A stretch of 64,000 nt of DNA from NCBI GenBank assembly GCA_963730915.1, contig CAVSTR010000003.1, positions 192,729 to 256,728 on the forward strand. The letters are read 5' to 3'. Shown here piece by piece: positions 1-64,000 of the stretch. The notes under the pieces are model-generated. The model made no database searches. It had not been told where the DNA came from and was given only the letters and a program-made list of their open reading frames with translations. This stretch comes from an uncultured Gemmatimonadales bacterium (GTDB taxonomy: Bacteria > Gemmatimonadota > Gemmatimonadetes > Gemmatimonadales > GWC2-71-9). Made by a program: the position numbers and the translations under genes. The first letter of the stretch is position 1. Every line of letters starts with the position of its first letter.

Positions 1-1
1 C

Positions 2-616
2 GACGAGGCGCTGGCGCTGCAGGAGGCCGGAGTAGATCTCGTGGTCGCGACCGGGGCCGAAGCCGGTGGGCATCGGCCATCCTTCCTGCGCGCACCCGAG
101 CTGTCGCTCACCGGCACGTTCTCACTGGTGCCGCAGGTGGTGGACGCCGTGGACATCCCGGTGGTCGCCGCCGGGGGCATTGCCGACGGGCGAGGCGTCG
201 CGGCCGCGCTGGCGCTCGGCGCCGACGCCGTGCAGATCGGAACCGCGTTTCTGGCGTGCGAGGAATCCAACGCGACGCCGGCTCACCGCGACGCGCTGCT
301 GAGCCAGCGTGGCCGGGACACCATGCTCACCCGTGCGTTCACCGGGCGGCTTGCGCGGGGACTGCGAAACCAGCTCGCGGAAACCCTGGAGCGCCGATCG
401 GCTCCGCTTCTGCCATATCCGCTCCAGGGTCAGCTCGTCGGCGCGCTGCGCGAGGAGGCACTCCGGCGGAACCGATTGGATCTCGTGGCGCTCTGGGGCG
501 GACAGTCGGCGCACCTGCTCCGGCACCGGCGCGCGGCTGACCTGTTTCAGGATCTGGTGGAGACCACCGGCCGTATCATGGGACAGACTCATCGGGTCGA
601 GGCAGAGTCTCCATGA
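2..616 (+). CDS. Nitronate monooxygenase family flavoprotein (5' truncated by window)
   Basis: Motifs G.EAGGHR, PVVAAGGIADGRG, VQIGTAFL and TRAFTGR.ARG. The frame is open to the window edge. Confidence 0.9.
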   Translation, partial: DEALALQEAGVDLVVATGAEAGGHRPSFLRAPELSLTGTFSLVPQVVDAVDIPVVAAGGIADGRGVAAALALGADAVQIGTAFLACEESNATPAHRDALLSQRGRDTMLTRAFTGRLARGLRNQLAETLERRSAPLLPYPLQGQLVGALREEALRRNRLDLVALWGGQSAHLLRHRRAADLFQDLVETTGRIMGQTHRVEAESP

Positions 617-1128
617 CGACGCCTCCCGAAGTGTGGCTGCGCGGCCCAGTCCCCGGTATTCAGCCGCTGCTGCAGCCCGCGGCCCACGCCATCCTGCAGG
701 TCGGCGAGGACGTCATTCCGATCGTGCGACACCTGACACCGGCGCAGCTCTGGACCCGTCCGGGCGGAGCCGCCGCGATCGGCTTCCATCTCGCCCACCT
801 GCCCGGTAGCCTCGACCGGTTGCTCACCTACTCGCGCTCCGAGCCTCTGAGCGCTGACCAGCTGGCATCGCTCGCCGCGGAGCGGACGGTACACGACGAC
901 AAACCTCAGCTCGAACCTTTGTTGACGAGATTCAGAGCCACGCTGGACGCAGCAATCGAGTATTTGCGGACCGTGTCTTCCGACAGCCTTCTGCTGCCGC
1001 GGGAGGTCGGCCGCAAGCGGCTGCCGTCGACGACACTGGGACTGATCTTCCACGCCGCCGAGCACTCGTCTCGGCATGCCGGTCAGATCGTGACGCTCAA
1101 CCGCGTGGTGCGTGAAGAGGACTTCTAG
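613..1128 (+). CDS. DinB/YfiT family protein
   Basis: Helical protein with IGFHLAHL and HAAEHSSRHAGQ His motifs. Its ATG overlaps the upstream stop (ATGA). Confidence 0.85.
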   Translation: MTTPPEVWLRGPVPGIQPLLQPAAHAILQVGEDVIPIVRHLTPAQLWTRPGGAAAIGFHLAHLPGSLDRLLTYSRSEPLSADQLASLAAERTVHDDKPQLEPLLTRFRATLDAAIEYLRTVSSDSLLLPREVGRKRLPSTTLGLIFHAAEHSSRHAGQIVTLNRVVREEDF

Positions 1129-1204
1129 ATGTCTCGTTCGGCTCCGCCGCCCAGCGGGTAGTCCGGCCAGGCTCGCGCCCCCACGCCGCAGGCTTCAGGT
1201 CGAA

Positions 1205-1547
1205 CAGGCGCCACACGTCACCGTTTTCGGCTGTCCTCGCGTCCGCTTCGGCATTCTGAACCGGCGGTGCGGCATCACTTCAGAAAAACGCCGGTAGACC
1301 TCGCCGGCGGTCCGGCACTTCTGACGCTCCGCCCGGCACTACTTCGCTCTCACTCCGGCAGAAGGTCGACTCTCGTCCGGCACTGTTGACGGACGCTCCG
1401 GCAGAGACCGTCGGACCGTCCGGCAGTTCTTGCCGATGACTCCGGCATCGCTGGCGATCGGTCCGGCACTCCTCGCCGGTACTCCGCCGTCACTCGCGGT
1501 CACTCCGGCACCACCCGTCGCTGACTTCGGCGGTCCTGGCGATCCGT
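1205..1547. repeat. Phased non-coding array: about 16 units of 21-22 bp, core (T)CCGGCA plus variable sequence
   Basis: Core or close variant starts at 1205, 1227, 1248, 1269, 1291, 1312, 1333, 1355, 1377, 1398, 1420, 1442, 1463, 1484, 1505 and 1527. Spacings are only 21 or 22. Confidence 0.9.
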
Positions 1548-1711
1548 GCCTTGTTGCTCGCATGACTCATGAAGTGTCTCAACAATAGGACGCTCTTCCT
1601 TATCGTATCAGAGCACTCAGTCGAATCTCCCTCCGCAAACGTGCTCCAGTCGCATGAAAATCGCGCTCACCGATTCCTTTGCATCGCGCGCTTCACCATG
1701 CTCGTGAAACG

Positions 1712-1730
1712 AGTTGACGGTAAGTTGACG
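1712..1730. promoter_or_regulatory. AGTTGACG direct repeat, 11-bp period (candidate TF site or tandem -35)
   Basis: AGTTGACG at 1712 and 1723, in the lower-GC spacer between the array and the next gene. Confidence 0.35.
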
Positions 1731-1840
1731 CCGGACATCGAGCACAACCTCCACGCAACATTCCATGAAAAATTTCGCGCGTGACGTGACTGCCGCGGAT
1801 GGCATGATCTACGCGTTCACGTGCCGCGTCCCGAGAGCCT

Positions 1841-1860
1841 GCCCTGAGCAAGGCGAAGGG
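1841..1860 (+). repeat. 20-bp direct repeat copy 1 (GCCCTGAGCAAGGCGAAGGG), REP-like
   Basis: 17/20 identical to 2616-2635. Confidence 0.65.
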
Positions 1861-1903
1861 TCCGGTAGTCCCACGCAGTCGAACTGCCATGGAGAAGCGT
1901 CGT

Positions 1904-2566
1904 ATGAAAGTCGACATTCGCCGTAAACTCGACATGGCGGGACGCGTTCGTGATTTCTGCCGGACGCATCTCGCCCCCGACAATGAGGGCTACACCGCCG
2001 CCGTCAAGCGGCTCGAGGAGCGGCTCGCCCGCGCCGAGGCCCTGGCCGAGCAGCAGGTGGCCGGCCGTGTGGCCGTCGCGGGAGCAGTGGCCAGCAAGGA
2101 GCAGCTCCGGGAGGAGATTCATATCACCCTCGGACTCCTTGCCGGCCTCGCCAGGCCCGCGGCTCAGGAGGAGCCCGAGCTGGGAGTTGGCTTCACGCGC
2201 CCCCGCACCAAGCTCAGCCATCAGGCTTTCCTGACTCGCGCCCGGGTCTCGGTTGCGAACGCGGCCGCGCACAAGGAGGTGCTGGTGCGGTACGGGATGC
2301 CGGAGAACTTTCCGGCCGAGCTGAGCGCCGCGCTCGATCGGTTCGAGCAGGCGCTCAACGAGAAGCATGCCGGTCGGGCGGCGCACGTGGGCGCCAGGGC
2401 AGACCTCGACGCAGTCATGGCCGAGATCATGCTCCTCATCTGGCAGCTCAATGCGCTGAACCGGTGGCGCTTCCGGCAGGATGCCGAGTCGCTGGCGGCG
2501 TGGAAGAGCGCGCGCAACGTGGCCTGGCCTGCGCCGGAGGAGAAGGTGGAGAAGCCGGCAGCGTGA
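1904..2566 (+). CDS. Uncharacterised all-alpha-helical protein (about 220 aa), array-adjacent
   Basis: Clean ORF 1889/1904-2566. GGAG at 1891 favours the ATG at 1904. Ala/Leu/Arg/Glu-rich amphipathic helices, no TM segment or signal peptide. Confidence 0.85.
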   Translation: MKVDIRRKLDMAGRVRDFCRTHLAPDNEGYTAAVKRLEERLARAEALAEQQVAGRVAVAGAVASKEQLREEIHITLGLLAGLARPAAQEEPELGVGFTRPRTKLSHQAFLTRARVSVANAAAHKEVLVRYGMPENFPAELSAALDRFEQALNEKHAGRAAHVGARADLDAVMAEIMLLIWQLNALNRWRFRQDAESLAAWKSARNVAWPAPEEKVEKPAA

Positions 2567-2615
2567 TGGTGGGCGGGTAAGCGGGTAAGCGACAGCTATT
2601 GGTCGCCGGAGTTAA

Positions 2616-2635
2616 GCCCTGAGCACGTCGAAGAG
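2616..2635 (+). repeat. 20-bp direct repeat copy 2 (GCCCTGAGCACGTCGAAGAG), REP-like
   Basis: 17/20 identical to 1841-1860. Confidence 0.65.
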
Positions 2636-2778
2636 GCTGGGAAGCAGTAGAGCGCTGGACCGGTAGGGGTTGCCGGCGTGACCGGGAGACCCACTATCGA
2701 ACGGAACGACGACGTACCGTCGGCCTGCCGGCCCACCGAGCTACATCCCGTGAAGCCTCGAGGGACTTCGATTGTGTC

Positions 2779-3970
2779 TCAGGGCGCCCCATCCAGTCCT
2801 TGCAGCAGCTTCCTCACCGACTCAATTTTCCCCTGCCAGCGGGACGGCGCGATCGCAAGGAACGAGGTAAACGATTTCCGCGCCTCCTCGTGATTGCCCT
2901 GTGAGTAGTGGAGCATCCCGGCCCAGAAGGGAGCATCGGCGAGCCGCGGGTTCGCCTCGGCGGCCCGGCCCAGTGCGTCCATCGCAACCTCGAATTGACC
3001 CGCCTTCACGGCGGTCACGCCCAGATCGATGAGCAGGCCCGCGTCGTCGGGGTTGGCGTTCATTGCATTCTGCCGCCCAGCGACCCCCTCGGTCCACTTC
3101 TTATCCTCCTCGTACAGTGTGGCCATGCGGACATGGGCCATGTACAACCCGATGTCGCGCTCCAGCACAGTGCGGTACAGCGCCAGCGCCGCCTCCTTCT
3201 CACCGTGAGCCTGCAGCAGAATCGCCTTGATGTAGCGGTAGTCATTGGCTCGGAGCTCGTGACGAATGAGCTTGTCCCGGTTCCGATGCTCGTATCTCTC
3301 CTGCTCTTCGAGCAGTTCTCCACGACCTCATCGCCTCTGTGATCTTCCCGATCCTGGCGCCACAGAGAGTCTTGAACCAATAGACGTCACGCGGCAGCGG
3401 ACCCTTTACCGTGAAGCCCCAGTTCTGCTCCAACCGCACGATCCCCTGGTAGGCATCCGCATAGCGGCCATTGAAGACATCGTCGTACGGCTTCACAAAA
3501 AGCTTGTACAGATCGGGATACTCGAAGCGCCACATCCCCTGGTCTCGTGGAGTGATGGCGCCGATGATCCGGAGATCCACGAATGGATTGATGAAGAAGG
3601 CGCGCCAGAATTCCCGCTCCGACTCTTCGATTCGCGGCTTCCATTCCGCCGGAACTCTGTCCCCGTCCTCCTTCCACAGCTTCGGCCGCCGCGCATACGG
3701 GAGAAATGCCAGAGCCAGGTGCGGCTCCGCATACTTCGGATCGAGCATCATGGACAGTCTCAGCGCCCGTTCGGCGTCGTCGTAGCGCTTCGCGTTCCAG
3801 TGCGCCAGCGCGATGTAATACTGGGCCGAGGCGTCGTTGGAGTCCCGCACCGCCGATTCCTCCACTAGCTTGAGCGGCAAGGGGATTGGTATCTGTTGCG
3901 CGGGCAGGCGAAAACGCCGATCACGCACAGAACAGCCACCGGCGATGACGTCCGGGTCATAGCCGTTCAC
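2779..3970 (-). CDS. Tetratricopeptide repeat protein (frameshifted near 3320-3335)
   Basis: TPR-like helices in both fragments (AQYYIALAHWNAKRYDDAERAL; LLIDLGVTAVKAGQFEVAMDAL). The downstream frame extends upstream as ELLEEQERY...ANDYRYIKAILLQAHGEKEAALALYR. Confidence 0.75.
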
Positions 3971-4091
3971 CTGGCAAGGAGCTTATGAGAGTGAATGGGG
4001 GATGGCTGAAGATGCACAAACCGGGCCGGGGCGTGACTGAGTTCTCGGACCCCGAGGGCCCGGAGTTGACGTCAATCCGCGTAGCCTCCGT

Positions 4092-6020
4092 GTGTCTCCG
4101 TGCCTCGGTGGTGCGCAGTTGAAGGAGCTCCGGTCACTCGCGCGCGCAATGGGTGTGCACACGCGCTACATCGATGGACTGGGCAAGCACGTCAACGTCG
4201 AGCCCGAGACACTCCTGCGCGTTTGCAACGCGCTTGGTGCCGCAATAGAGCGGTTCGCCGATGCTGCCGACGCATTGCGCGCGTATCAGCAGACCCGAAG
4301 CACCCAACTACTGCCGCCTGTGCTCGTCGCGTGGGACGGAGTGCTACCGCCCATTCGCCTTCCGGAAGCCGGCACCGTCAACGCTGAAGTGCACTCGGTG
4401 GATGGCGACGTCGTCCGCCTCGACGCGGTCGGCGCCGAGCTTCGAATTTCTCGTACGCTTCTGGCCGGCTACCACCAGCTCAGCCTCGAAGCGGGAGGCA
4501 CAGTGGCGACCTCCACGGTGATTGCCGCTCCAGTGAAATCATGGCGCAGGCCGGGCTCACACCGGAGCTGGGGCATCGGTACCCACCTGGCGGCGCTCCG
4601 CTCCGCCCGCAGCCGGTCGGTTGGCGACCTCCGAGACCTCGCATCGTTCTGCCGCTGGGTTCGAGAACGGCATGGTGATCTGGTTACGGCGCTCCCACTA
4701 CTCCCTACATTCAACAGCGAGCCGCCGGAGCCCAGCCCCTATTCGCCGGTGAGCCGCCTCTTCTGGTCCGAGCTGATGCTGGACCTGGAGGACGCTCATC
4801 ACCCGACCAGCTCTCCGGCCTCTCTGGACGTGAAGCTTGCCGATGCCGAGGTACGGGCTGCGCTGGCCGCTCGTCCCGCACCCGACTCCGCACTCCTGGA
4901 CGATGAGCTGCTGCGCTATGCGCGGTTCCGCGGGGCGCAGGCCAGGCTGGGCCGGAATTGGCGGGACTGGCCCGCAGACGCTCGCAGCGGACGCCTGAGC
5001 GCGGAGGACGTGGATTCCGACGAAGTGCGTTTCCAGCTCACGGCCCAGACACTCTTGCGAGAACAGCTCGGCGGCTTGAAACGGCAGTTGGAGCAGGACG
5101 AGATGCGTCTTGGATTGGACCTCGCGGTGGGGGTTCATCCGGACGGATACGACCCATGGTCCCGACAGTCACTGTTCGGCGAAGGGATGTCGGTCGGTGC
5201 GCCGCCGGACCAGGGCTTTCCCAGCGGTCAGGACTGGGGCTTCACTCCGGTGCTTCCCGAAGCCTCACGCAGGGAAGGTCACCGGTATCTCGCCGCGTCC
5301 CTTGCCCACCAGGCGAGCCTTGCGGGAGTGCTCCGGGTAGACCACATCATGGCGTGGACTCGCCTCTACTGGATCCCGCATGGGATGGGAGTGCACGAAG
5401 GCACCTACGTGTCGTACCCCGCTGAAGAGCTCTTCGGAATGCTGACACTGGAGTCCACAGTCAACCAGTGCGAAGTTGTGGGCGAAAATCTGGGCACCGT
5501 GCCGCGCGAGATCCATAAGGCCCTTCCCCGCCATGGGATCTGGGGGATGTACCTGGCGGAGTTCCAGTCCCCCGACGAGCCGGCGATTCGTCCTCCCACT
5601 GAAATGGATGTCGCGCTGGTGGGAACGCATGACACACCGACATTCGCCGGCTGGCTCACGGCGAACGACGTGGCCGAACGGGTTCGCTATGGGCTTCTGC
5701 CCGAACACGCCGCGCCCGGGGTGCGCGACGAACGAGCGAGAGCCGCCCACTGGCTCGCCGAGCGGATGAACAGCTGCGTGGATGAGCCCCACGCATTCTT
5801 CGCGGAGCTGCTGGCATGGCTCGGACGTTCGGAGAGCCCGCTCGTGGTTCCGTGGCTCGAGGATCTCTGGCTGGAGCAGCGCGGCGTGAATCTTCCCGGA
5901 ACCCGATCATCGGACCGCCCCAACTGGCAGCGTCCCATGAGCCGGTTGCTCGACGAGATCTTCACCGACACGCAAGTTGCTGACCTTCTCGGGGGTCTCG
6001 ACCAGGCGCGGCGCCGGTGA
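4092..6020 (+). CDS. malQ: 4-alpha-glucanotransferase (amylomaltase, GH77)
   Basis: Motifs PSPYSPVSRLF, LDLAVGV, GAPPD...GQDWG, LRVDHIM, VGENLG, GTHDTPT and NLPGT...NW. Start uncertain. Confidence 0.92.
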   Translation: MSPCLGGAQLKELRSLARAMGVHTRYIDGLGKHVNVEPETLLRVCNALGAAIERFADAADALRAYQQTRSTQLLPPVLVAWDGVLPPIRLPEAGTVNAEVHSVDGDVVRLDAVGAELRISRTLLAGYHQLSLEAGGTVATSTVIAAPVKSWRRPGSHRSWGIGTHLAALRSARSRSVGDLRDLASFCRWVRERHGDLVTALPLLPTFNSEPPEPSPYSPVSRLFWSELMLDLEDAHHPTSSPASLDVKLADAEVRAALAARPAPDSALLDDELLRYARFRGAQARLGRNWRDWPADARSGRLSAEDVDSDEVRFQLTAQTLLREQLGGLKRQLEQDEMRLGLDLAVGVHPDGYDPWSRQSLFGEGMSVGAPPDQGFPSGQDWGFTPVLPEASRREGHRYLAASLAHQASLAGVLRVDHIMAWTRLYWIPHGMGVHEGTYVSYPAEELFGMLTLESTVNQCEVVGENLGTVPREIHKALPRHGIWGMYLAEFQSPDEPAIRPPTEMDVALVGTHDTPTFAGWLTANDVAERVRYGLLPEHAAPGVRDERARAAHWLAERMNSCVDEPHAFFAELLAWLGRSESPLVVPWLEDLWLEQRGVNLPGTRSSDRPNWQRPMSRLLDEIFTDTQVADLLGGLDQARRR

Positions 6021-6045
6021 GTCGCCAGCGACCTTCAGTCGAAAC

Positions 6046-6274
6046 ATGATTCCCCGCCTGCTCGTGGTTACCCTCGTCTGCGGTTGCGCGGCCAACAGCC
6101 ACTCGGGGGTTGTTCCAACGGAACCTGATCCTGCCTGCTCGTTCCGCTCGCCAACCACTTGCTGGTCAGTCGGAGGACGGTTTCCGACGCAAGGCTACAT
6201 CGCGTAATCGACCTCAAGACCCACTGGCCGACTCGACTTTGCTGGCTGTTGTGGCTGACACCACCCGGGAGTGA
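6046..6274 (+). CDS. Small putative lipoprotein (probable frameshift near 6190)
   Basis: MIPRLLVVTLVCGC has a lipobox-like end. The frame stops at 6207, while a shifted frame continues RKATSRNRPQDPLADSTLLAVVADTTRE*. Confidence 0.4.
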
Positions 6275-6327
6275 CCCTATCCCGTGCGGCGGTAGATCAC
6301 CGCTTTCCACCATGAGGACAACACGCC

Positions 6328-6738
6328 ATGAAAGCTCATCGTTTCCTGGTCGTCCTGACCGCTCTCAACCTGCTACTGCTGAGTTTTCTGCTGCTCACGC
6401 GGGCACCATCGGCTTTGGCCTACACCGGAGCGGACGTGGTCCGGGGCACCGCACTGGAGATCGTTGACAGCCGTGGCCGGGTGCGGGCAAGCATCAAGGT
6501 GCAGCCCGCCGAGACCTTTAAGCCAACCGGCAAAAAATACCCGGATACTGTCGTCCTTCGGTTGATCGATCCAAATGGGCGCCCGGAAGTGAAGATCGTC
6601 GCGTCCGAGCAGGGAGGTGGACTTTCATTCGTCGGCGATTCCGACGCGACCCAGGTTCTCCTTCACGCGGATCGCGCCGAAAGTTTGCTGCGCCTGACGA
6701 ACGAGGCAGGACGGGAGCGGCTCATCGAGCCGGAATGA
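6328..6738 (+). CDS. Hypothetical membrane-anchored/secreted beta-rich protein
   Basis: GAGGA RBS, N-terminal hydrophobic helix, repeated LEIVD..GRVR / LRLID.NGRP beta motifs. Confidence 0.75.
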   Translation: MKAHRFLVVLTALNLLLLSFLLLTRAPSALAYTGADVVRGTALEIVDSRGRVRASIKVQPAETFKPTGKKYPDTVVLRLIDPNGRPEVKIVASEQGGGLSFVGDSDATQVLLHADRAESLLRLTNEAGRERLIEPE

Positions 6739-6740
6739 GA

Positions 6741-7256
6741 CTAGCGCCTTCCTGCCGTTTCGCCTTCGAAGGCGCGCTTCAACTCGTCTATGTCGAGCTT
6801 CTTCATCTGCATCATTGCCTCCATCGCCCGATTTGCCTTCTCGCGATCGGGATCGTTCAGCATTTCCACCATTCCCGTGGGAACGACCTGCCACGATAGA
6901 CCGTACCGGTCTTTGAGCCAGCCACACTGCTGCGCCTTCGGATCTCCACCCTGCCCCAGGCGATTCCAGTACTGGTTTACCTCCTCCTGCGTCTTGCAGA
7001 TGACCTGGAAGGAAACCGCCTCGTTGAACTTGAAGTGCGGTCCGCCGTTCAGAGCGGTAAACGGCTGACCGTTGAGCTCGAACTCAACCGTCATTACCGA
7101 TCCCGGAGCGCGGCCGTGGACTTCCTGACCCGCCTCAGGATACCGCGTGATCGCCACGATCTTAGAGTCCTTGAAAATGCCGGTGTAAAACCGGGCCGCT
7201 TCTTCCGCCTGCGAGTCGAACCACAGGCAAGGTGTGATTGGTTGCGAAAGACTCAT
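6741..7256 (-). CDS. VOC/PhnB-like (3-demethylubiquinone-9 3-methyltransferase family) protein
   Basis: ITPCLWFD, ALNGGPHFKFNEAVSF and CGWLKDRYGLSWQVVP. AGGAG RBS before ATG 7256. Confidence 0.92.
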   Translation of the reverse strand: MSLSQPITPCLWFDSQAEEAARFYTGIFKDSKIVAITRYPEAGQEVHGRAPGSVMTVEFELNGQPFTALNGGPHFKFNEAVSFQVICKTQEEVNQYWNRLGQGGDPKAQQCGWLKDRYGLSWQVVPTGMVEMLNDPDREKANRAMEAMMQMKKLDIDELKRAFEGETAGRR

Positions 7257-7326
7257 GACTAACTCCTGCGTAAATGGTAAGTTGAGCATGACGGCACGAG
7301 TGCTAGTCCGGCACTTCTAACCATAC

Positions 7327-7353
7327 GACGTTCGGCGGTCCTCGAAATCGACA
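7327..7353 (-). promoter_or_regulatory. Candidate ECF42-type promoter TGTCGA-N17-CGTC
   Basis: Minus strand reads TGTCGA tttcgaggaccgccgaa CGTC, upstream of the VOC gene. Confidence 0.5.
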
Positions 7354-7438
7354 GCAGCCTCCATAATTTATACTCTTGCCGTTCTACCCTTGCTCGCAGC
7401 TGGGAGCCGGCAAACCCGAGCAGGACCAAGGTGCGATC

Positions 7439-7573
7439 ATGACCGAATCGGAGAGAACATTGTTGATGGTGGTTTCTGTCATCGGCGCCCTGGGGCTGGC
7501 GGTCCTGTATCTCATTCTCAAGGTACTCTGGCGCATAGTTCGTGAACTCGAAAACAGGAACCGATCACCATGA
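7439..7573 (+). CDS. Small single-TM protein (44 aa)
   Basis: MTESERTLLMVVSVIGALGLAVLYLILKVLWR; its stop overlaps the next ATG. Confidence 0.55.
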   Translation: MTESERTLLMVVSVIGALGLAVLYLILKVLWRIVRELENRNRSP

Positions 7574-7761
7574 CGTACGATCCTCCGGTACCCTGGTCAC
7601 CCTCGGGCCCCGACGAGCAACCCTCTACCCTCCCGAAGGACAGCCAGGGTCAGGCGATCAACGAGGATCGGCGCGAGCGAAAAGCCCGCGAAGCCGAGTT
7701 CGAGGCCAAGCATGGCCGCAAGATGAGCAAGAAGGATCGCAAGCGGCTTCGGGGCGGCTAG
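7570..7761 (+). CDS. Small hypothetical protein with basic C-terminus
   Basis: ATGA-coupled to the upstream ORF; ends 10 bp before the next gene. Confidence 0.5.
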   Translation: MTYDPPVPWSPSGPDEQPSTLPKDSQGQAINEDRRERKAREAEFEAKHGRKMSKKDRKRLRGG

Positions 7762-7771
7762 GAGGCACAGC

Positions 7772-8143
7772 ATGAGCGCGAACAAGCGCACCGTCGAGCG
7801 GTACATCGACGGCTTCAACCGAAGCGACCATGCCGAGATCCTCGCGTGCCTTACCGATGACGTTGAATGGGTAATGCCTGGCGCATTTCACGTAACCGGA
7901 AAGGAGGCTTTCGACCGGGAGATCGAGAACGACGCATTCACCGGCAGTCCTAGCGTGAGGATCACACGAATGGTCGAGGAGAAGGACGTCGTCATGGCCG
8001 AGGGTACGGTTCGCGCTGCCTGGAAAGGCGGTGGTGTTCTCGAAGCGGTCTTCTGCGATGCGTTCGAGATGGACGGAGGCAAAATCAAGCGCCTGATCTC
8101 GTATCTGGTCATGCTGACCGAGCAGCCATCGGGTTCCCGCTAG
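7772..8143 (+). CDS. SnoaL-like / NTF2 family protein
   Basis: GGAGG RBS; motifs CLTDDVEW.MPG, GKEAF and FCDAFEM.GGKIKRL. Confidence 0.88.
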   Translation: MSANKRTVERYIDGFNRSDHAEILACLTDDVEWVMPGAFHVTGKEAFDREIENDAFTGSPSVRITRMVEEKDVVMAEGTVRAAWKGGGVLEAVFCDAFEMDGGKIKRLISYLVMLTEQPSGSR

Positions 8144-8144
8144 G

Positions 8145-8480
8145 ATGCACCGGGTTCGCGAGCAGGATCTCCCTTTTCAGGGCAGCTCGTACCAGTTCGT
8201 CGGCGCGGACAATGGCGATGTCAATGTGTCGGTGTTCCTCTTGCGGGCCCTGCCGGGACGCGGGCCCGGACCGCACCGTCACCCCTACGATGAAGTGCAG
8301 TTCGTACGAGAGGGGCGCGGTCTCTGGACCGTGAACGGGGAGGAGTTCGAGGCCGGCGCGGGCGACATCCTCGTGATCAAGGCCGGAGAAATCCACGGCT
8401 TCCGCTGCATTGGCGATGAACCCCTGGTTCAGGTCGATGTGCATCTCAGCCCTCGTTTCATCCAGGAAAATCTGACATAG
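8145..8480 (+). CDS. Cupin domain protein
   Basis: GPGPHRHPYDE...V.EG and AGDILVIKAGEIHGF cupin motifs. Confidence 0.9.
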   Translation: MHRVREQDLPFQGSSYQFVGADNGDVNVSVFLLRALPGRGPGPHRHPYDEVQFVREGRGLWTVNGEEFEAGAGDILVIKAGEIHGFRCIGDEPLVQVDVHLSPRFIQENLT

Positions 8481-8511
8481 CGAACGAGGTGGAGAGCTCG
8501 CAAGACCGGCC

Positions 8512-10251
8512 TTACCGCCCCACGAAGAGCGTTCCTTGCCAGCTCTGGATCCGCACGCTCTCACCCACCCAGTGTCCGTTCATGGTTTCCAGCGACAGCA
8601 TTGCCCGGAGCGACCCGGAGGTCGAACGAAGCCGCATGCGATCGGGGCCGACTTGATACGGCACGAGGCTCGAGTCCGCTGCGATGTCTTGAACCAGTGG
8701 ACGCAGGTCGAATGTGACACTGTCGCGGCCCGAAACCACCCGGGCGAATCCCAGCGTATCGAACGCGACGCGGACGGAATCCGCTCCTGCGAGTATCACC
8801 CGCGTGTCATGAGAGCTCACGGGAATGGACCATTGGTAGGCTCCGATAGGCACTGCGCTGTCCCGGCGAGCGGAGAAGTACACCGAGCCGCTCCGGGAGA
8901 ATGAGTGCTCCGACAGATAGCGCATGCCGGCAGCGGCCATGATCCGGGTCGCTGCCGAATCGCGCTCGTTCCGGTGATCGGGAATCGTGCCCCAGTTCGT
9001 CGCTGGAAGCCGGCCTGGTATAGCCGCCGTTATTTGATCTCGAGCGCCGTGGTCCAGGAGAAACCGGAGCGCGGCGCTCGCTTCGCGATCGTTTGGCCGG
9101 CCGCTTCGGGCTTCTGATATCAGCGTCTTCAACCGGCTCCCCTGGCTGCCCACGGAAAGCCGTGTCACGCTAATAGGACCGTACACCGTTCCCAGCAGCA
9201 AGACGGCCAGTGTGAGAGGAATCAATCGGATTCCCGCCCCCTGACGAACCGTGTACCAGACGGCGATGACCAGCAGCCATATCCCGAGAAGGATGCCAAG
9301 CAGGCGCAGCTCGGTCAGACCATAGGGAATGATCCGCTTCCAGAAGGCGACCAACAGCATGACAGCCGCCGGGATCAAGCCCAGGAAGAGCCCGCGGCTG
9401 TAGGTCCTGATCCAAGGTTCGGCTGGATCATCCCTCAGCGGGTGAATCAGCAGAAAGCCCAGCAGCCCAGCGACTGCGACACTGGTGACGAGCCACCCGA
9501 TCCACCCTGTTGGCCACTCTCCTCGAGCGACGATCTTCACCAAGTAGGCAATGAGGATCAGCAGGTATACGAATACGAGTGGAGTGAGTATGTACTGTGA
9601 GAAGAGCTTCAGCACCCGCGGGTACTCGGTGTCGTCGGCCAGCTGTCGCAGTCCTGACGGAACCGCGCCGAGGAAAATGGCGGTGTTGACCACCAGCGCG
9701 ATGATCAGCGCCATGCGACCGTACAGCTCAGACGGGACGTCGACGCCGAGGAGTTTGTCGAGGGCGCCAAGTGCAATGGTAAGCCCGATGAAAAGCACCT
9801 GCGAAAACACACTCGCCCGTAGGAACCCGAGAAACAGGCGACGATTGTACTGCCAGAAGGCGCCGGTCTCGGCCTGCCCGGCAAACGGCAGAAAGGCAAC
9901 AAGCAGGTGAAGGCCGGCGCTCAGCTGGAAATAACGGATCGCTTCGTGCTTCCGCTCCGGTCCTGCCCACGCGAAGTAGAAGAGCACCAGTAATCCGATT
10001 CCACTCAGGTTCAGCGCCGCGATCGTCCACGGAGACCGGTGGCGCTCTTCGGCCAGCAGCGTCAGGGCCACTGTGAGTGCGAGCCCCAATGCAGCGACCA
10101 TTGCGCTCCGGCCCCATTCCGCATCGGCGGACTTCGTCGTTGCGGCGATTGCGGCAGCAGCAGCGATCGTCGCACAGAGCATGGTCCAGGGAAAGCGCCG
10201 CAGCACATCCCTGCTCTGCTCGGCGAGCCTGACGATTGATGGAAGTCGCAT
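8512..10251 (-). CDS. DUF4153 family polytopic membrane protein
   Basis: RFPW start, FWQYN, PLVFVYLLIL.AY, R...YGLTE.R and about 10 TM helices. Confidence 0.8.
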   Translation of the reverse strand: MRLPSIVRLAEQSRDVLRRFPWTMLCATIAAAAAIAATTKSADAEWGRSAMVAALGLALTVALTLLAEERHRSPWTIAALNLSGIGLLVLFYFAWAGPERKHEAIRYFQLSAGLHLLVAFLPFAGQAETGAFWQYNRRLFLGFLRASVFSQVLFIGLTIALGALDKLLGVDVPSELYGRMALIIALVVNTAIFLGAVPSGLRQLADDTEYPRVLKLFSQYILTPLVFVYLLILIAYLVKIVARGEWPTGWIGWLVTSVAVAGLLGFLLIHPLRDDPAEPWIRTYSRGLFLGLIPAAVMLLVAFWKRIIPYGLTELRLLGILLGIWLLVIAVWYTVRQGAGIRLIPLTLAVLLLGTVYGPISVTRLSVGSQGSRLKTLISEARSGRPNDREASAALRFLLDHGARDQITAAIPGRLPATNWGTIPDHRNERDSAATRIMAAAGMRYLSEHSFSRSGSVYFSARRDSAVPIGAYQWSIPVSSHDTRVILAGADSVRVAFDTLGFARVVSGRDSVTFDLRPLVQDIAADSSLVPYQVGPDRMRLRSTSGSLRAMLSLETMNGHWVGESVRIQSWQGTLFVGR

Positions 10252-10261
10252 AATTTCCTGA

Positions 10262-10963
10262 ATGAGGGCTCGAAGCTATTCTCAGGAAGCTCTCGGCTGC
10301 AACACCAAACATACGGATCGGATTGAAGTGACCTTCAGCGATTGGGACGATGTTCGCAGTGAGCTGCTGTCTATGGCAGAGAACGACTTGCGGCTTCGGG
10401 CGAAGCTTGCGGCCGATGGCTCGCTCTTTCAAGGCTACCACCCCAGGATGCGCGACACCCATGACGCTCATGCCCTACGCCTGGGCGAGATCCTCGACTC
10501 CCTCGGCTGGCCTGGCCTGCGGCAAGTAGGACGGGAGGCGTCAGACGCGGCCTGGCTCATCGTGCAGCACGCCATCGCCCAGCCGGCGTTCCAGCGCCGT
10601 GCTCTCGAGCTCCTCCGCCAGGCAGTTCAGCGCGGCGATGCCGCTCCTCTCAGAGCTGCGATGCTCGAGGATCGCATACGCACACTGGAGGGCGGGCTCC
10701 AGCGCTATGGTACGCAGTTCGACTGGGACCCTGAGGGTCAGCTGAGACCTCTCCCCATCGAGGATCCCATTGGAGTTGACGGGAGGCGCCGAGAGATCGG
10801 CCTGCCGCCGCTGGAGGAGGCAGCGCGGGAGCTGCGGGCCGCGGCCGAGCGAGAAGGGCAGCGACCGCCCGAAAGCTGCATGGCGCGGCAGCGAGAGATG
10901 GAGGCCTGGTGCAAGGAAGTCGGCTGGCGCACGCAGGATCACCGCAATCAAACCATTTCGTGA
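10262..10963 (+). CDS. DUF6624-like protein (true start probably downstream, about 10328)
   Basis: Motifs GWPG..VG..AS.AAWLIVQHA, LEDRIR...G.QRYGTQF and VD.RR..IGLPPL. Confidence 0.75.
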   Translation: MRARSYSQEALGCNTKHTDRIEVTFSDWDDVRSELLSMAENDLRLRAKLAADGSLFQGYHPRMRDTHDAHALRLGEILDSLGWPGLRQVGREASDAAWLIVQHAIAQPAFQRRALELLRQAVQRGDAAPLRAAMLEDRIRTLEGGLQRYGTQFDWDPEGQLRPLPIEDPIGVDGRRREIGLPPLEEAARELRAAAEREGQRPPESCMARQREMEAWCKEVGWRTQDHRNQTIS

Positions 10964-10974
10964 TAAGTTGATCC

Positions 10975-12721
10975 ATGCCGCACAGCATCAGCCTCATCAC
11001 GACCATCGCTGCCGGACTCGGGCTCGCCCTCATCATGGGGTTCGTCGCCGCGCGACTCCGCCTCCCGCCGCTGGTCGGCTATCTCGTCGCCGGGATCATC
11101 ATCGGGCCGGCGACTCCAGGTTTCGTTGCCGATGTAGGGCTAGCCAGTCAGCTGGCCGAGATCGGTGTAATGCTGATGATGTTCGGTGTGGGATTGCACT
11201 TCTCGATCGACGATCTCCTGGCAGTGCGGCGCATCGCCATTCCTGGTGCCATCGTCCAGATCGGCTGCGCCACGGTCTTGGGCGCGGCATTGGCGCGCTA
11301 CTGGGGTTGGAACTGGGGCGCCGCCCTGGTGTTCGGCCTCTCGCTGTCGGTCGCCAGCACCGTCGTACTGCTTCGGGCCCTGGAATCCCGTGGGGTGCTG
11401 AACTCGCTCAACGGGCGGATTGCCGTGGGCTGGCTCGTGGTCGAAGACTTGGTCGTCGTCCTTGTGCTGGTGGTGCTGCCCGGTCTGGCTGGAGTGTTCG
11501 GTGGCGGCGTACAGGCAGCGGAAGCCACATCTGCGCAGAGTTCGATATGGGCTACTCTGGCAGCGACGCTGGGCAAGGTGGCCGCGTTCATTGCTGTGAT
11601 GCTGGTGGCGGGCCGGCGCCTCCTGCCAGGGTTACTCTGGTCGGTGGCGCGCACCGGTTCACGAGAGCTGTTTACTCTGGCGGTAATCTCAGCAGCGGTG
11701 GGTGTGGCCTACCTCTCGGCCGAGCTGTTCAGCGTGTCCTTCGCGCTCGGCGCTTTCTTCGCCGGGATGATGATGCGCGAGTCCTCTCTGAGTCATCGGG
11801 CCGCGGAGGAGTCGCTACCCCTTCGCGACGCGTTTTCGGTACTGTTCTTCGTTTCTGTAGGCATGCTGTTCGAGCCACACGTCCTGGTCGATGAGCCGCT
11901 GAAAGTCGTGGCCGTTGTCGCGATTATCATGATTGGGAAGACGCTGGCCGCCGTCGCGCTGGTGCTGGTCTTTCGTTACCCGCTCAATACTGCGCTCACG
12001 GTGGGGGCCAGTCTCGCGCAGATCGGCGAGTTCTCCTTCATTCTCGCTGGGCTCGGCGTGTCCCTCGGTCTCCTGCCGCGCGAGGGGCAGAGCTTGATCC
12101 TGGCCGGCGCCCTGATCTCCATCTCGCTCAACTCGGCTGTTTTCGCCGCCATCGAACCGGCGCAGCGCTGGATCCGTGCTCGGTCAACACTCGCACGCGC
12201 GCTGGAGCGCAGCGACGACCCGCTATCGGAGCTGCCACCTACCGTCAACCAGGATTTGCTGAGGCGTCACGTTGTTCTGATTGGCTACGGCCGGGTGGGG
12301 CGCCGAATCGCCGATGCACTGGCTGCCAGCAGGGTTCCTCTTGTCATCGCCGAGCAGAACCGCGAATTGGTCGAGGAGCTGCGGCGGCGGCACGTTCCTG
12401 CGGTGTCCGGCGATGCCTCGGATCCGGCGGTGCTCATCCAGGCGCATATCGCCAGGGCAAGCGTCCTGGTTGTGGCAATTCCGGACGCGGCCGGGGTGCG
12501 CAAGATGGTGGAGACAGCCAAAACACTGAACCCGAAAGTCGAGATCCTGCTGCGCACTCACAACGACGAAGAGGCGAGCGCTGCTGAGGAGTGAGAATCT
12601 CGGAGTGGTATTCATGGGAGAGCACGAGCTGGCGCAGGCAATGACCCAGGAGGTGCTGCGGTTGACGGTAAGGACTGGAAGCGGAGCCTCGGCCTACCCA
12701 GAGCCAGCTCCTCAGGTCTAA
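10975..12721 (+). CDS. ybaL: YbaL-type cation:proton antiporter (CPA2) with TrkA-N domain; frameshift near 12580
   Basis: LAEIGVMLMMFGVGLHFS, LAQIGEFSFIL and IGYGRVG. The conserved tail VFMGEHELAQAM lies in a shifted frame ending at TAA 12721. Confidence 0.88.
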
Positions 12722-14376
12722 GCAGTCTCCAGATGTCGCCGTGAGGCGGCCAGTGCCTCGTCGATATCTCCGAACAGATGTTCCTCGCCGATCTCCCAGA
12801 GCAACTCCGATTGACTCAGTGCCAGAAGCGGTTGCGCCTGCACATCCGAGAAATACACCACCGTCCCGTCTTTCCTGGTGCGGCGTACGAGATCCCTGAG
12901 TGCGTGCATGGCCGTCGAATCGATTGCGGGGACGTTTCGCATCCGGATGATCAGGACCTTAGGCTTGCGGCTGACCTCGCTGAGGGTGTCCTTGAACTTC
13001 TCCGCCGCCCCGAAGAAGAATGGGCCGTTGATCTCGTAGACCTCGACGCCGTGCGGAACCACCCGGGTATAGATGGCACCTGATTTGTCCCCGCTCGGCC
13101 GTGAGTCCATGAACTCGCGCGATACCATGGTGACGTTGGTGACTTCCGCCATGCGCTTCATGAAGAGGAACGAGGCCAACACCATCCCCACGCCTATGCC
13201 AACGGTGAGATCCACCAGTACGGTCAGCAGGAACGTCACCACCATGACGATCGCGTCACTCTTGGGCGCGCTCAGTTCGTTTATGAAGACACGCCACTCG
13301 GCCATGCGGTAGGCCACCCACAGCACGATGCCCGCCAGGGTAGCGAGCGGAATCAACGCGGCGAGCCGGCCGAAGAAGAGGGTGACCACCAGCAGCGTCA
13401 CCGCATGAGCGATGCCGGCGATCGGCGTGCGGCCGCCGCTTTTCACGTTGGTTGCGGTTCGGGCAATCGCCCCCGTTGCCGGCATCCCGCCGAAGAGCGG
13501 AGCTACGACGTTGGCCACGCCCTGTGCGACCAGTTCCATGTTCGATCGGTGTCGCCCTCCGATCATGCCATCGGCCACGACCGCGGACAACAGGGACTCG
13601 ACCGCACCGAGCGCCGCAATGGCGAGTGCCGGGCCGACCAGCTCCCTCCCCTGCTCCAGCGACACGCCCGGCAGCGTGAACCGCGGCAGACCGGCCTTTA
13701 TCTCACCGAACCGCGTGCCGATCGTCTCCACCGGCAGATCGAGCAGCTGTGCCACCATCGTTGCCGCGATCAGTGCCACGAAGGGCGCTGGAATTCTGTG
13801 ACTCACACGGGGCCAGAGCCACAGGACCAGCAGTGTGCCCGCCGAGATCGACACCGCAGACGGGTTGATGCTGTCGAGGTTTGCCGCGTACAGCGTCAGC
13901 CGCTCGATGAACTCCGGCGGTGCGCTGGTCAGCCGAAGGCCGAGAGCGTCCCGCAGCTGTTGTACGATCAGGATCGCCGCGATGCCCGAGGTGAAACCGG
14001 TGACCACTGGAAAGGGGATGAACTTGATCGCCGCTCCGAGCTTGGCCAGACCAAAGGCGATGAGCATGAGGCCGGCCATGATCGTGGCCACGGTGAGTCC
14101 ATCGACACCGTGCTTCTGGACGATCCCGTATACGATGACGACGAACGCCCCGGTCGGTCCCCCGATCTGAACCCGCGAGCCGCCCAGCGCCGAGATGATG
14201 AAGCCGGCGATCACCGCGGTGTAGAGGCCGCGGTCGGGTGTGAGCCCACTGGCAATGGCGAACGCAATGGCGAGAGGCAGGGCCACAATGCCGACGATGA
14301 CGCCGGCGGTGAGATCCGCCACGAACTGGTCGCGATTGTACGTTTTGAGGGTCGTGACCAGCTTTGGGACGAGCAT
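12718..14376 (-). CDS. SulP family anion permease with STAS domain
   Basis: GGSRVQIGGPTGAF, ESLLSAVVAD, ATGAIARTA and a STAS domain (GPFFFGAA...DSTA). Confidence 0.93.
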   Translation of the reverse strand: MLVPKLVTTLKTYNRDQFVADLTAGVIVGIVALPLAIAFAIASGLTPDRGLYTAVIAGFIISALGGSRVQIGGPTGAFVVIVYGIVQKHGVDGLTVATIMAGLMLIAFGLAKLGAAIKFIPFPVVTGFTSGIAAILIVQQLRDALGLRLTSAPPEFIERLTLYAANLDSINPSAVSISAGTLLVLWLWPRVSHRIPAPFVALIAATMVAQLLDLPVETIGTRFGEIKAGLPRFTLPGVSLEQGRELVGPALAIAALGAVESLLSAVVADGMIGGRHRSNMELVAQGVANVVAPLFGGMPATGAIARTATNVKSGGRTPIAGIAHAVTLLVVTLFFGRLAALIPLATLAGIVLWVAYRMAEWRVFINELSAPKSDAIVMVVTFLLTVLVDLTVGIGVGMVLASFLFMKRMAEVTNVTMVSREFMDSRPSGDKSGAIYTRVVPHGVEVYEINGPFFFGAAEKFKDTLSEVSRKPKVLIIRMRNVPAIDSTAMHALRDLVRRTRKDGTVVYFSDVQAQPLLALSQSELLWEIGEEHLFGDIDEALAASRRHLETA

Positions 14377-14399
14377 TCAGCTGGCGATTGGCTGAACCA

Positions 14400-15732
14400 T
14401 CACAGCAGGACCGCCCCGGCCAGGCCGAGAAGGAGCAGGAATCCGCACACATCGGTAAATGCGGTGACGAAGATCGAAGAGGCGACGGCCGGATCCACTC
14501 CGAGCCGCTCGAGAACGAATCGGGATGAACGCACCGGCGAACCCGGCGACCATGAGGTTGCCCGCCATGGCCATGAAGACAACGATCCCAAGCCGCGGCC
14601 CCTCGCCCAGCAGCGCGGCCACGGTGCCCACGGCGATTCCCATCACGATGCCGTTGGTAATGCCCACCAGGATCTCCTTGCCGACGACCCGGGTGAACAC
14701 GTCTACCGGGATGAGTCCGAGGGCGAGACGACGCACGGTGACGGCCAGCGCCTGCGTGCCGGCGTTCCCACCCATGCCTGCGATCACCGGCATCCATACG
14801 GCTAGCGCCAGCGTCTGCTGAATAGTGGACTGAAAGAAGTACACCACACCCCCCGCCAGAAAAGCCGTGAGCAGGTTGAGCGATAGCCAAGGGAGCCGGC
14901 TCCGTACCGCCTCCTTCCAGCCGGCCGCCAGATCCTCATCCGGTGAAACGCCACCGAACTTGAGCAGGTCCTCGGTGGTTTCCGCTTCGACCACATCGAT
15001 GACGTCATCGAACGTGACACGGCCCAGCAGTCGGCCGAGGTCGTCCACCACCGGGACGCTGGGCAGGTTGTAGCGAGCCATCAGGCGGGCGACCTCTTCC
15101 TGGTCGAGGTCGGGAGTCACGAAGATGTCGGCGTCTGTCATGAACGAACGTACCGGACGCTCGGGGCGGCTGATGACCAGATCCTTGAACGGCAGTACGC
15201 CCACGAGCTTCCGGTCTCGATCCACCACGAACACCTGATAGAAGTCCTCGACCTCCTCGGCTTGCCGCCGAATCTCTTCCAGGGCCTGCTCCGCGGTGGC
15301 CGACGCCGGCACGGTGACCACGTGCGAGGTCATCCGTCCGCCGGCGGTCTCCTCGTCGTAGCGGAGAAGCCGGTCCACATCGGTTCGCTCCTCCCGCATG
15401 CCGGAGAGGATCTGCTCCTGCTGGGTCGGGTCGAGCTCCCCGAGGATATCGGCCGCGTCGTCGTCGTCCAGCTCGCGAACGATCGCTGCGGCACGCCCCG
15501 GATCCATTGCCGCGAGCGTCTCCGAGGCGTGCGCCTCCTCTGGCATCTCGGCGAGCGCCTGACTCGATAGCTCCGCCGGCAGCGCCTCGACCACGGCCAA
15601 CCGTTCCTTGTCGTCCAGTGCCGTCAGGACGTCCGCGAGATCGGCCGGCTCGAAGTCGTGGGCGCGGCGGACGAAGAGCGCCATCTCGCCCCTGCGCACG
15701 AGATCCACCATGCGGTGGAGAAGTTTCTTCAT
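14400..15732 (-). CDS. mgtE: Magnesium transporter MgtE (frameshift near 14515)
   Basis: MgtE_N and CBS pair, [15 protein letters not shown]-terminus [21 protein letters not shown] is in a shifted frame. Confidence 0.92.
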
Positions 15733-16922
15733 GGGGATGCAGCCAGCAGGGGAACGGCTGGTGCGGAGCCCGAACGGATCAGCAGCCGTTCAATGCGGGT
15801 GGGTGACGCCTGTATGACGTCGAACTCCAGGCCGCGAACGACGAACCGCTCACCCGCGTTCGGGATCCTTCCGGCCCACTCCACCAGGAGTCCGCCGATC
15901 GTCGTCGAGCGGCCCGGCGGGAAGGTCACGCCGAAACGTTCCTGCATCGCCTCGACCGATACGTTGCCATCGGTCTCGAATATCGTACCGGTGGCACTGG
16001 GCAGGGCACGCACTTCCTCATCGTGCTCATCGAAGATCTCGCCCACAAGCTCCTCCAGCAGATCTTCCAGCGTGGCGATGCCGAGGGTGCCGCCGAACTC
16101 ATCCAGCACGACGGCGAGGTGCCGCCGCTCGCGCTGCATGTCGAGTAGCAGGTCGCCGCAATTGCGGCTGGCCGGAGTCACCGCAACTGGACGAACCGGA
16201 AGTGGATCACCCGGCCGCAGCTTGAACAGATCGAACGCGTGGAGCATGCCGACAATATCGTCGAGGGTGTCACGAAACACCGGGATACGGCTGTAGCCGC
16301 TGCCGGCAAAGACCAGGCGAATCTCTTCGAGCGGAGCGTTCTCATCGATGGCGACGATGTCCGTGCGCGGAGTCATGACCTCACGCACCGGCCGGGTGCT
16401 GAAGGCCATGACTCCACTCACCATCATCAGCTCGTGATCGTCGGCGACACCGACTGCCGCGCCTTCACGCCAGATGCTTCTCAGGTCGGTGGGTCTGGTC
16501 GCCGTACGAGCCGGCAGCAGGAGCCCCAGTACCCGTGACCAAGGCCGCAGGATAGGAATGACGCGGTCGGCAACTGTTTCCGCGCGGGGTTGGGTGAGCC
16601 AACGCGGCACCAGGTACGCGGCAAACAGAACCAGAGGCACAGCCAGCAGAGCAACCGCAACAACAAGGCGCGGAGCGCCGGAACCTGCCAGCAAACCTGG
16701 TACCGATCCGCCGAGCAGCAGCACGCCCAGAGATGTGGTAGCCGAGGCAGCCGTGAGGTAATAGTCGATCTGCGCCAGGCCGCTCAACGACGGTGAGGCG
16801 CCGCGCAGTCGACGACCCACAGCGCGAGTGAGCTCGGCGCGGCTTACCGTGATGAGGGCCGCACCCGCTGTCGCGCCGAAGGCGGTGAGCGCAATTCCCA
16901 GAAGCACGGCAACCCAGGTCAT
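15729..16922 (-). CDS. Hemolysin/CorC-type CBS-domain membrane protein
   Basis: N-terminal TMs, VMTPRTDI, YSRIPV, VLDEFGGT.GIATLEDLLEELVGEI and a CorC_HlyC tail. Confidence 0.9.
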   Translation of the reverse strand: MTWVAVLLGIALTAFGATAGAALITVSRAELTRAVGRRLRGASPSLSGLAQIDYYLTAASATTSLGVLLLGGSVPGLLAGSGAPRLVVAVALLAVPLVLFAAYLVPRWLTQPRAETVADRVIPILRPWSRVLGLLLPARTATRPTDLRSIWREGAAVGVADDHELMMVSGVMAFSTRPVREVMTPRTDIVAIDENAPLEEIRLVFAGSGYSRIPVFRDTLDDIVGMLHAFDLFKLRPGDPLPVRPVAVTPASRNCGDLLLDMQRERRHLAVVLDEFGGTLGIATLEDLLEELVGEIFDEHDEEVRALPSATGTIFETDGNVSVEAMQERFGVTFPPGRSTTIGGLLVEWAGRIPNAGERFVVRGLEFDVIQASPTRIERLLIRSGSAPAVPLLAASP

Positions 16923-18115
16923 CGACCCGCCTTTTCCGACGGTACCATCGAAGGCTCGACCCTGAGGCGGTGCACAGCTATGCGCTTGACTCGCCGGCGT
17001 ACCACCTGCTCGACCACCAGACGGTACCCCTCTAGATCGATGGATTCACCTGCCCGGGGAACCCGCCCGAACTCGGCCAGCACCAGCCCTCCGACCGTAC
17101 TCACGTCGTCGCGACCGAAGCTGTGACCCAGGGCAGACTCGAGCTCCGTGAGCGCCACCCCGCCCTCGATTCTCCACTGATCCTCACTCACGATCTGAAT
17201 CTGTGCCACTTCGTCAGTATCGTATTCGTCCTGGATTTCCCCTACGATCTGCTCCAGAATGTCTTCCAGCGTCACGATGCCTGCGGTGCCACCGAACTCG
17301 TCCACTACCACGGCGAGGTGACTCGGTCCCCGCTGAAAATCGCGCACCTGGCGGTCGAGTGTCTTGGCTTCCGGTACGAAGCCCGCAGGGCGGATCAGCG
17401 CCGTCCACGGCCGCGGATCATCGGGGACCAAGGCGAGGATGTCCTTGGCATATACCACCCCGACGACGGCGTCAGGATGCCCGTCATACACCAGAAGGCG
17501 AGCGTGTTCCGAGCTCTGGAGCGTCCGCACTACTTCGTCGAGCTCCGAGGCGGTATCCACGGCCACGATGTCGATGCGGGGCGTCATCACTTCGGCCACG
17601 GTGGTGTCCGCCAGCGAGAAGACGCCAAGCAGCATGTCCCGCTGAGCCGCGCCGGTCTGCCGGGTGGTTTGCACCGGCGCCCGATCTCGCGCCCGTGCAT
17701 CGGCCCACGTTGCCAGGCGCAGCAAAGGCCGGAACGGGACCAGCGTGGCCGCCGCCGCGCGGCGCGCTGGCAAGGTCAGCTCGGGAGCCACGGCACCGAG
17801 CAGACGGGGCAGCAAGTCGCCCAGCACCCACACGAGAAGTACCGCCAGGAAGAGCCGGAAGAGTCCGGCTGCCGGCGACCAGGCCCACCAGGCAACTGCT
17901 ACTCCGGCCGCGGCACCCGCGAGCACCAGCAGCGCGAGATGCGCGACGTGGAGATTTCGCGAAAGCGTTCCCGTTCCAGCCGAAGATCCGATCTGACCGC
18001 TGAGTGAGCGCGGCAGATCCGCATCGGCCTCGGCCGCCAGCGCGAGCCACGCGGCCCACAGCGTCAGCACTGCCGCGATCAGCGGCGCAATGAAGAAATG
18101 GAAAAAGGGAATCAT
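16919..18115 (-). CDS. Second hemolysin/CorC-type CBS-domain membrane protein
   Basis: VMTPRIDI and VVDEFGGTAGIVTLEDILEQIVGEIQDEYD. ATG 18115 overlaps the ybeY stop. Confidence 0.9.
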   Translation of the reverse strand: MIPFFHFFIAPLIAAVLTLWAAWLALAAEADADLPRSLSGQIGSSAGTGTLSRNLHVAHLALLVLAGAAAGVAVAWWAWSPAAGLFRLFLAVLLVWVLGDLLPRLLGAVAPELTLPARRAAAATLVPFRPLLRLATWADARARDRAPVQTTRQTGAAQRDMLLGVFSLADTTVAEVMTPRIDIVAVDTASELDEVVRTLQSSEHARLLVYDGHPDAVVGVVYAKDILALVPDDPRPWTALIRPAGFVPEAKTLDRQVRDFQRGPSHLAVVVDEFGGTAGIVTLEDILEQIVGEIQDEYDTDEVAQIQIVSEDQWRIEGGVALTELESALGHSFGRDDVSTVGGLVLAEFGRVPRAGESIDLEGYRLVVEQVVRRRVKRIAVHRLRVEPSMVPSEKAGR

Positions 18116-18528
18116 GCGAGCGCCTCCACATACCGCTCCTGGCGGCGCCACATGGCGGACCGAGTCCGCGCATCACCCTCGGGGTGGTCGTGACCGAGTG
18201 CATGCAGAGTCCCGTGAACGACGAGACGGATCAGCTCCTGACGGAGGGGAATCCCACGAGCCTCTGCTTCGCGCCGCGCCACCCAGGGACAGACGTACAC
18301 GTCGCCCACTACCCGGCCAGCTGGGCCCACGAGTGGGAAGGAGAGAACGTCAGTGGGACGGTCGTGCCCCTTGTGCTCTGCGTTCAGCCGGCGCATCGAA
18401 TCCCGTCCGAGAAACGTGACGGAGATCAGCCCCTGCCTCCGCTCCGCCTTCAACACCTCTTCGACCACGCGTCGAACCAGCGCCCGTGAGAGTGGAAGCA
18501 CGCGACCCTGAACGACCACCTCACTCAC
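18112..18528 (-). CDS. ybeY: rRNA maturation endoribonuclease YbeY
   Basis: PTDVLSF and VHGTLHALGHDH. GTG start at 18528. Confidence 0.92.
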   Translation of the reverse strand: MSEVVVQGRVLPLSRALVRRVVEEVLKAERRQGLISVTFLGRDSMRRLNAEHKGHDRPTDVLSFPLVGPAGRVVGDVYVCPWVARREAEARGIPLRQELIRLVVHGTLHALGHDHPEGDARTRSAMWRRQERYVEALA

Positions 18529-20732
18529 GCTCAACCGATTGAAACTCGGGTGCAACGCCACCACTGGCCCTGGGGTAGCCGATGCGCTTGTGATAGGTCC
18601 CGGACATGACCCGGGCGAACTCCCGCTTGATGCGGTCCAGGTCGCGAAGAGTGAGCGGAGCGTCATCGAGCTGACCCGAGCCGAGCTTCTGTTGCACGAG
18701 GTGCTCGATGGCACTCCGAACCGCTTCGGGTGTCGGATTGGGAAGAACCCGGATTGCGGCCTCCGCGGAGTCGGCCAGCATGGCCACGGCGGTCTCGGCC
18801 GACTGGGGCCGGGGACCGGGATAGCGATAATCCGACGGATCCACACGTCCATCGGGATCGCTACCCCTGGCCCTGCTAAGAAAGTAGGTGATGTAGGTCG
18901 TCCCATGGTGCTCTGGGATAAAGGCTTTCACGACTTGCGGAAGATGGGCGGCTTCGGCCAGCGCCAAGCCGTCCGCCACGTGGCTCTGGATGATACGAGC
19001 CGAATCCTGCGGCCGCATAAGGTCGTGAGGGTTTGGTCCGCCGCCTTGGTTCTCCACAAAATGACCCGGACTGGCAAGCTTCCCGATGTCGTGGTAGTAG
19101 CAGCCCACCCGGGCGAGGAGCCCGTTGGCCCCAATGATGTTGCAGGCGGACTCGCAGAGATTTGCCATCGCGAGGCTGTGGGCCCAGGTGCCCGGTGCCT
19201 CCAGCGCAAGGCGGCGAAGTAGCGGGCGGCCCAGATCGGACAATTCCAGGAGCGTGAGGTCGGTGGTGATCCTGGTGGCGGACTCGGCCATTGGCATGAC
19301 CATCATCGCCAGCGCGGCACTCGCCACCGCCATGAGCGCACCGAGCAGGCAACTTCCGATGATGGTGCTGGTAGACCAGCCCTGGCCCAGCCCGATTGCG
19401 ATACTGGCCAGCATGCTCGCGAGAGCCAGAACAACGATGGTCACATACAAGTGCCGCCGGCGCCGCACCACTCGTATACCTACGGCACCGGCTACCCCAC
19501 CGACCAGACCAAAGAACAACGTGTGACTCTCGCGCAGAGCCCACTGGCCATCCAGCAGTATGGCCAGAATCACGGCTGCAAACACGCCGATCCGGCCGTT
19601 GTACAGCATGGTGACAAGAATGGCCGCGAACGGAATGGGAACCAGCTCGGGGCGTCCGGGAAATAGTCCGGCGAGGGCCGCTGTCAGCAGCACCACGAGT
19701 GCGAAGAGGCCGGCGAAGAACGCCATCTGCCTCACCTCGACGTAGCTCTCGCGCCGATAGAACACGATCAGCATCCAGAAGGCGCTCAGGACGATCGCGT
19801 TATACATCAGGGCTCCGGCGGCACTGCGCAGCGCCAGTCCACCAGTCCCACGGCGGCGGTGTTCCTCCCGAAGAGCGATGATCTTGGCCCGGGCCTCTTC
19901 GGTCACCGGCTCGCCCGCGCGCAGAATGCTTTCCCCCGTCCGTACTGTGTATCGCACCGGATCTACACTGCCCCGGAGCTGCTCCCGTCGTGCGGTGGTA
20001 ACAAACGGATCGAGCACGATGGTCGGACGATAGAAGGCGCCTACCAGACGGCGGAGCGTGCGCTGCCCTGCCGCGGTCGGCAGGTTGGTGCCCGCCGCTT
20101 CCGCCTGTTCCATCAGGTCGGCAAAGGTAAGGATGGAGTCACGCGGCAGCACGCGCTCAGTCTCTCCCCGCCGGAGAGAGATGTCCCGGCTCGTTTCACT
20201 GCGGATCGCACCCGCATCGGCGACGCCCCGCTGAAGCCCCTCAGCCAGAAAGTGGGTCGCTACCTCTTGCAGCTGGCGCCGGCTGCTGGAGTCCGCCAGA
20301 TAGCGTGTCTCCTCTGGTCCCAGTCGTATCCGCGATGCGATCACCTGCTCTACCGCGGAGGAGCCGCCGGCTTCGCTGGCCCGCTCCAGATCGGCGAAAA
20401 AGGCCCGCGCCGAGGCGAGCGACGAATCGTATGCCGTGGGACTGAATCGATAGACCGGCTGCGCGGTGAGCGCTCGCGACTGGCCTTCGCGCGCAATCTC
20501 CTCAGGAGACTTCCGCACTTCGAAGGCGAAGGGAGCGACTACAGCGCGCTTGGAGATCTCGCCGACCGCAGGTACCGGAGCGCCGATCCCGATGGGCGGA
20601 GGGAAATGAGAGGTAGGTGAGAATCGCAACGGCGATGAGCGGCGCCCAGCGTACCAGGTGAAACCGGATCCGCTCGCCCGGTGAGGCGTAGACCCAGCTT
20701 TCCCAGAACTGTGAGCTCCAGCGCTCACGCAT
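18521..20732 (-). CDS. 7TM-HD (HDIG) phosphodiesterase, PgpH-like; frameshift near 20600
   Basis: EAPGTWAHS, YYHDIGK, EHHGT, YRYPGP.PQS.E and MLADS. The N-terminal TM segment is in ORF 20502-20732. Confidence 0.88.
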
Positions 20733-21685
20733 CAGCCGTTCTGATCCTCCGCGTACGCGCGAATGATCTCGCGCACCAACCGGTGGCGAACCACGTCAGA
20801 CTCGTGCATGTAGCAGAATGCGATCCCCTCGATCCCGGGCAACAGCCGCTCGACCTGGATCAGGCCCGAGTCCTCGCGCTGCGGCAGGTCGATCTGGGTC
20901 TTGTCTCCCGTCACCACCGTCTTGCTGTTCACGCCGAGACGGGTCAGGAACATCTTCATCTGGGCGCCGGTCGCGTTCTGCGCCTCGTCAAGAATGATGA
21001 AGGCATCCGCGAGCGTTCGGCCGCGCATGTACGCGAGGGGTGCGATCTCGATTGTCCGGGTCTCCAGCGCGCGCTGCACCCGGTCGTGAGGCATCATGTC
21101 CTCGAGCGCGTCGTAGAGCGGCCGCAAGTACGGGTCCACCTTCGCCTGGAGGTCGCCGGGCAGGAAGCCGAGCGACTCGCCCGCCTCTACCGCGGGCCGT
21201 GCGAGGATGATCCGCTTGACGCGCTTGCGCGCCAGCGCTTCGACCGCCTTGGCCACCGCCAGGTAGGTCTTCCCGGTGCCAGCCGGCCCGATACCCACCA
21301 CGATGTCGTGGCCGCTGATTGCCTGGAGATACTCGCGCTGTCCCTGAGTCTTCGGGATGATCGCCCGGCGCAACCCGGGCAGCACGATCTTGCCATCGGA
21401 GGTCTGTGCTGGAAGCTCACTGCTGGGGCCGTCCGAGGCGAGCCGGTACACATCATCGGGGGTGACGGGCTCACCCATGCGTGCCAGGTCCAGCAATCCC
21501 TGAACTACTGGGCTGGCGCGCTCGACCTGCTCGGCAGTTCCCGCCAGAGTGACTGCTTCTCCGCGGAACGAAACGCGGACGCCAAGCGTGCGTTGGAGCT
21601 CCACGAGGTTACTGTCATTCACGCCCGCAAAGAGCAGCGGATCGGCACCTTCGGCGGACATGCGAGTCTGGATGTCGTCGGACAT
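20732..21685 (-). CDS. phoH: PhoH family ATPase
   Basis: GPAGTGKTYLA, RPAVEAGE.LGFLPG and ILDEAQN. Confidence 0.95.
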   Translation of the reverse strand: MSDDIQTRMSAEGADPLLFAGVNDSNLVELQRTLGVRVSFRGEAVTLAGTAEQVERASPVVQGLLDLARMGEPVTPDDVYRLASDGPSSELPAQTSDGKIVLPGLRRAIIPKTQGQREYLQAISGHDIVVGIGPAGTGKTYLAVAKAVEALARKRVKRIILARPAVEAGESLGFLPGDLQAKVDPYLRPLYDALEDMMPHDRVQRALETRTIEIAPLAYMRGRTLADAFIILDEAQNATGAQMKMFLTRLGVNSKTVVTGDKTQIDLPQREDSGLIQVERLLPGIEGIAFCYMHESDVVRHRLVREIIRAYAEDQNG

Positions 21686-21693
21686 ACCTAAAA

Positions 21694-21791
21694 GGTAAGA
21701 GGTGGGAGGTGAGAGGTAAGAGGTCAGAAGCGAGACGTCAGAGGGCGCCTTGGACGATTATCCCCCTCACTCCTCACCTCTCACTTCTCAC
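21694..21791. repeat. Heptamer tandem repeats in inverted arrangement (GGTRAGA x7 ... YYCTCAC x4)
   Basis: ggtaaga ggtggga ggtgaga ggtaaga ggtcaga agcgaga cgtcaga, then ccctcac tcctcac ctctcac ttctcac. Confidence 0.8.
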
Positions 21792-23589
21792 CGTCGAGAG
21801 CCTCCAGGTGAAGGTCGCGAAGATCGGCGGGATCGACCGGTGTGGGCGCTCCCTCGAACAGGGCCTTCGCGGCAGTCGTCTTGGGGAAGGCGATGACATC
21901 GCGCAGGGAGTCGGCGCCTGCCAGCAGCATTGCTATTCGATCCATGCCAAAGGCAAACCCCCCGTGCGGTGGCGCCCCCGCTCCCAGTCCCTCCAGCAGA
22001 AATCCAAAGCGGTGCTGGGCATCCTCGTCGGACAAGCCGAGGAGCCTGAACACTTTTCCCTGGAGCGCCGGGTCACCGATACGAAGACTTCCACCTCCCA
22101 GCTCGGTGCCATTCAGAACCATGTCATAGGCCAGGGCGCGCACCCGCTCGGGTGTGCTCTCGAGCAGCGGGAGGTCCTCCGGGTTCGGAGCGGTGAAGGG
22201 ATGATTGACTGACCACAGCTCACCTGTCTCCGGGCTCCGCTGAAACAGCGGAAAATCAAGAATCCACACGAAACGGTTCACGCCCACCGGAATCAGTCCC
22301 AGACGGTGTGCGACCTCCTGGCGGATCCGGTCCAGTGCCGGACTGGAGATATGATCGGGCCCGGCGATCAGGAGGGCGAGATCCCCGTCGTTCAGCCGCA
22401 GCCTTGCAGCTCCGTCGCTGCCCAGGAACTTCGCCGCTGGTCCTTCCAGAGAGTCACCGCTGCGGCGCAGTCTCAGCAGTCCTGCCGCGCCGAGCGACTT
22501 CGCCGCCGCTTCGATCTCGTCCAGCTGCTTGCGAGACAGCGTGGCAGCGCCGGGAACTGCGATTCCCCTGACCCGCCCGCCCTTCTCGATCGCCGTGCGG
22601 GTGACGCCAAACTCCCGTCCTCGAAACACGTCCGTCGCGTCGAAGATCTCCAGCCCGTAGCGAAGGTCAGGCTTGTCGGTGCCGTAACGCTCCATCGCGT
22701 CGGCATACGAGAGCCGTGGCAGCGGAATCTGGATGGGCTGGCCGCCTTCGCTCCAGAGAGTCGACACGAGACCCTCTGCGAATCCGAGAACATCTTCCAC
22801 ACCGACGAATGACGCCTCGACATCGATCTGAGTGAACTCTGGCTGGCGATCGGCGCGCAGGTCCTCGTCCCGGAAGCAGCGGGCGATCTGCACATACCGG
22901 TCGAAGCCGGCGATCATCAGCAACTGCTTATAGAGCTGTGGAGATTGTGGGAGCGCATAGAACTCCCCAGGATGGACTCGGCTGGGCACGAGATAGTCGC
23001 GCGCACCCTCCGGCGTGGGCTTGGTGAGGATGGGCGTTTCGATCTCCAGAAAGCCGAGCTCATCGAAGTAGCGGCGTGCGGCCTGCATCAGGCGGTGACG
23101 TAGGATCAAATTGCGCTGCAGCTCGGGACGACGGAGGTCCAGCACCCGATGCCGGAGCCGCAGCTCCTCGGCAGGCAGCTCTTCCTTCTCCTTCCGTGCC
23201 ACTGGGATCGCCGGAGTCTTCGCCGGCCCTACAACTCGAAGGTCGGAGACATGAACCTCGACCTCGCGTGAGGTGATGTTCGTGTCGCGTGCCGCCTCCG
23301 GCCGGAGCTGTACCGTTCCGCTCACGAGGACAACCGTCTCCGCCCCGAGTGCCGCTGCACGCTCCATGACGTCGGGCGGTGTCCATGCCGGGTTGCAGGA
23401 GAGCTGAATCAGACCGTCACGGTCCCGAAGATCGATAAATACGAGACCACCCAGATCTCGCCGCCGGTGCACCCAACCTCCGAGGCGTACAGTCTGCCCG
23501 ACTTCTGCACGCGTCAGCGCACCGCAGCGGTGGGTGCGGAAAGCGGTGGCGCTCATGGTGCGACTGTCTTTACCAGGGGATTGGCTCAA
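21781..23589 (-). CDS. aspS: Aspartate--tRNA ligase
   Basis: RTHRCG, FIDLRD, TPEGARDYLVPSR, LPQSPQLYKQ, FRDEDLRADRQPEFTQ and GAPPHGG. Confidence 0.97.
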   Translation of the reverse strand: MSQSPGKDSRTMSATAFRTHRCGALTRAEVGQTVRLGGWVHRRRDLGGLVFIDLRDRDGLIQLSCNPAWTPPDVMERAAALGAETVVLVSGTVQLRPEAARDTNITSREVEVHVSDLRVVGPAKTPAIPVARKEKEELPAEELRLRHRVLDLRRPELQRNLILRHRLMQAARRYFDELGFLEIETPILTKPTPEGARDYLVPSRVHPGEFYALPQSPQLYKQLLMIAGFDRYVQIARCFRDEDLRADRQPEFTQIDVEASFVGVEDVLGFAEGLVSTLWSEGGQPIQIPLPRLSYADAMERYGTDKPDLRYGLEIFDATDVFRGREFGVTRTAIEKGGRVRGIAVPGAATLSRKQLDEIEAAAKSLGAAGLLRLRRSGDSLEGPAAKFLGSDGAARLRLNDGDLALLIAGPDHISSPALDRIRQEVAHRLGLIPVGVNRFVWILDFPLFQRSPETGELWSVNHPFTAPNPEDLPLLESTPERVRALAYDMVLNGTELGGGSLRIGDPALQGKVFRLLGLSDEDAQHRFGFLLEGLGAGAPPHGGFAFGMDRIAMLLAGADSLRDVIAFPKTTAAKALFEGAPTPVDPADLRDLHLEALDGEK

Positions 23590-24041
23590 CGCGCCTCGGC
23601 GGCGAGCAGAACGTTGTAGAACTCGTCAGGTGTTCCTGCTGCGCACAGCCGCTGCCGCACGTGCTCGTGCCGGACCAAATTGGCGATGCGGCTGAGCGCT
23701 TTGATGTGCAGCCCGGCTGACCCGGTAGGTGCGACAATGAGAAAGAAGAGACGCACCGGCTCGCCGTCTATGGAGTCGTAGGGCACCGGCGATGAGCTCA
23801 CGCCGCATACCAGGCTCAGCTCGGTGACCCCGGGAGAGCGGGCATGAGGAATGGCCACCCCAAAGCCGATCCCAGTGCTGCCACCGGCTTCGCGTTCCTG
23901 GACCGCTTCGAGTACTTCAGCATAGTTGCCGCCGGAGCGATCGGTGAGGTGGCGAGTGAGCTCGGCAATTACGCTCGTCTTGTCACGGGCAAACACCGGC
24001 ATGATGACCTGGTCCGGGCTGAGGATCTCGGTCAGAAGCAC
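23586..24041 (-). CDS. PTS IIA (PtsN/fructose-type) domain protein
   Basis: ERE..GSTGIG.GVAIPHA and DGEPV.LFFL. Confidence 0.9.
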   Translation of the reverse strand: MLLTEILSPDQVIMPVFARDKTSVIAELTRHLTDRSGGNYAEVLEAVQEREAGGSTGIGFGVAIPHARSPGVTELSLVCGVSSSPVPYDSIDGEPVRLFFLIVAPTGSAGLHIKALSRIANLVRHEHVRQRLCAAGTPDEFYNVLLAAEAR

Positions 24042-24170
24042 GGTGTGCTATCGGCTGGCATGAGACCAAAACTAAACCGCGTGAACAGGCGGTGCAATGC
24101 ATTAGTGGAGTTGAGTTTAGCTGCAGCCGTCCGACTCGCATTGAAGGTGCCGCAACGCTATTCTTGAACG

Positions 24171-25247
24171 ATGGTCAGCTCACCCGCAACAGCCATCGCA
24201 GCACCCAATCTCCTCAACCTGACCCCAGGCGAAGCCCGTTCCGTGGTCGAGCGATGGGTAGGGCAACGCGGTGTGCCGGGGTATCGGGCGGGCCAGATTC
24301 ATCGCCGCCTGTGGCAAGCCCCGGTGGAGAGCTGGGCGGGCGCCACGGACCTGCCATCAAGCCTGCGGGTGGAGCTCGAGCAAGCGTTTCCTCTCGAGCG
24401 CCTGACTCCGGACGTTATCCAGCAGTCAGCCGATGGAACCCGCAAATATCTGTGGCGGCTGAGGGACGGAGAGGCGATCGAGTCGGTGCTCATTCCCTCG
24501 GGATCCCGACGCACACTGTGCATCTCGTCCCAGGCAGGCTGCGCGCTGAGGTGCTCCTTCTGCGCCACCGGCCGAATGGGTTTTCGGAGGAACCTGACTC
24601 CATTCGAGATCGCCGGGCAAATCCGGGAAATCGTGCTCACCAATCCGGAGGAGAAGCCCACCAACATCGTGTTCATGGGCATGGGCGAGCCGCTCCTGAA
24701 TTGGCCCGCGGTGGACACCGTCCTGACGATCCTGAACAGTCCTGAAGGATTCGGCATCGGGGCGCGGCACATCACCGTCTCGACCGTCGGCATTCTGCCT
24801 GGCATGGCCGAGTTTGCCAAGCGGCCGGAACAGTTCCGTCTCGCCATCTCGCTGCACGCCCCCACTTCCGAGCAGCGTCTGACGATGATGCCGATCGAAA
24901 AAAAGTACGACCTGGCATCCGTGCTCAGCGCGGCGACGGCATTTCGGAAGCGAATCACGTTCGAGTACGTGATGATCGAGGGCTTCAACGACAGCGATGC
25001 CGACGCGGCGCAGTTGGCGAAGCTGGCCCGGCGAGCAGGCGCGCTCGTGAACATCCTGCCACTGCATCCGGGCGGCGCCCCCGAGCTGACACCCACCGCG
25101 GTGGCGCGGATCCGTGCGTTCAGCGATCGATTGCGGAACTATGGAGTGGAGGCGGTGGTCCGCCGAAGCCGGGGCCTGGACATCAACGCGGCGTGCGGTC
25201 AGCTGAAGGTGGAAGTAGAGAAGAAGAGGGCTCGCGAAACAGCGTAA
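24171..25247 (+). CDS. rlmN: Dual-specificity rRNA/tRNA methyltransferase RlmN
   Basis: CISSQAGCALRCSFCATG, VFMGMGEPL and DINAACGQL. Confidence 0.96.
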   Translation: MVSSPATAIAAPNLLNLTPGEARSVVERWVGQRGVPGYRAGQIHRRLWQAPVESWAGATDLPSSLRVELEQAFPLERLTPDVIQQSADGTRKYLWRLRDGEAIESVLIPSGSRRTLCISSQAGCALRCSFCATGRMGFRRNLTPFEIAGQIREIVLTNPEEKPTNIVFMGMGEPLLNWPAVDTVLTILNSPEGFGIGARHITVSTVGILPGMAEFAKRPEQFRLAISLHAPTSEQRLTMMPIEKKYDLASVLSAATAFRKRITFEYVMIEGFNDSDADAAQLAKLARRAGALVNILPLHPGGAPELTPTAVARIRAFSDRLRNYGVEAVVRRSRGLDINAACGQLKVEVEKKRARETA

Positions 25248-25340
25248 ACAGTAAACAGAAACAGTAAACGGACTGCAGGAAAGAATTCTTTTGGGAGTCG
25301 TAGACCCTGTTCACTGTTTACCGTTAACCCGTTCACGTTT
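25244..25340. repeat. Heptamer tandem repeats in inverted arrangement (GTAAACA x4 ... CYGTTYA x4) between convergent rlmN and ppc
   Basis: gtaaaca gtaaaca gaaaca gtaaacg ... ctgttca ctgttta ccgttaa cccgttca. Confidence 0.8.
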
Positions 25341-25343
25341 GTC

Positions 25344-28130
25344 CTATCCCGTCGCCCCGAAGCCCGCCGCAATACAGTTGATCGAAAGCAGGAGCGCAGA
25401 GAGCTGCTCTTCCTGCGTCTTGTCCCCGCCCGACTCACGAAAGCGCCGAAGCAGCTCGATCTGCTGGCGACTCACCTGGTTGATCGTCGGCAGCCGACGC
25501 GCCAACCGCCTCCGAAAGCGTGGATAGCGCTCCACCAGCTCCTTACCGCCGCTGATGCGCAGCACCGCTTCAACCGTACGCTGATACTCCTCTTCAATCA
25601 TTCCGAGTACGCCGGCCCGGATACGGGCGTCGGGAACGAGGTCCGCATATTCCCGCGCGATGTCCAGGTCCACGTAGGTAAGTGTCTTCTCAACCTCATC
25701 CACGATAAGGCGAAAGAGTCGTGACTCGGCGAACATCCTGTCCAGGAGCGCGCTGCCTCGCTGGCCTCTGACCTGAAGGAAGGTGAGAATGCCGCTGCCA
25801 ACGCCGTACCATCCGGGGATGAAGTGCCGATTCTGGGACCACGCAAACACCCACGGGATTGCCCGCAGATCGCTCAGCGACCGGGCCCCGAACCGGCGTG
25901 CCGGACGCGAGCCCATGTTAAGCAGAGAGATCTCTTCCAGCGGACTGGCCGCCTGGTAGTAGGCCAGGAGGTCGGGATGGTCCACCAGCTGCCGGTACGA
26001 AGCCTGCGCCGCACCGGAGAGCGCTTCCATTGCCTCGTCGAATTCCGCCGTTGGTGACAGGGCCTTCTCCCGCTCGGACTTGAGGGAGTGCTCCACCACG
26101 CTGGCGGCGAGCAACTCGATCTGATACTGGGCCGTACCACGATTGGCGTATTTGAACGACACCACCTCACCCTGCTCCGTGATCCGCATGCGACCATTGA
26201 TGGACCCGGCGGGCTGCGCTGCGATCGCCCGGCCAGTGGGCGCGCCTCCGCGGCTTACCGAACCGCCCCGACCGTGAAAGAACGCAATCGGCACACCGCT
26301 CTCCTTGCCTACGCGCGTCAGCTTGATCTGGGCTTTGCTCAACTCCCAATTGGACGTCAGGAACCCGCCGTCCTTGTTGGAGTCCGAGTACCCGATCATC
26401 ACTTCCTGCACGCCGCCCTGGGCCCTAACACTGCGTCGGACCAGCGGCACCGCCAACAGCTCCTTCATGATGGCGGGAGCTCGCTGCAAGTCTTCGATGG
26501 TCTCGAACAGCGGTACGATCGGGAGGGTGGAGGTCTCCACGCCGGCGGTGTCGCCGAATAGTCCGGCGGTTTTGGCCATGAGGTACGCGCCCAGAATATC
26601 GCTCACGCTGCGCGTCATGCTGAGGACGAAGGCGCCGAAGGCTTCTCGATCCACCTCATCGCGAAGCTGACGTACCAGCTGAAACATTCCCAGCGTTTCT
26701 GCCGACTCCGGCGGCAGTTCCGGGTCCGCCTGTCCGGGAGCCAGCGGTCTCGCCAGCTCGGCACCGACCCATTGGCGCCATGCTTCTGATTGTTGCTCGG
26801 GGGCTTGTCCGTCGGGCCCGTCTGTCCGCACGTCCGGCCGCCCACAGGTCCGCCAGTGCGGCATTGAGTTTCGTAGTGTTCTCGCGCACGTCCAGACGCA
26901 CGGTCTGAAAATCGGAACGACTCGACCTCGCGTCGGACCGGACGCACCAGCGTCTGGCGCCAGTGAGATGCTGCCGCCGAATCCCAGGGCCTCTTCGATC
27001 GCCCGCAAATCCGTGATCAGCGCCTCGGCCGAGGCATAGCCCGCCGGGTCAGGTGCCGTTCGCCCCTCTTCCGACTTTGCGATCATGACATCGAGACGGC
27101 GGCCCATGCAGGCGAGATACTGGCGGAAAATTTCGCCCGGGTTGCGGGCCGCGATTTCCTCGCCCTCCCCGGTGGCGGCAAGCTCCTTAGCCAGCGACTG
27201 CCGAAAACTTTCCGGAACCGGAACCGCGCGCTCGGTGATGCTCAACGCGCGTACCAGCTCGGAGAGTCTCCGGCGATACCGGCGCAGAGCGGTGAGACGG
27301 TTCTCCAGTATCGTGCTTCTGGTCACTTCGTTGGTGACGAAGGGATTGCCGTCCCGGTCGCCCCCGACCCACGACCCAAATTGAAAGAAGGGAGGTACCT
27401 GGATGGTTCGGTCGGGGTACGCGTGTGACAGCGCTCGCTCGAGCTTGTCGAGCAAGTCCGGCACCGCTTCGAACAGCGTCTCGTTGAAGAAGTGCAGTCC
27501 CCAGAAGACCTCCTGCGGGACCGTCGGCTTGACGAGACGGAGCTCGCCGGTGGTCCAGAGCAGCTCGATCTCGTTTCGGAGACCATCCACCAGTGCCTGC
27601 CGTTCCCGCGGTGTCCACCGGGGCGACTCCAAATCCACCAGCCGGCGATACACGCGGCGGTGCTTTTCGAGCACAGTGACACGGCGCGCTTCGGTCGGGT
27701 GAGCGGTGATCACAGGCCGGATACGCAGCACGCCGAGCAGCTCGGCCATCTCCTGCGAGGAGACACCCGCCGCGGCCGCACCGGTGATCACCTGGGCAAA
27801 AGTGCCGCGGAGCTGATCATAGCCACGCTCGATTTCCACCTGCCGACGGCGCCGCATGGCCGCGTTTTGCTCCGCGATGCTCAGGAGCTGGAACCAGATT
27901 CCCTGAACCTGAAGCGTACGGGCGAGAAGCTCGGGGCTCAGGCTCGCGGCGTTGCGCTCACCGCGCAGGACCGACTCCACCTCCGGCTGCCGTTCCCTCA
28001 CCAGCTCGAGAAGGAGGCCGGAGAGCAGCTCGACGACTTCCTGGGCATACGCCGCAGCACTCGCCGCAGCCGGATCGGCCGACTCCGGCAGCATCTCCGC
28101 TGAGAACGGCTCGAGCGCTGTGTGCGTCAT
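25344..28130 (-). CDS. ppc: Phosphoenolpyruvate carboxylase (compensating frameshifts about 26830-26950)
   Basis: VITAHPTE, SWVGGDRDGNP, VMIGYSDSNKDGG, FHGRGGSVSRGG and LRAIPWVFAW. RLDVREN is displaced into another frame. Confidence 0.95.
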   Translation of the reverse strand: MTHTALEPFSAEMLPESADPAAASAAAYAQEVVELLSGLLLELVRERQPEVESVLRGERNAASLSPELLARTLQVQGIWFQLLSIAEQNAAMRRRRQVEIERGYDQLRGTFAQVITGAAAAGVSSQEMAELLGVLRIRPVITAHPTEARRVTVLEKHRRVYRRLVDLESPRWTPRERQALVDGLRNEIELLWTTGELRLVKPTVPQEVFWGLHFFNETLFEAVPDLLDKLERALSHAYPDRTIQVPPFFQFGSWVGGDRDGNPFVTNEVTRSTILENRLTALRRYRRRLSELVRALSITERAVPVPESFRQSLAKELAATGEGEEIAARNPGEIFRQYLACMGRRLDVMIAKSEEGRTAPDPAGYASAEALITDLRAIEEALGFGGSISLAPDAGASGPTRGRVVPIFRPCVWTCARTLRNSMPHWRTCGRPDVRTDGPDGQAPEQQSEAWRQWVGAELARPLAPGQADPELPPESAETLGMFQLVRQLRDEVDREAFGAFVLSMTRSVSDILGAYLMAKTAGLFGDTAGVETSTLPIVPLFETIEDLQRAPAIMKELLAVPLVRRSVRAQGGVQEVMIGYSDSNKDGGFLTSNWELSKAQIKLTRVGKESGVPIAFFHGRGGSVSRGGAPTGRAIAAQPAGSINGRMRITEQGEVVSFKYANRGTAQYQIELLAASVVEHSLKSEREKALSPTAEFDEAMEALSGAAQASYRQLVDHPDLLAYYQAASPLEEISLLNMGSRPARRFGARSLSDLRAIPWVFAWSQNRHFIPGWYGVGSGILTFLQVRGQRGSALLDRMFAESRLFRLIVDEVEKTLTYVDLDIAREYADLVPDARIRAGVLGMIEEEYQRTVEAVLRISGGKELVERYPRFRRRLARRLPTINQVSRQQIELLRRFRESGGDKTQEEQLSALLLSINCIAAGFGATG

Positions 28131-29103
28131 ACTACGCGGTCACGGAGGGGAGCGCCGCTGAAAAAGAGCTGCAGATTTTCCAGTGCTCGCATCCCCATTG
28201 CCACGCGGGTTTCCTTGGTGGCACTTCCCAGGTGGGGGAGCAGAACCACGTTTTCCATCTTCAACAAGGCGGGCGATACCTTTGGCTCCTGCTCGTACAC
28301 ATCCAGCCCGGCCCCGGCAATGGTTCCGTCCGCCAACGCTTCCACCAGCGCCCCTTCATCCACGACATCGCCGCGCGCGGTGTTGATGAGGTATGCGCTC
28401 CGGCGCATTCGGGCGAGCCGCTCTCGATTCATCAGGTGCCGAGTCTCGGGAGTGGCCGGACAGTGAAGCGAAATGAAGTCAGCCTCCTCGAGTACCTGCT
28501 CCAGCGAACTTCTCGGCTCTGCGCCGAGGGAAGCCGCTTCCGAGGGTGAGGGCGGATAGGGATCGTGAAAGATGACGCGCATGCCGAAGCCGTGATGAGC
28601 CCGCCTGTGCCGCGGCCCTTGCGATCCGCCCCATGCCGATGAGTCCCAGCACCTTTCCACTGACCTGAGAGCCAAGCATGTGGGTGGGGCGCCACCCGGT
28701 CCATGCCCCACTTCGCACGTGCCGCTCCCCTTCCCCGGTCCGGCGGCTGACCATGAGCAGGAGCGTGATCGCGATATCGGCGGTGGCTTCGGTGAGGACG
28801 TCAGGTGTATTGGAGACGGCGAGTCCGTGTTCCTGGGCCGCCTGAGTATCGATGTGGTTGAAGCCAACCCCGAAGTTGGCGAGGATCTTCGCCCGGCGAG
28901 GCTTCGCGCTGAGAACCTCGGCGTTGATGCGGTCGGTTACCGTGCAGAGCAACGCATCGGCACTCCGCAGAGCTTCCTTCAGCCCGTCCGGTCCGAGCGG
29001 CTTGTCCTCGGTATTCAGGCGCGCGTCAAAGTCGCGACTCAGCGCCTCTTCCACCGTGTCGGGAAGGCGCCGAGTCACCACGACGCTGTGGCCGCGAGCT
29101 CAC
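28127..29103 (-). CDS. Hydroxypyruvate/glyoxylate reductase (D-2-hydroxyacid dehydrogenase), frameshifted
   Basis: GVGFNHID, NTPDVLTEATAD and GMGRIA in one frame; LINTARG.VVDE, GLDVYEQEP and LPHLGSAT in another. Confidence 0.88.
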
Positions 29104-30014
29104 TTCGCTACAGCCTTCTTGCGCGAGGGCTTCTTGGACAACGCGGCCGCAATAGTCGACCCAAGCTCCGCAGGGCTCGGCGCTACCGTGAGCCCGGCCG
29201 AACGCATGATTTCAGCCTTCTCCGCGGCAGTGTCGCCGAATGCCGAGATGATCGCGCCCGCGTGGCCCATCCGGCGCCCCTTGGGCGCGGTCAATCCGGC
29301 CACATAGCCGATGACTGGCTTGCTCATGTTTTCCTTCACGAAGAGCGCCGCCTCGGCTTCCTGCGGTCCGCCGATCTCGCCGATCATCATCACAGCCTGC
29401 GTCTCCGGATCTTCCTCGAACAGCTTCAGCATGTCGACGAAGGAACTACCGTTGATAGGATCGCCTCCGATGCCCACGCTGGTAGTCTGGCCGATGCCCA
29501 GGGCGTTCATCTGCGCCGCGGCTTCATACCCCAGTGTCCCCGACCGGCTCACCACACCGACCGACCCACGGGAATAGATGTGCCCCGGCATGATGCCGAG
29601 CATTGCCTTACCGGCGCTGATGATGCCGGCGCAGTTCGGGCCTATCAACGTGGTGCGCCGCTCCTTGGGAAACCGGAAGAGATAACGCTTGACCATCATC
29701 ATGTCCTGCGCCGGGATGCCGTCGGTGATGGTGCAGACGAGGCGGATCCCTGCATTGGCGGATTCCATGATCGAGTCAGCGCAGAACGCTGCCGGCACGA
29801 AGATGATGCTTGCCTCCGCGCCCACCTCGCGCACCGCCTCCTTGACCGTGTTGAACACCGGCCGGTCTAAATGTCGTGTGCCGCCTTTACCTGGAGTGAC
29901 ACCGCCAACCACGTTGGTGCCGTAGGCGATCATCTCTCGGGCATGAAAGGTTGCCTTTTCGCCGGTAAAGCCCTGGACGATGACACGCGTCCGCTCGTCG
30001 ATCAAGATGCTCAT
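29100..30014 (-). CDS. mtkB: Malate--CoA ligase (malate thiokinase) alpha subunit
   Basis: SucD fold with [21 protein letters not shown] and [10 protein letters not shown], as I recall for methylotroph MtkB. Lies in the cluster with mcl/sga/ppc. Confidence 0.88.
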
Positions 30015-31213
30015 GGTGCACCATTCCCTGATGCGGAAGACTGGGCGCGCGAGCTCTTCAGCGCACCGACGACACGTTCGGCGGCTTCCGAGAGCGATCC
30101 CGCCGTGATAATCGGAAGACCGCTGTCTCGGATGATCCGCTGTCCTTCCTCGACATTGGTGCCGGCAAGACGAACCACGAGGGGCACCTTCATCTGGATG
30201 TCTCGAGCGGCCTGCACCACACCCTGAGCAACCCAGTCGCAGCGATTGATGCCGGCGAAGATGTTCACCAGGATGGCGCCGACCTTCCCGTCCGACAGTA
30301 CCAGCCGGAACGCTGCCGCAACCCGCTCGGGCGAGGCGCCGCCGCCGACATCGAGGAAGTTTGCCGGCTGACCGCCGGCATGCTTGATCATGTCCATGGT
30401 CGCCATGGCAAGTCCGGCCCCGTTGATTATGCAGCCGATGTCACCATCGAGACCGACGTAATTCAGTCCATGCTCGGCTGCCTGAGCCTCCCGTGGATCC
30501 TCCTCCGCGTAATCTCTCAGCTCGCTGACGTTCGGCCGCCGGAACATGGCGTTGTCGTCGAATGTCATCTTGCAATCGAGCGCGAGCACCTGCCCATCCG
30601 CGGTAACGACCAGAGGATTGATCTCGACCATCGTGGCATCGAGGTCGCGAAAGGCACGATAGGCTCCCAGCAGAGTCGTCACCGCACGGCTCACCTGTGC
30701 CGGCGCGAGACCGAGGCCGTACGCGATCTCTCGAGCCTGGAACGAGCTCATTCCGATCGCCGGCTCGACCGATTCCCGAAGGATTGAGTTCGGAGCGCTC
30801 CGGGCGATCTCCTCGATCTCCATTCCGCCTTGAGGATGTGCCACGATCATGATGCGCTCCGTCTTCCGGTCCAGTACCAGACCGAGGTACAGCTCACGCT
30901 CGATGGGGACCGCTGCCTCCACATAGAGCCGATGCACCACCCTGCCCTCCGGCCCGGTCTGATGGGTGACCAGGCGCTTGCCGAGGAGGTTCTTCGCCGC
31001 GGCACGCACCTCATCCTCGCTGGAGCAGAGCTTGATGCCGCCGGCCTTGCCCCGCGCACCAGAGTGGATCTGAGCCTTCACCGCCCAGCGGGCACCGCCG
31101 ATCTCGGTGGCACGATAGACCGCCTGCTCAGGGCTGTAGGCGACCCCCCCGCGCGGAATGGCAACGCCGAAGCCCGCGAGCAGCTCCTTCGCCTGATATT
31201 CGTGGATGTCCAT
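30011..31213 (-). CDS. mtkA: Malate--CoA ligase beta subunit
   Basis: [41 protein letters not shown] and [17 protein letters not shown] (MtkA-type rather than SucC GGIVRCD). Confidence 0.88.
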
Positions 31214-31221
31214 AGTCTTTC

Positions 31222-31365
31222 CGGGGATCGAGGATCAGAGATCGTGCGGTCTAGAGTCTACAGTCTAGAGCCTGGGTGGTGGTCAACTTCGGGCCCTGGT
31301 CTCAGACTTTGACTCTGGACTCTTGACCCTTGACCCTGGACTCCTCACCCTCGACCCTCGACATC
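31222..31365. repeat. Heptamer tandem repeats, inverted arrangement, overlapping the mcl 3' end
   Basis: gtctaga gtctaca gtctaga ... gactctg gactctt gaccctt gaccctg gactcct caccctc gaccctc. Confidence 0.8.
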
Positions 31366-32297
31366 TTTCCAATCGCTTTATCCGTATCCACCACATTCTG
31401 CGCCATCCTTGCGGAGGCCGCATCGATCATCCGGCCATCTAGCTGAGCCGCCCCGCGCCCTTCACGAGCAGCCTGCTCGAGCGCATCCAAAATGCGGCGG
31501 GCGCGCTCGACCTCTTTCGGAGGTGGGGTAAAGACCTCGTTTGCCAGCGCGATCTGGGACGGATGAATGGCCCACTTTCCCTCGATTCCCAGCGCGGCGC
31601 CTCGACGCGCGGCGAGTGTAAAGCCATCGGGATCCTTGAAGTCTCCGAATGGCCCATCGATCGCACGCAGTCCGTACGCTCGACATGCTACCACCATTCG
31701 CGACAAGGCTGCGTGCCACTGGTCGCCCGGATAATCGGGGTTGAGTCCACCGATGTTGACGGTCCGCGCGCGACAGCTGGCTGCATAATCGGCCACCCCG
31801 AAGTGCATGGCTTCGAGGCGGCGGCTGGACTGCGCGATGGCTTCCACGTTGGCCATGCCCAACGCCGTCTCGATCAGCACATCGATGCCGATCCGGTGGG
31901 GAATCCCGCGCGCTTCCTCGATCTGCGTCAGCAAGGCATCGACGAGGTACACATCTGCCGGCACGCCCACCTTCGGGATGAGCACCGTGTCCAGCCGATG
32001 TCCCGCCTGCTCGACCACGTCCACTACATCGCGGTACATGTAATGGGTATCGATGCCGTTGATCCGGACGCAGATAGTCTTGCCGCGCTCTCGCCAATCG
32101 TTCTCCAGCAGCGCAGCGATGACATTGGTCCGGGCCTGCTCCTTGTCGCCTGGCGCAACCGCGTCTTCCAGATCGAGGAAGATGTAGTCGGCCTCACTTT
32201 CCAGCGCTTTGCTGAACATGCCCGGTTGCGATCCCGGCACCGCCAACTCACTCCGCTGGAGGCGCGGCCGAGCGGGTTCGTAACGCGTATGGCTCAT
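31302..32297 (-). CDS. mcl: Malyl-CoA lyase (HpcH/CitE family)
   Basis: RLQRSELAVPGS, FLDLEDAVAP, RINGIDTHYMYRDVVD, IDGPFGDF and GKWAIHPSQI. Confidence 0.9.
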   Translation of the reverse strand: MSHTRYEPARPRLQRSELAVPGSQPGMFSKALESEADYIFLDLEDAVAPGDKEQARTNVIAALLENDWRERGKTICVRINGIDTHYMYRDVVDVVEQAGHRLDTVLIPKVGVPADVYLVDALLTQIEEARGIPHRIGIDVLIETALGMANVEAIAQSSRRLEAMHFGVADYAASCRARTVNIGGLNPDYPGDQWHAALSRMVVACRAYGLRAIDGPFGDFKDPDGFTLAARRGAALGIEGKWAIHPSQIALANEVFTPPPKEVERARRILDALEQAAREGRGAAQLDGRMIDAASARMAQNVVDTDKAIGKMSRVEGEESRVKGQESRVKV

Positions 32298-33556
32298 CGG
32301 CCGGCGCCCGCGGTGGCCTTTTCCTTGGTACCGGATTGAACCGGCTGACTGTCAGGCGCGCGCGGAGGTAGCTCGCGCTTGTGCAGGGGAGCCGCCGTGC
32401 TCCGCCAGTATTCCCCAGCCGCCGCGACGCCACTTCCCGGCGTGATCTTCATGCCGACATCACGCATCGCCATCTCGGAACCGGCAATGGCCCCCATCAA
32501 CATCAGCTCGTTCATGTCGCCAAGATGTCCGATGCGGAACAGCTTTCCTGCCATCCGCGCGAGCCCCGCGCCCAGCGCCAGGTTGTAGCGGCGGTAGGCG
32601 ACATCGATCACTTCGGCGCCGTTCACTCCGGGCGGTACCATGATGGCGCTCACCGTATCCGAGTGCCACTTCGGAGCTCGGGCGCAGAGCTCCAGGCCCC
32701 ACGCCTGCACCGCTCGGCGCGTGCCTTCCGCCAGGCGATGATGGCGGGTGAAAACATTCTCCAGTCCTTCTTCCATGAGCATGGCGATGGACTCTCGGAG
32801 ACCATACAACAAGGGAAGTGAAGGCGTATAGGGGAAATACCCGGTGGCATTCGCCTTCTGCATGTCCGTGAAATCGAAGAACACTCGACGGAGCTTGGCA
32901 TTTTCGCCGAGCGCGAGCGCCTTCTGGCTGGCGGCGACGATGCCGAGGCCGGCGGGAAGCATGAGCCCCTTCTGCGAGCCGGTGATCGCGAGGTCCACAC
33001 CCCACTCGTCCATGCGGAAATCGATGCTTCCGATCGAGCTGACTCCGTCGACCATAAGCAGCGCCGGATGCCTGGCGTCGTTGAGTACGCGCCGCATGGG
33101 GGCGACGTCCGAGGTGACGCCGGTAGCGGTTTCGTTGTGCGTGAACAGCACCGCCTTGATGGCATGGCTCTTATCGGCTTCGAGCGCTTCTTGGTATCGC
33201 TCGATCGGCGCGCCTTCACCCCACTCCGCCTCGATCACTTCGACCTGGAGCCCGAGGCGCTGGGCCATATCGATCCAGAGGTGGCTGAACATGCCGAAGC
33301 GCGACGCGAGGACCTTGTCGCCGGGCGACAGCGTGTTCGACAGTGCAGCTTCCCATGCACCGGTACCGCTCGATGGAAAGATGAATGCCTGGCCCGAGGC
33401 CGTCTTGAAGATCTTCTTCAGGCTCTCGAGCACCGGCGCGGCGAGCGACGGGAAGTCGGACGATCTGTGGTCCTCCATGGCCCGGTGCATCGCGCGGAGA
33501 ACGCGGTCGGGAACGTTGGTGGGCCCAGGTACGAAGAGAAAGTTGCGGCCGGCCAT
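32294..33556 (-). CDS. sgaA: Serine--glyoxylate aminotransferase
   Basis: GRNFLFVPGPTNVPDRV, EDHRS, FSHLWIDMAQRLGL, HNETATGVTS, GSQKGLM and GYFPYTP. Confidence 0.93.
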   Translation of the reverse strand: MAGRNFLFVPGPTNVPDRVLRAMHRAMEDHRSSDFPSLAAPVLESLKKIFKTASGQAFIFPSSGTGAWEAALSNTLSPGDKVLASRFGMFSHLWIDMAQRLGLQVEVIEAEWGEGAPIERYQEALEADKSHAIKAVLFTHNETATGVTSDVAPMRRVLNDARHPALLMVDGVSSIGSIDFRMDEWGVDLAITGSQKGLMLPAGLGIVAASQKALALGENAKLRRVFFDFTDMQKANATGYFPYTPSLPLLYGLRESIAMLMEEGLENVFTRHHRLAEGTRRAVQAWGLELCARAPKWHSDTVSAIMVPPGVNGAEVIDVAYRRYNLALGAGLARMAGKLFRIGHLGDMNELMLMGAIAGSEMAMRDVGMKITPGSGVAAAGEYWRSTAAPLHKRELPPRAPDSQPVQSGTKEKATAGAGR

Positions 33557-33635
33557 CTGGGGACCTCGACTTTTTGAAGAAGGCGACTGACCTTAAAGCG
33601 CCCGAATTCGAGCACGGGCCACCATTTTTAACACT

Positions 33636-33653
33636 TTGTGAACTTTTTCACAA
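33636..33653. promoter_or_regulatory. Rex operator TTGTGAA-cttt-TTCACAA
   Basis: Exact match to the established Rex consensus TTGTGAA-N4-TTCACAA, between divergent sgaA and gck. Confidence 0.8.
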
Positions 33654-33662
33654 GAGGCCGGG

Positions 33663-35010
33663 TTGAGCTCTTCCGCTGCTTTGCCCGCCACCCGTGACCT
33701 GCTCCTGGACCTTTACCGGACGGCCACGCGGCTGCCGCACCGGGTCCAGCGCTGGAGGCCCGCCTCCGGCGCCTTCCAGACGATGAGCCCGGTCGCCGGA
33801 TCTGGATCTTCGCGCTGGGTAAGGCGGCAGTGCCCATGGCGACCACCGCGGTTGAGGTCCTGCAATCCCAGGCAGACCGGCTGACCGGGGGCCTCATCGT
33901 GGCACCCGACGGGAGCGCCAGCCCCGACCCGCGCCTCACTCTCATTCTGGGTGACCACCCCGAGCCTGGTGCTCGCTCGATCGCCGCAGCCAAGGCTCTG
34001 GCCGATACGGCGTCCCAGGTTGGCTCCGGGGACGAGGTCTGGGTGCTGCTCTCGGGTGGTACCACCAGCCTGATCGGAGCTCCCGAGACCGGCCTCACAC
34101 CTGCAGACCTGAGGAACCTCTACGCGCTCTTGCTGGGCTCTGGTCTCGACATCACCGCCATGAATCAGATCAGAAAGCGCTTTTCCCGGTGGGGAGCAGG
34201 AAAGCTCGCCCGCGCGCTCCACCCTGCCCTGGTCCGGGTCTACATCGTCTCCGACGTTATCGGCGATGACCTTGCGTCCATCGGCTCCGGACCCTGTGTC
34301 CCCGATCCGACCACTGCCGTTCGACATCCACGACCTGCTCTACGCGCGCCGGGCTCTGGCCCAAAATTCCAGAGGCGGCACGCCGTATGATCCTGTCAAT
34401 GGAGTCGGGGGAAACGGCTGAAACGCCAAAGCCGGGAGATCGGGCTTTCGCGCGAGTGACCCTCGAACTGGTTGCCAGTAACAGGCTGGCCCTCGAAGCT
34501 GCGGCCAAGCGTGCGGCTGAGTTGGGCCTTGCTCCTGATGTCGTGGAGGTGCCGCTCGCCGGGGAGGCGGTTACGGCAGGAGCAAGTGTAGCCGACAGTC
34601 TTCTCAATAATTGCGTTCGACTGTCGATCCCGCAACCAACGAAGCGGCCACTCTGCCGAATTTGGGGTGGGGAGACAACGGTCAGCCTGGGCGATCACCC
34701 GACTGGACTGGGAGGGCGATCACAGGAGCTCGCGCTTGCTGCAGCTCGTACGCTCTCCGGCCGGCCTGGCGTCACGTTATTGGCAGCGGGTACAGACGGT
34801 CGCGATGGTCCGACCGATGCTGCCGGCGCCATCGTGGACGGGACCACCTGGACGGCCATCTCGACCGCCGGGCGCAGCCCCGAACACGATCTCGTCCGGC
34901 ATGATGCCTACCCGGCTCTGGCTTCAGTGGGAGCACTGGTGAAACCGGGACTCACCGGTACCAACGTCATGGATATTGTGATTGGGATCTGCGGGTACAA
35001 TCAGGGATGA
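33663..35010 (+). CDS. gck: Glycerate 2-kinase (DUF4147 + MOFRL), frameshifted near 33727 and 34320-34390
   Basis: ALGKAAVPM, GDHPEP, LLSGGTTSL, SDVIGDDLASIGSGP, GGETTV, GGRSQELAL, GTDGRDGPTDAAGA and TGTNVMD across three frames. Confidence 0.88.
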
Positions 35011-35459
35011 ATTCCGAGGCGGGGACGGAAATCCTCTCCCAGGATGACGCTCACATCGACGCGCCGAAAGGTGTCGGTCTCCACGAGAATTTTTCCGGTG
35101 CGGAGCACAGCGGCCACAGTTCGTGCCCTGTCGGGATCCCCCCGTCGGACGATCACTCGAGTCAGGTCCGACGCTGAATCTGCATTTCCGAGAAAGACGA
35201 CGTCCACCCCGTGTGATCGCAGCATCCTGGTGGCGGTTCGGGCGGCTCCCTGTTTTCGAGTGCCGTTCAGGACTTCCACCATGAGACGGCCTTGCACCGG
35301 CGGAATGGCGAAAGCATGATCGGCTTTGACCGGGCGCGCGCCCCGGCGGAGAAAGCCGGTCACTGCTACCAGAACGAGGACCCCCGCGATCAGCGAGAGC
35401 CAGATCCAGCGGCGACCAAGCTGTTCCAGAATCGCACGGTAGGATCGAGAATCGGCCAT
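35001..35459 (-). CDS. LytR C-terminal domain membrane protein
   Basis: TM helix, then VEVLNGT...GAA, GNA and DVSVILGEDF. Start uncertain. Confidence 0.85.
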   Translation of the reverse strand: MADSRSYRAILEQLGRRWIWLSLIAGVLVLVAVTGFLRRGARPVKADHAFAIPPVQGRLMVEVLNGTRKQGAARTATRMLRSHGVDVVFLGNADSASDLTRVIVRRGDPDRARTVAAVLRTGKILVETDTFRRVDVSVILGEDFRPRLGIHP

Positions 35460-35965
35460 CCAGACTTGATCAGGTGGAGGATCCGGGAGCGGGCAACCTC
35501 ACGCAGCACGCCTCCGGGGTCCGTGGGTAGGCGCTCGGCCAGCGCGCGACGTACTTCACGATCGAACGGCCGGTCGGGGTCGAGAAAATCCGCACAGAAG
35601 AGTATTCGTCCCACCATGTCCCATTCAGCGAGACCAACCGAGTGATAGCGGACTGCGTCGAGCACTCCGCGGTCGATCTCTCCTTCTGCTTTTGCATGGG
35701 CTGCACTCGCAGGTCCATGCCAGAGTGACGGCGGGCCAGGCGTGCTGGCCGCCCACTTCGCGAGTTCCTCGGGCGGCGCATCGCGCAGCGCATCGTGGAG
35801 CCAGACAGCACGCAGCCAGCGATTTCGCTCTGAGTCCGGCACTCCCATCTGTTCGGCCCACCCGGCTGCCAGCTCGGCCACTCGTTGGATGTGCTCGAGT
35901 CTTGCCGGCGTGACGATGGCCCAGTCGGGGAGCGTCGGTCGCAGCCCTGGAGGCGTGCGCGTCAA
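35390..35965 (-). CDS. HD-domain hydrolase, YqeK (Ap4A hydrolase)-like
   Basis: RLEHIQRV, LHDA, WHGPASA, AVRYHS and CADFLDP.R. Confidence 0.8.
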   Translation of the reverse strand: MTRTPPGLRPTLPDWAIVTPARLEHIQRVAELAAGWAEQMGVPDSERNRWLRAVWLHDALRDAPPEELAKWAASTPGPPSLWHGPASAAHAKAEGEIDRGVLDAVRYHSVGLAEWDMVGRILFCADFLDPDRPFDREVRRALAERLPTDPGGVLREVARSRILHLIKSGWPILDPTVRFWNSLVAAGSGSR

Positions 35966-36816
35966 TCGATGCCCTGGGCGAGAACGATGTTGTCGATCAG
36001 ACGAGTGGTGCCGATCCGCGCGGCCAACGCCACTATGGTCGTTTCATTCGCGGTCTTCACCGGCACGAGCGACTCTGGGTCCACCACGGCAATATACTCG
36101 ACGGTCACTTCCGGCTCTTTCCTCATCACGTCTCGCAGCCGCGCCTCGATCGCATCGGCCCTCGTCTCACCGGCGCGCCACAGATCGTGCGCGGCGCGCA
36201 AGGCCCGGCTCAAGACCGCTGCACGTGCGCGATCCGGTGCTGACAGGTACGCGTTGCGGCTGCTCATCGCGAGCCCATCTTCCTCTCGTACGGTTCTGAC
36301 TGTCGCGATCTCCAGAGGCCAGTCCAGATCGCGGACCATGCGCCGAATCAAAGCAAGCTGCTGAATGTCCTTCTGCCCGAAGCAGGCGATATCAGGCTGC
36401 GTCAGGTGAAAAAGCTTGGCCACAACCGTGAGAACTCCGGTGAAGTGGCCCGGCCGCGCCGCCCCCTCCCACCGCTCCGCCATAGCGCCGGGGACCACCC
36501 GTACCTCCGAACCTGCGGGATACATGTCGGAGGCTTGAGGCACGAAGATCGTGTGGACGCCACGGCCCGCGGCGAGTGAGCGGTCACGCGGCAGATCACG
36601 AGGGTACCGGGCCAGGTCTTCCCGAGGGCCGAATTGGAGGGGGTTTACGAAGATGCTCAGCACCACGCTGTCCGCCCGCCGGCGGGCCTCGTCCACCAGA
36701 GCCAGGTGACCCTCGTGGAGATAACCCATCGTAGGCACCAACGCGATGCGGCGCCCGGCGGTACGCTCCGCGGTGGTCCAGGCGCGGATGTCTGGTAGCG
36801 ACGTGAGCTCGAGCAT
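35962..36816 (-). CDS. panC: Pantoate--beta-alanine ligase
   Basis: VPTMGYLHEGH, SIFVNPLQF, FGQKDIQQ, GLAMSSRN and RLIDN. Confidence 0.97.
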   Translation of the reverse strand: MLELTSLPDIRAWTTAERTAGRRIALVPTMGYLHEGHLALVDEARRRADSVVLSIFVNPLQFGPREDLARYPRDLPRDRSLAAGRGVHTIFVPQASDMYPAGSEVRVVPGAMAERWEGAARPGHFTGVLTVVAKLFHLTQPDIACFGQKDIQQLALIRRMVRDLDWPLEIATVRTVREEDGLAMSSRNAYLSAPDRARAAVLSRALRAAHDLWRAGETRADAIEARLRDVMRKEPEVTVEYIAVVDPESLVPVKTANETTIVALAARIGTTRLIDNIVLAQGID

Positions 36817-36821
36817 GTAGG

Positions 36822-36878
36822 GGAGCTAAGAGGCTAGGAGCTGGGATATAGGAGCTGAGAGCTAGGAGCAAGGAGCTT
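36822..36878. repeat. Heptamer tandem repeat (GGAGCTA-like x8) filling the panB-panC spacer
   Basis: ggagcta agaggcta ggagctg ggatata ggagctg agagcta ggagcaa ggagctt. Confidence 0.8.
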
Positions 36879-36879
36879 C

Positions 36880-37692
36880 TTAGTCAAAGCTGTGCTCTTT
36901 GCCCGGATAGGTGCCTTCCCGTACTTCGCTGGCGTAGCTGCGGACGGCGGAGCGCACCGACTCTCCCAGCTTGGCATAGTGCTTCAGGAATCGCGGAGCG
37001 AACTGCTCGTTCAATCCGAGCATGTCGTGCAGCACCAGCACCTGCCCATCGCAGTGGGGACCAGCCCCGATTCCGATGGTAGGAATCGTGAGTGCCTTGG
37101 ACACGCGGGCGGCGACGGGTGCCGGCACCAGCTCGAGAACGATGGCACAGGCTCCCGCCGTCTCCAGCGCCTTGGCATCAGCCAGTAGCCTTTCCGCGGA
37201 TACGTCGTCCCTGCCTTGCACGCGGTATCCACCCAGCGCGTTGACGGATTGAGGAGTCAACCCGAGATGGCCGATGACCGGAATGCCACGTTCCACGAGT
37301 GCGTGCACCGTCTCGGCCATGTGCGCGCCACCCTCCAGCTTGACGCCATGTGCGTTGCTCTCCTGCAGCACACGTCCCGCGTTGCGGATCGCCTCGGGAA
37401 TACTGACCTGGTACGTCAGAAACGGCAGGTCCACAAACACCAGGGCTTGCTTCGATCCGCGCCGCACCGATGCGGCGTGATAGATCATCTGGTCGAGTGT
37501 CGTGCTCAGGGTCGTCTCCTGACCCGCCAGCACCTGATTCAACGAGTCGCCGACCAGCAGCACGTCCACCCCACCCTGTTCCAGGAGCCGAGCGAACGCG
37601 GCATCGTAGCAGGTAAGCATCACAATTCGTCGGCCCGCCGCTTTCATGGCAGACAGGTCGAGGACCGACAGGGGACGGGGCTCAGCGCTCAT
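36880..37692 (-). CDS. panB: 3-methyl-2-oxobutanoate hydroxymethyltransferase
   Basis: LLVGDSL, VKLEGG, GHLGLTPQS and GIGAG..CDGQVLV. Confidence 0.97.
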   Translation of the reverse strand: MSAEPRPLSVLDLSAMKAAGRRIVMLTCYDAAFARLLEQGGVDVLLVGDSLNQVLAGQETTLSTTLDQMIYHAASVRRGSKQALVFVDLPFLTYQVSIPEAIRNAGRVLQESNAHGVKLEGGAHMAETVHALVERGIPVIGHLGLTPQSVNALGGYRVQGRDDVSAERLLADAKALETAGACAIVLELVPAPVAARVSKALTIPTIGIGAGPHCDGQVLVLHDMLGLNEQFAPRFLKHYAKLGESVRSAVRSYASEVREGTYPGKEHSFD

Positions 37693-38161
37693 CGGGGTTC
37701 AGTTCCGCCAGCTCTCGCCGCCAGAAGTCACGAGTGGACAGCCCGGGATGGGGAATGATAAGGTCTGGGTCACGAACGTGCCGGGTACCGAACTTTACGA
37801 TATCGAGATCAAGGGTCCTGGAGCCCCACCTCTCCGCGCGCTCGCGGCCCGCAGCCAGCTCGATTGCCTGACACGCCTCGAGCAGCGCGTGCGGTTCGAG
37901 ACCGGTCTCGAGCAGCACCATTTGATTCAGGTAGGGAGGCTGTTCCTTGCCGCCGAGTGGGGCGGTCTCTTCGATGGACGATGCGGCGAGCAGGCGGGTC
38001 CGGGGCAGTGAGGCGAGAGCAGCTCGGGCTTTCTCGAGGTGGGCCGCACGGTTCCCCAGATTGCTGCCCAGCGCAACGTAAACCCGTTCGGGAGCGGCGC
38101 GGTCACCCTTCGACGGCAAAGTGACTCGCAATCCGCTGCAGGTCGGCCGCCAGGCTTCCAA
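37682..38161 (-). CDS. folK: HPPK (start uncertain, probably about 38105)
   Basis: [26 protein letters not shown] and LIIPHP. Confidence 0.93.
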
Positions 38162-40184
38162 GCTCGCGAATGGCTCGCTCCAGGTCTGCCTGTCCTGACG
38201 CGGCCTCGCCGGCTCGCTTGGCCAGGCTGTCGGTGTCGACTCTGCTGCGGGCGGAGCTTGCTGCCACCTGCTCGATCTGTCCGGTCAGATTGTTGACCGC
38301 GTCGCGCTGCTGGGCGGCGGTGGCGGCGATCGCCTTGGCGAACCCGCCGGCTTCGCCGGTGGTGCCGACGATGTCGTCCAGAGCCCGGGCAGCGTTCGCG
38401 CTGAGCTCCTCCACGCCCGCCACCACGTCACGGCCCCGCTCCATTTGGCCAGATACCGCCGACACCTGCGTGGTGATTTCGCCGAGGAGATTCCCTGCTT
38501 CGCGGGCCGCATGAAGACTCTGGGCAGCGAGATCCCGCACTTCGGAGGCAACGACGGCGAACCCTCTGCCCTCGCGGCCGGCGCGTGCCGCCTCGATCGC
38601 GGCATTCAGCGCAATCAGGTTTGTAAGGTCCGCGATCTCGCGAATCGTGCCGATGAACCCGGTGATCCGCTGGGTCAGCGCGCCGAGGGCGGCCACCCGG
38701 TCTGCACCCACCGCCACGAAGCCTTTCAGCTCGACCAGCCGGTCGATTGCGTCCCCGATGACCACGCGGTTCCGGGACGCCACGTGCGCAGCCGTTCCGC
38801 TTGCATTTGCGGCCTGTGCACCTTGAGTCATCATTTCCTGTGTGGCACTGGCTAACGATCCGGTGGCTCGTAATCCACCGGTAGCGAACCGTTCCAGCTC
38901 CACCGCGCCTTGGCGCATCCCCAGCGAGACATCGGCCAGCGCGGTCGCGGACGCGCGAAGGGAATCGGCGACGCGGGCCAGTGCGGTCACCTGCTCACCG
39001 ATCTGACTGACGGTGAGCACGAGCGGCCGCCGCAGCTCGGAGATATGGAAGGCGGTTGCGATCTGTCCCGCGAGCGTGCTCATGGCGAGCAGATCCTTGG
39101 GCCCGTATGCATGGCGCTTGTGATGTTCCACTTCCAGGGTTCCCAGGATCTCGTCGCCGAATTTGATCGGATGGATCACCAGCATGCTCACGTCGGTAAG
39201 CCCATCGCCCAGTCGCTCGTCCCGCGCCACGTCCCGGACGATCACCGGCTCCCGAGACTCGACTGCTTCACGTCGAAGGGGCTCCAGCTCCGCCGGAGGT
39301 TGGTTTCGTTTGTCGCGGCCGATCTTGCTGCGGTAGGCCAAGGATGCCTTCGAGCCATTCACGCGATACACCCGGAAATCGCCCCAGTCCAGCAGTCGGA
39401 AGGCAAGCCGCTCGATCTGGCCGAACGATCCCTGGAGCGTAGCATTGCTCGCGATAGTGGCCTCCATCAGGTGGACCTTGTTCAGGTCCTCCGCCCCGAT
39501 GGCCTCGTCCAGGATTTGTCTTGCCATGAGCCCCACGACACCCAGCGCGAGCGCGGCGGCAACCCACCCGATGGGAGCCAGGTTGGTGAGGGCCCAGACG
39601 ACAAAGGTCGAGGCACCCAGCGTCAGCAGGTACGAGCTGATCTCCCAGCGGAGGATGAGAATCTTCTCAGCGCTTTCCAGTTTGTTGCGAATCAGCAGGC
39701 TGAAATAGAATAGGGCCCGGCTGATGAAGAAGTAGAGCGCGGCCAGGATTGCGACCGCAGGAAGAAAGTCGACGGTCACCTCGCTCCTCTCGGTGAGCGC
39801 GAGAATTCCAGCGTAGGGACCGAAGGCAGCGACGAACGAGATCGCTTCGCGTCCGGCATTGACAATTCCGGCTCTCGGCTGCTTGCGCAGCCAGAACACG
39901 TCGGCTCCTACCACCCCCACCCACAATCCGGCGACGACCGGGCCGGGTCCGATGCTGATGGCGCCCACGAGCGTCGGGATGGCCGACTGGGTCAGATAGG
40001 AGTACTTGCTGAGCCTCACCGGCACAGAGCGAAGAACGAGAATGCTCAGCATCAGCACGATCGTGGAGATCGGCTGATGGATCCAGCGTTGATCCCATAG
40101 CAGTACAGCCACCGTCAGCAGAGATCCACCGACCCAGAGAACGTTGGTGTAGTGCCGCAGCAAAGCCGGGATCCGGATCGTCAT
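38103..40184 (-). CDS. Methyl-accepting chemotaxis protein with polytopic TM region and GAF domain
   Basis: Starts MTIRIP (ATG 40184), followed by about 7 TMs, a GAF domain (PVIVRDV..DER...[15 protein letters not shown]) and [30 protein letters not shown]. Confidence 0.9.
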
Positions 40185-40973
40185 TGTGCGTCCGGGTTGT
40201 CGAGAGCATCCCGAAGCGAGCCCAGGAAGCGGCGCGCCGCACGCACGCCATGCTGGCCCAGGATATCCACCAACGCACTTCCCACCACCACCCCGTCGGC
40301 CATCTGGCCCACTGTCCGGGCTTGCTGGGGAGTGGAAATGCCGAATCCGACAGCGACAGGTAGCGAAGTGGCCGCGCGAACCCGGCGAATCGACTCTTCG
40401 AGGTCGCATCGCGAGAGCGCCTCTGGCACCCGTGACACCGAGACGCGCAACGAGGTAGACGAACCCCTGGGCATCGTCAACCGACCGCTGGAGTCGGTCG
40501 GCGCGAGTCGTAGGAGCGACCAGACGCACGAGATCGATACCACTTCGCTGTATCGTCGACTCGAGCGCGGGATCTCCGCCTGCCGGCAGATCCGTGAGGA
40601 TGAGACCTGCTATCTGGAGCTGTTCCGCGTCATGCAGGAATCGATCGATCCCATACTGGAGAATCGGATTGAGATAGCTGAAGATCACGACCGGGGAGGC
40701 CGGCTGCGTGCTGGAGATGAGCTCCAGCGTACCGGCAAGGGTCATCCCCGCACGGAGGGCCTCGAAGGTGGATCGCTGGATGGTGGGGCCGTCGGCGAGG
40801 GGATCGCTGAAGGGAACTCCGACTTCGATGATATCCGCCACCTCGGCAGACGACCGTAGTGCATCGGCGCTGGCTTGCAGGCTGGGGTAGCCGGCAGTGA
40901 GATACGGGATCAGGGCCTTGCGGCCTGAGGCTTTGAGTGTGGCCCACCCCGGCGCGAGCCGGGATTCAGACAA
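40181..40973 (-). CDS. trpA: Tryptophan synthase alpha chain (frameshift near 40410)
   Basis: [26 protein letters not shown] and GVTGAR. The tail [10 protein letters not shown]...[11 protein letters not shown] is in ORF 40181-40543. Confidence 0.95.
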
Positions 40974-42420
40974 AGTAGTCGCCAGGCGTCAGTCCGAATC
41001 GGCTGGGGTTGGTGACCTTGACGATCGAGCGCTTGTATGCGCCGCTTTCGTCCTTCTCCATGAGGCTCACCTGATTGCCTGGCAGGGGCACGGCGGCGCC
41101 GTCGACATCGACAGCGATGCGTACGAGTGGGCGGCTCAGCTGCTGTCCATCTGGGTTCGGAGCCGCCACGATGCCGACCTCGAGCGTGTCCAGGATGACG
41201 CAGGTTCCCACCGGATAGATCCCGATAAGGTTGATCAGAGCCTTGACGACCACTCTATCATATCCGCGTTTCGGATTGTCCCACATCTCCTTCAGCACCT
41301 GGTCCGGCTCGATGGCCGTCGTGTTGTACACCCGCCGGGTGGTGGCAGCGTCGAACCCATCCGCCACCGAGACGATGCGCGAGAACATTCCGAGCGTCCG
41401 GGGCCGGATGGTCTTCGGATAGCCGGTCAGATCCATCTTCATATGATGTTCATGGGCCACGAGAATCGATCGGTATGGGATCTCTTCGTAGGCACGCATA
41501 CCAAAGAGGGTCAGAGCTCCCATCCAGGGGTGCTGCTGGATGAACTTCCACTCGCGGTCCTCCAGGCCACCGGTCTTGTTGAGAATTTCGGCGGGAACCC
41601 TGGCTTTACCCACGTCATGCAACAGCGCGGTCATGCCCAGGTCGTACAACTGTACCTTGGAGAAGCCCAGCTTCTTGCCCAGTGCGACCGAGAAAATGCA
41701 CACGTTCACCGAATGCGTGAATGTGTACTCGTCGTAGTCCCTGACGGTGGTCATCCCCACCATCGACATTTCGTTGTTGAGCACCTGGTCGACGACCAGC
41801 TGGACCGCTCGTTTCACCCGTTTGAGCCGCGGTCCTCGGCCCAGTCGTACCCCGGCGATGACATCCCGGGTTACGGCGACGCCTTCGGAGTACACGCGCT
41901 TTGCCTGGTGGCGCGATTCCTCCGAGCTGCCGCCCTCGGCCTGCGCGCGCTCGAGCTCCAGATGAGTGACCTTGGCTGATTCGAGACGATCCTGAAGCAC
42001 CTCGAGGCGCTCGTCCAGATCTTCACCCTGCTGACTGAGGCTGAGCAGCAAGCTGAGAAAGATCTGCCACTCGCGCCGCTCCATGCCGGATCTGATATGC
42101 AGGACGCCGATGTCAAATGCCCGCAGCATCGCCAGGATGTGGCTGAACGAGGCGTAATTGTCGAGCTCGACGCGAAGACGCGTGGCGTTCACGAAGAGAA
42201 AGTCGCCGGCCGTTCTTATCTCCAGCTCCTTCTCGGTGTGGAGCAGGGCCCGGGCCGACGCATCGAGATCATCCAGCGACTTTTGCACCGTGGCGTTCTC
42301 GACCGGGTACATCTTGAGGCTGCGAAGGACGGTATAGAGTGCCAGCAGCAGCGAGCGGCCGCCCTGGCGCAACTGGCCCTCTGGCTGCCGCGGCGCCTCG
42401 CCGTCCCAGGGCTGCGTCAT
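40966..42420 (-). CDS. HD-GYP domain protein (cyclic dinucleotide phosphodiesterase family)
   Basis: [23 protein letters not shown]...GYP, ADGFDA and GIYPVGT. Confidence 0.9.
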
Positions 42421-44099
42421 GCGGGCGCACCTCTGAGTGCGCGGGTGGCTGCATTGCGCACTACCAGGTCCTTGTCCTCGGCAGCTTTCTGGAGCAGTTC
42501 GCGGGCTTCGGCGGTCTTGATTCGCCCCAAGGCCATAGCGGCACAGGCGCGCGTTTCCGGCGGCTCCTTCATTTTCAACAGCCCCCGTTGCAGCAGAATT
42601 CCGCTGAGCGCCTTGAGCCCACTCGGACCCGCGATAGCGCCGTAGGCCTCGAAGAACGCCATCTTTTCGGTTAGATCCATCGCCTTGGCGATCTTGCCGA
42701 CCACCACACCTTCGATCCGCTTGAGTGCGCCTTTGTACCCGCGGGTGCCCACGGCCCGGACCGCGGCCACTCGGACCTGCCGGTCACTGTCGTCGAGGGC
42801 ACGCTCCAGTAGCGTCATGGCACCTGGCGTTCCCAGAATCCCCAGGGTCTGCACCGCTGCGAGCCTCACCGCCGCGTCACGATGTCCGATGACTTCGGTA
42901 AAGGCGGGTACCGCCTGGTGCAGCTGGAGGCGCCCACACATGGCCACGATTCCTGGTAGCGCCTGCGATTCGGGGCTGCGGAGCAGCCGCTGCACTTCGG
43001 CGGTGTTGTTGCTGGCAAGCTTGTCCACCACCTGCTCGATCATCTTCCGGAGTGGCTCCGAGGAAAGATTCGGCAGCCAGCTGACCAGCGGCTCCAAGGC
43101 GGTGGCGCGAAGCGCAGTGAGGACGTCGGCGGCGTGGGATTCGAGGCCGAGCCCACTGGCCTCGTCAAGCGACTGAAGCAACTGACCCAGGACGTTGCCT
43201 TCGCTGAGTCGCACCACGAATCCGTCGAGCCGGTGTACCTGCTCCATCCGCAGGTTGCTCGCCTTCTCCTTGAGCTGCTTCGTCTCCCGGAGAATCGCCG
43301 CCGCACTTCGGAAATCGCGACTGGTGAGAAGATTGGGAAAGAGCTGCTCCAGAACACCCAGCACTTCGTCCCGTACTCCACCTTCCGGCTGAGTTTCCAT
43401 CAGGTCGAACAGGACGTTCATGGCGCTGCCGCGCACGTCCCGCTTGTACTCGTCTTCGAGCTCGCCGGCCAGATAGCTGATTTCCTGTTCGTCCAGGAAA
43501 TACAGCGTAGAATCGATCTCCTCGAGATCGATCACGCTCTTCGCTTTTGCGGCGGCCTCCTCCGCAATGGCCGCCTTGCGCTCCTCGGCGGACCCGGTCC
43601 CGCCGGCTGGGCCCGACGGGCCGGGAAGCTCACCGCCACCCTCGGCGAAGAAATCGATAAAGTGGTACTTGATACTTTCGAATTCGAGAGCCCAGAGCAG
43701 CGTCAGAAGATCGTCCCCCGCGTCGGTCGCGAGGAAGCGGGCCTTGTTCACCGTCTCCAGAAAACGAGGCAGCTCCTCGTCTTCCGCGCCCCGGTAAATC
43801 GTCAGCTCGCGCATGCCGTCCTTATACAACGTCCACGCGATGCTCTCGCCCTTGTTGATCTGCCGGTAGACCACCTGCTCTTCCCAGATCAGCTCGGTTT
43901 CCGCCACCTTGAGCACCAGCTCCCCGGTAGCCGCCCAGACAGGATTGAGGCTGGCGCGCACGTTCTGAATGGCGCGCTGATAGATGGGGTTGTTCGGCAG
44001 GTACATCTGAAAGGCGCGTAGCGCCTTGGACATTGCCTGGATCAGCTCGGAGACCTGCGAGGCCGGAAGAAGCTGAGTCGAGGCATGCCCGTCGGTCAC
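42417..44099 (-). CDS. HEAT-repeat protein
   Basis: C-terminal [26 protein letters not shown] and [12 protein letters not shown] repeats. Confidence 0.85.
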
Positions 44100-45298
44100 T
44101 TGAGGTCTCCCAGCAGATCGGCTACGTGAGCCACGTCTTTGTCCCCACGTCCGCTAAGACAAACGAGAACGGTGTCGGCGGGTGACCACTGCCCTGCCGA
44201 TCGCTGAACCCAGGCAAGAGCGTGAGCCGTTTCGAGCGCTGGGATGATGCCTTCCAGACGGCATAGTGCCTGGAACGAGGCAAGTGCTTCAGCGTCGGTA
44301 GCCGTCGAGTAGGTCACGCGGCCGGTGTCTCTCAGGTGGCTGTGCTCCGGGCCCACGCCAGGGTAGTCCAGCCCTGCAGAGATCGAGTGGGCCGGGGCGA
44401 CCTGCCCGTCAGCATCCTGAAGCAGGTAGCTCAGACTCCCATGCAGAACACCCGGAGTTCCGGCCGTAAGGGTGGCGCTGTGATGCCCGCTGGCAATTCC
44501 TTCGCCCGCGGCTTCGACCCCCACCAGCCGCACCTCGGTGTCATTCAGAAATCCGCTGAATATTCCCATGGCGTTCGAGCCCCCACCCACGCATGCCACC
44601 ACGGTGTGCGGCAACGTGCCGTAGCGAGCGAGCATCTGGTCCCTGGCTTCCCGGCCAATGACGGACTGGAAGTCACGAACCATGCGTGGAAAGGGTTCGG
44701 GTCCAACCACGGACCCAATGATGTAGTGAGTCGTCGGGACGTTGGTCACCCAGTCCCGCAGGGCTTCATTCGTGGCGTCCTTCAAGGTGCGTGTGCCGGA
44801 CTCCACCGGGATGACTGTGGCGCCCAGGAGTTCCATGCGATAGACGTTCAGCCGTTGCCGCCGGACGTCCTCCGCACCCATGTACACCACGCACTCGAGT
44901 CCGAAGCGGGCGCAGACTGTCGCGGTCGCGACCCCATGCTGCCCCGCACCGGTCTCGGCAATGATCCGCCGCTTTCCCATGCGAAGGGCGAGCAGGGCCT
45001 GGCCCACCGTGTTGTTGATCTTGTGAGCACCGGTGTGATTGAGGTCTTCTCGCTTGAGAACTACCCGTGCGCCAACCTCAGCGCTCAACCGAGGTGCTTC
45101 AGAGAGCGGCGATGGCCGGCCGACAAACTCGGTCAGCAGACCCTCGAGCTCCGACCAGAACTTCGCGTCGTTCCTGGCAGCGTCGTAAAGCGCGGTGAGA
45201 TCGTCGAGGGCGGCTATAAGCGTCTCGGGGACGTACCTGCCCCCATACGGCCCAAACCTCCCAACATCGGTCTGCTCAGGTGATTGAACTATGGGCAA
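44096..45298 (-). CDS. trpB: Tryptophan synthase beta chain
   Basis: [41 protein letters not shown] and LSGRGDKD. Confidence 0.97.
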
Positions 45299-45465
45299 CT
45301 ACCGCCTCCGGAAACTGTCTCATTTTGTCGGGGGTTTGGGCTCCGCACTGAGAGAGCCCTTGGACCACTAGCAAAAACGACGCCCAGATACGCCGCTCCG
45401 CCTTCACGCGAGGGCACCGTCTCCGGACCTTGCATGATGCGGCAGAGCTTGATCTTAGCGACCAC
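45276..45465 (-). pseudogene. trpF: trpF remnant with large internal deletion
   Basis: Between trpC and trpB: VVAKIKLCRI...GAAYLGVVFASGPRALSV, then out of frame [18 protein letters not shown]. These are the N- and C-termini of TrpF in 190 bp. Confidence 0.75.
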
Positions 45466-46240
45466 GTCGACGAACGCCGGTGAGCTCCGTGAGGAGCTCG
45501 CCTGGGGCAGCTGCCGCGGAAAGCGCGGTCCCTATCAAGACCGCATCGGCGCCGGCTTCGGCCGCCCGCTCCACATCGGCCTTCCGGGACATTCCGCTCT
45601 CGGCTACCGCCGTGCAGCCCGCCGGCACTGTCGAGATGATTCGTAGGGCCGCCCCGGCGTCGATCGCGAAGGTATCCAGGTCTCGGCTGTTTACCCCTAT
45701 TACGGTAGCCCCCGCGTCCAGCGCGGCGGAGAGTTCTACCGCCGAGTGGACCTCGACAAGAGGCGTCAGCCGCAACTGGTGGGCGAATCGAAGGAGGGAT
45801 TGTAGACGAGACCCCAAGGCTCGCACGATCAGAAGGACGGCGGCCGCACCTGCAGCCCGTGCTTCCACGATCTGAACTTCATCCAGAACGAAATCCTTCA
45901 GCAGAACTGGAACATCGGTTCTGGAGGCGGCCTGCCGAAGATCCTCCACCGATCCCCCAAAAAAGGGACCGTCTGTCAGCACGGAGATGGCTGCCGCTCC
46001 GTGCTCTGCGTAGCGAGCCGCACGCTCACCCGGATCCATATCCTCTCGAATAGACCCTGCCGAGGGCGATCGACGCTTGACCTCCGCGATCACGGCCACG
46101 TTTCGGCTCCGAAGTGCGGCGTCGAAAGCCGGAGGGTCGGCCACGGTCTCCGCCGCCCGGTCGAGGGCTGTCCGACGCTCCCGCAGCTGGCCGAGCCGCC
46201 CCTCGGTTGACCTCAGAATTCGGTCGAGCGTTACCTGCAT
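45455..46240 (-). CDS. trpC: Indole-3-glycerol phosphate synthase
   Basis: IAEVKRRSPSAG, ISVLTD..FFGGS, LLKDF, GVNSRDL and AESG. ATG 46240 has an AAGGA RBS. Confidence 0.96.
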   Translation of the reverse strand: MQVTLDRILRSTEGRLGQLRERRTALDRAAETVADPPAFDAALRSRNVAVIAEVKRRSPSAGSIREDMDPGERAARYAEHGAAAISVLTDGPFFGGSVEDLRQAASRTDVPVLLKDFVLDEVQIVEARAAGAAAVLLIVRALGSRLQSLLRFAHQLRLTPLVEVHSAVELSAALDAGATVIGVNSRDLDTFAIDAGAALRIISTVPAGCTAVAESGMSRKADVERAAEAGADAVLIGTALSAAAAPGELLTELTGVRRRGR

Positions 46241-46241
46241 C

Positions 46242-46288
46242 TTGTCCTTCGGCCGGTATTCGGGTATTGTTATTCGGGCTCTATTCGG
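46242..46288 (+). promoter_or_regulatory. lexA promoter (TTGTCC-N17-TATTGT) with two candidate LexA boxes (TTCGG direct repeats, 11-bp period)
   Basis: CTTC-N7-ATTC at 46247-46261 and ATTC-N7-ATTC at 46272-46286. Confidence 0.6.
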
Positions 46289-46313
46289 TCGTGCACAGAC
46301 ACAGGAGATCCTG

Positions 46314-46922
46314 ATGCCGCTGACCAAGCGTCAAAGCGAGATACTCGGCTATCTGCAGGGCCATATCGGCGAGCAGGGATACGCCCCGAGCTTCGAAGAG
46401 ATTGCCGAGCACTTCGGTTTTCAGTCGCTGGCCACGGTGCATGAACATCTGACCAACCTGGAACGAAAGGGGTACATCCGCCGCTCGTACAACGAGAGCC
46501 GGTCAATCGAGGTTCTTCCGCCCCGGGGAACCTCGGCTGCCACCGAAATTCCTCTGCTCGGACGCGTGGCGGCAGGTACCCCGATCGAGTCCCTCATGCA
46601 CCAGGAAACGATCTCGGTCCCGGATCAGATGCTGCCTCGCCGCGGACCCAACTACGCCCTCAAGGTTCAGGGCACATCCATGATCGACGAACACATCGTG
46701 GATGGAGATATCGTCGTCGTGCATGGCAAGCAGGCGGCCGAGAATGGCGAAATGGTCATCGCGCTGGTCAACGGCAGTGAGGCTACGGTCAAGAAGTTCT
46801 ACCGTGAGGCCGGTGGATGGATTCGGCTACAGCCGGCTAACGCAACCATGCAGCCCATGCGGTTCCAGGAGCGCGACGTCTTGATCCAGGGCGTAGTCGT
46901 CGGAGTTATCCGCAAATACTGA
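46314..46922 (+). CDS. lexA: SOS repressor LexA
   Basis: LTKRQ..IL, PSFEEIA, L..KGYIRR, GRVAAG.P, V.GTSM and ATVKKF. AGGAG RBS. Confidence 0.97.
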   Translation: MPLTKRQSEILGYLQGHIGEQGYAPSFEEIAEHFGFQSLATVHEHLTNLERKGYIRRSYNESRSIEVLPPRGTSAATEIPLLGRVAAGTPIESLMHQETISVPDQMLPRRGPNYALKVQGTSMIDEHIVDGDIVVVHGKQAAENGEMVIALVNGSEATVKKFYREAGGWIRLQPANATMQPMRFQERDVLIQGVVVGVIRKY

Positions 46923-46929
46923 CCGGTCC

Positions 46930-47964
46930 TCACCCCCGAGGAGCGGCCGCTCGCAGTTTGCTCAGTACCTGAGCCGCCGCTCCGGTGTCGAGGCTGGCAG
47001 TCGCGCGAGCTGCGGCTTGCTCGAACGACCAGTCATTCGCCGATATGTAGAGCGCGGCCGCTGCATTCAGCAGCACTGCGCAGCGCGCCACAGCCGAGTC
47101 CTCTCCCTCCAGCAATCGCTCTATGCGCACTGCATTCTGCGCTGGATCACCCCCGGCCAGGCCCTGGAGATTCGGGCAGTCCAAACCGTAAGTGGCCGGG
47201 TCCAGCTCCCATCTCGCCACGTTACCGTCTTCCACTTCCCAGACCAGGGTCGAGTCCACGGGGCTGATTTCGTCCATGCCCACCGAGCCATGAACCACCA
47301 GCGCATGCCTGGTACCCAGAACGGAGAGCGCAGTCGCGATCAGCTCGGCCCGTGAACGGTCCGATACCCCGACCACCTGCCGTAGCACCCCAGCCGGATT
47401 CGCGAGCGGTCCCAACATGTTCATGATGGTGGGGACCCCGAGCTCTTTACGCACCGGTGCCACGTGGCGCATGGCCGGGTGATACCTCGGCGCGAACAGG
47501 AAGGTGATTCCTGTGGCCGCTAGTACCCGCGCTGCGGTTGCGGGGTCGAGATCGATATTGATACCCAAAGCCTCCAATACATCCGCGGAACCGCACTTCG
47601 ACGTGTAACTGCGGTTTCCGTGTTTGGCCACAGAGACACCGGCACCTGCGGCGACGAACGCAGCAGCGGTCGAAACGTTGAGGGTTCCGATCAGCCCGCC
47701 ACCGGTTCCACAGGTGTCCACCAGCAGGTCGGGATCGAGGGTTTCCAGCCTGGTCATGGCACAGCGAAGCGCAAGCGCAGCGCCGGCAACTTCATCCGCG
47801 GTCTCACCCTTGGATCGAAGACCCATCAGCAGCGCCGCGATTTGGACCGGCGATGCCTCTCCTCGCATGATGGTGCCGAACGCCGCCACACTGCTCTCAC
47901 GGTCGAGCGATGTGCCGCTTGCGAGCTGCTGAATAGCCTGAGCCAGCGCGGCGACGGGGGTCAC
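46930..47964 (-). CDS. trpD: Anthranilate phosphoribosyltransferase
   Basis: DTCGTGG, NVSTAA, KHGNRS.TSKCGSAD and LGPLANP. Confidence 0.96.
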   Translation of the reverse strand: MTPVAALAQAIQQLASGTSLDRESSVAAFGTIMRGEASPVQIAALLMGLRSKGETADEVAGAALALRCAMTRLETLDPDLLVDTCGTGGGLIGTLNVSTAAAFVAAGAGVSVAKHGNRSYTSKCGSADVLEALGINIDLDPATAARVLAATGITFLFAPRYHPAMRHVAPVRKELGVPTIMNMLGPLANPAGVLRQVVGVSDRSRAELIATALSVLGTRHALVVHGSVGMDEISPVDSTLVWEVEDGNVARWELDPATYGLDCPNLQGLAGGDPAQNAVRIERLLEGEDSAVARCAVLLNAAAALYISANDWSFEQAAARATASLDTGAAAQVLSKLRAAAPRG

Positions 47965-48011
47965 GAAGCACCGTAGAAGCAGGAAAATTCAGTGAGTGTC
48001 GGAGGGGAAAA

Positions 48012-48050
48012 ATTGTACCCGGAGAAGCAGGCTTTTGTCAATCGTGACAA
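48012..48050 (-). promoter_or_regulatory. Sigma70 promoter for trpD (TTGACA-N18-TACAAT) overlapped by palindrome TTGTCA-N4-TGACAA
   Basis: tgtcaa at 48036-48041, attgta at 48012-48017, inverted repeat at 48035-48050. Confidence 0.55.
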
Positions 48051-48102
48051 GGATTTGCGTAGCTTGCCCGAGGCCCTCATTCGCCGCTAGATTCCGGACC
48101 AG

Positions 48103-48903
48103 ATGAGCCGGACCTTCCTCGCTACGCTCCAGTACGATGGCACCGGCTTTGTCGGTTGGCAGCGCCAACCCGCCGGTCGCTCGGTTCAGGGTGAATTCGA
48201 GCGGGTTCTGGAGCGTCTGTTCGCTCGCCCAACCGTCGTCCATGCCGCCGGCCGTACCGATGCAGGGGTGCACGCCATCGGGCAGGGTGTCAGCTTCAGC
48301 GCTCCGACAGATTGGAGCCACTCCGCACTTCATCGTGCATTGAACGCGCTCCTTCCGCGCGACTGTTGGGTCGCTTCCGTCTATCCGATGCATACGGGCT
48401 TTCACGCTCGCAAGTCGGCGCTTTCGCGGCGATATCGCTACGACATCGGCCTGGATGACGAGGCCGCCTCTCCGTTTCGCTCCCGGTATGAATGGGCACT
48501 TTGCCGTCCGGTAGAGACGGAGCTGCTTCATGCGGCGGCCAAGATCATCAACGGAGAGCACGACTTCCGCGGCTTTGCCGCCAAGACCGACAAGCTTCAC
48601 TACCGTTGCCGCATCCTCTCAGCGAAGTGGATACCGCGGGGCGGCGAGCGGGGTCTCAGCTTCTTCATCGAAGCGGACCGCTTCCTTCAGCGCATGGTAC
48701 GGATGTTGGTCGGAACGATGGTCGACATCGGCCTCATGCGTCGGCCGCTCAGCGATATGGCCGAGCTGCTCGAGAGTCACCACAACCAGAACACCAGCTC
48801 CCCCGCTCCCGGGCAGGGACTCTACTTTGATTGTGTGGCCTATCCGCCCGAGCTGTTCGCGGAATCAGTCGAGACGCATGCTGCCGCCGCCCCTCACGCG
48901 TAA
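48103..48903 (+). CDS. truA: tRNA pseudouridine(38-40) synthase
   Basis: YDGTGF.GWQ.Q, AGRTDAGVHA, FHAR and FL..MVR..VG. Confidence 0.96.
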   Translation: MSRTFLATLQYDGTGFVGWQRQPAGRSVQGEFERVLERLFARPTVVHAAGRTDAGVHAIGQGVSFSAPTDWSHSALHRALNALLPRDCWVASVYPMHTGFHARKSALSRRYRYDIGLDDEAASPFRSRYEWALCRPVETELLHAAAKIINGEHDFRGFAAKTDKLHYRCRILSAKWIPRGGERGLSFFIEADRFLQRMVRMLVGTMVDIGLMRRPLSDMAELLESHHNQNTSSPAPGQGLYFDCVAYPPELFAESVETHAAAAPHA

Positions 48904-50302
48904 CCTGAGCCTTCTGATCATGGTCTCGGCGCTGGCGGGGTGTCGCGCCGACAGTCCTCCGACCTTACACGTATCCAGCTCCGGAGCTCAAACACCAGCC
49001 AGAGTTCAGCAGGCGCAGGCCGCCACGACTGCGTCCAGGAGCACCGCACTCGTCACTGCCGCTGACAGAGTGTCACCTGCCGTCGTGTCGATCAACGTGA
49101 CTTCACGCCGCCAGGCGCCGCGTCGAACTCCTTGGGACTTCTTCTTCGTGCCGCAAGGTGCTCAGGTTGTCCAGGGCTACGGCACCGGGTTCATCGTACG
49201 TCCAGCAGGAATCATTCTTACCAACCAGCACGTGGTCGCCAACGCCGAGCGGGTAGTAGTCACCCTCCCTGACGGCAGCGACCTGCCGGCCACAGTCCTG
49301 GGCGAGGATCCGCTCACCGACGTGGCCGTGCTCAAAGTGGAGCGCAGCGGTCTCCCTACGGTCGCGCTGGGCCGAAGCACCGACCTTATGATCGGCGAAT
49401 GGGTGGTGGCCCTCGGTAATCCGTACGCGTATTTGCTCGGCAACGCGGAGCCATCGGTCTCGGTGGGAGTGGTGAGCGCAACCGGCCGGAACATTCTCCC
49501 GGGAGGAGATCAAACGGGGCTGTACCTGGACATGATTCAGACCGATGCCGCCATCAATCCCGGCAACTCCGGCGGGCCGCTGGCGAACGCATTGGGAGAA
49601 ATCGTGGGCGTCAACTCGTCCATCTTCAGCAACAGCGGCGGCTCAGTAGGTTTGGGATTCGCCATTCCGATCGAGCGTGCCGTTCGGGTCGCTGAAGAGA
49701 TCATCCGCAACGGCTCCGTTCGGCGCGCCTGGGTAGGGCTTGATGTTCAGGGAGCCAGAGCGATGCGCGACTGGAAGAGTCAGGGTGGTGTAGTGGTCGC
49801 CAGTGTTGCGCCCGGCGGGCCCGCCGCTCGAGCCGGTGTTCGTCAAGACGATGTGCTGGTCGAAGCCAATGGACGTCGCCTGCGGAACTATCTCGACTGG
49901 GAAGCAGTGAAGCTGGACCTGCACGTGGGAGATGTGGTTCAGGTCGCGGTACGCAGTGGCAACGCCAGCAGGTCTCGTCGCATCGTCACCGGCGATCTCC
50001 CGACGGTCACCGCCGAGAAGATCACGGTCTTGCAGGATCTCCAGTTGATCAATGTCACGCCCGCCATTCAGGCGGAACGCTCGATCAGAAGTGAGCAGGG
50101 CGCGCTGATATTCCGCCTGTCGCCCGAGGTAAGCCGGGCGACGGGACTACAGGAAGGCGATGTGATTCTCGCAGTGGATCGAACCCAGGTTCGGAACGCC
50201 TCGGAGGTCGCAGGCCTTCTGAATGTGCGACCGGGTCAGGTCATCAGGATTTACGTCGAGCGGGAGGGCCAGGTCACCTTCACCGATCTGATGTTTCGAT
50301 GA
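48878..50302 (+). CDS. HtrA/DegP-family serine protease with two PDZ domains (putative lipoprotein)
   Basis: LAGC lipobox, GTGFI, TNQHVV and IQTDAAINPGNSGGPL. Confidence 0.93.
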   Translation: MLPPPLTRNLSLLIMVSALAGCRADSPPTLHVSSSGAQTPARVQQAQAATTASRSTALVTAADRVSPAVVSINVTSRRQAPRRTPWDFFFVPQGAQVVQGYGTGFIVRPAGIILTNQHVVANAERVVVTLPDGSDLPATVLGEDPLTDVAVLKVERSGLPTVALGRSTDLMIGEWVVALGNPYAYLLGNAEPSVSVGVVSATGRNILPGGDQTGLYLDMIQTDAAINPGNSGGPLANALGEIVGVNSSIFSNSGGSVGLGFAIPIERAVRVAEEIIRNGSVRRAWVGLDVQGARAMRDWKSQGGVVVASVAPGGPAARAGVRQDDVLVEANGRRLRNYLDWEAVKLDLHVGDVVQVAVRSGNASRSRRIVTGDLPTVTAEKITVLQDLQLINVTPAIQAERSIRSEQGALIFRLSPEVSRATGLQEGDVILAVDRTQVRNASEVAGLLNVRPGQVIRIYVEREGQVTFTDLMFR

Positions 50303-51738
50303 GCGATGAGCGCTGGCGGTCTCCGCTGGGTTCGCGCTACGCGTCGCCTGCCATGCAGATGCTGTGGGGTGAACGCCACCGCATTGGCCTGTGGCGGAGG
50401 CTCTGGATCGCCTTGGCGGAGACAGAACGCGAGCTGGGCCTCGAGATCCCGGACCAGGCCATTGCGCAGATGCGTGCGCACCTGGACGACGTGGATCTCG
50501 AGGTCGCCTCGCGCTACGAACGGCGGTTCCGGCACGACGTCATGGCCCACATCCATGCCTTCGGGGATCAAGCTCCGGCGGCACGACCGTTCCTGCACCT
50601 CGGCGCCACCAGCGCCTTCGTCACCGACAATGCCGACCTCATCGTCATGCGCGACGGGCTCCGTCTTTTGCTGGGCCGGCTCATCGCCGTGCTCGGAGCG
50701 CTGGAGCGCTTTGCTATCAGGTACGCTGAGCTTCCGTGTCTCGCGTACACCCATTTTCAGCCGGCTCAGCTGACGACTGTAGGTAAGCGAGCCACGCTGT
50801 GGATGCAGGATCTCGCGCTGGATGTCGAGGAAATTTCCCGGCGGATCACAACGCTTCGGCTCCGCGGCTGCAAAGGCACTACCGGCACCCAGGCGTCATT
50901 TCTGGAGCTCTTCGGGCAGGATCACGAGAAGGTTCGTGAGCTGGACCGTCGGGTGGCCACCAAGCTCGGGTTCACGGAAGCGTTCCCGGTTACCGGTCAG
51001 ACGTATACCCGTAAGGTGGACAGCACGATCCTCGACGCGCTCAGCGGCATTGCACAATCAGCCGCCAAGCTGGCTGGAGATCTCCGGCTCCTGCAACACG
51101 AGGGAGAGCTCCTCGAGCCGTTCGAGGCAGAGCAAATCGGCTCGAGTGCCATGGCGTACAAGCGCAATCCCATGCGAGCCGAGCGCATCAGCGGTCTGGC
51201 GCGGTTCGTTATCTCGCTGCAGGCGAACACCGCCAACACGGCCGCGAGCCAGTGGCTGGAGCGGACTCTCGATGACAGCGCCAACCGCAGGCTCACGCTC
51301 CCCGAAGGATTTCTCGGCACCGACGCCATTCTCGTGCTCGCCACGAACATCGCGGCCGGGCTGGAAGTGCGCGACGACGTGATTCGCCGGCACGTGAACG
51401 AGCAGATGCCCTTCATGGCCACGGAACGCTGGCTGATGCTGGGTACTGCCGCAGGGGGAGACCGGCAGTCGCTCCACGAGGTGGTTCGCAAGCACAGCCT
51501 CGTCGTGGCCGAGGCCGTCAGCCGGGGCGAGCCGAACCAGCTGCTTGACCGCCTCGCGGCCGATCCCGCTTTCCGGGGTGTGCCTGCCGCGGCACTTCGG
51601 GCCGAGCTCGACCCTGCCAATTACACCGGGCGCGCCGGCCAGCAGGTAGGTGAGTTCATCGACGAATATCTGAAGCCACTGCTTTCACAGGCGCGGCCCT
51701 TGGCCTCCGAGGCCGAAGCAGCCGAGGTGCGCGTGTGA
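50299..51738 (+). CDS. purB: Adenylosuccinate lyase
   Basis: RHDVMAH, THFQPAQ and GSSAMAYKRNPM. Confidence 0.96.
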   Translation: MSDERWRSPLGSRYASPAMQMLWGERHRIGLWRRLWIALAETERELGLEIPDQAIAQMRAHLDDVDLEVASRYERRFRHDVMAHIHAFGDQAPAARPFLHLGATSAFVTDNADLIVMRDGLRLLLGRLIAVLGALERFAIRYAELPCLAYTHFQPAQLTTVGKRATLWMQDLALDVEEISRRITTLRLRGCKGTTGTQASFLELFGQDHEKVRELDRRVATKLGFTEAFPVTGQTYTRKVDSTILDALSGIAQSAAKLAGDLRLLQHEGELLEPFEAEQIGSSAMAYKRNPMRAERISGLARFVISLQANTANTAASQWLERTLDDSANRRLTLPEGFLGTDAILVLATNIAAGLEVRDDVIRRHVNEQMPFMATERWLMLGTAAGGDRQSLHEVVRKHSLVVAEAVSRGEPNQLLDRLAADPAFRGVPAAALRAELDPANYTGRAGQQVGEFIDEYLKPLLSQARPLASEAEAAEVRV

Positions 51739-52661
51739 GCAAAACGGTGCTGGCAGAGAGCCGTCTTCCCCTGCCGCTTCTGCGGCGCGGCAAGGTTCGG
51801 GAAGTCTACGAAGTGGATGCAGCACATCTGCTCATCGTCGCCAGCGACCGCGTGAGCGCGTTCGATGTGGTGATGCGCGAGCCGATTCCTTTCAAGGGAT
51901 CGGTGCTCACCCAGATGAGTGCATTCTGGTTTCAGAAGCTCACGGACGTATTTCCGTCTCATTACCTGAGTGCGAACACCACGGAGATCGTCCACCGGGT
52001 TCCGCGGCTGGAGTCAGTTCGAGATCAGATAGCAGGCCGCGCCATGCTGGTGCTGCGCGCTGAGCCGGTTCCCTTCGAGTGCGTCGTCCGGGGATACATC
52101 ACCGGATCGGCCTGGGCGGAGTACCGCGAACGCGGAACCTTGGCGGGCGAGCCGCTCGTCTCCGGCCTGGTGGAGAGCGCGCGTCTGAATCCACCGATCT
52201 TTTCTCCCGCGACGAAAGCCGAGGCGGGCCACGACATCAACGTCACGGTCGACGCCGTCGTTGGGGTCCTGGGATCGGCTATGGCGGCGCGGTTGCGTGA
52301 GGCCAGCTTCGCGATCTACCAGGCGGGTCGAGACCTTGCCGCCGAGCGGGGAATCATCATCGCCGACACCAAATTCGAATTCGGCACCGACCCCTCCGGG
52401 ACTCTCCGGCTGATCGATGAGCTGCTTACCCCGGATTCCTCCCGGTTCTGGCCGGCCGACTGCTATGCGCCCGGCCAGGCACAGCCGAGCTTCGACAAGC
52501 AGCCACTCCGCGACTATCTGGCATCCTTGAAGGCGGCGGGTCTCTGGGACGGTGAAGGTCCACCTCCGTCGCTGCCTCCTGAAGTTGTAGAGGCCACGAG
52601 CCGCAGGTATCTGGAAGCGTTCCGGCTACTCACCGGCCGAACACTGGAGCAAGCCTTGTGA
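51735..52661 (+). CDS. purC: SAICAR synthase
   Basis: GKVREVY, SDRVSAFD, ADTKFEFG and DELLTPDSSRFW. Confidence 0.97.
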   Translation: MSKTVLAESRLPLPLLRRGKVREVYEVDAAHLLIVASDRVSAFDVVMREPIPFKGSVLTQMSAFWFQKLTDVFPSHYLSANTTEIVHRVPRLESVRDQIAGRAMLVLRAEPVPFECVVRGYITGSAWAEYRERGTLAGEPLVSGLVESARLNPPIFSPATKAEAGHDINVTVDAVVGVLGSAMAARLREASFAIYQAGRDLAAERGIIIADTKFEFGTDPSGTLRLIDELLTPDSSRFWPADCYAPGQAQPSFDKQPLRDYLASLKAAGLWDGEGPPPSLPPEVVEATSRRYLEAFRLLTGRTLEQAL

Positions 52662-53311
52662 TCCGCACTGCGCCCGAGGGAAAATGGTTCATCGTGGGTG
52701 CCTGGGTTATCGCGGCGATCCTCCTCATTGCCGCCTCTCGCAGTGATTCCCTGCTGTGGTGGGGCGTTGCGGTGATGTGGCTGGTCATTGCGGTGTGGGT
52801 AGTCGCGTTCTTCCGCGATCCGATACGGACCGGAGAGCGGGGAGATCGCTTCATTCTGGCGCCGGCAGACGGCAAGGTGGTCAGCGTCTTGGAGACCGAT
52901 GAGCCTGCGTTCTTCGCGGGACGAGCCGCCCGGGTCTCCATCTTCATGAACGTGTTCAACTGCCATGTGAACCGCTATCCCACCGACGGCAAAGTGGCGT
53001 ACCGACACTATAACGCCGGCAAGTTCGGACATGCCGCCGCCGAAAAGTCGAGCTTGGACAACGAGCAATCTTCTGTTGGACTCAACACTCCACGGGGCAA
53101 GGTGCTGGTGCGCCAGATTGCGGGACTGATTGCACGCCGGATCGTTACGGATCACGGTGTTGGAACGCAGGTGAAACAGGCCGACCGGCTGGGAATGATC
53201 CGGTTCGGCTCGCGGGTAGACGTTTTCCTCCCGACGGGCTCGACCAGGGTGCTTGTAAAAGTGGGGGATACAACAGTTGCAGGTGTGACCGTGGTGGCCG
53301 AATGGATTTGA
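52658..53311 (+). CDS. psd: Phosphatidylserine decarboxylase (short type)
   Basis: FFRDP, APADG, SIFM..FNCHVNR, QIAGLIARRI and RFGSRVD. Confidence 0.93.
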   Translation: MIRTAPEGKWFIVGAWVIAAILLIAASRSDSLLWWGVAVMWLVIAVWVVAFFRDPIRTGERGDRFILAPADGKVVSVLETDEPAFFAGRAARVSIFMNVFNCHVNRYPTDGKVAYRHYNAGKFGHAAAEKSSLDNEQSSVGLNTPRGKVLVRQIAGLIARRIVTDHGVGTQVKQADRLGMIRFGSRVDVFLPTGSTRVLVKVGDTTVAGVTVVAEWI

Positions 53312-54186
53312 GGCATCGCCGAGAAGGTCTGAGGCGTCCATCCATACGCCAGGTGGTGGTCGTCATGCCCAGCGCATTCACGCTGGGAAATCTGTTTTTT
53401 GGCTTCTGGGCAATCGTATCGGCGTTCAACGGAAACTTCCGGTGGGCAGGCTGGTTCATCGTGTTCGCCGGAATTCTGGATATGCTCGACGGCAGGGTAG
53501 CACGGCTTTCCGGCACTGGTACCAGATTCGGTGCAGAGCTCGACTCGCTGGTCGACGTAATCTCCTTCGGGGTTGCGCCCGCTCTGCTGATGTACTTCCT
53601 CGACTTCTCCAACGCTGGCCGGTTCGCCTGGATCCTCTGCTACATCTACGTGGTGGCAGTGGCGCTACGGCTTGCACGCTTCAATGTGTTGTCGGCGGGA
53701 AAACCACCGAGTGCCTGGTTTACGGGGCTGCCGTCACCCTCCGCGGGCATGACGCTGGCCGTCTACTACCCTTTCAGCCAGACCAACTGGTACCAGCAGT
53801 CGCTCGCAAAATATCTCGACCTGCAGCACGAGGGCCTGGTTGTTCTGATGCTGCTGCTGGCGGTGCTGATGGTGAGCAACGTCAAATATCCGAAATTCCC
53901 GCCGATCGGTCTGCGCAGCAGAAAAGGGATCTTCGGCCTGTCGGTGCATCTCGTCATCCTCCTCGGAGGGCTCTTCGCCCCGGAGTACTTCCTCTTCCCC
54001 TTAGGTTTGTTCTACGTGGCCTTCGGGATCGTGCGTGCGACCGTCCTCGGGTTGATGGAGCGGCCAGAGCCAGTACCCGTCATCGACGAACGTTTGGCTG
54101 AAGACCACGACGCCACGTTGCCCCCGCCTCTGTCCCATGAGCGGCGGAGAAGCTGGGGCGACCGCCGCCAGGAGCCGGAACAATGA
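53302..54186 (+). CDS. pssA: CDP-diacylglycerol--serine O-phosphatidyltransferase
   Basis: DMLDGRVAR...FGAELDSLVD.ISFGVAPA, RLARFN and FTGLPSP. Confidence 0.94.
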   Translation: MDLRHRREGLRRPSIRQVVVVMPSAFTLGNLFFGFWAIVSAFNGNFRWAGWFIVFAGILDMLDGRVARLSGTGTRFGAELDSLVDVISFGVAPALLMYFLDFSNAGRFAWILCYIYVVAVALRLARFNVLSAGKPPSAWFTGLPSPSAGMTLAVYYPFSQTNWYQQSLAKYLDLQHEGLVVLMLLLAVLMVSNVKYPKFPPIGLRSRKGIFGLSVHLVILLGGLFAPEYFLFPLGLFYVAFGIVRATVLGLMERPEPVPVIDERLAEDHDATLPPPLSHERRRSWGDRRQEPEQ

Positions 54187-54434
54187 CGTACAGAGTGCAC
54201 GTTCGCGTGATGCCGCGGGAAGGGCTGCTCGACCCGCAGGGACAGGCTGTCGAGCATGCGCTCGGTGCCCTGGGATTCGACGAAGCAGGGGGTGTCCGAG
54301 TGGGCCGAGCCATCGAGCTCGACGTCGCGGCCGCCTCCCGCGACGAGGCAGAAACCCGCGCTCGGCAGATGTGCGATAAGCTGCTGGCCAACCCGGTGAC
54401 CGAGGATTATCTGCTCGAGGTGGAAGATCGATGA
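54183..54434 (+). CDS. purS: FGAM synthase subunit PurS
   Basis: LDPQG and LLANPVTEDY. Confidence 0.95.
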   Translation: MTYRVHVRVMPREGLLDPQGQAVEHALGALGFDEAGGVRVGRAIELDVAAASRDEAETRARQMCDKLLANPVTEDYLLEVEDR

Positions 54435-55141
54435 GCCGTGTTGCGGTGGTGCGTTTCCCCGGTAGCAATTGCGATTTCGATGCCCTCCGGGCGGCCGAAA
54501 ACGTCGGAGCGGATGCGTACTTTGTCTGGCACCGTGACACCGATCTGAACAACGCGGACGTGGTCATTCTCCCGGGCGGGTTCAGCTATGGCGATTACCT
54601 TCGCGCCGGCGCGATTGCAAGGTTCAGCCCGGTCATGCAGGCGGTGCAGCGCCACGCCGCCTCCGGAGGGCCGGTACTCGGCATCTGCAACGGATTTCAG
54701 ATCCTGTGCGAGGCTCACTTGCTGCCAGGCGCCCTCATGCGGAATGCCGGGCTTTCGTTCGTCTCCAAGCCGGTGGACGTAATCGTGGAGCGAACCGACA
54801 CTGCATTCACTTGTGATTATGAGCCTAATTCCAGGCTGCGGATTCCGGTGGCACACGGGGAAGGCCGTTACGTAGCAGAACCAGAGACGCTGCGCATGCT
54901 GGAAGCCGAGGGGCGAGTCGTGCTGCGCTACGTCGCGGCCACCGAGCGGTCGCCATTCCAGCCTAATCCAAATGGGTCAACCAATCACATCGCGGGGATC
55001 TGTAATGCCGACGGTAACGTGGTCGGCATCATGCCCCATCCCGAGCGTGCCGCCGAGCGGCTGCTGGGGCTGACGGGCGGGAGCGGATTCTTCACCTCTC
55101 TGGTTCCCGCATACGAAGAAAGCTCCAACTCAGGAGTCTAG
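54431..55141 (+). CDS. purQ: FGAM synthase subunit PurQ
   Basis: FPGSNCD, PGGFSYGDYLR, GICNGFQIL and MPHPER. Confidence 0.97.
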   Translation: MSRVAVVRFPGSNCDFDALRAAENVGADAYFVWHRDTDLNNADVVILPGGFSYGDYLRAGAIARFSPVMQAVQRHAASGGPVLGICNGFQILCEAHLLPGALMRNAGLSFVSKPVDVIVERTDTAFTCDYEPNSRLRIPVAHGEGRYVAEPETLRMLEAEGRVVLRYVAATERSPFQPNPNGSTNHIAGICNADGNVVGIMPHPERAAERLLGLTGGSGFFTSLVPAYEESSNSGV

Positions 55142-55143
55142 CC

Positions 55144-55473
55144 ATGAAGCCAGAGAAACCGAGCCGCAACGAGGACGAATACTTCGCGAAGGAAGACGCC
55201 GAGCTGCTGCGGAAGCAGCGAGAGCGCGCCAGCGCCGCCAGCGCTGAGGCGGAGCGTAAATCGCATTACATGAAATGTCCCAAGGATGGGTACGACCTGA
55301 CGAGCAGCCAGGTGCACGGAGTCACGATCGAGACCTGCTCGCACTGCGGAGGTATCTGGCTGGATGCCGGCGAGCTCGAGGTCGTCTCGAAGGACGATTC
55401 CTCGAATGTCATCACCAGGGTGATTTCGGATGCGCTGTCGAGCTTCCGGCGGTCACCCAAGGCACATCGTTGA
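55144..55473 (+). CDS. zf-TFIIB-like zinc-ribbon protein
   Basis: EDEYF, MKCPKDG and [23 protein letters not shown]. Confidence 0.85.
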
Positions 55474-57782
55474 CCGCACCAAGCATGGCGGGCTCGAGCA
55501 CGGAAGCGGTCTCGCTCCCCGGCGAGCCCCGCGTGACTTCTGCCCTCGTCCGGGAGCATAACCTGAATGAGCTGGAGTACGGCCGCATCCTGGAGGTCCT
55601 GGGCCGGGCTCCGACATTCACCGAGCTGGGAGTGTTCTCCGCGCTGTGGTCGGAGCATTGCTCATACAAGCACTCGCGGCCGGTGCTGAAAACTTTCCCC
55701 ACCACCGGGCCGCTCGTGGTTCAGGGTCCGGGTGAAAACGCCGGCGTGCTCAGGCTGCCGGAGGGGTGGGCCGTCGCGTTCAAGATCGAGTCGCATAATC
55801 ATCCTTCAGCGGTGGAGCCGTACCAGGGTGCGGCAACGGGAGTGGGTGGTATCCTCCGCGACGTGTTCACCATGGGTGCTCGACCCGTGGCCCTGCTGAA
55901 TAGCCTGAGGTTCGGGCCGCTCGAGGTGCCGCGAAATCGCTACCTGTTCGCGGGTGTGGTCCGCGGTGTGGGAGACTATGGCAACTGCGTCGGGGTACCA
56001 ACCCTCGGCGGAGAGGTCAACTTCGCGCCGGGATACACCGGGAATCCCCTGGTCAATGCGATGTGCGTGGGCTTGCTGCGGGAGAGAGACCTTATTCGTG
56101 CTGCCGCACACGGCGTGGGGAACGTTCTGCTTGCGGTCGGCGCGCGTACCGGCAGGGACGGCATTCACGGAGCCAGCTTCGCTTCCGAAGAGCTCTCCGA
56201 GAAGAGCGACGCCCGACGTCCCCAGGTTCAGGTGGGCGATCCCTTTACCGAAAAACTGCTCCTCGAGGCAAGCCTGGAGCTGATCACGTCGGACTTGATC
56301 GTCGCCATTCAGGACATGGGGGCGGCCGGACTGACGAGCTCTTCAGCGGAGATGGCAGCGCGGGGAGGTGTCGGCGTGGAGATCGATACGTCACTCGTGC
56401 CCACACGCGAAGCCGGGATGTCGTCATACGAGATTCTGCTCTCCGAGTCCCAGGAGCGAATGCTGGTCGTGGCTGAGCCGGAGCGTGTCGCAGAGGTGCA
56501 GGCCGTCTGTGCAAAATGGGAGCTCACGGCGACTCCCATCGGACATGTGACAGATGATGGCATCTTCCGGGTTCGACACGGCGGCAACGTGGTCGTTGCA
56601 ATACCAGGTCAGCGCCTGGTCGAAGATTGTCCGGTCTACCATCCGGATGCCCGGGAGAGCGAAGAAGCCCGAAGGCGCCGGGACACAATCGATCCGGGGT
56701 TGCCAGTGGTGGATCTGGAAGGCGCCCTCGAGATGCTGCTCGACCACCCGAACCTCGCCAGCAAGCGCTGGGTCTACGAGCAGTACGACTCAACCGTTCA
56801 GGCCTCCACTGTCCTCCCGCCGGGATCCGACGCCGGAGTCATCCGGGTTCCGGGTGCTCGCTTCGGGTTGGCCATGACCGTCGATTGCAACAGCCGACTC
56901 GTTGCTCTCGATCCATATGAAGGTGGCAAGGCGGCCGTGGCAGAAGCGGCCCGGAATGTCGCCTGTACCGGCGCCCGACCCCTTGGCATCACCGACTGCC
57001 TGAACTTCGGAAATCCCGAAAAGCCGGATGTGTTTTTCCAATTCCGCGAAGCAGCGAGAGGAATCTCCGACGCCTGCCGGGTGTTCGGAACGCCGGTGAC
57101 GGGCGGCAATGTCTCGTTCTATAACGAGAGCCCGACCGGCGCAATCGATCCGACGCCCACGATCGGCATGGTAGGACTCCTATCCCGCGTGGAGGACCGC
57201 GTGGGCAGCTACTTCGACTCGCCCCGGGACGAGGTGTTCATCGTGGGTGAGACCAGCGGAATACTGGGCGGGTCGGCGTACTGGGCTGAAGTGTGCGACT
57301 TCGTGGGCGGGGATCCTCCCGCCGTAGATCTCGATGCCGAGCTCCAGCTGCAGCGCTTCCTGGTCGCCGCAGCGGAACAACACATGATCCGATCGGCCCA
57401 CGACTGCTCGGAGGGTGGTCTGGCAGTGACTCTGGCAGAAGCCGCCCTGGGCGGGCCGTACGTGCCTGGAAGCCTCGGGGCGCGTCTCGATCTTACGGGA
57501 TATGCACCCGATGTCCCCGCCGAAGGGGTCCTCTACGGAGAGGATGGAGCCCGCGCGGTCATCACCTGCGCACCGGCTCAGGCCCGCCGCCTGATCGACC
57601 TGGCGAACGAGCACCGAGTACCGGTGTTCCATGCAGGACGGGTCGAAAGCATCGGCACCCTGGAACTGCAGATCGGGTCCGAATTGTTCTCCTGGAGCAC
57701 CGACGCACTTCGAAGGATCTACTCAGAAGCAATTCCCCGCCGGATGCAGCACACCGACGTGGATCGAGCGGTGGGAGAGTAA
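55470..57782 (+). CDS. purL: FGAM synthase subunit PurL
   Basis: [23 protein letters not shown] and LNFGNP. Start is TTG 55470 or ATG 55485. Confidence 0.97.
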
Positions 57783-57785
57783 GAC

Positions 57786-59180
57786 ATGTGTGGCATCATC
57801 GGGGTTTCCGGAGTTCCTGACGCGGCGCGGCTCGCGTATCTCGGGCTGTATGCACTCCAGCACAGGGGTCAGGAGAGCGCTGGCATCGTAGCCATCGACA
57901 CCGACGGTGCAGCCCGGTCGCATCGGGGCATGGGACTCGTCTCGGAGAACTTCGACGACGGGAGCCTCGCGGCCCTTCCCGGCGACGTGGCGGTGGGCCA
58001 CACACGCTATTCCACGACGGGAAGCACTGTCCTGGCGAATGCTCAGCCGTGTAGCGTGAACACCCGCTGCGGCCCTCTGGCTATCGCGCATAACGGAAAC
58101 CTGATCAACGCCGGAACCATCAAGCAGGACCTGGTCGCCCGGGGGGCCATCTTCACCGGCTCCAGCGACACTGAGGTCCTGGTACATCTGATCGCACGGT
58201 CCGCCGGGCAGACGGTCGAAGACCAGATCCGTGATGCCCTGGAGCAGGTCGATGGTGCGTACAGCCTGGTGATTACGGTCGGGCGGACGATGTACGCGGT
58301 GGTCGACAGCCGTGGCTTCCGGCCGCTCGTCATCGGCCGCCTCGGCAGCGGTATTGTAGTGGCCTCAGAAACCTGCGCGCTTGATCTTATCGGAGCTTCG
58401 ATTACCTGCGAGCTCCGGCCCGGTGATTTCGTCCGCATCGAAGACGGAGATGTCACTGACCTGCCCCCGCTGGCGCCACGGCCGGTCAGTCGCTGCGTGT
58501 TCGAGCTGGTGTATTTCGCTCGGCCCGACAGCACCGTCTTCGGCAAGTCGGTTGATGCAGTACGCCGTGAGCTGGGGCGGGAGCTGGCTCGCGAGAAGCC
58601 GGCGCTCGGAGGCGAGGTGGTATTCAGCGTGCCCGACAGCTCGAACGCCATGGCACTGGGCTTTTCGGAGGTATCCGGTATCAAGCTCGAGTATGGCCTG
58701 ATTCGCAATCATTATGTGGGCCGGACCTTCATCAATCCCAGTCAGGCGCTCCGGGTGGCCAAGGTGAAGATCAAGTTCAATCCGGTGCGGGAAGTGATCC
58801 AGGGCAAGGCTGTGGTGGTGGTGGACGACAGCTTGGTCCGGGGCAATACCAGCAAGGAGCTGGTGCAGATGATCCGGGCCGCGGGCGCCCGGGAGGTCCA
58901 CCTGCGGTTGGGTTCCCCGCCGATCACCGGCCCCTGTCACTACGGTATCGACACGCCTACGCGCGAAGAGCTGATCGGGGCAACGCATTCGATCGAGCAG
59001 ATCCGCGAGTTCCTCGGAGTCGACAGCCTGGGCTACCTCTCGCTGGACGGAATGCTCACGGCCGCCGGCAAGGACACTGGATTCTGCCACGCCTGTTTCT
59101 CCGGCCACTACCCCACGACGACACCGGATGACCTCGTGAAACTGCGGCACGCCTCACCGCTCATCGCTACTCCAGCATGA
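57786..59180 (+). CDS. purF: Amidophosphoribosyltransferase
   Basis: MCGI, LQHRGQESAG, GHTRYST and VVDDSLVRG. Confidence 0.97.
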   Translation: MCGIIGVSGVPDAARLAYLGLYALQHRGQESAGIVAIDTDGAARSHRGMGLVSENFDDGSLAALPGDVAVGHTRYSTTGSTVLANAQPCSVNTRCGPLAIAHNGNLINAGTIKQDLVARGAIFTGSSDTEVLVHLIARSAGQTVEDQIRDALEQVDGAYSLVITVGRTMYAVVDSRGFRPLVIGRLGSGIVVASETCALDLIGASITCELRPGDFVRIEDGDVTDLPPLAPRPVSRCVFELVYFARPDSTVFGKSVDAVRRELGRELAREKPALGGEVVFSVPDSSNAMALGFSEVSGIKLEYGLIRNHYVGRTFINPSQALRVAKVKIKFNPVREVIQGKAVVVVDDSLVRGNTSKELVQMIRAAGAREVHLRLGSPPITGPCHYGIDTPTREELIGATHSIEQIREFLGVDSLGYLSLDGMLTAAGKDTGFCHACFSGHYPTTTPDDLVKLRHASPLIATPA

Positions 59181-61843
59181 GCGGGTCCTATACTCAGCCG
59201 CTCGTCTATTTCTTCGGCCAGGGCCGCGCCGACGGCACCGCGGCCATGAAGGACGTGCTCGGCGGCAAGGGAGCCGGACTTGCCGAGATGACAACGATCG
59301 GCATCCCCGTTCCTCCCGGGTTCACCATCGCCAGCAATCTCTGCCTCCACTATCTCGAGAGCCGTCAGTTCACCAAACGGGTGCGAGCCCAGGTGGAAGA
59401 CGCCCTCCAGCGGCTCGAGAGCGCCAGCGGTAAGTATCTCGGCGACGGAGACAACCCCCTCCTCGTTTCAGTCCGCTCCGGCGCTGCGGTGTCGATGCCG
59501 GGAATGATGGAAACCATCCTGAACCTGGGCCTGAACGATGTGACCGTGGAGGGGCTCACCCGACTGAGTGGCAACCCACGCTTCGCGTGGGACTCGTACC
59601 GCCGATTCGTGCAGATGTACGGCAGCGTCGTATTCGATCTGTCCAAGAAGCCCTTCGAACAGATCCTGGAGGAGCACAAACAGAGCTGCCGGATCGAGCG
59701 GGACATCGATCTGCCGGTCGAGGAAATGCAGGGAATCGTCCGCCAGTTCAAGGAGCACGTGCGCAAGGAGTCTGGAAAGCCTTTTCCGGAGGAGCCGCTC
59801 GATCAGCTGTGGGGCGCAATCGCAGCGGTCTTCGAGAGCTGGAACACGCGGCGGGCCATCGATTACCGGAAGCTTCACGACATCCCGGATTCCATGGGAA
59901 CCGCCGTCAACATCGTAGCCATGGTGTTCGGGAATCTGGGAGAGGACTCGGGAACAGGCGTCACTTTCAGCCGGGATCCCTCCACCGGAGAGCAGAGTCT
60001 CTATGGCGAATATCTCCTGAACGCGCAGGGAGAGGACGTGGTGTCCGGAAGCCGCAATCCGCTTCCGATTGGAACGATGAAGGAGCAGCTCCCTCACGCA
60101 TACCAGGAGCTGGAGCGAGTGGCGCGAACCCTGGAGCGTCACTTCCGGGATGTGCAGGACATGGAGTTCACCATCGAGCGCGGCAATCTCTACATGCTTC
60201 AGACCCGGCGGGCCCAGCGCTCGGGCCACGCGGCAGTGCGCATCGCCTGCGACATGGTGGACGAAGGGCTGATCTCGGAGCAGGAGGCAGTTGCGCGCAT
60301 TCCTCCCAACGACCTGAACCAGCTCCTCCATCCCACCATCGATCCCAACAGCAAGCTGGACCTGCTCACCACCGGGCTGCCGGCATCACCGGGTGCTGCG
60401 TGTGGAACGGTGGTGTTCGAAGCCGATCAGGCCGAACGGCTCGGCCGTGCGGGACAGGCCGTCATCCTGGTTCGCAGAGAAACGTCACCCGAGGATTTCC
60501 ACGGGATGGTCACCGCCAAGGCAATTCTCACTGCTCGCGGTGGTATGACGTCGCACGCGGCCGTGGTGGCCCGGGGCATGGGCAAGCCGTGCGTGGCAGC
60601 CGCGCAGGGGCTCATGGTGGACGAGAAAGCGAATCGCTTCTCGGTCAATGGGCGCAGCGTGGCGGAGGGTGAATGGATCACGGTGGACGGCAGCACGGGA
60701 AAGGTCTTCGCCGGGCAGGCCGCGCTGATTGCCCCGGAGCTCAGCGGCAACTTCAACCGCGTGATGAAGTGGGCCGACCGGATCATGCAGTTGCGCGTCC
60801 GGGTAAACGCCGACACACCGGCGGACGCGCATCGCGGCCGCGACTTCGGCGCCGAAGGAATCGGGCTCTGCCGGACCGAGCACATGTTCTTCACCGGCGA
60901 TCGCCTGATCGCGATGCGCGAGATGATCGTTGCCCAGGACGAGACCGGACGAAAGCGCGCCCTCGCCAAGCTGCTGCCAATGCAGCGGGGCGACTTCGAG
61001 GCGATCTTCCGCGCCATGGAAGGCTATCCCGTCACCATCCGCCTCCTGGATCCGCCCCTCCATGAGTTCCTCCCGAAGGAAGCGTCCGAGATTCACGCGC
61101 TGGCCCGGGAGCTCGGTCTCGCGCCGGAGGCCCTGACGCGAATCGTGGAAGGGCTTCACGAGGTGAATCCCATGCTCGGCCTCCGCGGCTGCCGCCTTGG
61201 CATCATCTATCCGGAGATCACGGCCATGCAGGTCCGCGCCATCTTCGAAGCGGCCTGCACGGTGGCGGAACGCAAAGGCCGTGTGATGCCGGAGGTGATG
61301 ATTCCCCTGACGGCGAGCGTGGTCGAGTTCCGGAAGCAGGCCCTCATCGTGCGGCAGGTAGCCGAGGAGGTTTTCCAGGAACGTCAGCTCACGGTGCCGT
61401 ATTTACTGGGTACCATGATCGAACTGCCTCGGGCGGCGCTCACCGCGGACGAGATTGCCCGTGAAGCTCAATTTTTCTCCTTCGGCACCAACGATCTGAC
61501 CCAGACGACCTGGGGCCTTTCACGCGACGATGCGGGCCGGTTTCTGCCCTACTACCTCGAGCACGGTGTCGTGGAAGATGATCCCTTCCAGGTGCTGGAT
61601 CAGGCCGGGGTCGGCAAGCTGATCAGCATGGCATGCGATCTGGGGCGGCGGACCCGCGCCGACTTGAAGCTGGGACTGTGTGGCGAGCACGGCGGTGAGC
61701 CGGCATCCGTCACATTCTGCGATCGGCTCGGCATGAACTACGTCTCCTGCTCTCCCTTCCGAGTACCTATCGCGCGGCTGGCGGCGGCCCAGGCCGCTCT
61801 GTCCGCCCGTGGCACGATGGACCGCACCCGAGCCACCGTCTAG
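59177..61843 (+). CDS. ppdK: Pyruvate, phosphate dikinase
   Basis: [42 protein letters not shown] and CGEHGG. Confidence 0.97.
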
Positions 61844-61868
61844 CCACCCACCCTCCACCCGAGGAGAA

Positions 61869-62363
61869 ATGACAGAACCCCTGGTGGGAATCGTGATGGG
61901 GAGCGACTCCGACTGGGAGGTCATGCAGCACGCCGCCCAGCGTTTGACCGATTTCGGAGTGGCTCACGAGTCGCGTGTCGTCTCCGCGCACCGAACACCC
62001 GACTACCTGTACCGCTATGCCGAAGAAGCCAGTGGCAGGGGACTGCGCTGCATCATTGCCGGTGCGGGTGGGGCCGCGCACCTGCCTGGTATGCTCGCGG
62101 CCAAGACAACACTTCCGGTGCTCGGGGTTCCGGTTCCCACCAAGCATCTCCAGGGTCTCGACTCGCTTTTGTCCATCGTTCAGATGCCGGCGGGAATACC
62201 CGTCGCCACGTTCGCCATAGGCGTCGCGGGAGCCGCGAACGCCGGGCTTTATGCCGTATCCATACTCGCCCTCACTGATGGAGCTGTGCGGCAGCGGTTG
62301 GAGGAGTTCCGGAGGGCGCAGGAGCTTCGGGTGTTGGACCTCAAGCTCCCGGAGCCCTCGTGA
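61869..62363 (+). CDS. purE: N5-CAIR mutase
   Basis: MGSDSD, SAHRTP, GAAHLPG and SIVQMP.G.PVAT. GAGGAG RBS. Confidence 0.97.
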
Positions 62364-63514
62364 TCCTTCCGGGTGCAACCGTGGGAGTTGTAGGAGGGGG
62401 ACAGCTCGGCCGGATGTTCACACTGCGTGCCCGCACCATGGGCTACAAGGTTGTCGTGCTCGACCCTGACATCTCGAGCCCAGCGGGAGCCGTGGCGGAC
62501 CGGCATATGCGTGCGGCCTACGATGATACCCGAGCTCTGGTCGAGCTCTCCACCACCTGCGCCGCAGTTACCACCGAGTTCGAGAACGTCCCCGCAACTA
62601 CGCTCGAGACCCTGGGCCGGTCTGCAATCGTACGGCCACCAGTTGCAGCCGTGGCCATAACCCAGGATCGCACTGCCGAGAAGACCTTCCTTCGTGCCCA
62701 TGGCTTTGCAACCGCACCTTACCGTAGCATAGAGCACAGGCGTGACATTCCGGATGCCATGCGAGCTCTTTCCCTGCCTGCGATTCTCAAGACCAATCGG
62801 CTCGGATACGATGGGAAGGGTCAGGCTGTCGTCACTGATGAGGCAGAGGCTGCCGAGGCCTTCGATCGGTTCGGCAGAGTGGCGTGTATCCTGGAGACGA
62901 AGCTGGAACTGCAGTGTGAGCTCTCGGTCATCGTGGCCCGCGGAGCGGGCGGCGACGTCGCCACTTTTCCGGTGGCCGAGAACCGGCATGTAGCTGGTAT
63001 TCTGGACACGTCAATCGTGCCGGCGCGCATTTCGGAGTCGCTCGCCACACGAGCACGGGAGACCGCTACGAATGTGGCAAAAGCCCTCGACTATGTGGGG
63101 GTGCTGGCCGTAGAGCTCTTCGTCGTCGATGGCGGACTGATCGTAAACGAGATGGCGCCCCGGCCCCATAACAGCGGCCACTACACCATCGATGCGTGCT
63201 CCGTCGACCAGTTCGAACAGCAGCTGCGGACACTCTGCGGGCTACCGGTTGCGCATCCCTGGCTGTTGTCACCGGTGGTCATGGTAAATCTTCTGGGAGA
63301 CCTCTGGGGCGGTGGTGAGCCCCGGTGGGAGGAAGCGCTCAAGCGGCCCGGGGTTCGGCTACATCTTTACGGAAAGGCCGAACCCCGGCCGGGTCGAAAG
63401 ATGGGCCACCTGAACTGCCTTGCCGCGGACACAACCACCGCCCTGGCGCTGGCACTGGAGACGAGGGAAGCGTTGGTTACTAGCCAGGAGGTGCCGGCCG
63501 GCCGTTCATTTTAG
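62360..63514 (+). CDS. purK: N5-CAIR synthase
   Basis: [27 protein letters not shown] and RKMGH. Confidence 0.97.
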
Positions 63515-64000
63515 CGCAGCGCTTCCACCCCTTCGATCAGGCGATCGACTTCTTCGGAGGTGGTGTAACAGGCGCAGCCTGCACGTACCAACCCTCTGCT
63601 GACACCCAGGCGTTCGACTACCGTACTCGCATAGAAATCGCCGCTCGATACGAAGACCCCGAGATTCGCGAGGTGGCGCGCGACATCATCGGCTGCCTGT
63701 CCGTGAACCGTAAATGCGACGGTCGGGGTGCGAGGCGTTCCCGGCGGAGGTCCATACAACCTCACTCCTGGAATGGCGGAGAGACCCTCCCACATTCTTC
63801 GCAGCAGAGCCGAGCCCTGAGCATGAAGAGCCCCGAAGGTGCTCTCCAATCGCGACCGCCTCGTGGCGCCCTGCCCCGCGGCGGCAAGAAACTCCACCGC
63901 CGCAGCTGCTCCTACGATCCCCTCGTGGTTCAGCGTACCAGTTTCCAAGCGCTCAGGCGCTGAATCCGGAGCGGGAGCTAGCTTGGGAACCGGCACCGTT
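63511..64000 (-). CDS. Cysteine desulfurase-like class V aminotransferase (5' end outside window)
   Basis: RLETGT, RTPTVAF, GDFYA and VRAG...YTTSEEVDRL. Confidence 0.85.
   Translation of the reverse strand, partial: TVPVPKLAPAPDSAPERLETGTLNHEGIVGAAAAVEFLAAAGQGATRRSRLESTFGALHAQGSALLRRMWEGLSAIPGVRLYGPPPGTPRTPTVAFTVHGQAADDVARHLANLGVFVSSGDFYASTVVERLGVSRGLVRAGCACYTTSEEVDRLIEGVEALR

Follow-up and report, generated by a model that had tools for sequence, protein, structure and literature searches.

The stretch of DNA analysed here, referred to as the window, is 64,000 nucleotides long and comes from an uncultured Gemmatimonadales bacterium. Six tightly packed genes occupy positions 25344-33556 of its minus strand, as judged from open reading frames and from NCBIfam and Pfam matches. 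The cluster begins with sga (32294-33556), predicted to encode a class-V aminotransferase of the serine-glyoxylate aminotransferase type (420 aa). It is followed by mcl (31302-32297), for an HpcH/CitE-type malyl-CoA lyase of 331 aa (PF03328), and by mtkA (30011-31213) and mtkB (29100-30014), for the beta subunit (400 aa) and the alpha, or small, subunit (304 aa) of a putative malate thiokinase (malate-CoA ligase). The last two genes encode a putative glyoxylate/hydroxypyruvate reductase, i.e. a GRHPR-type D-2-hydroxyacid dehydrogenase (28127-29081), and the phosphoenolpyruvate carboxylase Ppc (25344-28130, 928 aa). Overlaps of 4 nt are found at sga/mcl, mtkA/mtkB and reductase/ppc, and the remaining two gaps measure 88 and 18 nt. 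The six genes are probably one transcription unit. A putative glycerate 2-kinase gene of the MOFRL/DUF4147 type lies divergently on the plus strand, from approximately 33690 to 35010. The intergenic region between sga and this kinase gene (33557-33690, the right-hand edge being approximate) presumably contains both promoters; a scan of this region revealed no sigma-70-like site and no Rfam family.

Enzymes encoded by the cluster

MtkA scores 708.7 bits with the malate-CoA ligase model NF010647 (cut-off 604), versus 542 bits with the SucC model. The genome carries a separate sucCD pair (C5:1259092-1261127), whose products are 43% identical to MtkA and 51% identical to MtkB, and in the tree the cell's own SucC stands on a 2.4-unit branch outside all MtkA sequences. 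MtkB was named from its partner gene and its relatives, and shows 76-80% identity with its counterparts in the Methyloversatilis, Methylibium and Methylocapsa clusters, against 51% with the SucD of the same genome. An assignment of the pair as SucCD was tried and rejected, the SucC model not being the top-scoring one and a second pair being present in the genome. SucCD has the same fold and two-subunit design, the solved structures closest to MtkA are SucC chains (423 bits), with no malate thiokinase chain among the matches, and the only NCBIfam matches of MtkB are SucD models (439.7 bits). This could mean that mtkAB encodes a second succinyl-CoA synthetase in a coincidental neighbourhood. We consider this extremely improbable, since the curated model tells MtkA apart, the cell's own sucCD sits elsewhere, SucC and the MtkA clade lie a long branch apart, and mcl, sga and ppc stay linked to the pair across phyla. 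We can predict that mtkAB encodes a malate thiokinase pair distinct from the succinyl-CoA synthetase of the cell.

The best solved relatives of Mcl are the malyl-CoA/beta-methylmalyl-CoA lyase 5UGR (419 bits, E 9.6e-125) and then 4L9Y, which identify it as the malyl-CoA lyase expected for a serine cycle; no NCBIfam model was matched by Mcl above its cut-off. The Ppc protein, an open frame of 928 aa, matches PF00311 with 773 bits and NF000584 with 736.6 bits, the latter under its cut-off of 815. It is the PEP carboxylase of the putative cycle, and orthologues are found in the same cluster position in records L030, L032-L034, L036 and L043. For Sga, the best solved relative is the serine-glyoxylate aminotransferase 6PK1 (491 bits), while the best NCBIfam model is the aspartate-glyoxylate aminotransferase BhcA of the beta-hydroxyaspartate cycle, with 620.9 bits and thus below its cut-off of 650. 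The beta-hydroxyaspartate cycle was considered and set aside on this score and on the neighbours at the locus, which are mcl, mtkAB, the reductase gene and ppc instead of bhcBCD. The protein is regarded as a putative serine-glyoxylate aminotransferase whose amino-donor preference is beyond the reach of sequence.

Frame breaks in the reductase and kinase genes

The reductase gene is read in two frames in the window. Its N-terminal part lies on the ORF 28479-29081 and its C-terminal part on the ORF 28127-28867, which match profile positions 7-169 and 164-315 of NF009714, respectively. Relative to four orthologues there is one extra base at about 28607/28608, seen as a single gap column; the gene is 955 nt long here and 954 nt (951 in L036) in these orthologues. 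No curated equivalog cut-off was passed by the reductase. The intact orthologue of L032 has the glyoxylate reductases 5AOV, 6BII and 2DBQ as best solved relatives and scores 231 bits with the Hyphomicrobium D-glycerate dehydrogenase 1GDH, in line with an earlier description of the enzyme as generic rather than HprA-like. In the kinase gene, PF13660 and PF05161 fall on separate ORFs (33830-34390 and 34387-35010). The alignment of orthologues runs through two frames of the window, with a switch at 34318-34345, where extra bases are present at 34319 and 34344, and a comparison of N-termini indicates a further probable frame shift near 33722-33735. In relatives the kinase is encoded by a single frame, of 419 aa in L031 and L032, 412 aa in L035 and 457 aa in L043, and the kinase orthologue matches TM1585 and PH0495.

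The reductase and glycerate kinase could be true pseudogenes that result from decay at the level of the strain. Methanol would then be oxidised for energy, with no C1 assimilation via glycerate. Within the 36,233 window bases covered by proteins of relatives, 3 or 4 of the 5 or 6 frame-breaking indels fall in these two genes (one in the reductase and two or three in the kinase), which is above an even spread, and no class-I glycerate kinase (PF02595) that could serve as a replacement was found in the genome. The base at 28607 is absent from all covering contigs of runs X1 and X2 (one each), and those at 34319 and 34344 are both missing from a contig of run X5, but these contigs come from relatives that are 92-97% identical and not from the same strain. 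However, trpA (at about 40405-40413) and the N-terminus of trpD (at about 48100-48119) are also frame-broken in the window relative to ORFs of the same genus, which makes consensus errors likelier than decay. Elsewhere in the genome, a third PQQ dehydrogenase is read in three frames, and pqqC holds an in-frame TGA. The closest relative, L030, is broken in other genes, namely panB, panC, sga and mcl. A further extra base, at the intergenic position 29088, is absent in X2; its sequence context resembles that of 28607, a similarity suggestive of a systematic consensus error. Identity of the broken genes to their orthologues is still 68-89%, in line with the neighbouring genes, and MtkA is retained above its cut-off in 22 of the 24 genomes of the genus, G000 included. 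We regard decay as unlikely. The frame breaks most likely arose as errors in the consensus of a metagenome assembled from long reads, and for this reason the pathway is taken as intact in the organism. The sequence-only reading had given these two genes, like the rest of the cluster and its divergent kinase, identities and orientations that the present annotation bears out, but it had overlooked that both are frame-broken here and intact in relatives.

C1 supply and the proposed serine cycle

Two PQQ dehydrogenases (C4:749413-750975, 680 bits, and C3:809465-811042, 624 bits) score above the TIGR03075 cut-off, and their best solved relatives are the XoxF structures 6OC5 (750 bits) and 4MAE (650 bits). 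Both present Asp-x-Asp at the aligned WDYDG and FDHDG positions. We take an extra Asp two residues past the catalytic Asp to be the mark of the lanthanide-dependent methanol dehydrogenase XoxF. From their closest relatives and this residue, the two enzymes are predicted to be of XoxF type. Each is adjoined by a MoxJ-like gene, and pqqC is present in the genome. The region C4:745-777 kb encodes Fae, Mch, FhcA, FhcC and FhcD above cut-offs, a full-length FhcB at 260.7 bits (under the 327.8 cut-off), an Mpt_N dehydrogenase (Mtd) and H4MPT-biosynthesis proteins; by gene content this is a full H4MPT formaldehyde-oxidation island. A formate dehydrogenase alpha subunit, ftfL (871 bits), folD and glyA are also present, as is an Fch-like protein with 110 bits versus a cut-off of 275. 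The genome thereby holds the predicted means both to supply methylene-H4F (XoxF, H4MPT, ftfL, folD) and to use it through the serine hydroxymethyltransferase GlyA. The large subunit of RuBisCO was not found in the genome in a search whose control matched in 5 of 14 genomes. With XoxF, Fae, Fhc and ftfL present and no RuBisCO detected, no C1-assimilation route other than the serine cycle was seen.

The following flow can be proposed from the gene content. Methanol would be oxidised by the periplasmic, lanthanide-dependent dehydrogenases of XoxF type, and the H4MPT pathway (Fae, Mtd, Mch, Fhc) would convert formaldehyde to formate. Formate would then either be oxidised by formate dehydrogenase or be loaded onto tetrahydrofolate by FtfL, with FolD leading to methylene-H4F. 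GlyA would combine methylene-H4F with glycine to yield serine, whose amino group could be transferred by Sga to glyoxylate, with hydroxypyruvate and glycine as products. The reductase would produce glycerate from hydroxypyruvate, and the kinase would phosphorylate it to 2-phosphoglycerate. Enolase and then Ppc, with CO2, would lead to oxaloacetate; malate dehydrogenase and then MtkAB would form malate and malyl-CoA, and Mcl would cleave the latter into glyoxylate and acetyl-CoA. As to the regeneration of glyoxylate from acetyl-CoA, the ethylmalonyl-CoA route seems to be missing, the best match to ccr in the genome reaching 119.7 bits versus a cut-off of 378.55. A divergent isocitrate-lyase-like protein of 379 aa is the best candidate for this conversion. 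It scores 173 bits versus a cut-off of 562, and is nearer to true isocitrate lyases (E 1e-37) than to methylisocitrate lyases (E 1e-12). Malate synthase is present in the genome. Of the two types of gene suggested for a search here, those of the ethylmalonyl-CoA route and icl, a possible counterpart is found only for the second.

Instead of assimilating C1 units, the cluster might act in the metabolism of C2 compounds, glyoxylate, glycolate or glycine. Glyoxylate or serine would then be drained to phosphoglycerate by Sga, the reductase and the kinase, and MtkAB with Mcl would interconvert malate with acetyl-CoA and glyoxylate. These enzymes are reversible in principle, as established biochemistry indicates, and the aminotransferase is close to BhcA. 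The malate synthase and isocitrate-lyase-like genes point to glyoxylate metabolism in this genome, and members of Mesorhizobium, Ensifer, Paraburkholderia and Ruegeria, which are not known as methanol users, also carry this cluster. However, the distribution of mch among the 401 sampled Gemmatimonadota argues against such a role. In a cross-tabulation made by hand from two tables, 66 genomes have both MtkA and mch above cut-off, 3 MtkA alone, 18 mch alone and 314 neither. In other words, mch accompanies 66 of the 69 MtkA-positive genomes versus 18 of the 332 MtkA-negative ones, for a total of 84 with mch. The genome moreover encodes XoxF, Fae, Fhc and FtfL and no detected RuBisCO, and the location of ppc within the operon suits a cycle and not a drain. 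A C2 role appears decidedly improbable. We favour the interpretation of the cluster as the assimilatory core of the serine cycle in methanol-using soil Gemmatimonadales, with the frame breaks being errors and the pathway intact, and we give it a probability of about 0.72. C1 assimilation through the serine cycle was also the proposal of the sequence-only reading, which gains support from the MtkA score and from the C1-supplying genes. The two findings it had named as arguing to the contrary did not materialise: MtkAB does not group with SucCD by model scores, by the tree or given the separate sucCD, and a C1-supplying route is encoded, with two XoxF, pqqC, H4MPT genes, formate dehydrogenase, ftfL, folD and glyA.

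Distribution, origin and known systems

Nine Gemmatimonadota records and many from Pseudomonadota show the same gene order, and a recurrence of this extent makes the arrangement more than chance. The order together with the divergent kinase is seen in the Gemmatimonadota records L030-L036 and L043; the cluster record of L080 is cut short. In L030-L032 the flanks are shared, with panB, panC and a LytR_C gene on one side and rlmN, ptsN and aspS on the other, so that the cluster occupies the same chromosomal place in related Gemmatimonadales. Sequence comparison confirms the cluster as real and conserved across relatives. The nearest records are MAGs of Gemmatimonadales or Gemmatimonadaceae with flanking housekeeping genes in common, which agrees with the initial attribution of the window to a probable Gemmatimonadota genome. 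All 69 MtkA-positive genomes of the sample belong to the order of the window, the Gemmatimonadales. The G+C of the cluster is native, its position on the chromosome is fixed, and its sequences form a single clade spanning many genera. For these reasons the horizontal acquisition that had been suggested as possible must, if it occurred, be old and not recent. A single ancient exchange of the module with Pseudomonadota, followed by vertical inheritance, is probable. The trees were made by quick searches, with the 80 best of at least 593 relatives and one long outgroup, and thus carry no direction of transfer.

The lineage had been taken as poorly characterised for this trait. This does not hold, as Butterfield et al. 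(2016, PeerJ 4:e2687, PMC5103831) described soil Gemmatimonadetes genomes that encode XoxF, the whole H4MPT pathway and the serine pathway, with at least one protein in the proteome backing every methanol-utilisation pathway of their contig figure. Serine-cycle capacity in the lineage was already proposed in that work, and the present finding is solid but not new. Their genomes come from the same phylum and habitat as the window organism. They likewise have a XoxF methanol dehydrogenase adjoining the H4MPT pathway and its biosynthesis genes, PQQ synthesis, a tetrahydrofolate-to-serine route and the 'canonical malate-intermediated serine' pathway. The portion of that report considered here describes neither a compact sga-mcl-mtkAB-reductase-ppc operon nor its chromosomal constancy or distribution in the phylum. 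The Gemmatimonadetes enzyme is called a 'glycerate kinase' there, while the window gene is of the MOFRL glycerate 2-kinase type.

The clusters of Pseudomonadota methylotrophs (Methylocapsa aurea L055, Methyloversatilis L040, Methylibium L054, Hyphomicrobium L075/L081) encode the same enzyme set, with identities to the window proteins of 68-77% for MtkA, 67-80% for MtkB, 65-71% for Mcl and 62-71% for Sga, and of 57-62% for Ppc in those that possess ppc (L040, L054, L055). In Beijerinckiaceae and Betaproteobacteria the order is instead mtkA-mtkB-ppc-mcl, and the genes for Sga and for an HprA-type reductase lie on the opposite side; this reductase matches just the C-terminal part of that of the window (35-46%). 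Hyphomicrobium shows sga-mcl-mtkA-mtkB as in the window, without the reductase-ppc tail. The identical order sga-mcl-mtkA-mtkB-reductase-ppc is found in MAGs labelled Gammaproteobacteria (L044, L050, L061, L064, L069, L072, L074, L079), beside whose clusters no divergent kinase was detected with the queries used. These MAGs belong to a different phylum, and their MtkA falls in a clade other than the sister of Gemmatimonadota, yet they share the same GRHPR-type reductase, with 58-67% identity to that of the window.

Organization of the gene cluster and identity of the encoded enzymes

Six genes are found on the minus strand, in the transcription order sga (class-V aminotransferase, 32294-33556), mcl (HpcH/CitE-type lyase, 31302-32297), mtkA and mtkB (beta and alpha subunits of an ADP-forming acid-CoA ligase, 30011-31213 and 29100-30014), a D-2-hydroxyacid dehydrogenase gene (28127-29081, hereafter the reductase) and ppc (PEP carboxylase, 25344-28130). 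A MOFRL/DUF4147 glycerate 2-kinase gene (~33690-35010) diverges from them on the plus strand. The serine-cycle cluster described in the sequence-only reading is real. Adjacent minus-strand genes overlap by 4 nt at three junctions, and the remaining gaps are 88 and 18 nt. From this spacing we infer that the six genes likely form a single transcription unit. A promoter and terminator scan of 24900-35600 returned one internal promoter-like site, not above shuffled sequences, and no terminator-like sites. Rfam at gathering thresholds gave zero matches in the whole window, and hence no riboswitch was seen. The cluster is flanked by housekeeping genes on one side (aspS, a PTS-IIA/PtsN-like gene, rlmN) and on the other by a LytR_C gene, panC, panB and folK, beyond which trp and pur genes lie. 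A pyruvate phosphate dikinase gene is located 24 kb from the cluster amid purine-biosynthesis genes (59177-61843, plus strand), and its product may supply PEP to Ppc.

MtkA scores 708.7 bits on the NCBI malate-CoA ligase equivalog (cut-off 604) versus 542 on the SucC equivalog, and a separate sucCD pair on another contig, C5, is 43% and 51% identical to the mtkA/mtkB pair. The objection that MtkAB might group with SucCD therefore fails. When solved structures were searched with MtkA, the top relatives were SucC chains and no malate thiokinase chain was among the matches. The top solved relatives of Mcl are the malyl-CoA lyases 5UGR (419 bits) and 4L9Y, and that of Sga is the serine-glyoxylate aminotransferase 6PK1 (491 bits). 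The best NCBIfam model for Sga is BhcA (620.9 bits, slightly under the cut-off of 650), an aspartate-glyoxylate enzyme closely related to serine-glyoxylate aminotransferase. We predict that the cluster aminotransferase is of the serine-glyoxylate type; serine is only its putative amino donor, since among NCBIfam models it is the aspartate-glyoxylate one that scores best, close to its cut-off. The reductase was judged via the intact orthologue of L032, a Gemmatimonadota record carrying a related cluster. It groups with the glyoxylate/hydroxypyruvate reductases; its nearest solved structures are archaeal glyoxylate reductases, and it matches the Hyphomicrobium D-glycerate dehydrogenase 1GDH with 231 bits. 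The HprA encoded beside sga in Beijerinckiaceae and Betaproteobacteria aligns solely to the C-terminal half of the window reductase, at 35-46%, and the enzyme had correctly been called generic rather than HprA. An orthologue of the glycerate 2-kinase matches TM1585 and PH0495.

Frame breaks in the reductase and kinase genes

The two halves of the reductase occupy different frames. The gene measures 955 nt versus 954 or 951 in four orthologues, relative to which it contains a single extra base at ~28607/8. The kinase orthologues are each in one frame (412-457 aa), and their alignment to the window follows one frame as far as 34318 and a different one from 34342-34345. The N-terminal helix of the kinase of L043, another Gemmatimonadota record, has its counterpart in a third frame before ~33725. 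A search of public sequencing runs matched no RNA run and five runs that share little with the window (0.05-0.10 of words). These positions were checked on contigs from four of the five, all soil metagenomes; the contigs represent relatives 92-97% alike and not the source strain. Base 28607 is absent from both covering contigs (one from run X1 and one from X2, relatives 92-97% alike), and one contig of a relative from run X5 lacks one base each at 34319 and 34344. An intergenic base at 29088 is likewise absent from one X2 contig of a relative. The plus-strand contexts of the extra bases 28607 and 29088 are alike (ccgcctGtgccgcgg and gacgctGtggccgcg), a possible sign of a consensus error tied to sequence context, such as a modified motif.

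Breaks were also searched for elsewhere in the window, over 36,233 bases covered by proteins of relatives. Comparison with same-genus ORFs shows trpA to be broken at ~40405-40413. A trpD-like gene (anthranilate phosphoribosyltransferase) likely contains a single-base error as well: the N-terminal part of its same-genus counterpart matches two frames of the window at ~48100-48119 on the minus strand, upstream of the ORF 46930-47964. An apparent break near 55100 was false, an antisense frame having been picked by the gene caller. In L030, the closest relative's record, breaks hit panB, panC, sga and mcl instead. We attribute most of these frame breaks to consensus errors that arise in long-read metagenome assembly. 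Real inactivation of the reductase and kinase in this strain is rather improbable but keeps some weight, because the breaks are concentrated in these two genes beyond an even share and because the comparison contigs come from relatives and not from the same strain. A general caution is that frame breaks in long-read metagenomes can mimic pathway decay. In the ORF 38103-40973 (minus strand, 956 aa), the first two thirds of TrpA (Pfam 2-184 of 259) are followed by GAF and MCP-signal domains. This 'fusion' is probably an artefact of the trpA frameshift, as two frames of the window are needed to match a 263-aa trpA ORF from the same genus.

C1 supply and candidate glyoxylate regeneration in the genome

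Two PQQ dehydrogenases of the genome exceed the methanol/ethanol family cut-off, and their nearest crystallised XoxF enzymes are 6OC5 (750 bits) and 4MAE (650 bits). In both, the aligned position carries Asp-x-Asp, a motif that marks lanthanide enzymes, and a gene for a MoxJ-like binding protein adjoins each of the two xoxF genes. One xoxF with accessory genes is found on contig C4 within ~32 kb that also contain H4MPT/methanofuran biosynthesis homologues, mch, fhcC, fhcD, fhcA, fhcB, an Mpt_N dehydrogenase gene and fae. Its open frame encodes 719 aa, with an N-terminus ~120 aa longer than in the crystallised enzymes, and the true start is therefore probably internal. The region around this gene (C4:745000-751500, excerpt L022:5231-11416) encodes the MoxJ-like protein, a pentapeptide-repeat protein, a beta-propeller protein labelled 'PQQ-dependent catabolism-associated' and a small cytochrome of the c type with weak similarity to the methanol-related one. 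The second xoxF, on contig C3 (806900-811225, excerpt L025:6937-11225), has its MoxJ-like gene adjoining and, two genes on, a gene for cytochrome c oxidase subunit II, which suggests a dedicated electron path. A third dehydrogenase of the family (C5:411663-413155, excerpts L003-L005 and L026) is divided over three reading frames and is either broken or mis-assembled. The pqqC gene (C4:140319-140999, excerpt L122) is above cut-off, yet has one in-frame TGA.

The genome also encodes a formate dehydrogenase alpha subunit, ftfL, folD and glyA, and an FTCD_C protein shows weak likeness to Fch (110 bits versus a cut-off of 275). Thus xoxF, pqq (as pqqC), ftfL, folD and glyA, proposed as search targets on the basis of the window, were all found. 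Together with the H4MPT pathway genes and formate dehydrogenase they answer the objection that no C1-supplying route exists, and the proposed C1 assimilation is well supported. A search for methane monooxygenase (PF02461) gave no match in the genome and none in the controls, and is hence uninformative. RuBisCO large subunit was not found in the genome, which is 93.65% complete, so that absences mean 'not found' and are not proof; the serine cycle is therefore the sole C1-assimilation route seen.

The sequence-only reading had also suggested a search for ethylmalonyl-CoA or icl genes. For crotonyl-CoA carboxylase/reductase (ccr), the best match in the genome reached 119.7 bits versus a cut-off of 378.55, with nothing near. 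On the icl side, malate synthase is present, and a 379-aa protein of the isocitrate lyase (ICL) family is encoded at C3:421435-422574 (L029:7435-8574). It is far below the curated ICL cut-offs, and its match to true isocitrate lyases (E 1e-37) is stronger than that to methylisocitrate lyases (E 1e-12). Of the 401 sampled Gemmatimonadota, 52 carry an orthologue (74-96% identity), all of them in the family of the window organism, and 45 of these 52 genomes also contain MtkA (cross-tabulated by hand). A strict tie to MtkA was ruled out, 24 of the 69 MtkA-positive genomes being without an orthologue at E <= 1e-90. The ICL-like protein is thus a candidate glyoxylate regenerator and not an answer. 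One tentative proposal, to which we give roughly three chances in ten, is that the serine cycle of these Gemmatimonadales dispenses with the ethylmalonyl-CoA pathway and is closed by this divergent and lineage-restricted enzyme. If true, the 24 MtkA-positive genomes without an orthologue (in a genus labelled g15, a family labelled f2, and others) would need another route.

Distribution, history and comparison with known methylotrophic lineages

A scan of GTDB species genomes gave at least 593 MtkA relatives, of which the best 80 were analysed; nine of these 80 are Gemmatimonadota records, with 72-95% identity. The full order sga-mcl-mtkA-mtkB-reductase-ppc is found in six of the nine (L030, L032, L033, L034, L036 and L043), and in the other three the cluster runs off the contig edge. 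The divergent kinase is present in L030, L031, L032, L034, L035 and L043, and the flanking genes of the window are common to L030-L032. Among the same best 80, the identical six-gene order occurs in eight Gammaproteobacteria-labelled MAGs, and a shorter order, sga-mcl-mtkAB, in Hyphomicrobium, Mesorhizobium and others. Across 401 evenly sampled Gemmatimonadota genomes, MtkA is above cut-off in 69 and has hits truncated by contig ends in 5 more, all of them in the window's order; in the window's genus it is present in 22 of 24 genomes, the source genome counted. The mch gene is above cut-off in 84 of the 401. Both genes occur in 66 genomes, MtkA only in 3, mch only in 18 and neither in 314; since the sampled genomes share ancestry, the counts describe a pattern and do not amount to a test. 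Genomes flagged as unpublished are counted here, namely G073 (positive in all three queries), G170 and G112 (MtkA-negative).

Quick maximum-likelihood trees (LG+G4) were built with sequences from the best 80 MtkA relatives. Gemmatimonadota form one group in the trees of MtkA (SH-aLRT 84, 82 rows), Mcl (100, 66 rows), Sga (90, 53 rows) and MtkB (72, 69 rows). The Ppc tree (37 rows) needs two changes, with no well-supported branch against one origin. In the MtkA tree, the genome's own SucC sits on a 2.4-unit branch, and Gemmatimonadota are sister (99) to 21 Pseudomonadota (Beijerinckiaceae, Methyloversatilis, Methylibium, Paraburkholderia). G+C is 0.62-0.65 over 24-36 kb of the window versus 0.631-0.633 in the three large contigs of the genome. 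Of the horizontal acquisition initially suggested, a recent event is ruled out by this native G+C and by the housekeeping flanks common to relatives. An older event fits: the narrow distribution in the phylum and wide one in Pseudomonadota, the single clade, native composition and fixed location point to one old exchange with Pseudomonadota, the direction of which we infer, followed by vertical descent.

Methanol from plants and decaying pectin represents a large soil carbon flux, and Gemmatimonadales are abundant in soil. The fate of methanol carbon depends on whether they merely burn methanol or also build biomass. For soil Gemmatimonadetes genomes, passages of Butterfield et al. 2016 (PMC5103831) describe, with proteome support, a XoxF-type methanol dehydrogenase, PQQ synthesis, a complete H4MPT pathway whose biosynthesis genes adjoin the dehydrogenase, a route from tetrahydrofolate to serine and the canonical malate-intermediated serine pathway. 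PMC11264602 cites Butterfield et al. for methanol dehydrogenase as the most abundant protein of that soil proteome and counts Gemmatimonadetes among the classes whose MAGs contain the enzyme. Gemmatimonadetes appear in PMC8262859 among phyla with metagenomic methylotrophy signatures, and a Gemmatimonadota methanotroph MAG, 'Ca. Methylotropicum kingii', is mentioned in PMC11102522. Within the one library searched, the literature on Gemmatimonadota with serine cycle, xoxF or malyl-CoA returned no description of operon layout, phylum distribution or the glyoxylate-regeneration gap. The new details are the fixed operon location, an MtkA distribution confined to a single order within the phylum and co-occurring with mch, the frame breaks as probable artefacts, and a divergent ICL-like candidate where the ethylmalonyl-CoA route is apparently missing. 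The window provides a contiguous assimilatory operon within a near-complete genome that also contains the oxidation genes. The cluster is thus a contiguous example of a capacity already proposed for this lineage ten years ago, and because the idea is that old, its value is one of confirmation and detail.

Follow-up and report, generated by a model that had tools for sequence, protein, structure and literature searches.

The window, the whole 64-kb stretch of DNA analyzed here, comes from the metagenome-assembled genome (MAG) of an uncultured soil bacterium in the order Gemmatimonadales and contains an intergenic palindrome at positions 33636-33653 that is located between the minus-strand genes sgaA-mcl-mtkA-mtkB-hprA-ppc and the plus-strand gene gck. 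Six minus-strand genes lie directly downstream of the site, joined by 4-nt overlaps or short gaps. The first of these, sgaA (32294-33556), encodes a serine/aspartate-glyoxylate-type aminotransferase of class V, which scored 620.9 bits against the NCBIfam BhcA model (cut-off 650) and has orthologues in Gemmatimonadales that are 58-91% identical. It is followed by a gene for a CitE-like C-C lyase (31302-32297), whose first 4 nt overlap the end of sgaA; its product had matches at the family level only, all below the cut-offs, and was assigned as malyl-CoA lyase (mcl) by context. The next two genes encode the beta subunit of malate-CoA ligase (mtkA, 30011-31213; NF010647, 708.7 bits against an equivalog cut-off of 604) and, with a 4-nt overlap with mtkA, the alpha subunit of a CoA ligase that was called malate-specific by context (mtkB, 29100-30014; NF004230, 439.7 bits). 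An hprA-like gene for a glyoxylate/hydroxypyruvate reductase (28127-29081) is distributed over two frames (28479-29081 and 28127-28867), one of which matches the N-terminal and the other the C-terminal half of glyoxylate reductase models. The last gene of the predicted operon, ppc for phosphoenolpyruvate carboxylase (25344-28130), matched NF000584 with 736.6 bits in two stretches (cut-off 815), and its middle part matched no model. Divergent from sgaA, the plus-strand gene gck (33663-35010) encodes a glycerate 2-kinase-like protein of the MOFRL type and occupies three frames in this assembly.

Together, the cluster included genes for a serine-glyoxylate aminotransferase, a hydroxypyruvate reductase, a glycerate kinase, a PEP carboxylase, a malate-CoA ligase, and a malyl-CoA lyase. 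Only mtkA scored above an equivalog cut-off, and the other genes of the cluster were assigned at the family level and by context.

Several reading frames of the window are broken or fused. When gck was compared with the intact genes of three relatives (451-461 aa), single-base indels were located near 33727, 34315, and 34343. Elsewhere, GAF and MCP signalling domains are fused to a tryptophan synthase alpha domain in a 956-aa frame at 38103-40973. The frame breaks and fusions in gck, the hprA-like gene, 38103-40973, and ppc look like long-read assembly errors. If the breaks in gck and hprA were real, they would make the serine cycle defective in this organism. Sequencing runs were screened with sampled words of this DNA, and none contained more than 0.11 of the words. 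Four runs assembled onto the locus yielded short contigs only, mostly from relatives, and none of the contigs bridged the indel places in gck.

A predicted Rex operator between sgaA and gck

The sequence at 33636-33653, TTGTGAACTTTTTCACAA, is an 18-bp perfect inverted repeat of the form TTGTGAA-N4-TTCACAA, to which no strand was assigned. It matches 14 of the 14 specified bases of TTGTGAANNNNTTCACAA, which is the Rex operator consensus as quoted in excerpts of PMC6391272. Based on this match and on its invariance in 18 distinct related loci, the repeat was annotated as a predicted Rex operator.

The box is the sole match to TTGTGAANNNNTTCACAA with two or fewer mismatches in the 64-kb window, and any such match was found in 3 of 100 shuffled windows. 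Across the genome (3,627,035 bases), it is also the sole perfect match, where 0.0016 would be expected from the base frequencies of the genome. On the same basis 0.087 sites with one mismatch would be expected, and six were observed. At two or fewer mismatches, the genome contains 11 sites, compared with two for a reversed control pattern. The palindrome is real, and its occurrence is far beyond chance.

The sgaA ATG is at 33556, which places the box at -80 to -97 relative to this start codon. On the other side, the gck start was identified as a TTG at 33663, preceded by AGAGG at 33653-33657, and a TTG start of gck is common to three relatives. An earlier note on this DNA had described a perfect palindrome of the Rex consensus here, 10 bp before the gck start; the perfect match and the proximity held, with 9 nt between the box and the TTG. 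The same note had reported a minus-strand promoter candidate overlapping the site, and this arrangement was recovered as described: TTGTGA (33653-33648), a 17-nt spacer, and TAAAAA (33630-33625). The -35-like hexamer (33648-33653, minus strand) lies inside the predicted operator and is kept in all forms of the box among relatives, and the putative -10-like hexamer (33625-33630, minus strand) is preceded by TGT, as in an extended -10 element. Relatives carry a TA-starting element at the same 17-nt spacing, such as TATGGT, TATTCA, TATACA, and others. Of the candidate sgaA promoter, the box overlies the -35 hexamer and 12 nucleotides of spacer. A consensus promoter scan of 33450-33750 returned no promoter or terminator that reached its thresholds, the TTGTGA/TAAAAA pair being sub-threshold, and the promoter is therefore called from its conservation only. 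As the box ends 9 nt before the gck start, any promoter or leader of gck must overlap it. One metatranscriptome library contributed two short contigs, on 33438-33592 and 33599-33668, which were not counted as evidence of transcription because the library may contain DNA and the contigs show no starts.

The rex gene and its box

The checks by sequence analysis that the earlier note had proposed, namely a search for a rex gene and a comparison of the sites upstream of orthologous sgaA genes, both supported its interpretation. A full-length rex gene was identified. It encodes 206 aa at G000:C3:349131-349751 (the prefix G000 denotes this genome), approximately 123 kb from the sgaA/gck site. Its product matches PF06971 with 69.8-72 bits, above the curated cut-off, includes a CoA_binding Rossmann domain (73 bits), and passes several NCBIfam Rex cut-offs, for example with 251 bits against 126. 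Solved Rex structures could also be aligned to it over the entire length (167 bits), with the GxGxxG motif and the DNA-binding stretch RKDLS...G.RG.GY aligned. A Rex protein was present in 41 of 41 related genomes.

In this genome, a one-mismatch box is located 14 nt before the rex ATG. Among three families of the order Gemmatimonadales, a box was found 23-39 nt before the rex start in all 30 loci, a count that includes one locus of the unpublished genome G003, on which no conclusion here depends by itself. These boxes have no mismatch in 19 loci, one in 10, and two in one, and their arms are kept and their spacers differ. This occurrence before rex in every locus is the strongest reason for assigning the motif to Rex.

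Other sites in the genome

All seven sites with at most one mismatch are intergenic, in a genome whose three large contigs are 82-86% coding according to a crude ORF map. They precede sgaA/gck, rex, atpA-atpG-atpD, the genes for F0 subunits a and c, a gene of the isocitrate lyase (ICL) family, an exopolysaccharide (EPS) priming transferase gene, and a 266-aa gene. The F0-side box precedes a frame that ends in the F0 a subunit, and both ATP synthase operons are preceded by a box. The box upstream of atpA was observed in 25 of 29 loci, including 17/17 within the genus and 8/12 in other genera. An operon resembling alternative complex III has a two-mismatch site 32 nt ahead of its cytochrome and molybdopterin genes, and a three-mismatch site with an intact GTGAA-N4-TTCAC core is located 10 nt before nuoA. 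These positions support the view that the motif marks predicted targets of classical Rex classes, namely ATP synthase, nuoA, and alternative complex III. Upstream of cydA (G000:C5:434776-434850), only a degenerate palindrome with four mismatches, TTCTGAAAAGATTCAGGT, was found, and cydA was for this reason not counted as a Rex target.

The box of the ICL-family gene (G000:C3:421387-421404, or L014:10388-10405) is located 31 nt before this 379-aa gene, which is divergent from a GFO/IDH/MocA oxidoreductase gene at the box. All 21 in-genus loci for which upstream DNA was available carried the box, one of them from the unpublished genome G003. A search of 40 relatives identified the gene in 22 of 24 genomes of the genus and in none of 16 genomes of other genera. 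Its short, divergent product keeps a CGH motif and has only isocitrate lyases as its best solved relatives, but the score stays under the equivalog cut-offs for ICL. A canonical isocitrate lyase was not found in this genome.

Another one-mismatch box (G000:C3:418037-418054, or L014:7038-7055) was observed 161 nt before the gene for the EPS priming glycosyl-phosphotransferase. If real, this gene would be an unusual Rex target.

A regulator other than Rex was also considered for the sgaA/gck site. The genome encodes a CRP-family regulator with a cNMP-binding domain and an HTH, which might bind the site alone or in competition with Rex and would respond to a cyclic nucleotide or another effector instead of NADH. 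TGTGA-N6-TCACA is the classical CRP core, and the site contains it; the core occurs eight times in the genome, compared with zero to three times for other spacings. In addition, two HTH_Crp_2 proteins pass the cut-off in the genome, and one CRP-family protein (C5:810240-811010) carries an SRETVSR helix, which resembles the RETVGR helix of E. coli CRP. However, the eight cores split into two classes: five of them (those before rex, atpA, the ICL-family gene, the EPS transferase gene, and sgaA) carry Rex-specific A/T positions beside the core, whereas the remaining three have G+C-rich centres and precede envelope or polysaccharide genes. All 30 rex-upstream boxes also conserve positions outside the CRP core, namely the TT...AA ends and GAA...TTC, and the 400-nt region inspected around the CRP-like gene's start contains neither TGTGA nor TCACA. 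Control of the site by the CRP-family protein, in place of or beside Rex, is thus considered improbable.

The three G+C-centred palindromes (G000:C3:164566, C5:477769, and C5:564600) are located before genes for an outer-membrane beta-barrel protein, a glycosyltransferase / polyketide-cyclase pair, and a Wzz-type tyrosine kinase. They may represent a regulon of the CRP-like protein at C5:810240-811010.

Conservation of the site upstream of sgaA

The occurrence of the box upstream of sgaA varied among relatives. Within the genus, 20 sgaA loci (one of them from the unpublished genome G003) were compared, where seven carried the perfect box, nine carried TTGTGAAAAAAAGCACAA with two mismatches, and four had no match at three or fewer mismatches. 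Two sgaA loci of other genera had no box at this threshold. A second set of 80 named loci consisted of 44 labelled as Gemmatimonad and 36 from other phyla. Among the former, the box was perfect in 11, had two mismatches in nine, and was reduced to a four-mismatch form, TTGTGAAAAAAGGTGCAA, in five, with nothing better than five mismatches in the remaining 19. Among the loci of other phyla, a box at three or fewer mismatches was found in 0/36.

In the 18 distinct loci with a perfect box, 26 consecutive columns are invariant, consisting of one base, the box, and AGTGTTA, and both flanks of this block vary freely. The second check proposed by the earlier note was thereby borne out for only part of one genus-level clade. 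As the box is perfect, altered at two positions, or degenerate depending on the group, the wiring of sgaA to the predicted operator is restricted accordingly. In a quick SgaA tree of 38 rows, from which seven of the 44 Gemmatimonad-labelled loci were left out, all box-bearing rows fell within one clade of 28 (support 98), and 10 box-less rows formed the outgroup. The inner branches are weak, and the tree therefore cannot order the box forms as gain or decay. A comparison of the sequences suggests that the box has decayed in some species of the clade.

In the perfect, two-mismatch, and four-mismatch forms alike, TTGTGA is retained, with a TA-starting element 17 nt further on. Species with the four-mismatch form keep the -35 and -10 elements and not the right arm, which indicates that part of the conservation reflects promoter constraint and that the pathway can do without control by Rex. 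The invariance of the 4-nt spacer and the seven further nucleotides is not accounted for by Rex alone. A more radical interpretation is that the site is a promoter only, with TTGTGA as the sgaA -35, no repressor involved, and the second arm a by-product of local constraints such as a divergent gck promoter and leader; the fact that each of the three forms, even the one without the right arm, retains TTGTGAAAAA with a TA-starting -10 at 17 nt agrees with it, as does the invariance of the whole 26-nt block, spacer included, but it is very unlikely given a perfect 7+7 palindrome of the rex-upstream type (expectation 0.0016 per genome) and a right arm that is invariant in 18 distinct loci, even though the promoter works without this arm in species with the degenerate form, as judged by the kept gene and hexamers.

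Methylotrophy context of the genome

Further genes of C1 metabolism were identified in the genome. These included two PQQ alcohol dehydrogenases that exceed the cut-off of TIGR03075, fae adjoining a gene of the methylene-H4MPT dehydrogenase type, ftfL for formate-tetrahydrofolate ligase, and a malate synthase gene. A third PQQ alcohol dehydrogenase gene (G000:C5:411663-413155) is covered by the family model in three successive segments of one strand, and is therefore frame-broken in this assembly. A Rex box before the genes of C1 oxidation (xoxF-type, fae, and ftfL) was not found in the lists of box sites for the genome.

Methylotrophy through H4MPT and serine routes has been described in soil Gemmatimonadetes by proteogenomics, and excerpts of PMC5103831 describe these bacteria as abundant users of methanol whose methylotrophy proteins are highly expressed. 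The C1 gene set of this genome fits the methylotrophy outlined there. The regulation of assimilation is not treated in that text, and the words Rex, repressor, and NADH do not occur in it (PMC5103831).

Relation to known Rex systems

The Rex systems of Streptomyces coelicolor, Thermus, and Bacillus have operators (ROP sites) with the 18-bp consensus TTGTGAANNNNTTCACAA that the predicted operator matches, and they share with this genome a box before rex itself, which points to autoregulation of the gene. Rex operators have reportedly been characterized by Brekasis and Paget in 2003, and Rex regulons are said to have been compared by Ravcheev and colleagues in 2012. Predicted targets in energy conversion (ATP synthase, NADH dehydrogenase, and respiratory complexes) are shared with known Rex regulons, as would be the overlap between the operator and the candidate promoter. 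In contrast to those regulons, the sites described here belong to a member of Gemmatimonadota, and a complete serine-cycle gene cluster is among the predicted targets, as is an ICL-family gene. The site is best interpreted as a Rex operator of textbook form that has a putatively new set of targets in a little-studied phylum.

The serine-cycle genes sga, hpr, mtk, ppc, and mcl of Methylorubrum extorquens are controlled by QscR, a regulator of the LysR type. The same pathway genes are concerned here, whereas QscR belongs to another regulator family, acts as an activator with a metabolite effector, and occurs in another phylum. As the nearest public relatives of the aminotransferase are all from Gemmatimonadales MAGs, the comparison with Methylorubrum is one between phyla. 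No LysR-type domain was detected among the 40 of 59 window ORFs that were scanned, nor among the cluster genes.

Partial precedents were found among anaerobic fermenters. According to excerpts of PMC6391272, Rex binds before an operon for a class V aminotransferase and phosphoglycerate dehydrogenase in Caldicellulosiruptor bescii, and a serine-pyruvate aminotransferase is a predicted Rex target in Thermotogales. Like the C. bescii operon as described there, the cluster in the window is headed by a class V aminotransferase gene and is tied to serine metabolism through an NADH-dependent 2-hydroxyacid dehydrogenase step, represented here by sgaA and the hprA-like gene. The operons in C. bescii and Thermotogales serve the synthesis or utilisation of serine, whereas genes for malyl-CoA lyase, malate-CoA ligase, and PEP carboxylase are added here, with that for glycerate kinase opposite, which amounts to a full assimilatory serine cycle. 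Additionally, the genome is of an aerobic type, with XoxF-like dehydrogenases and an H4MPT route.

Literature searches, with approximately 1.7 million PMC articles and the subscription literature outside their scope, returned no paper that connects Rex with the serine cycle or with serine-glyoxylate aminotransferase. Within the same scope, no paper treating a Gemmatimonadota Rex regulon or the Rex of methylotrophs was found. The earlier note had regarded the wiring as undescribed, which stands for control of the serine cycle by Rex and has to be qualified by the partial precedents in C. bescii and Thermotogales that the excerpts of PMC6391272 contain.

Proposed regulation of the serine cycle by Rex

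Taken together, the sequence evidence argues, with a probability of roughly 0.8, that 33636-33653 is the operator of the NADH/NAD+-sensing repressor Rex, which would govern the sgaA operon and gck according to the level of NADH. The analysis suggests, by inference, binding, repression, a response to NADH, and a physiological role at the sgaA/gck site. A Rex dimer bound at 33636-33653 would cover the -35 and most of the spacer of the putative sgaA promoter. Because the operator lies over these elements and 9 nt from the gck start, one bound dimer should block both transcription units, that is, the six-gene sgaA-mcl-mtkA-mtkB-hprA-ppc operon and the divergent gck.

Studied Rex proteins bind DNA at a low NADH/NAD+ ratio and leave it as NADH rises. 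The serine cycle consumes NADH, through hydroxypyruvate reductase and malate dehydrogenase, as well as ATP, and its joint control with ATP synthase and respiratory complexes by a redox sensor therefore makes coherent sense. By analogy with studied Rex proteins, whose release by NADH is stated in excerpts of PMC6391272, Rex would be bound at the sgaA/gck site at a low NADH/NAD+ ratio and released upon a rise in NADH. A high level of reducing power, resulting for example from C1 oxidation or oxygen shortage, would then induce the serine-cycle genes together with ATP synthase, the respiratory complexes, and the ICL-family gene. Rex on a serine-cycle promoter offers a concrete and testable model, in which assimilation would track the NADH/NAD+ ratio and not a pathway metabolite. 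Under the same reading, Rex regulons would extend to Gemmatimonadota, a phylum for which the literature searches returned no described one.

A broader role for Rex can be put forward tentatively, and we consider it possible, though on balance doubtful. Rex may be the master switch of methylotrophic assimilation in this soil Gemmatimonadales clade, where NADH derived from C1 compounds would derepress the serine cycle, the ICL-family gene, ATP synthase, complex I, and alternative complex III. In this view, the link would have been gained in one genus-level clade and lost again in some of its species. If so, a general redox sensor would perform the function of the dedicated, metabolite-sensing activator QscR of Alphaproteobacteria, the ICL-family gene would be a possible route for the regeneration of glyoxylate, and the clade would represent a natural experiment in the rewiring of a carbon-assimilation pathway. 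The three natural versions of the site, namely perfect, two-mismatch, and decayed, provide ready-made probes and populations for testing the model.

One further feature was noted in the same intergenic region. Absent from the sgaA leader of this genome, clusters of short TCTAGA-containing repeats were observed between the promoter and the start codon in the sgaA 5' leaders of several relatives (loci L021, L022, L024, and L026).
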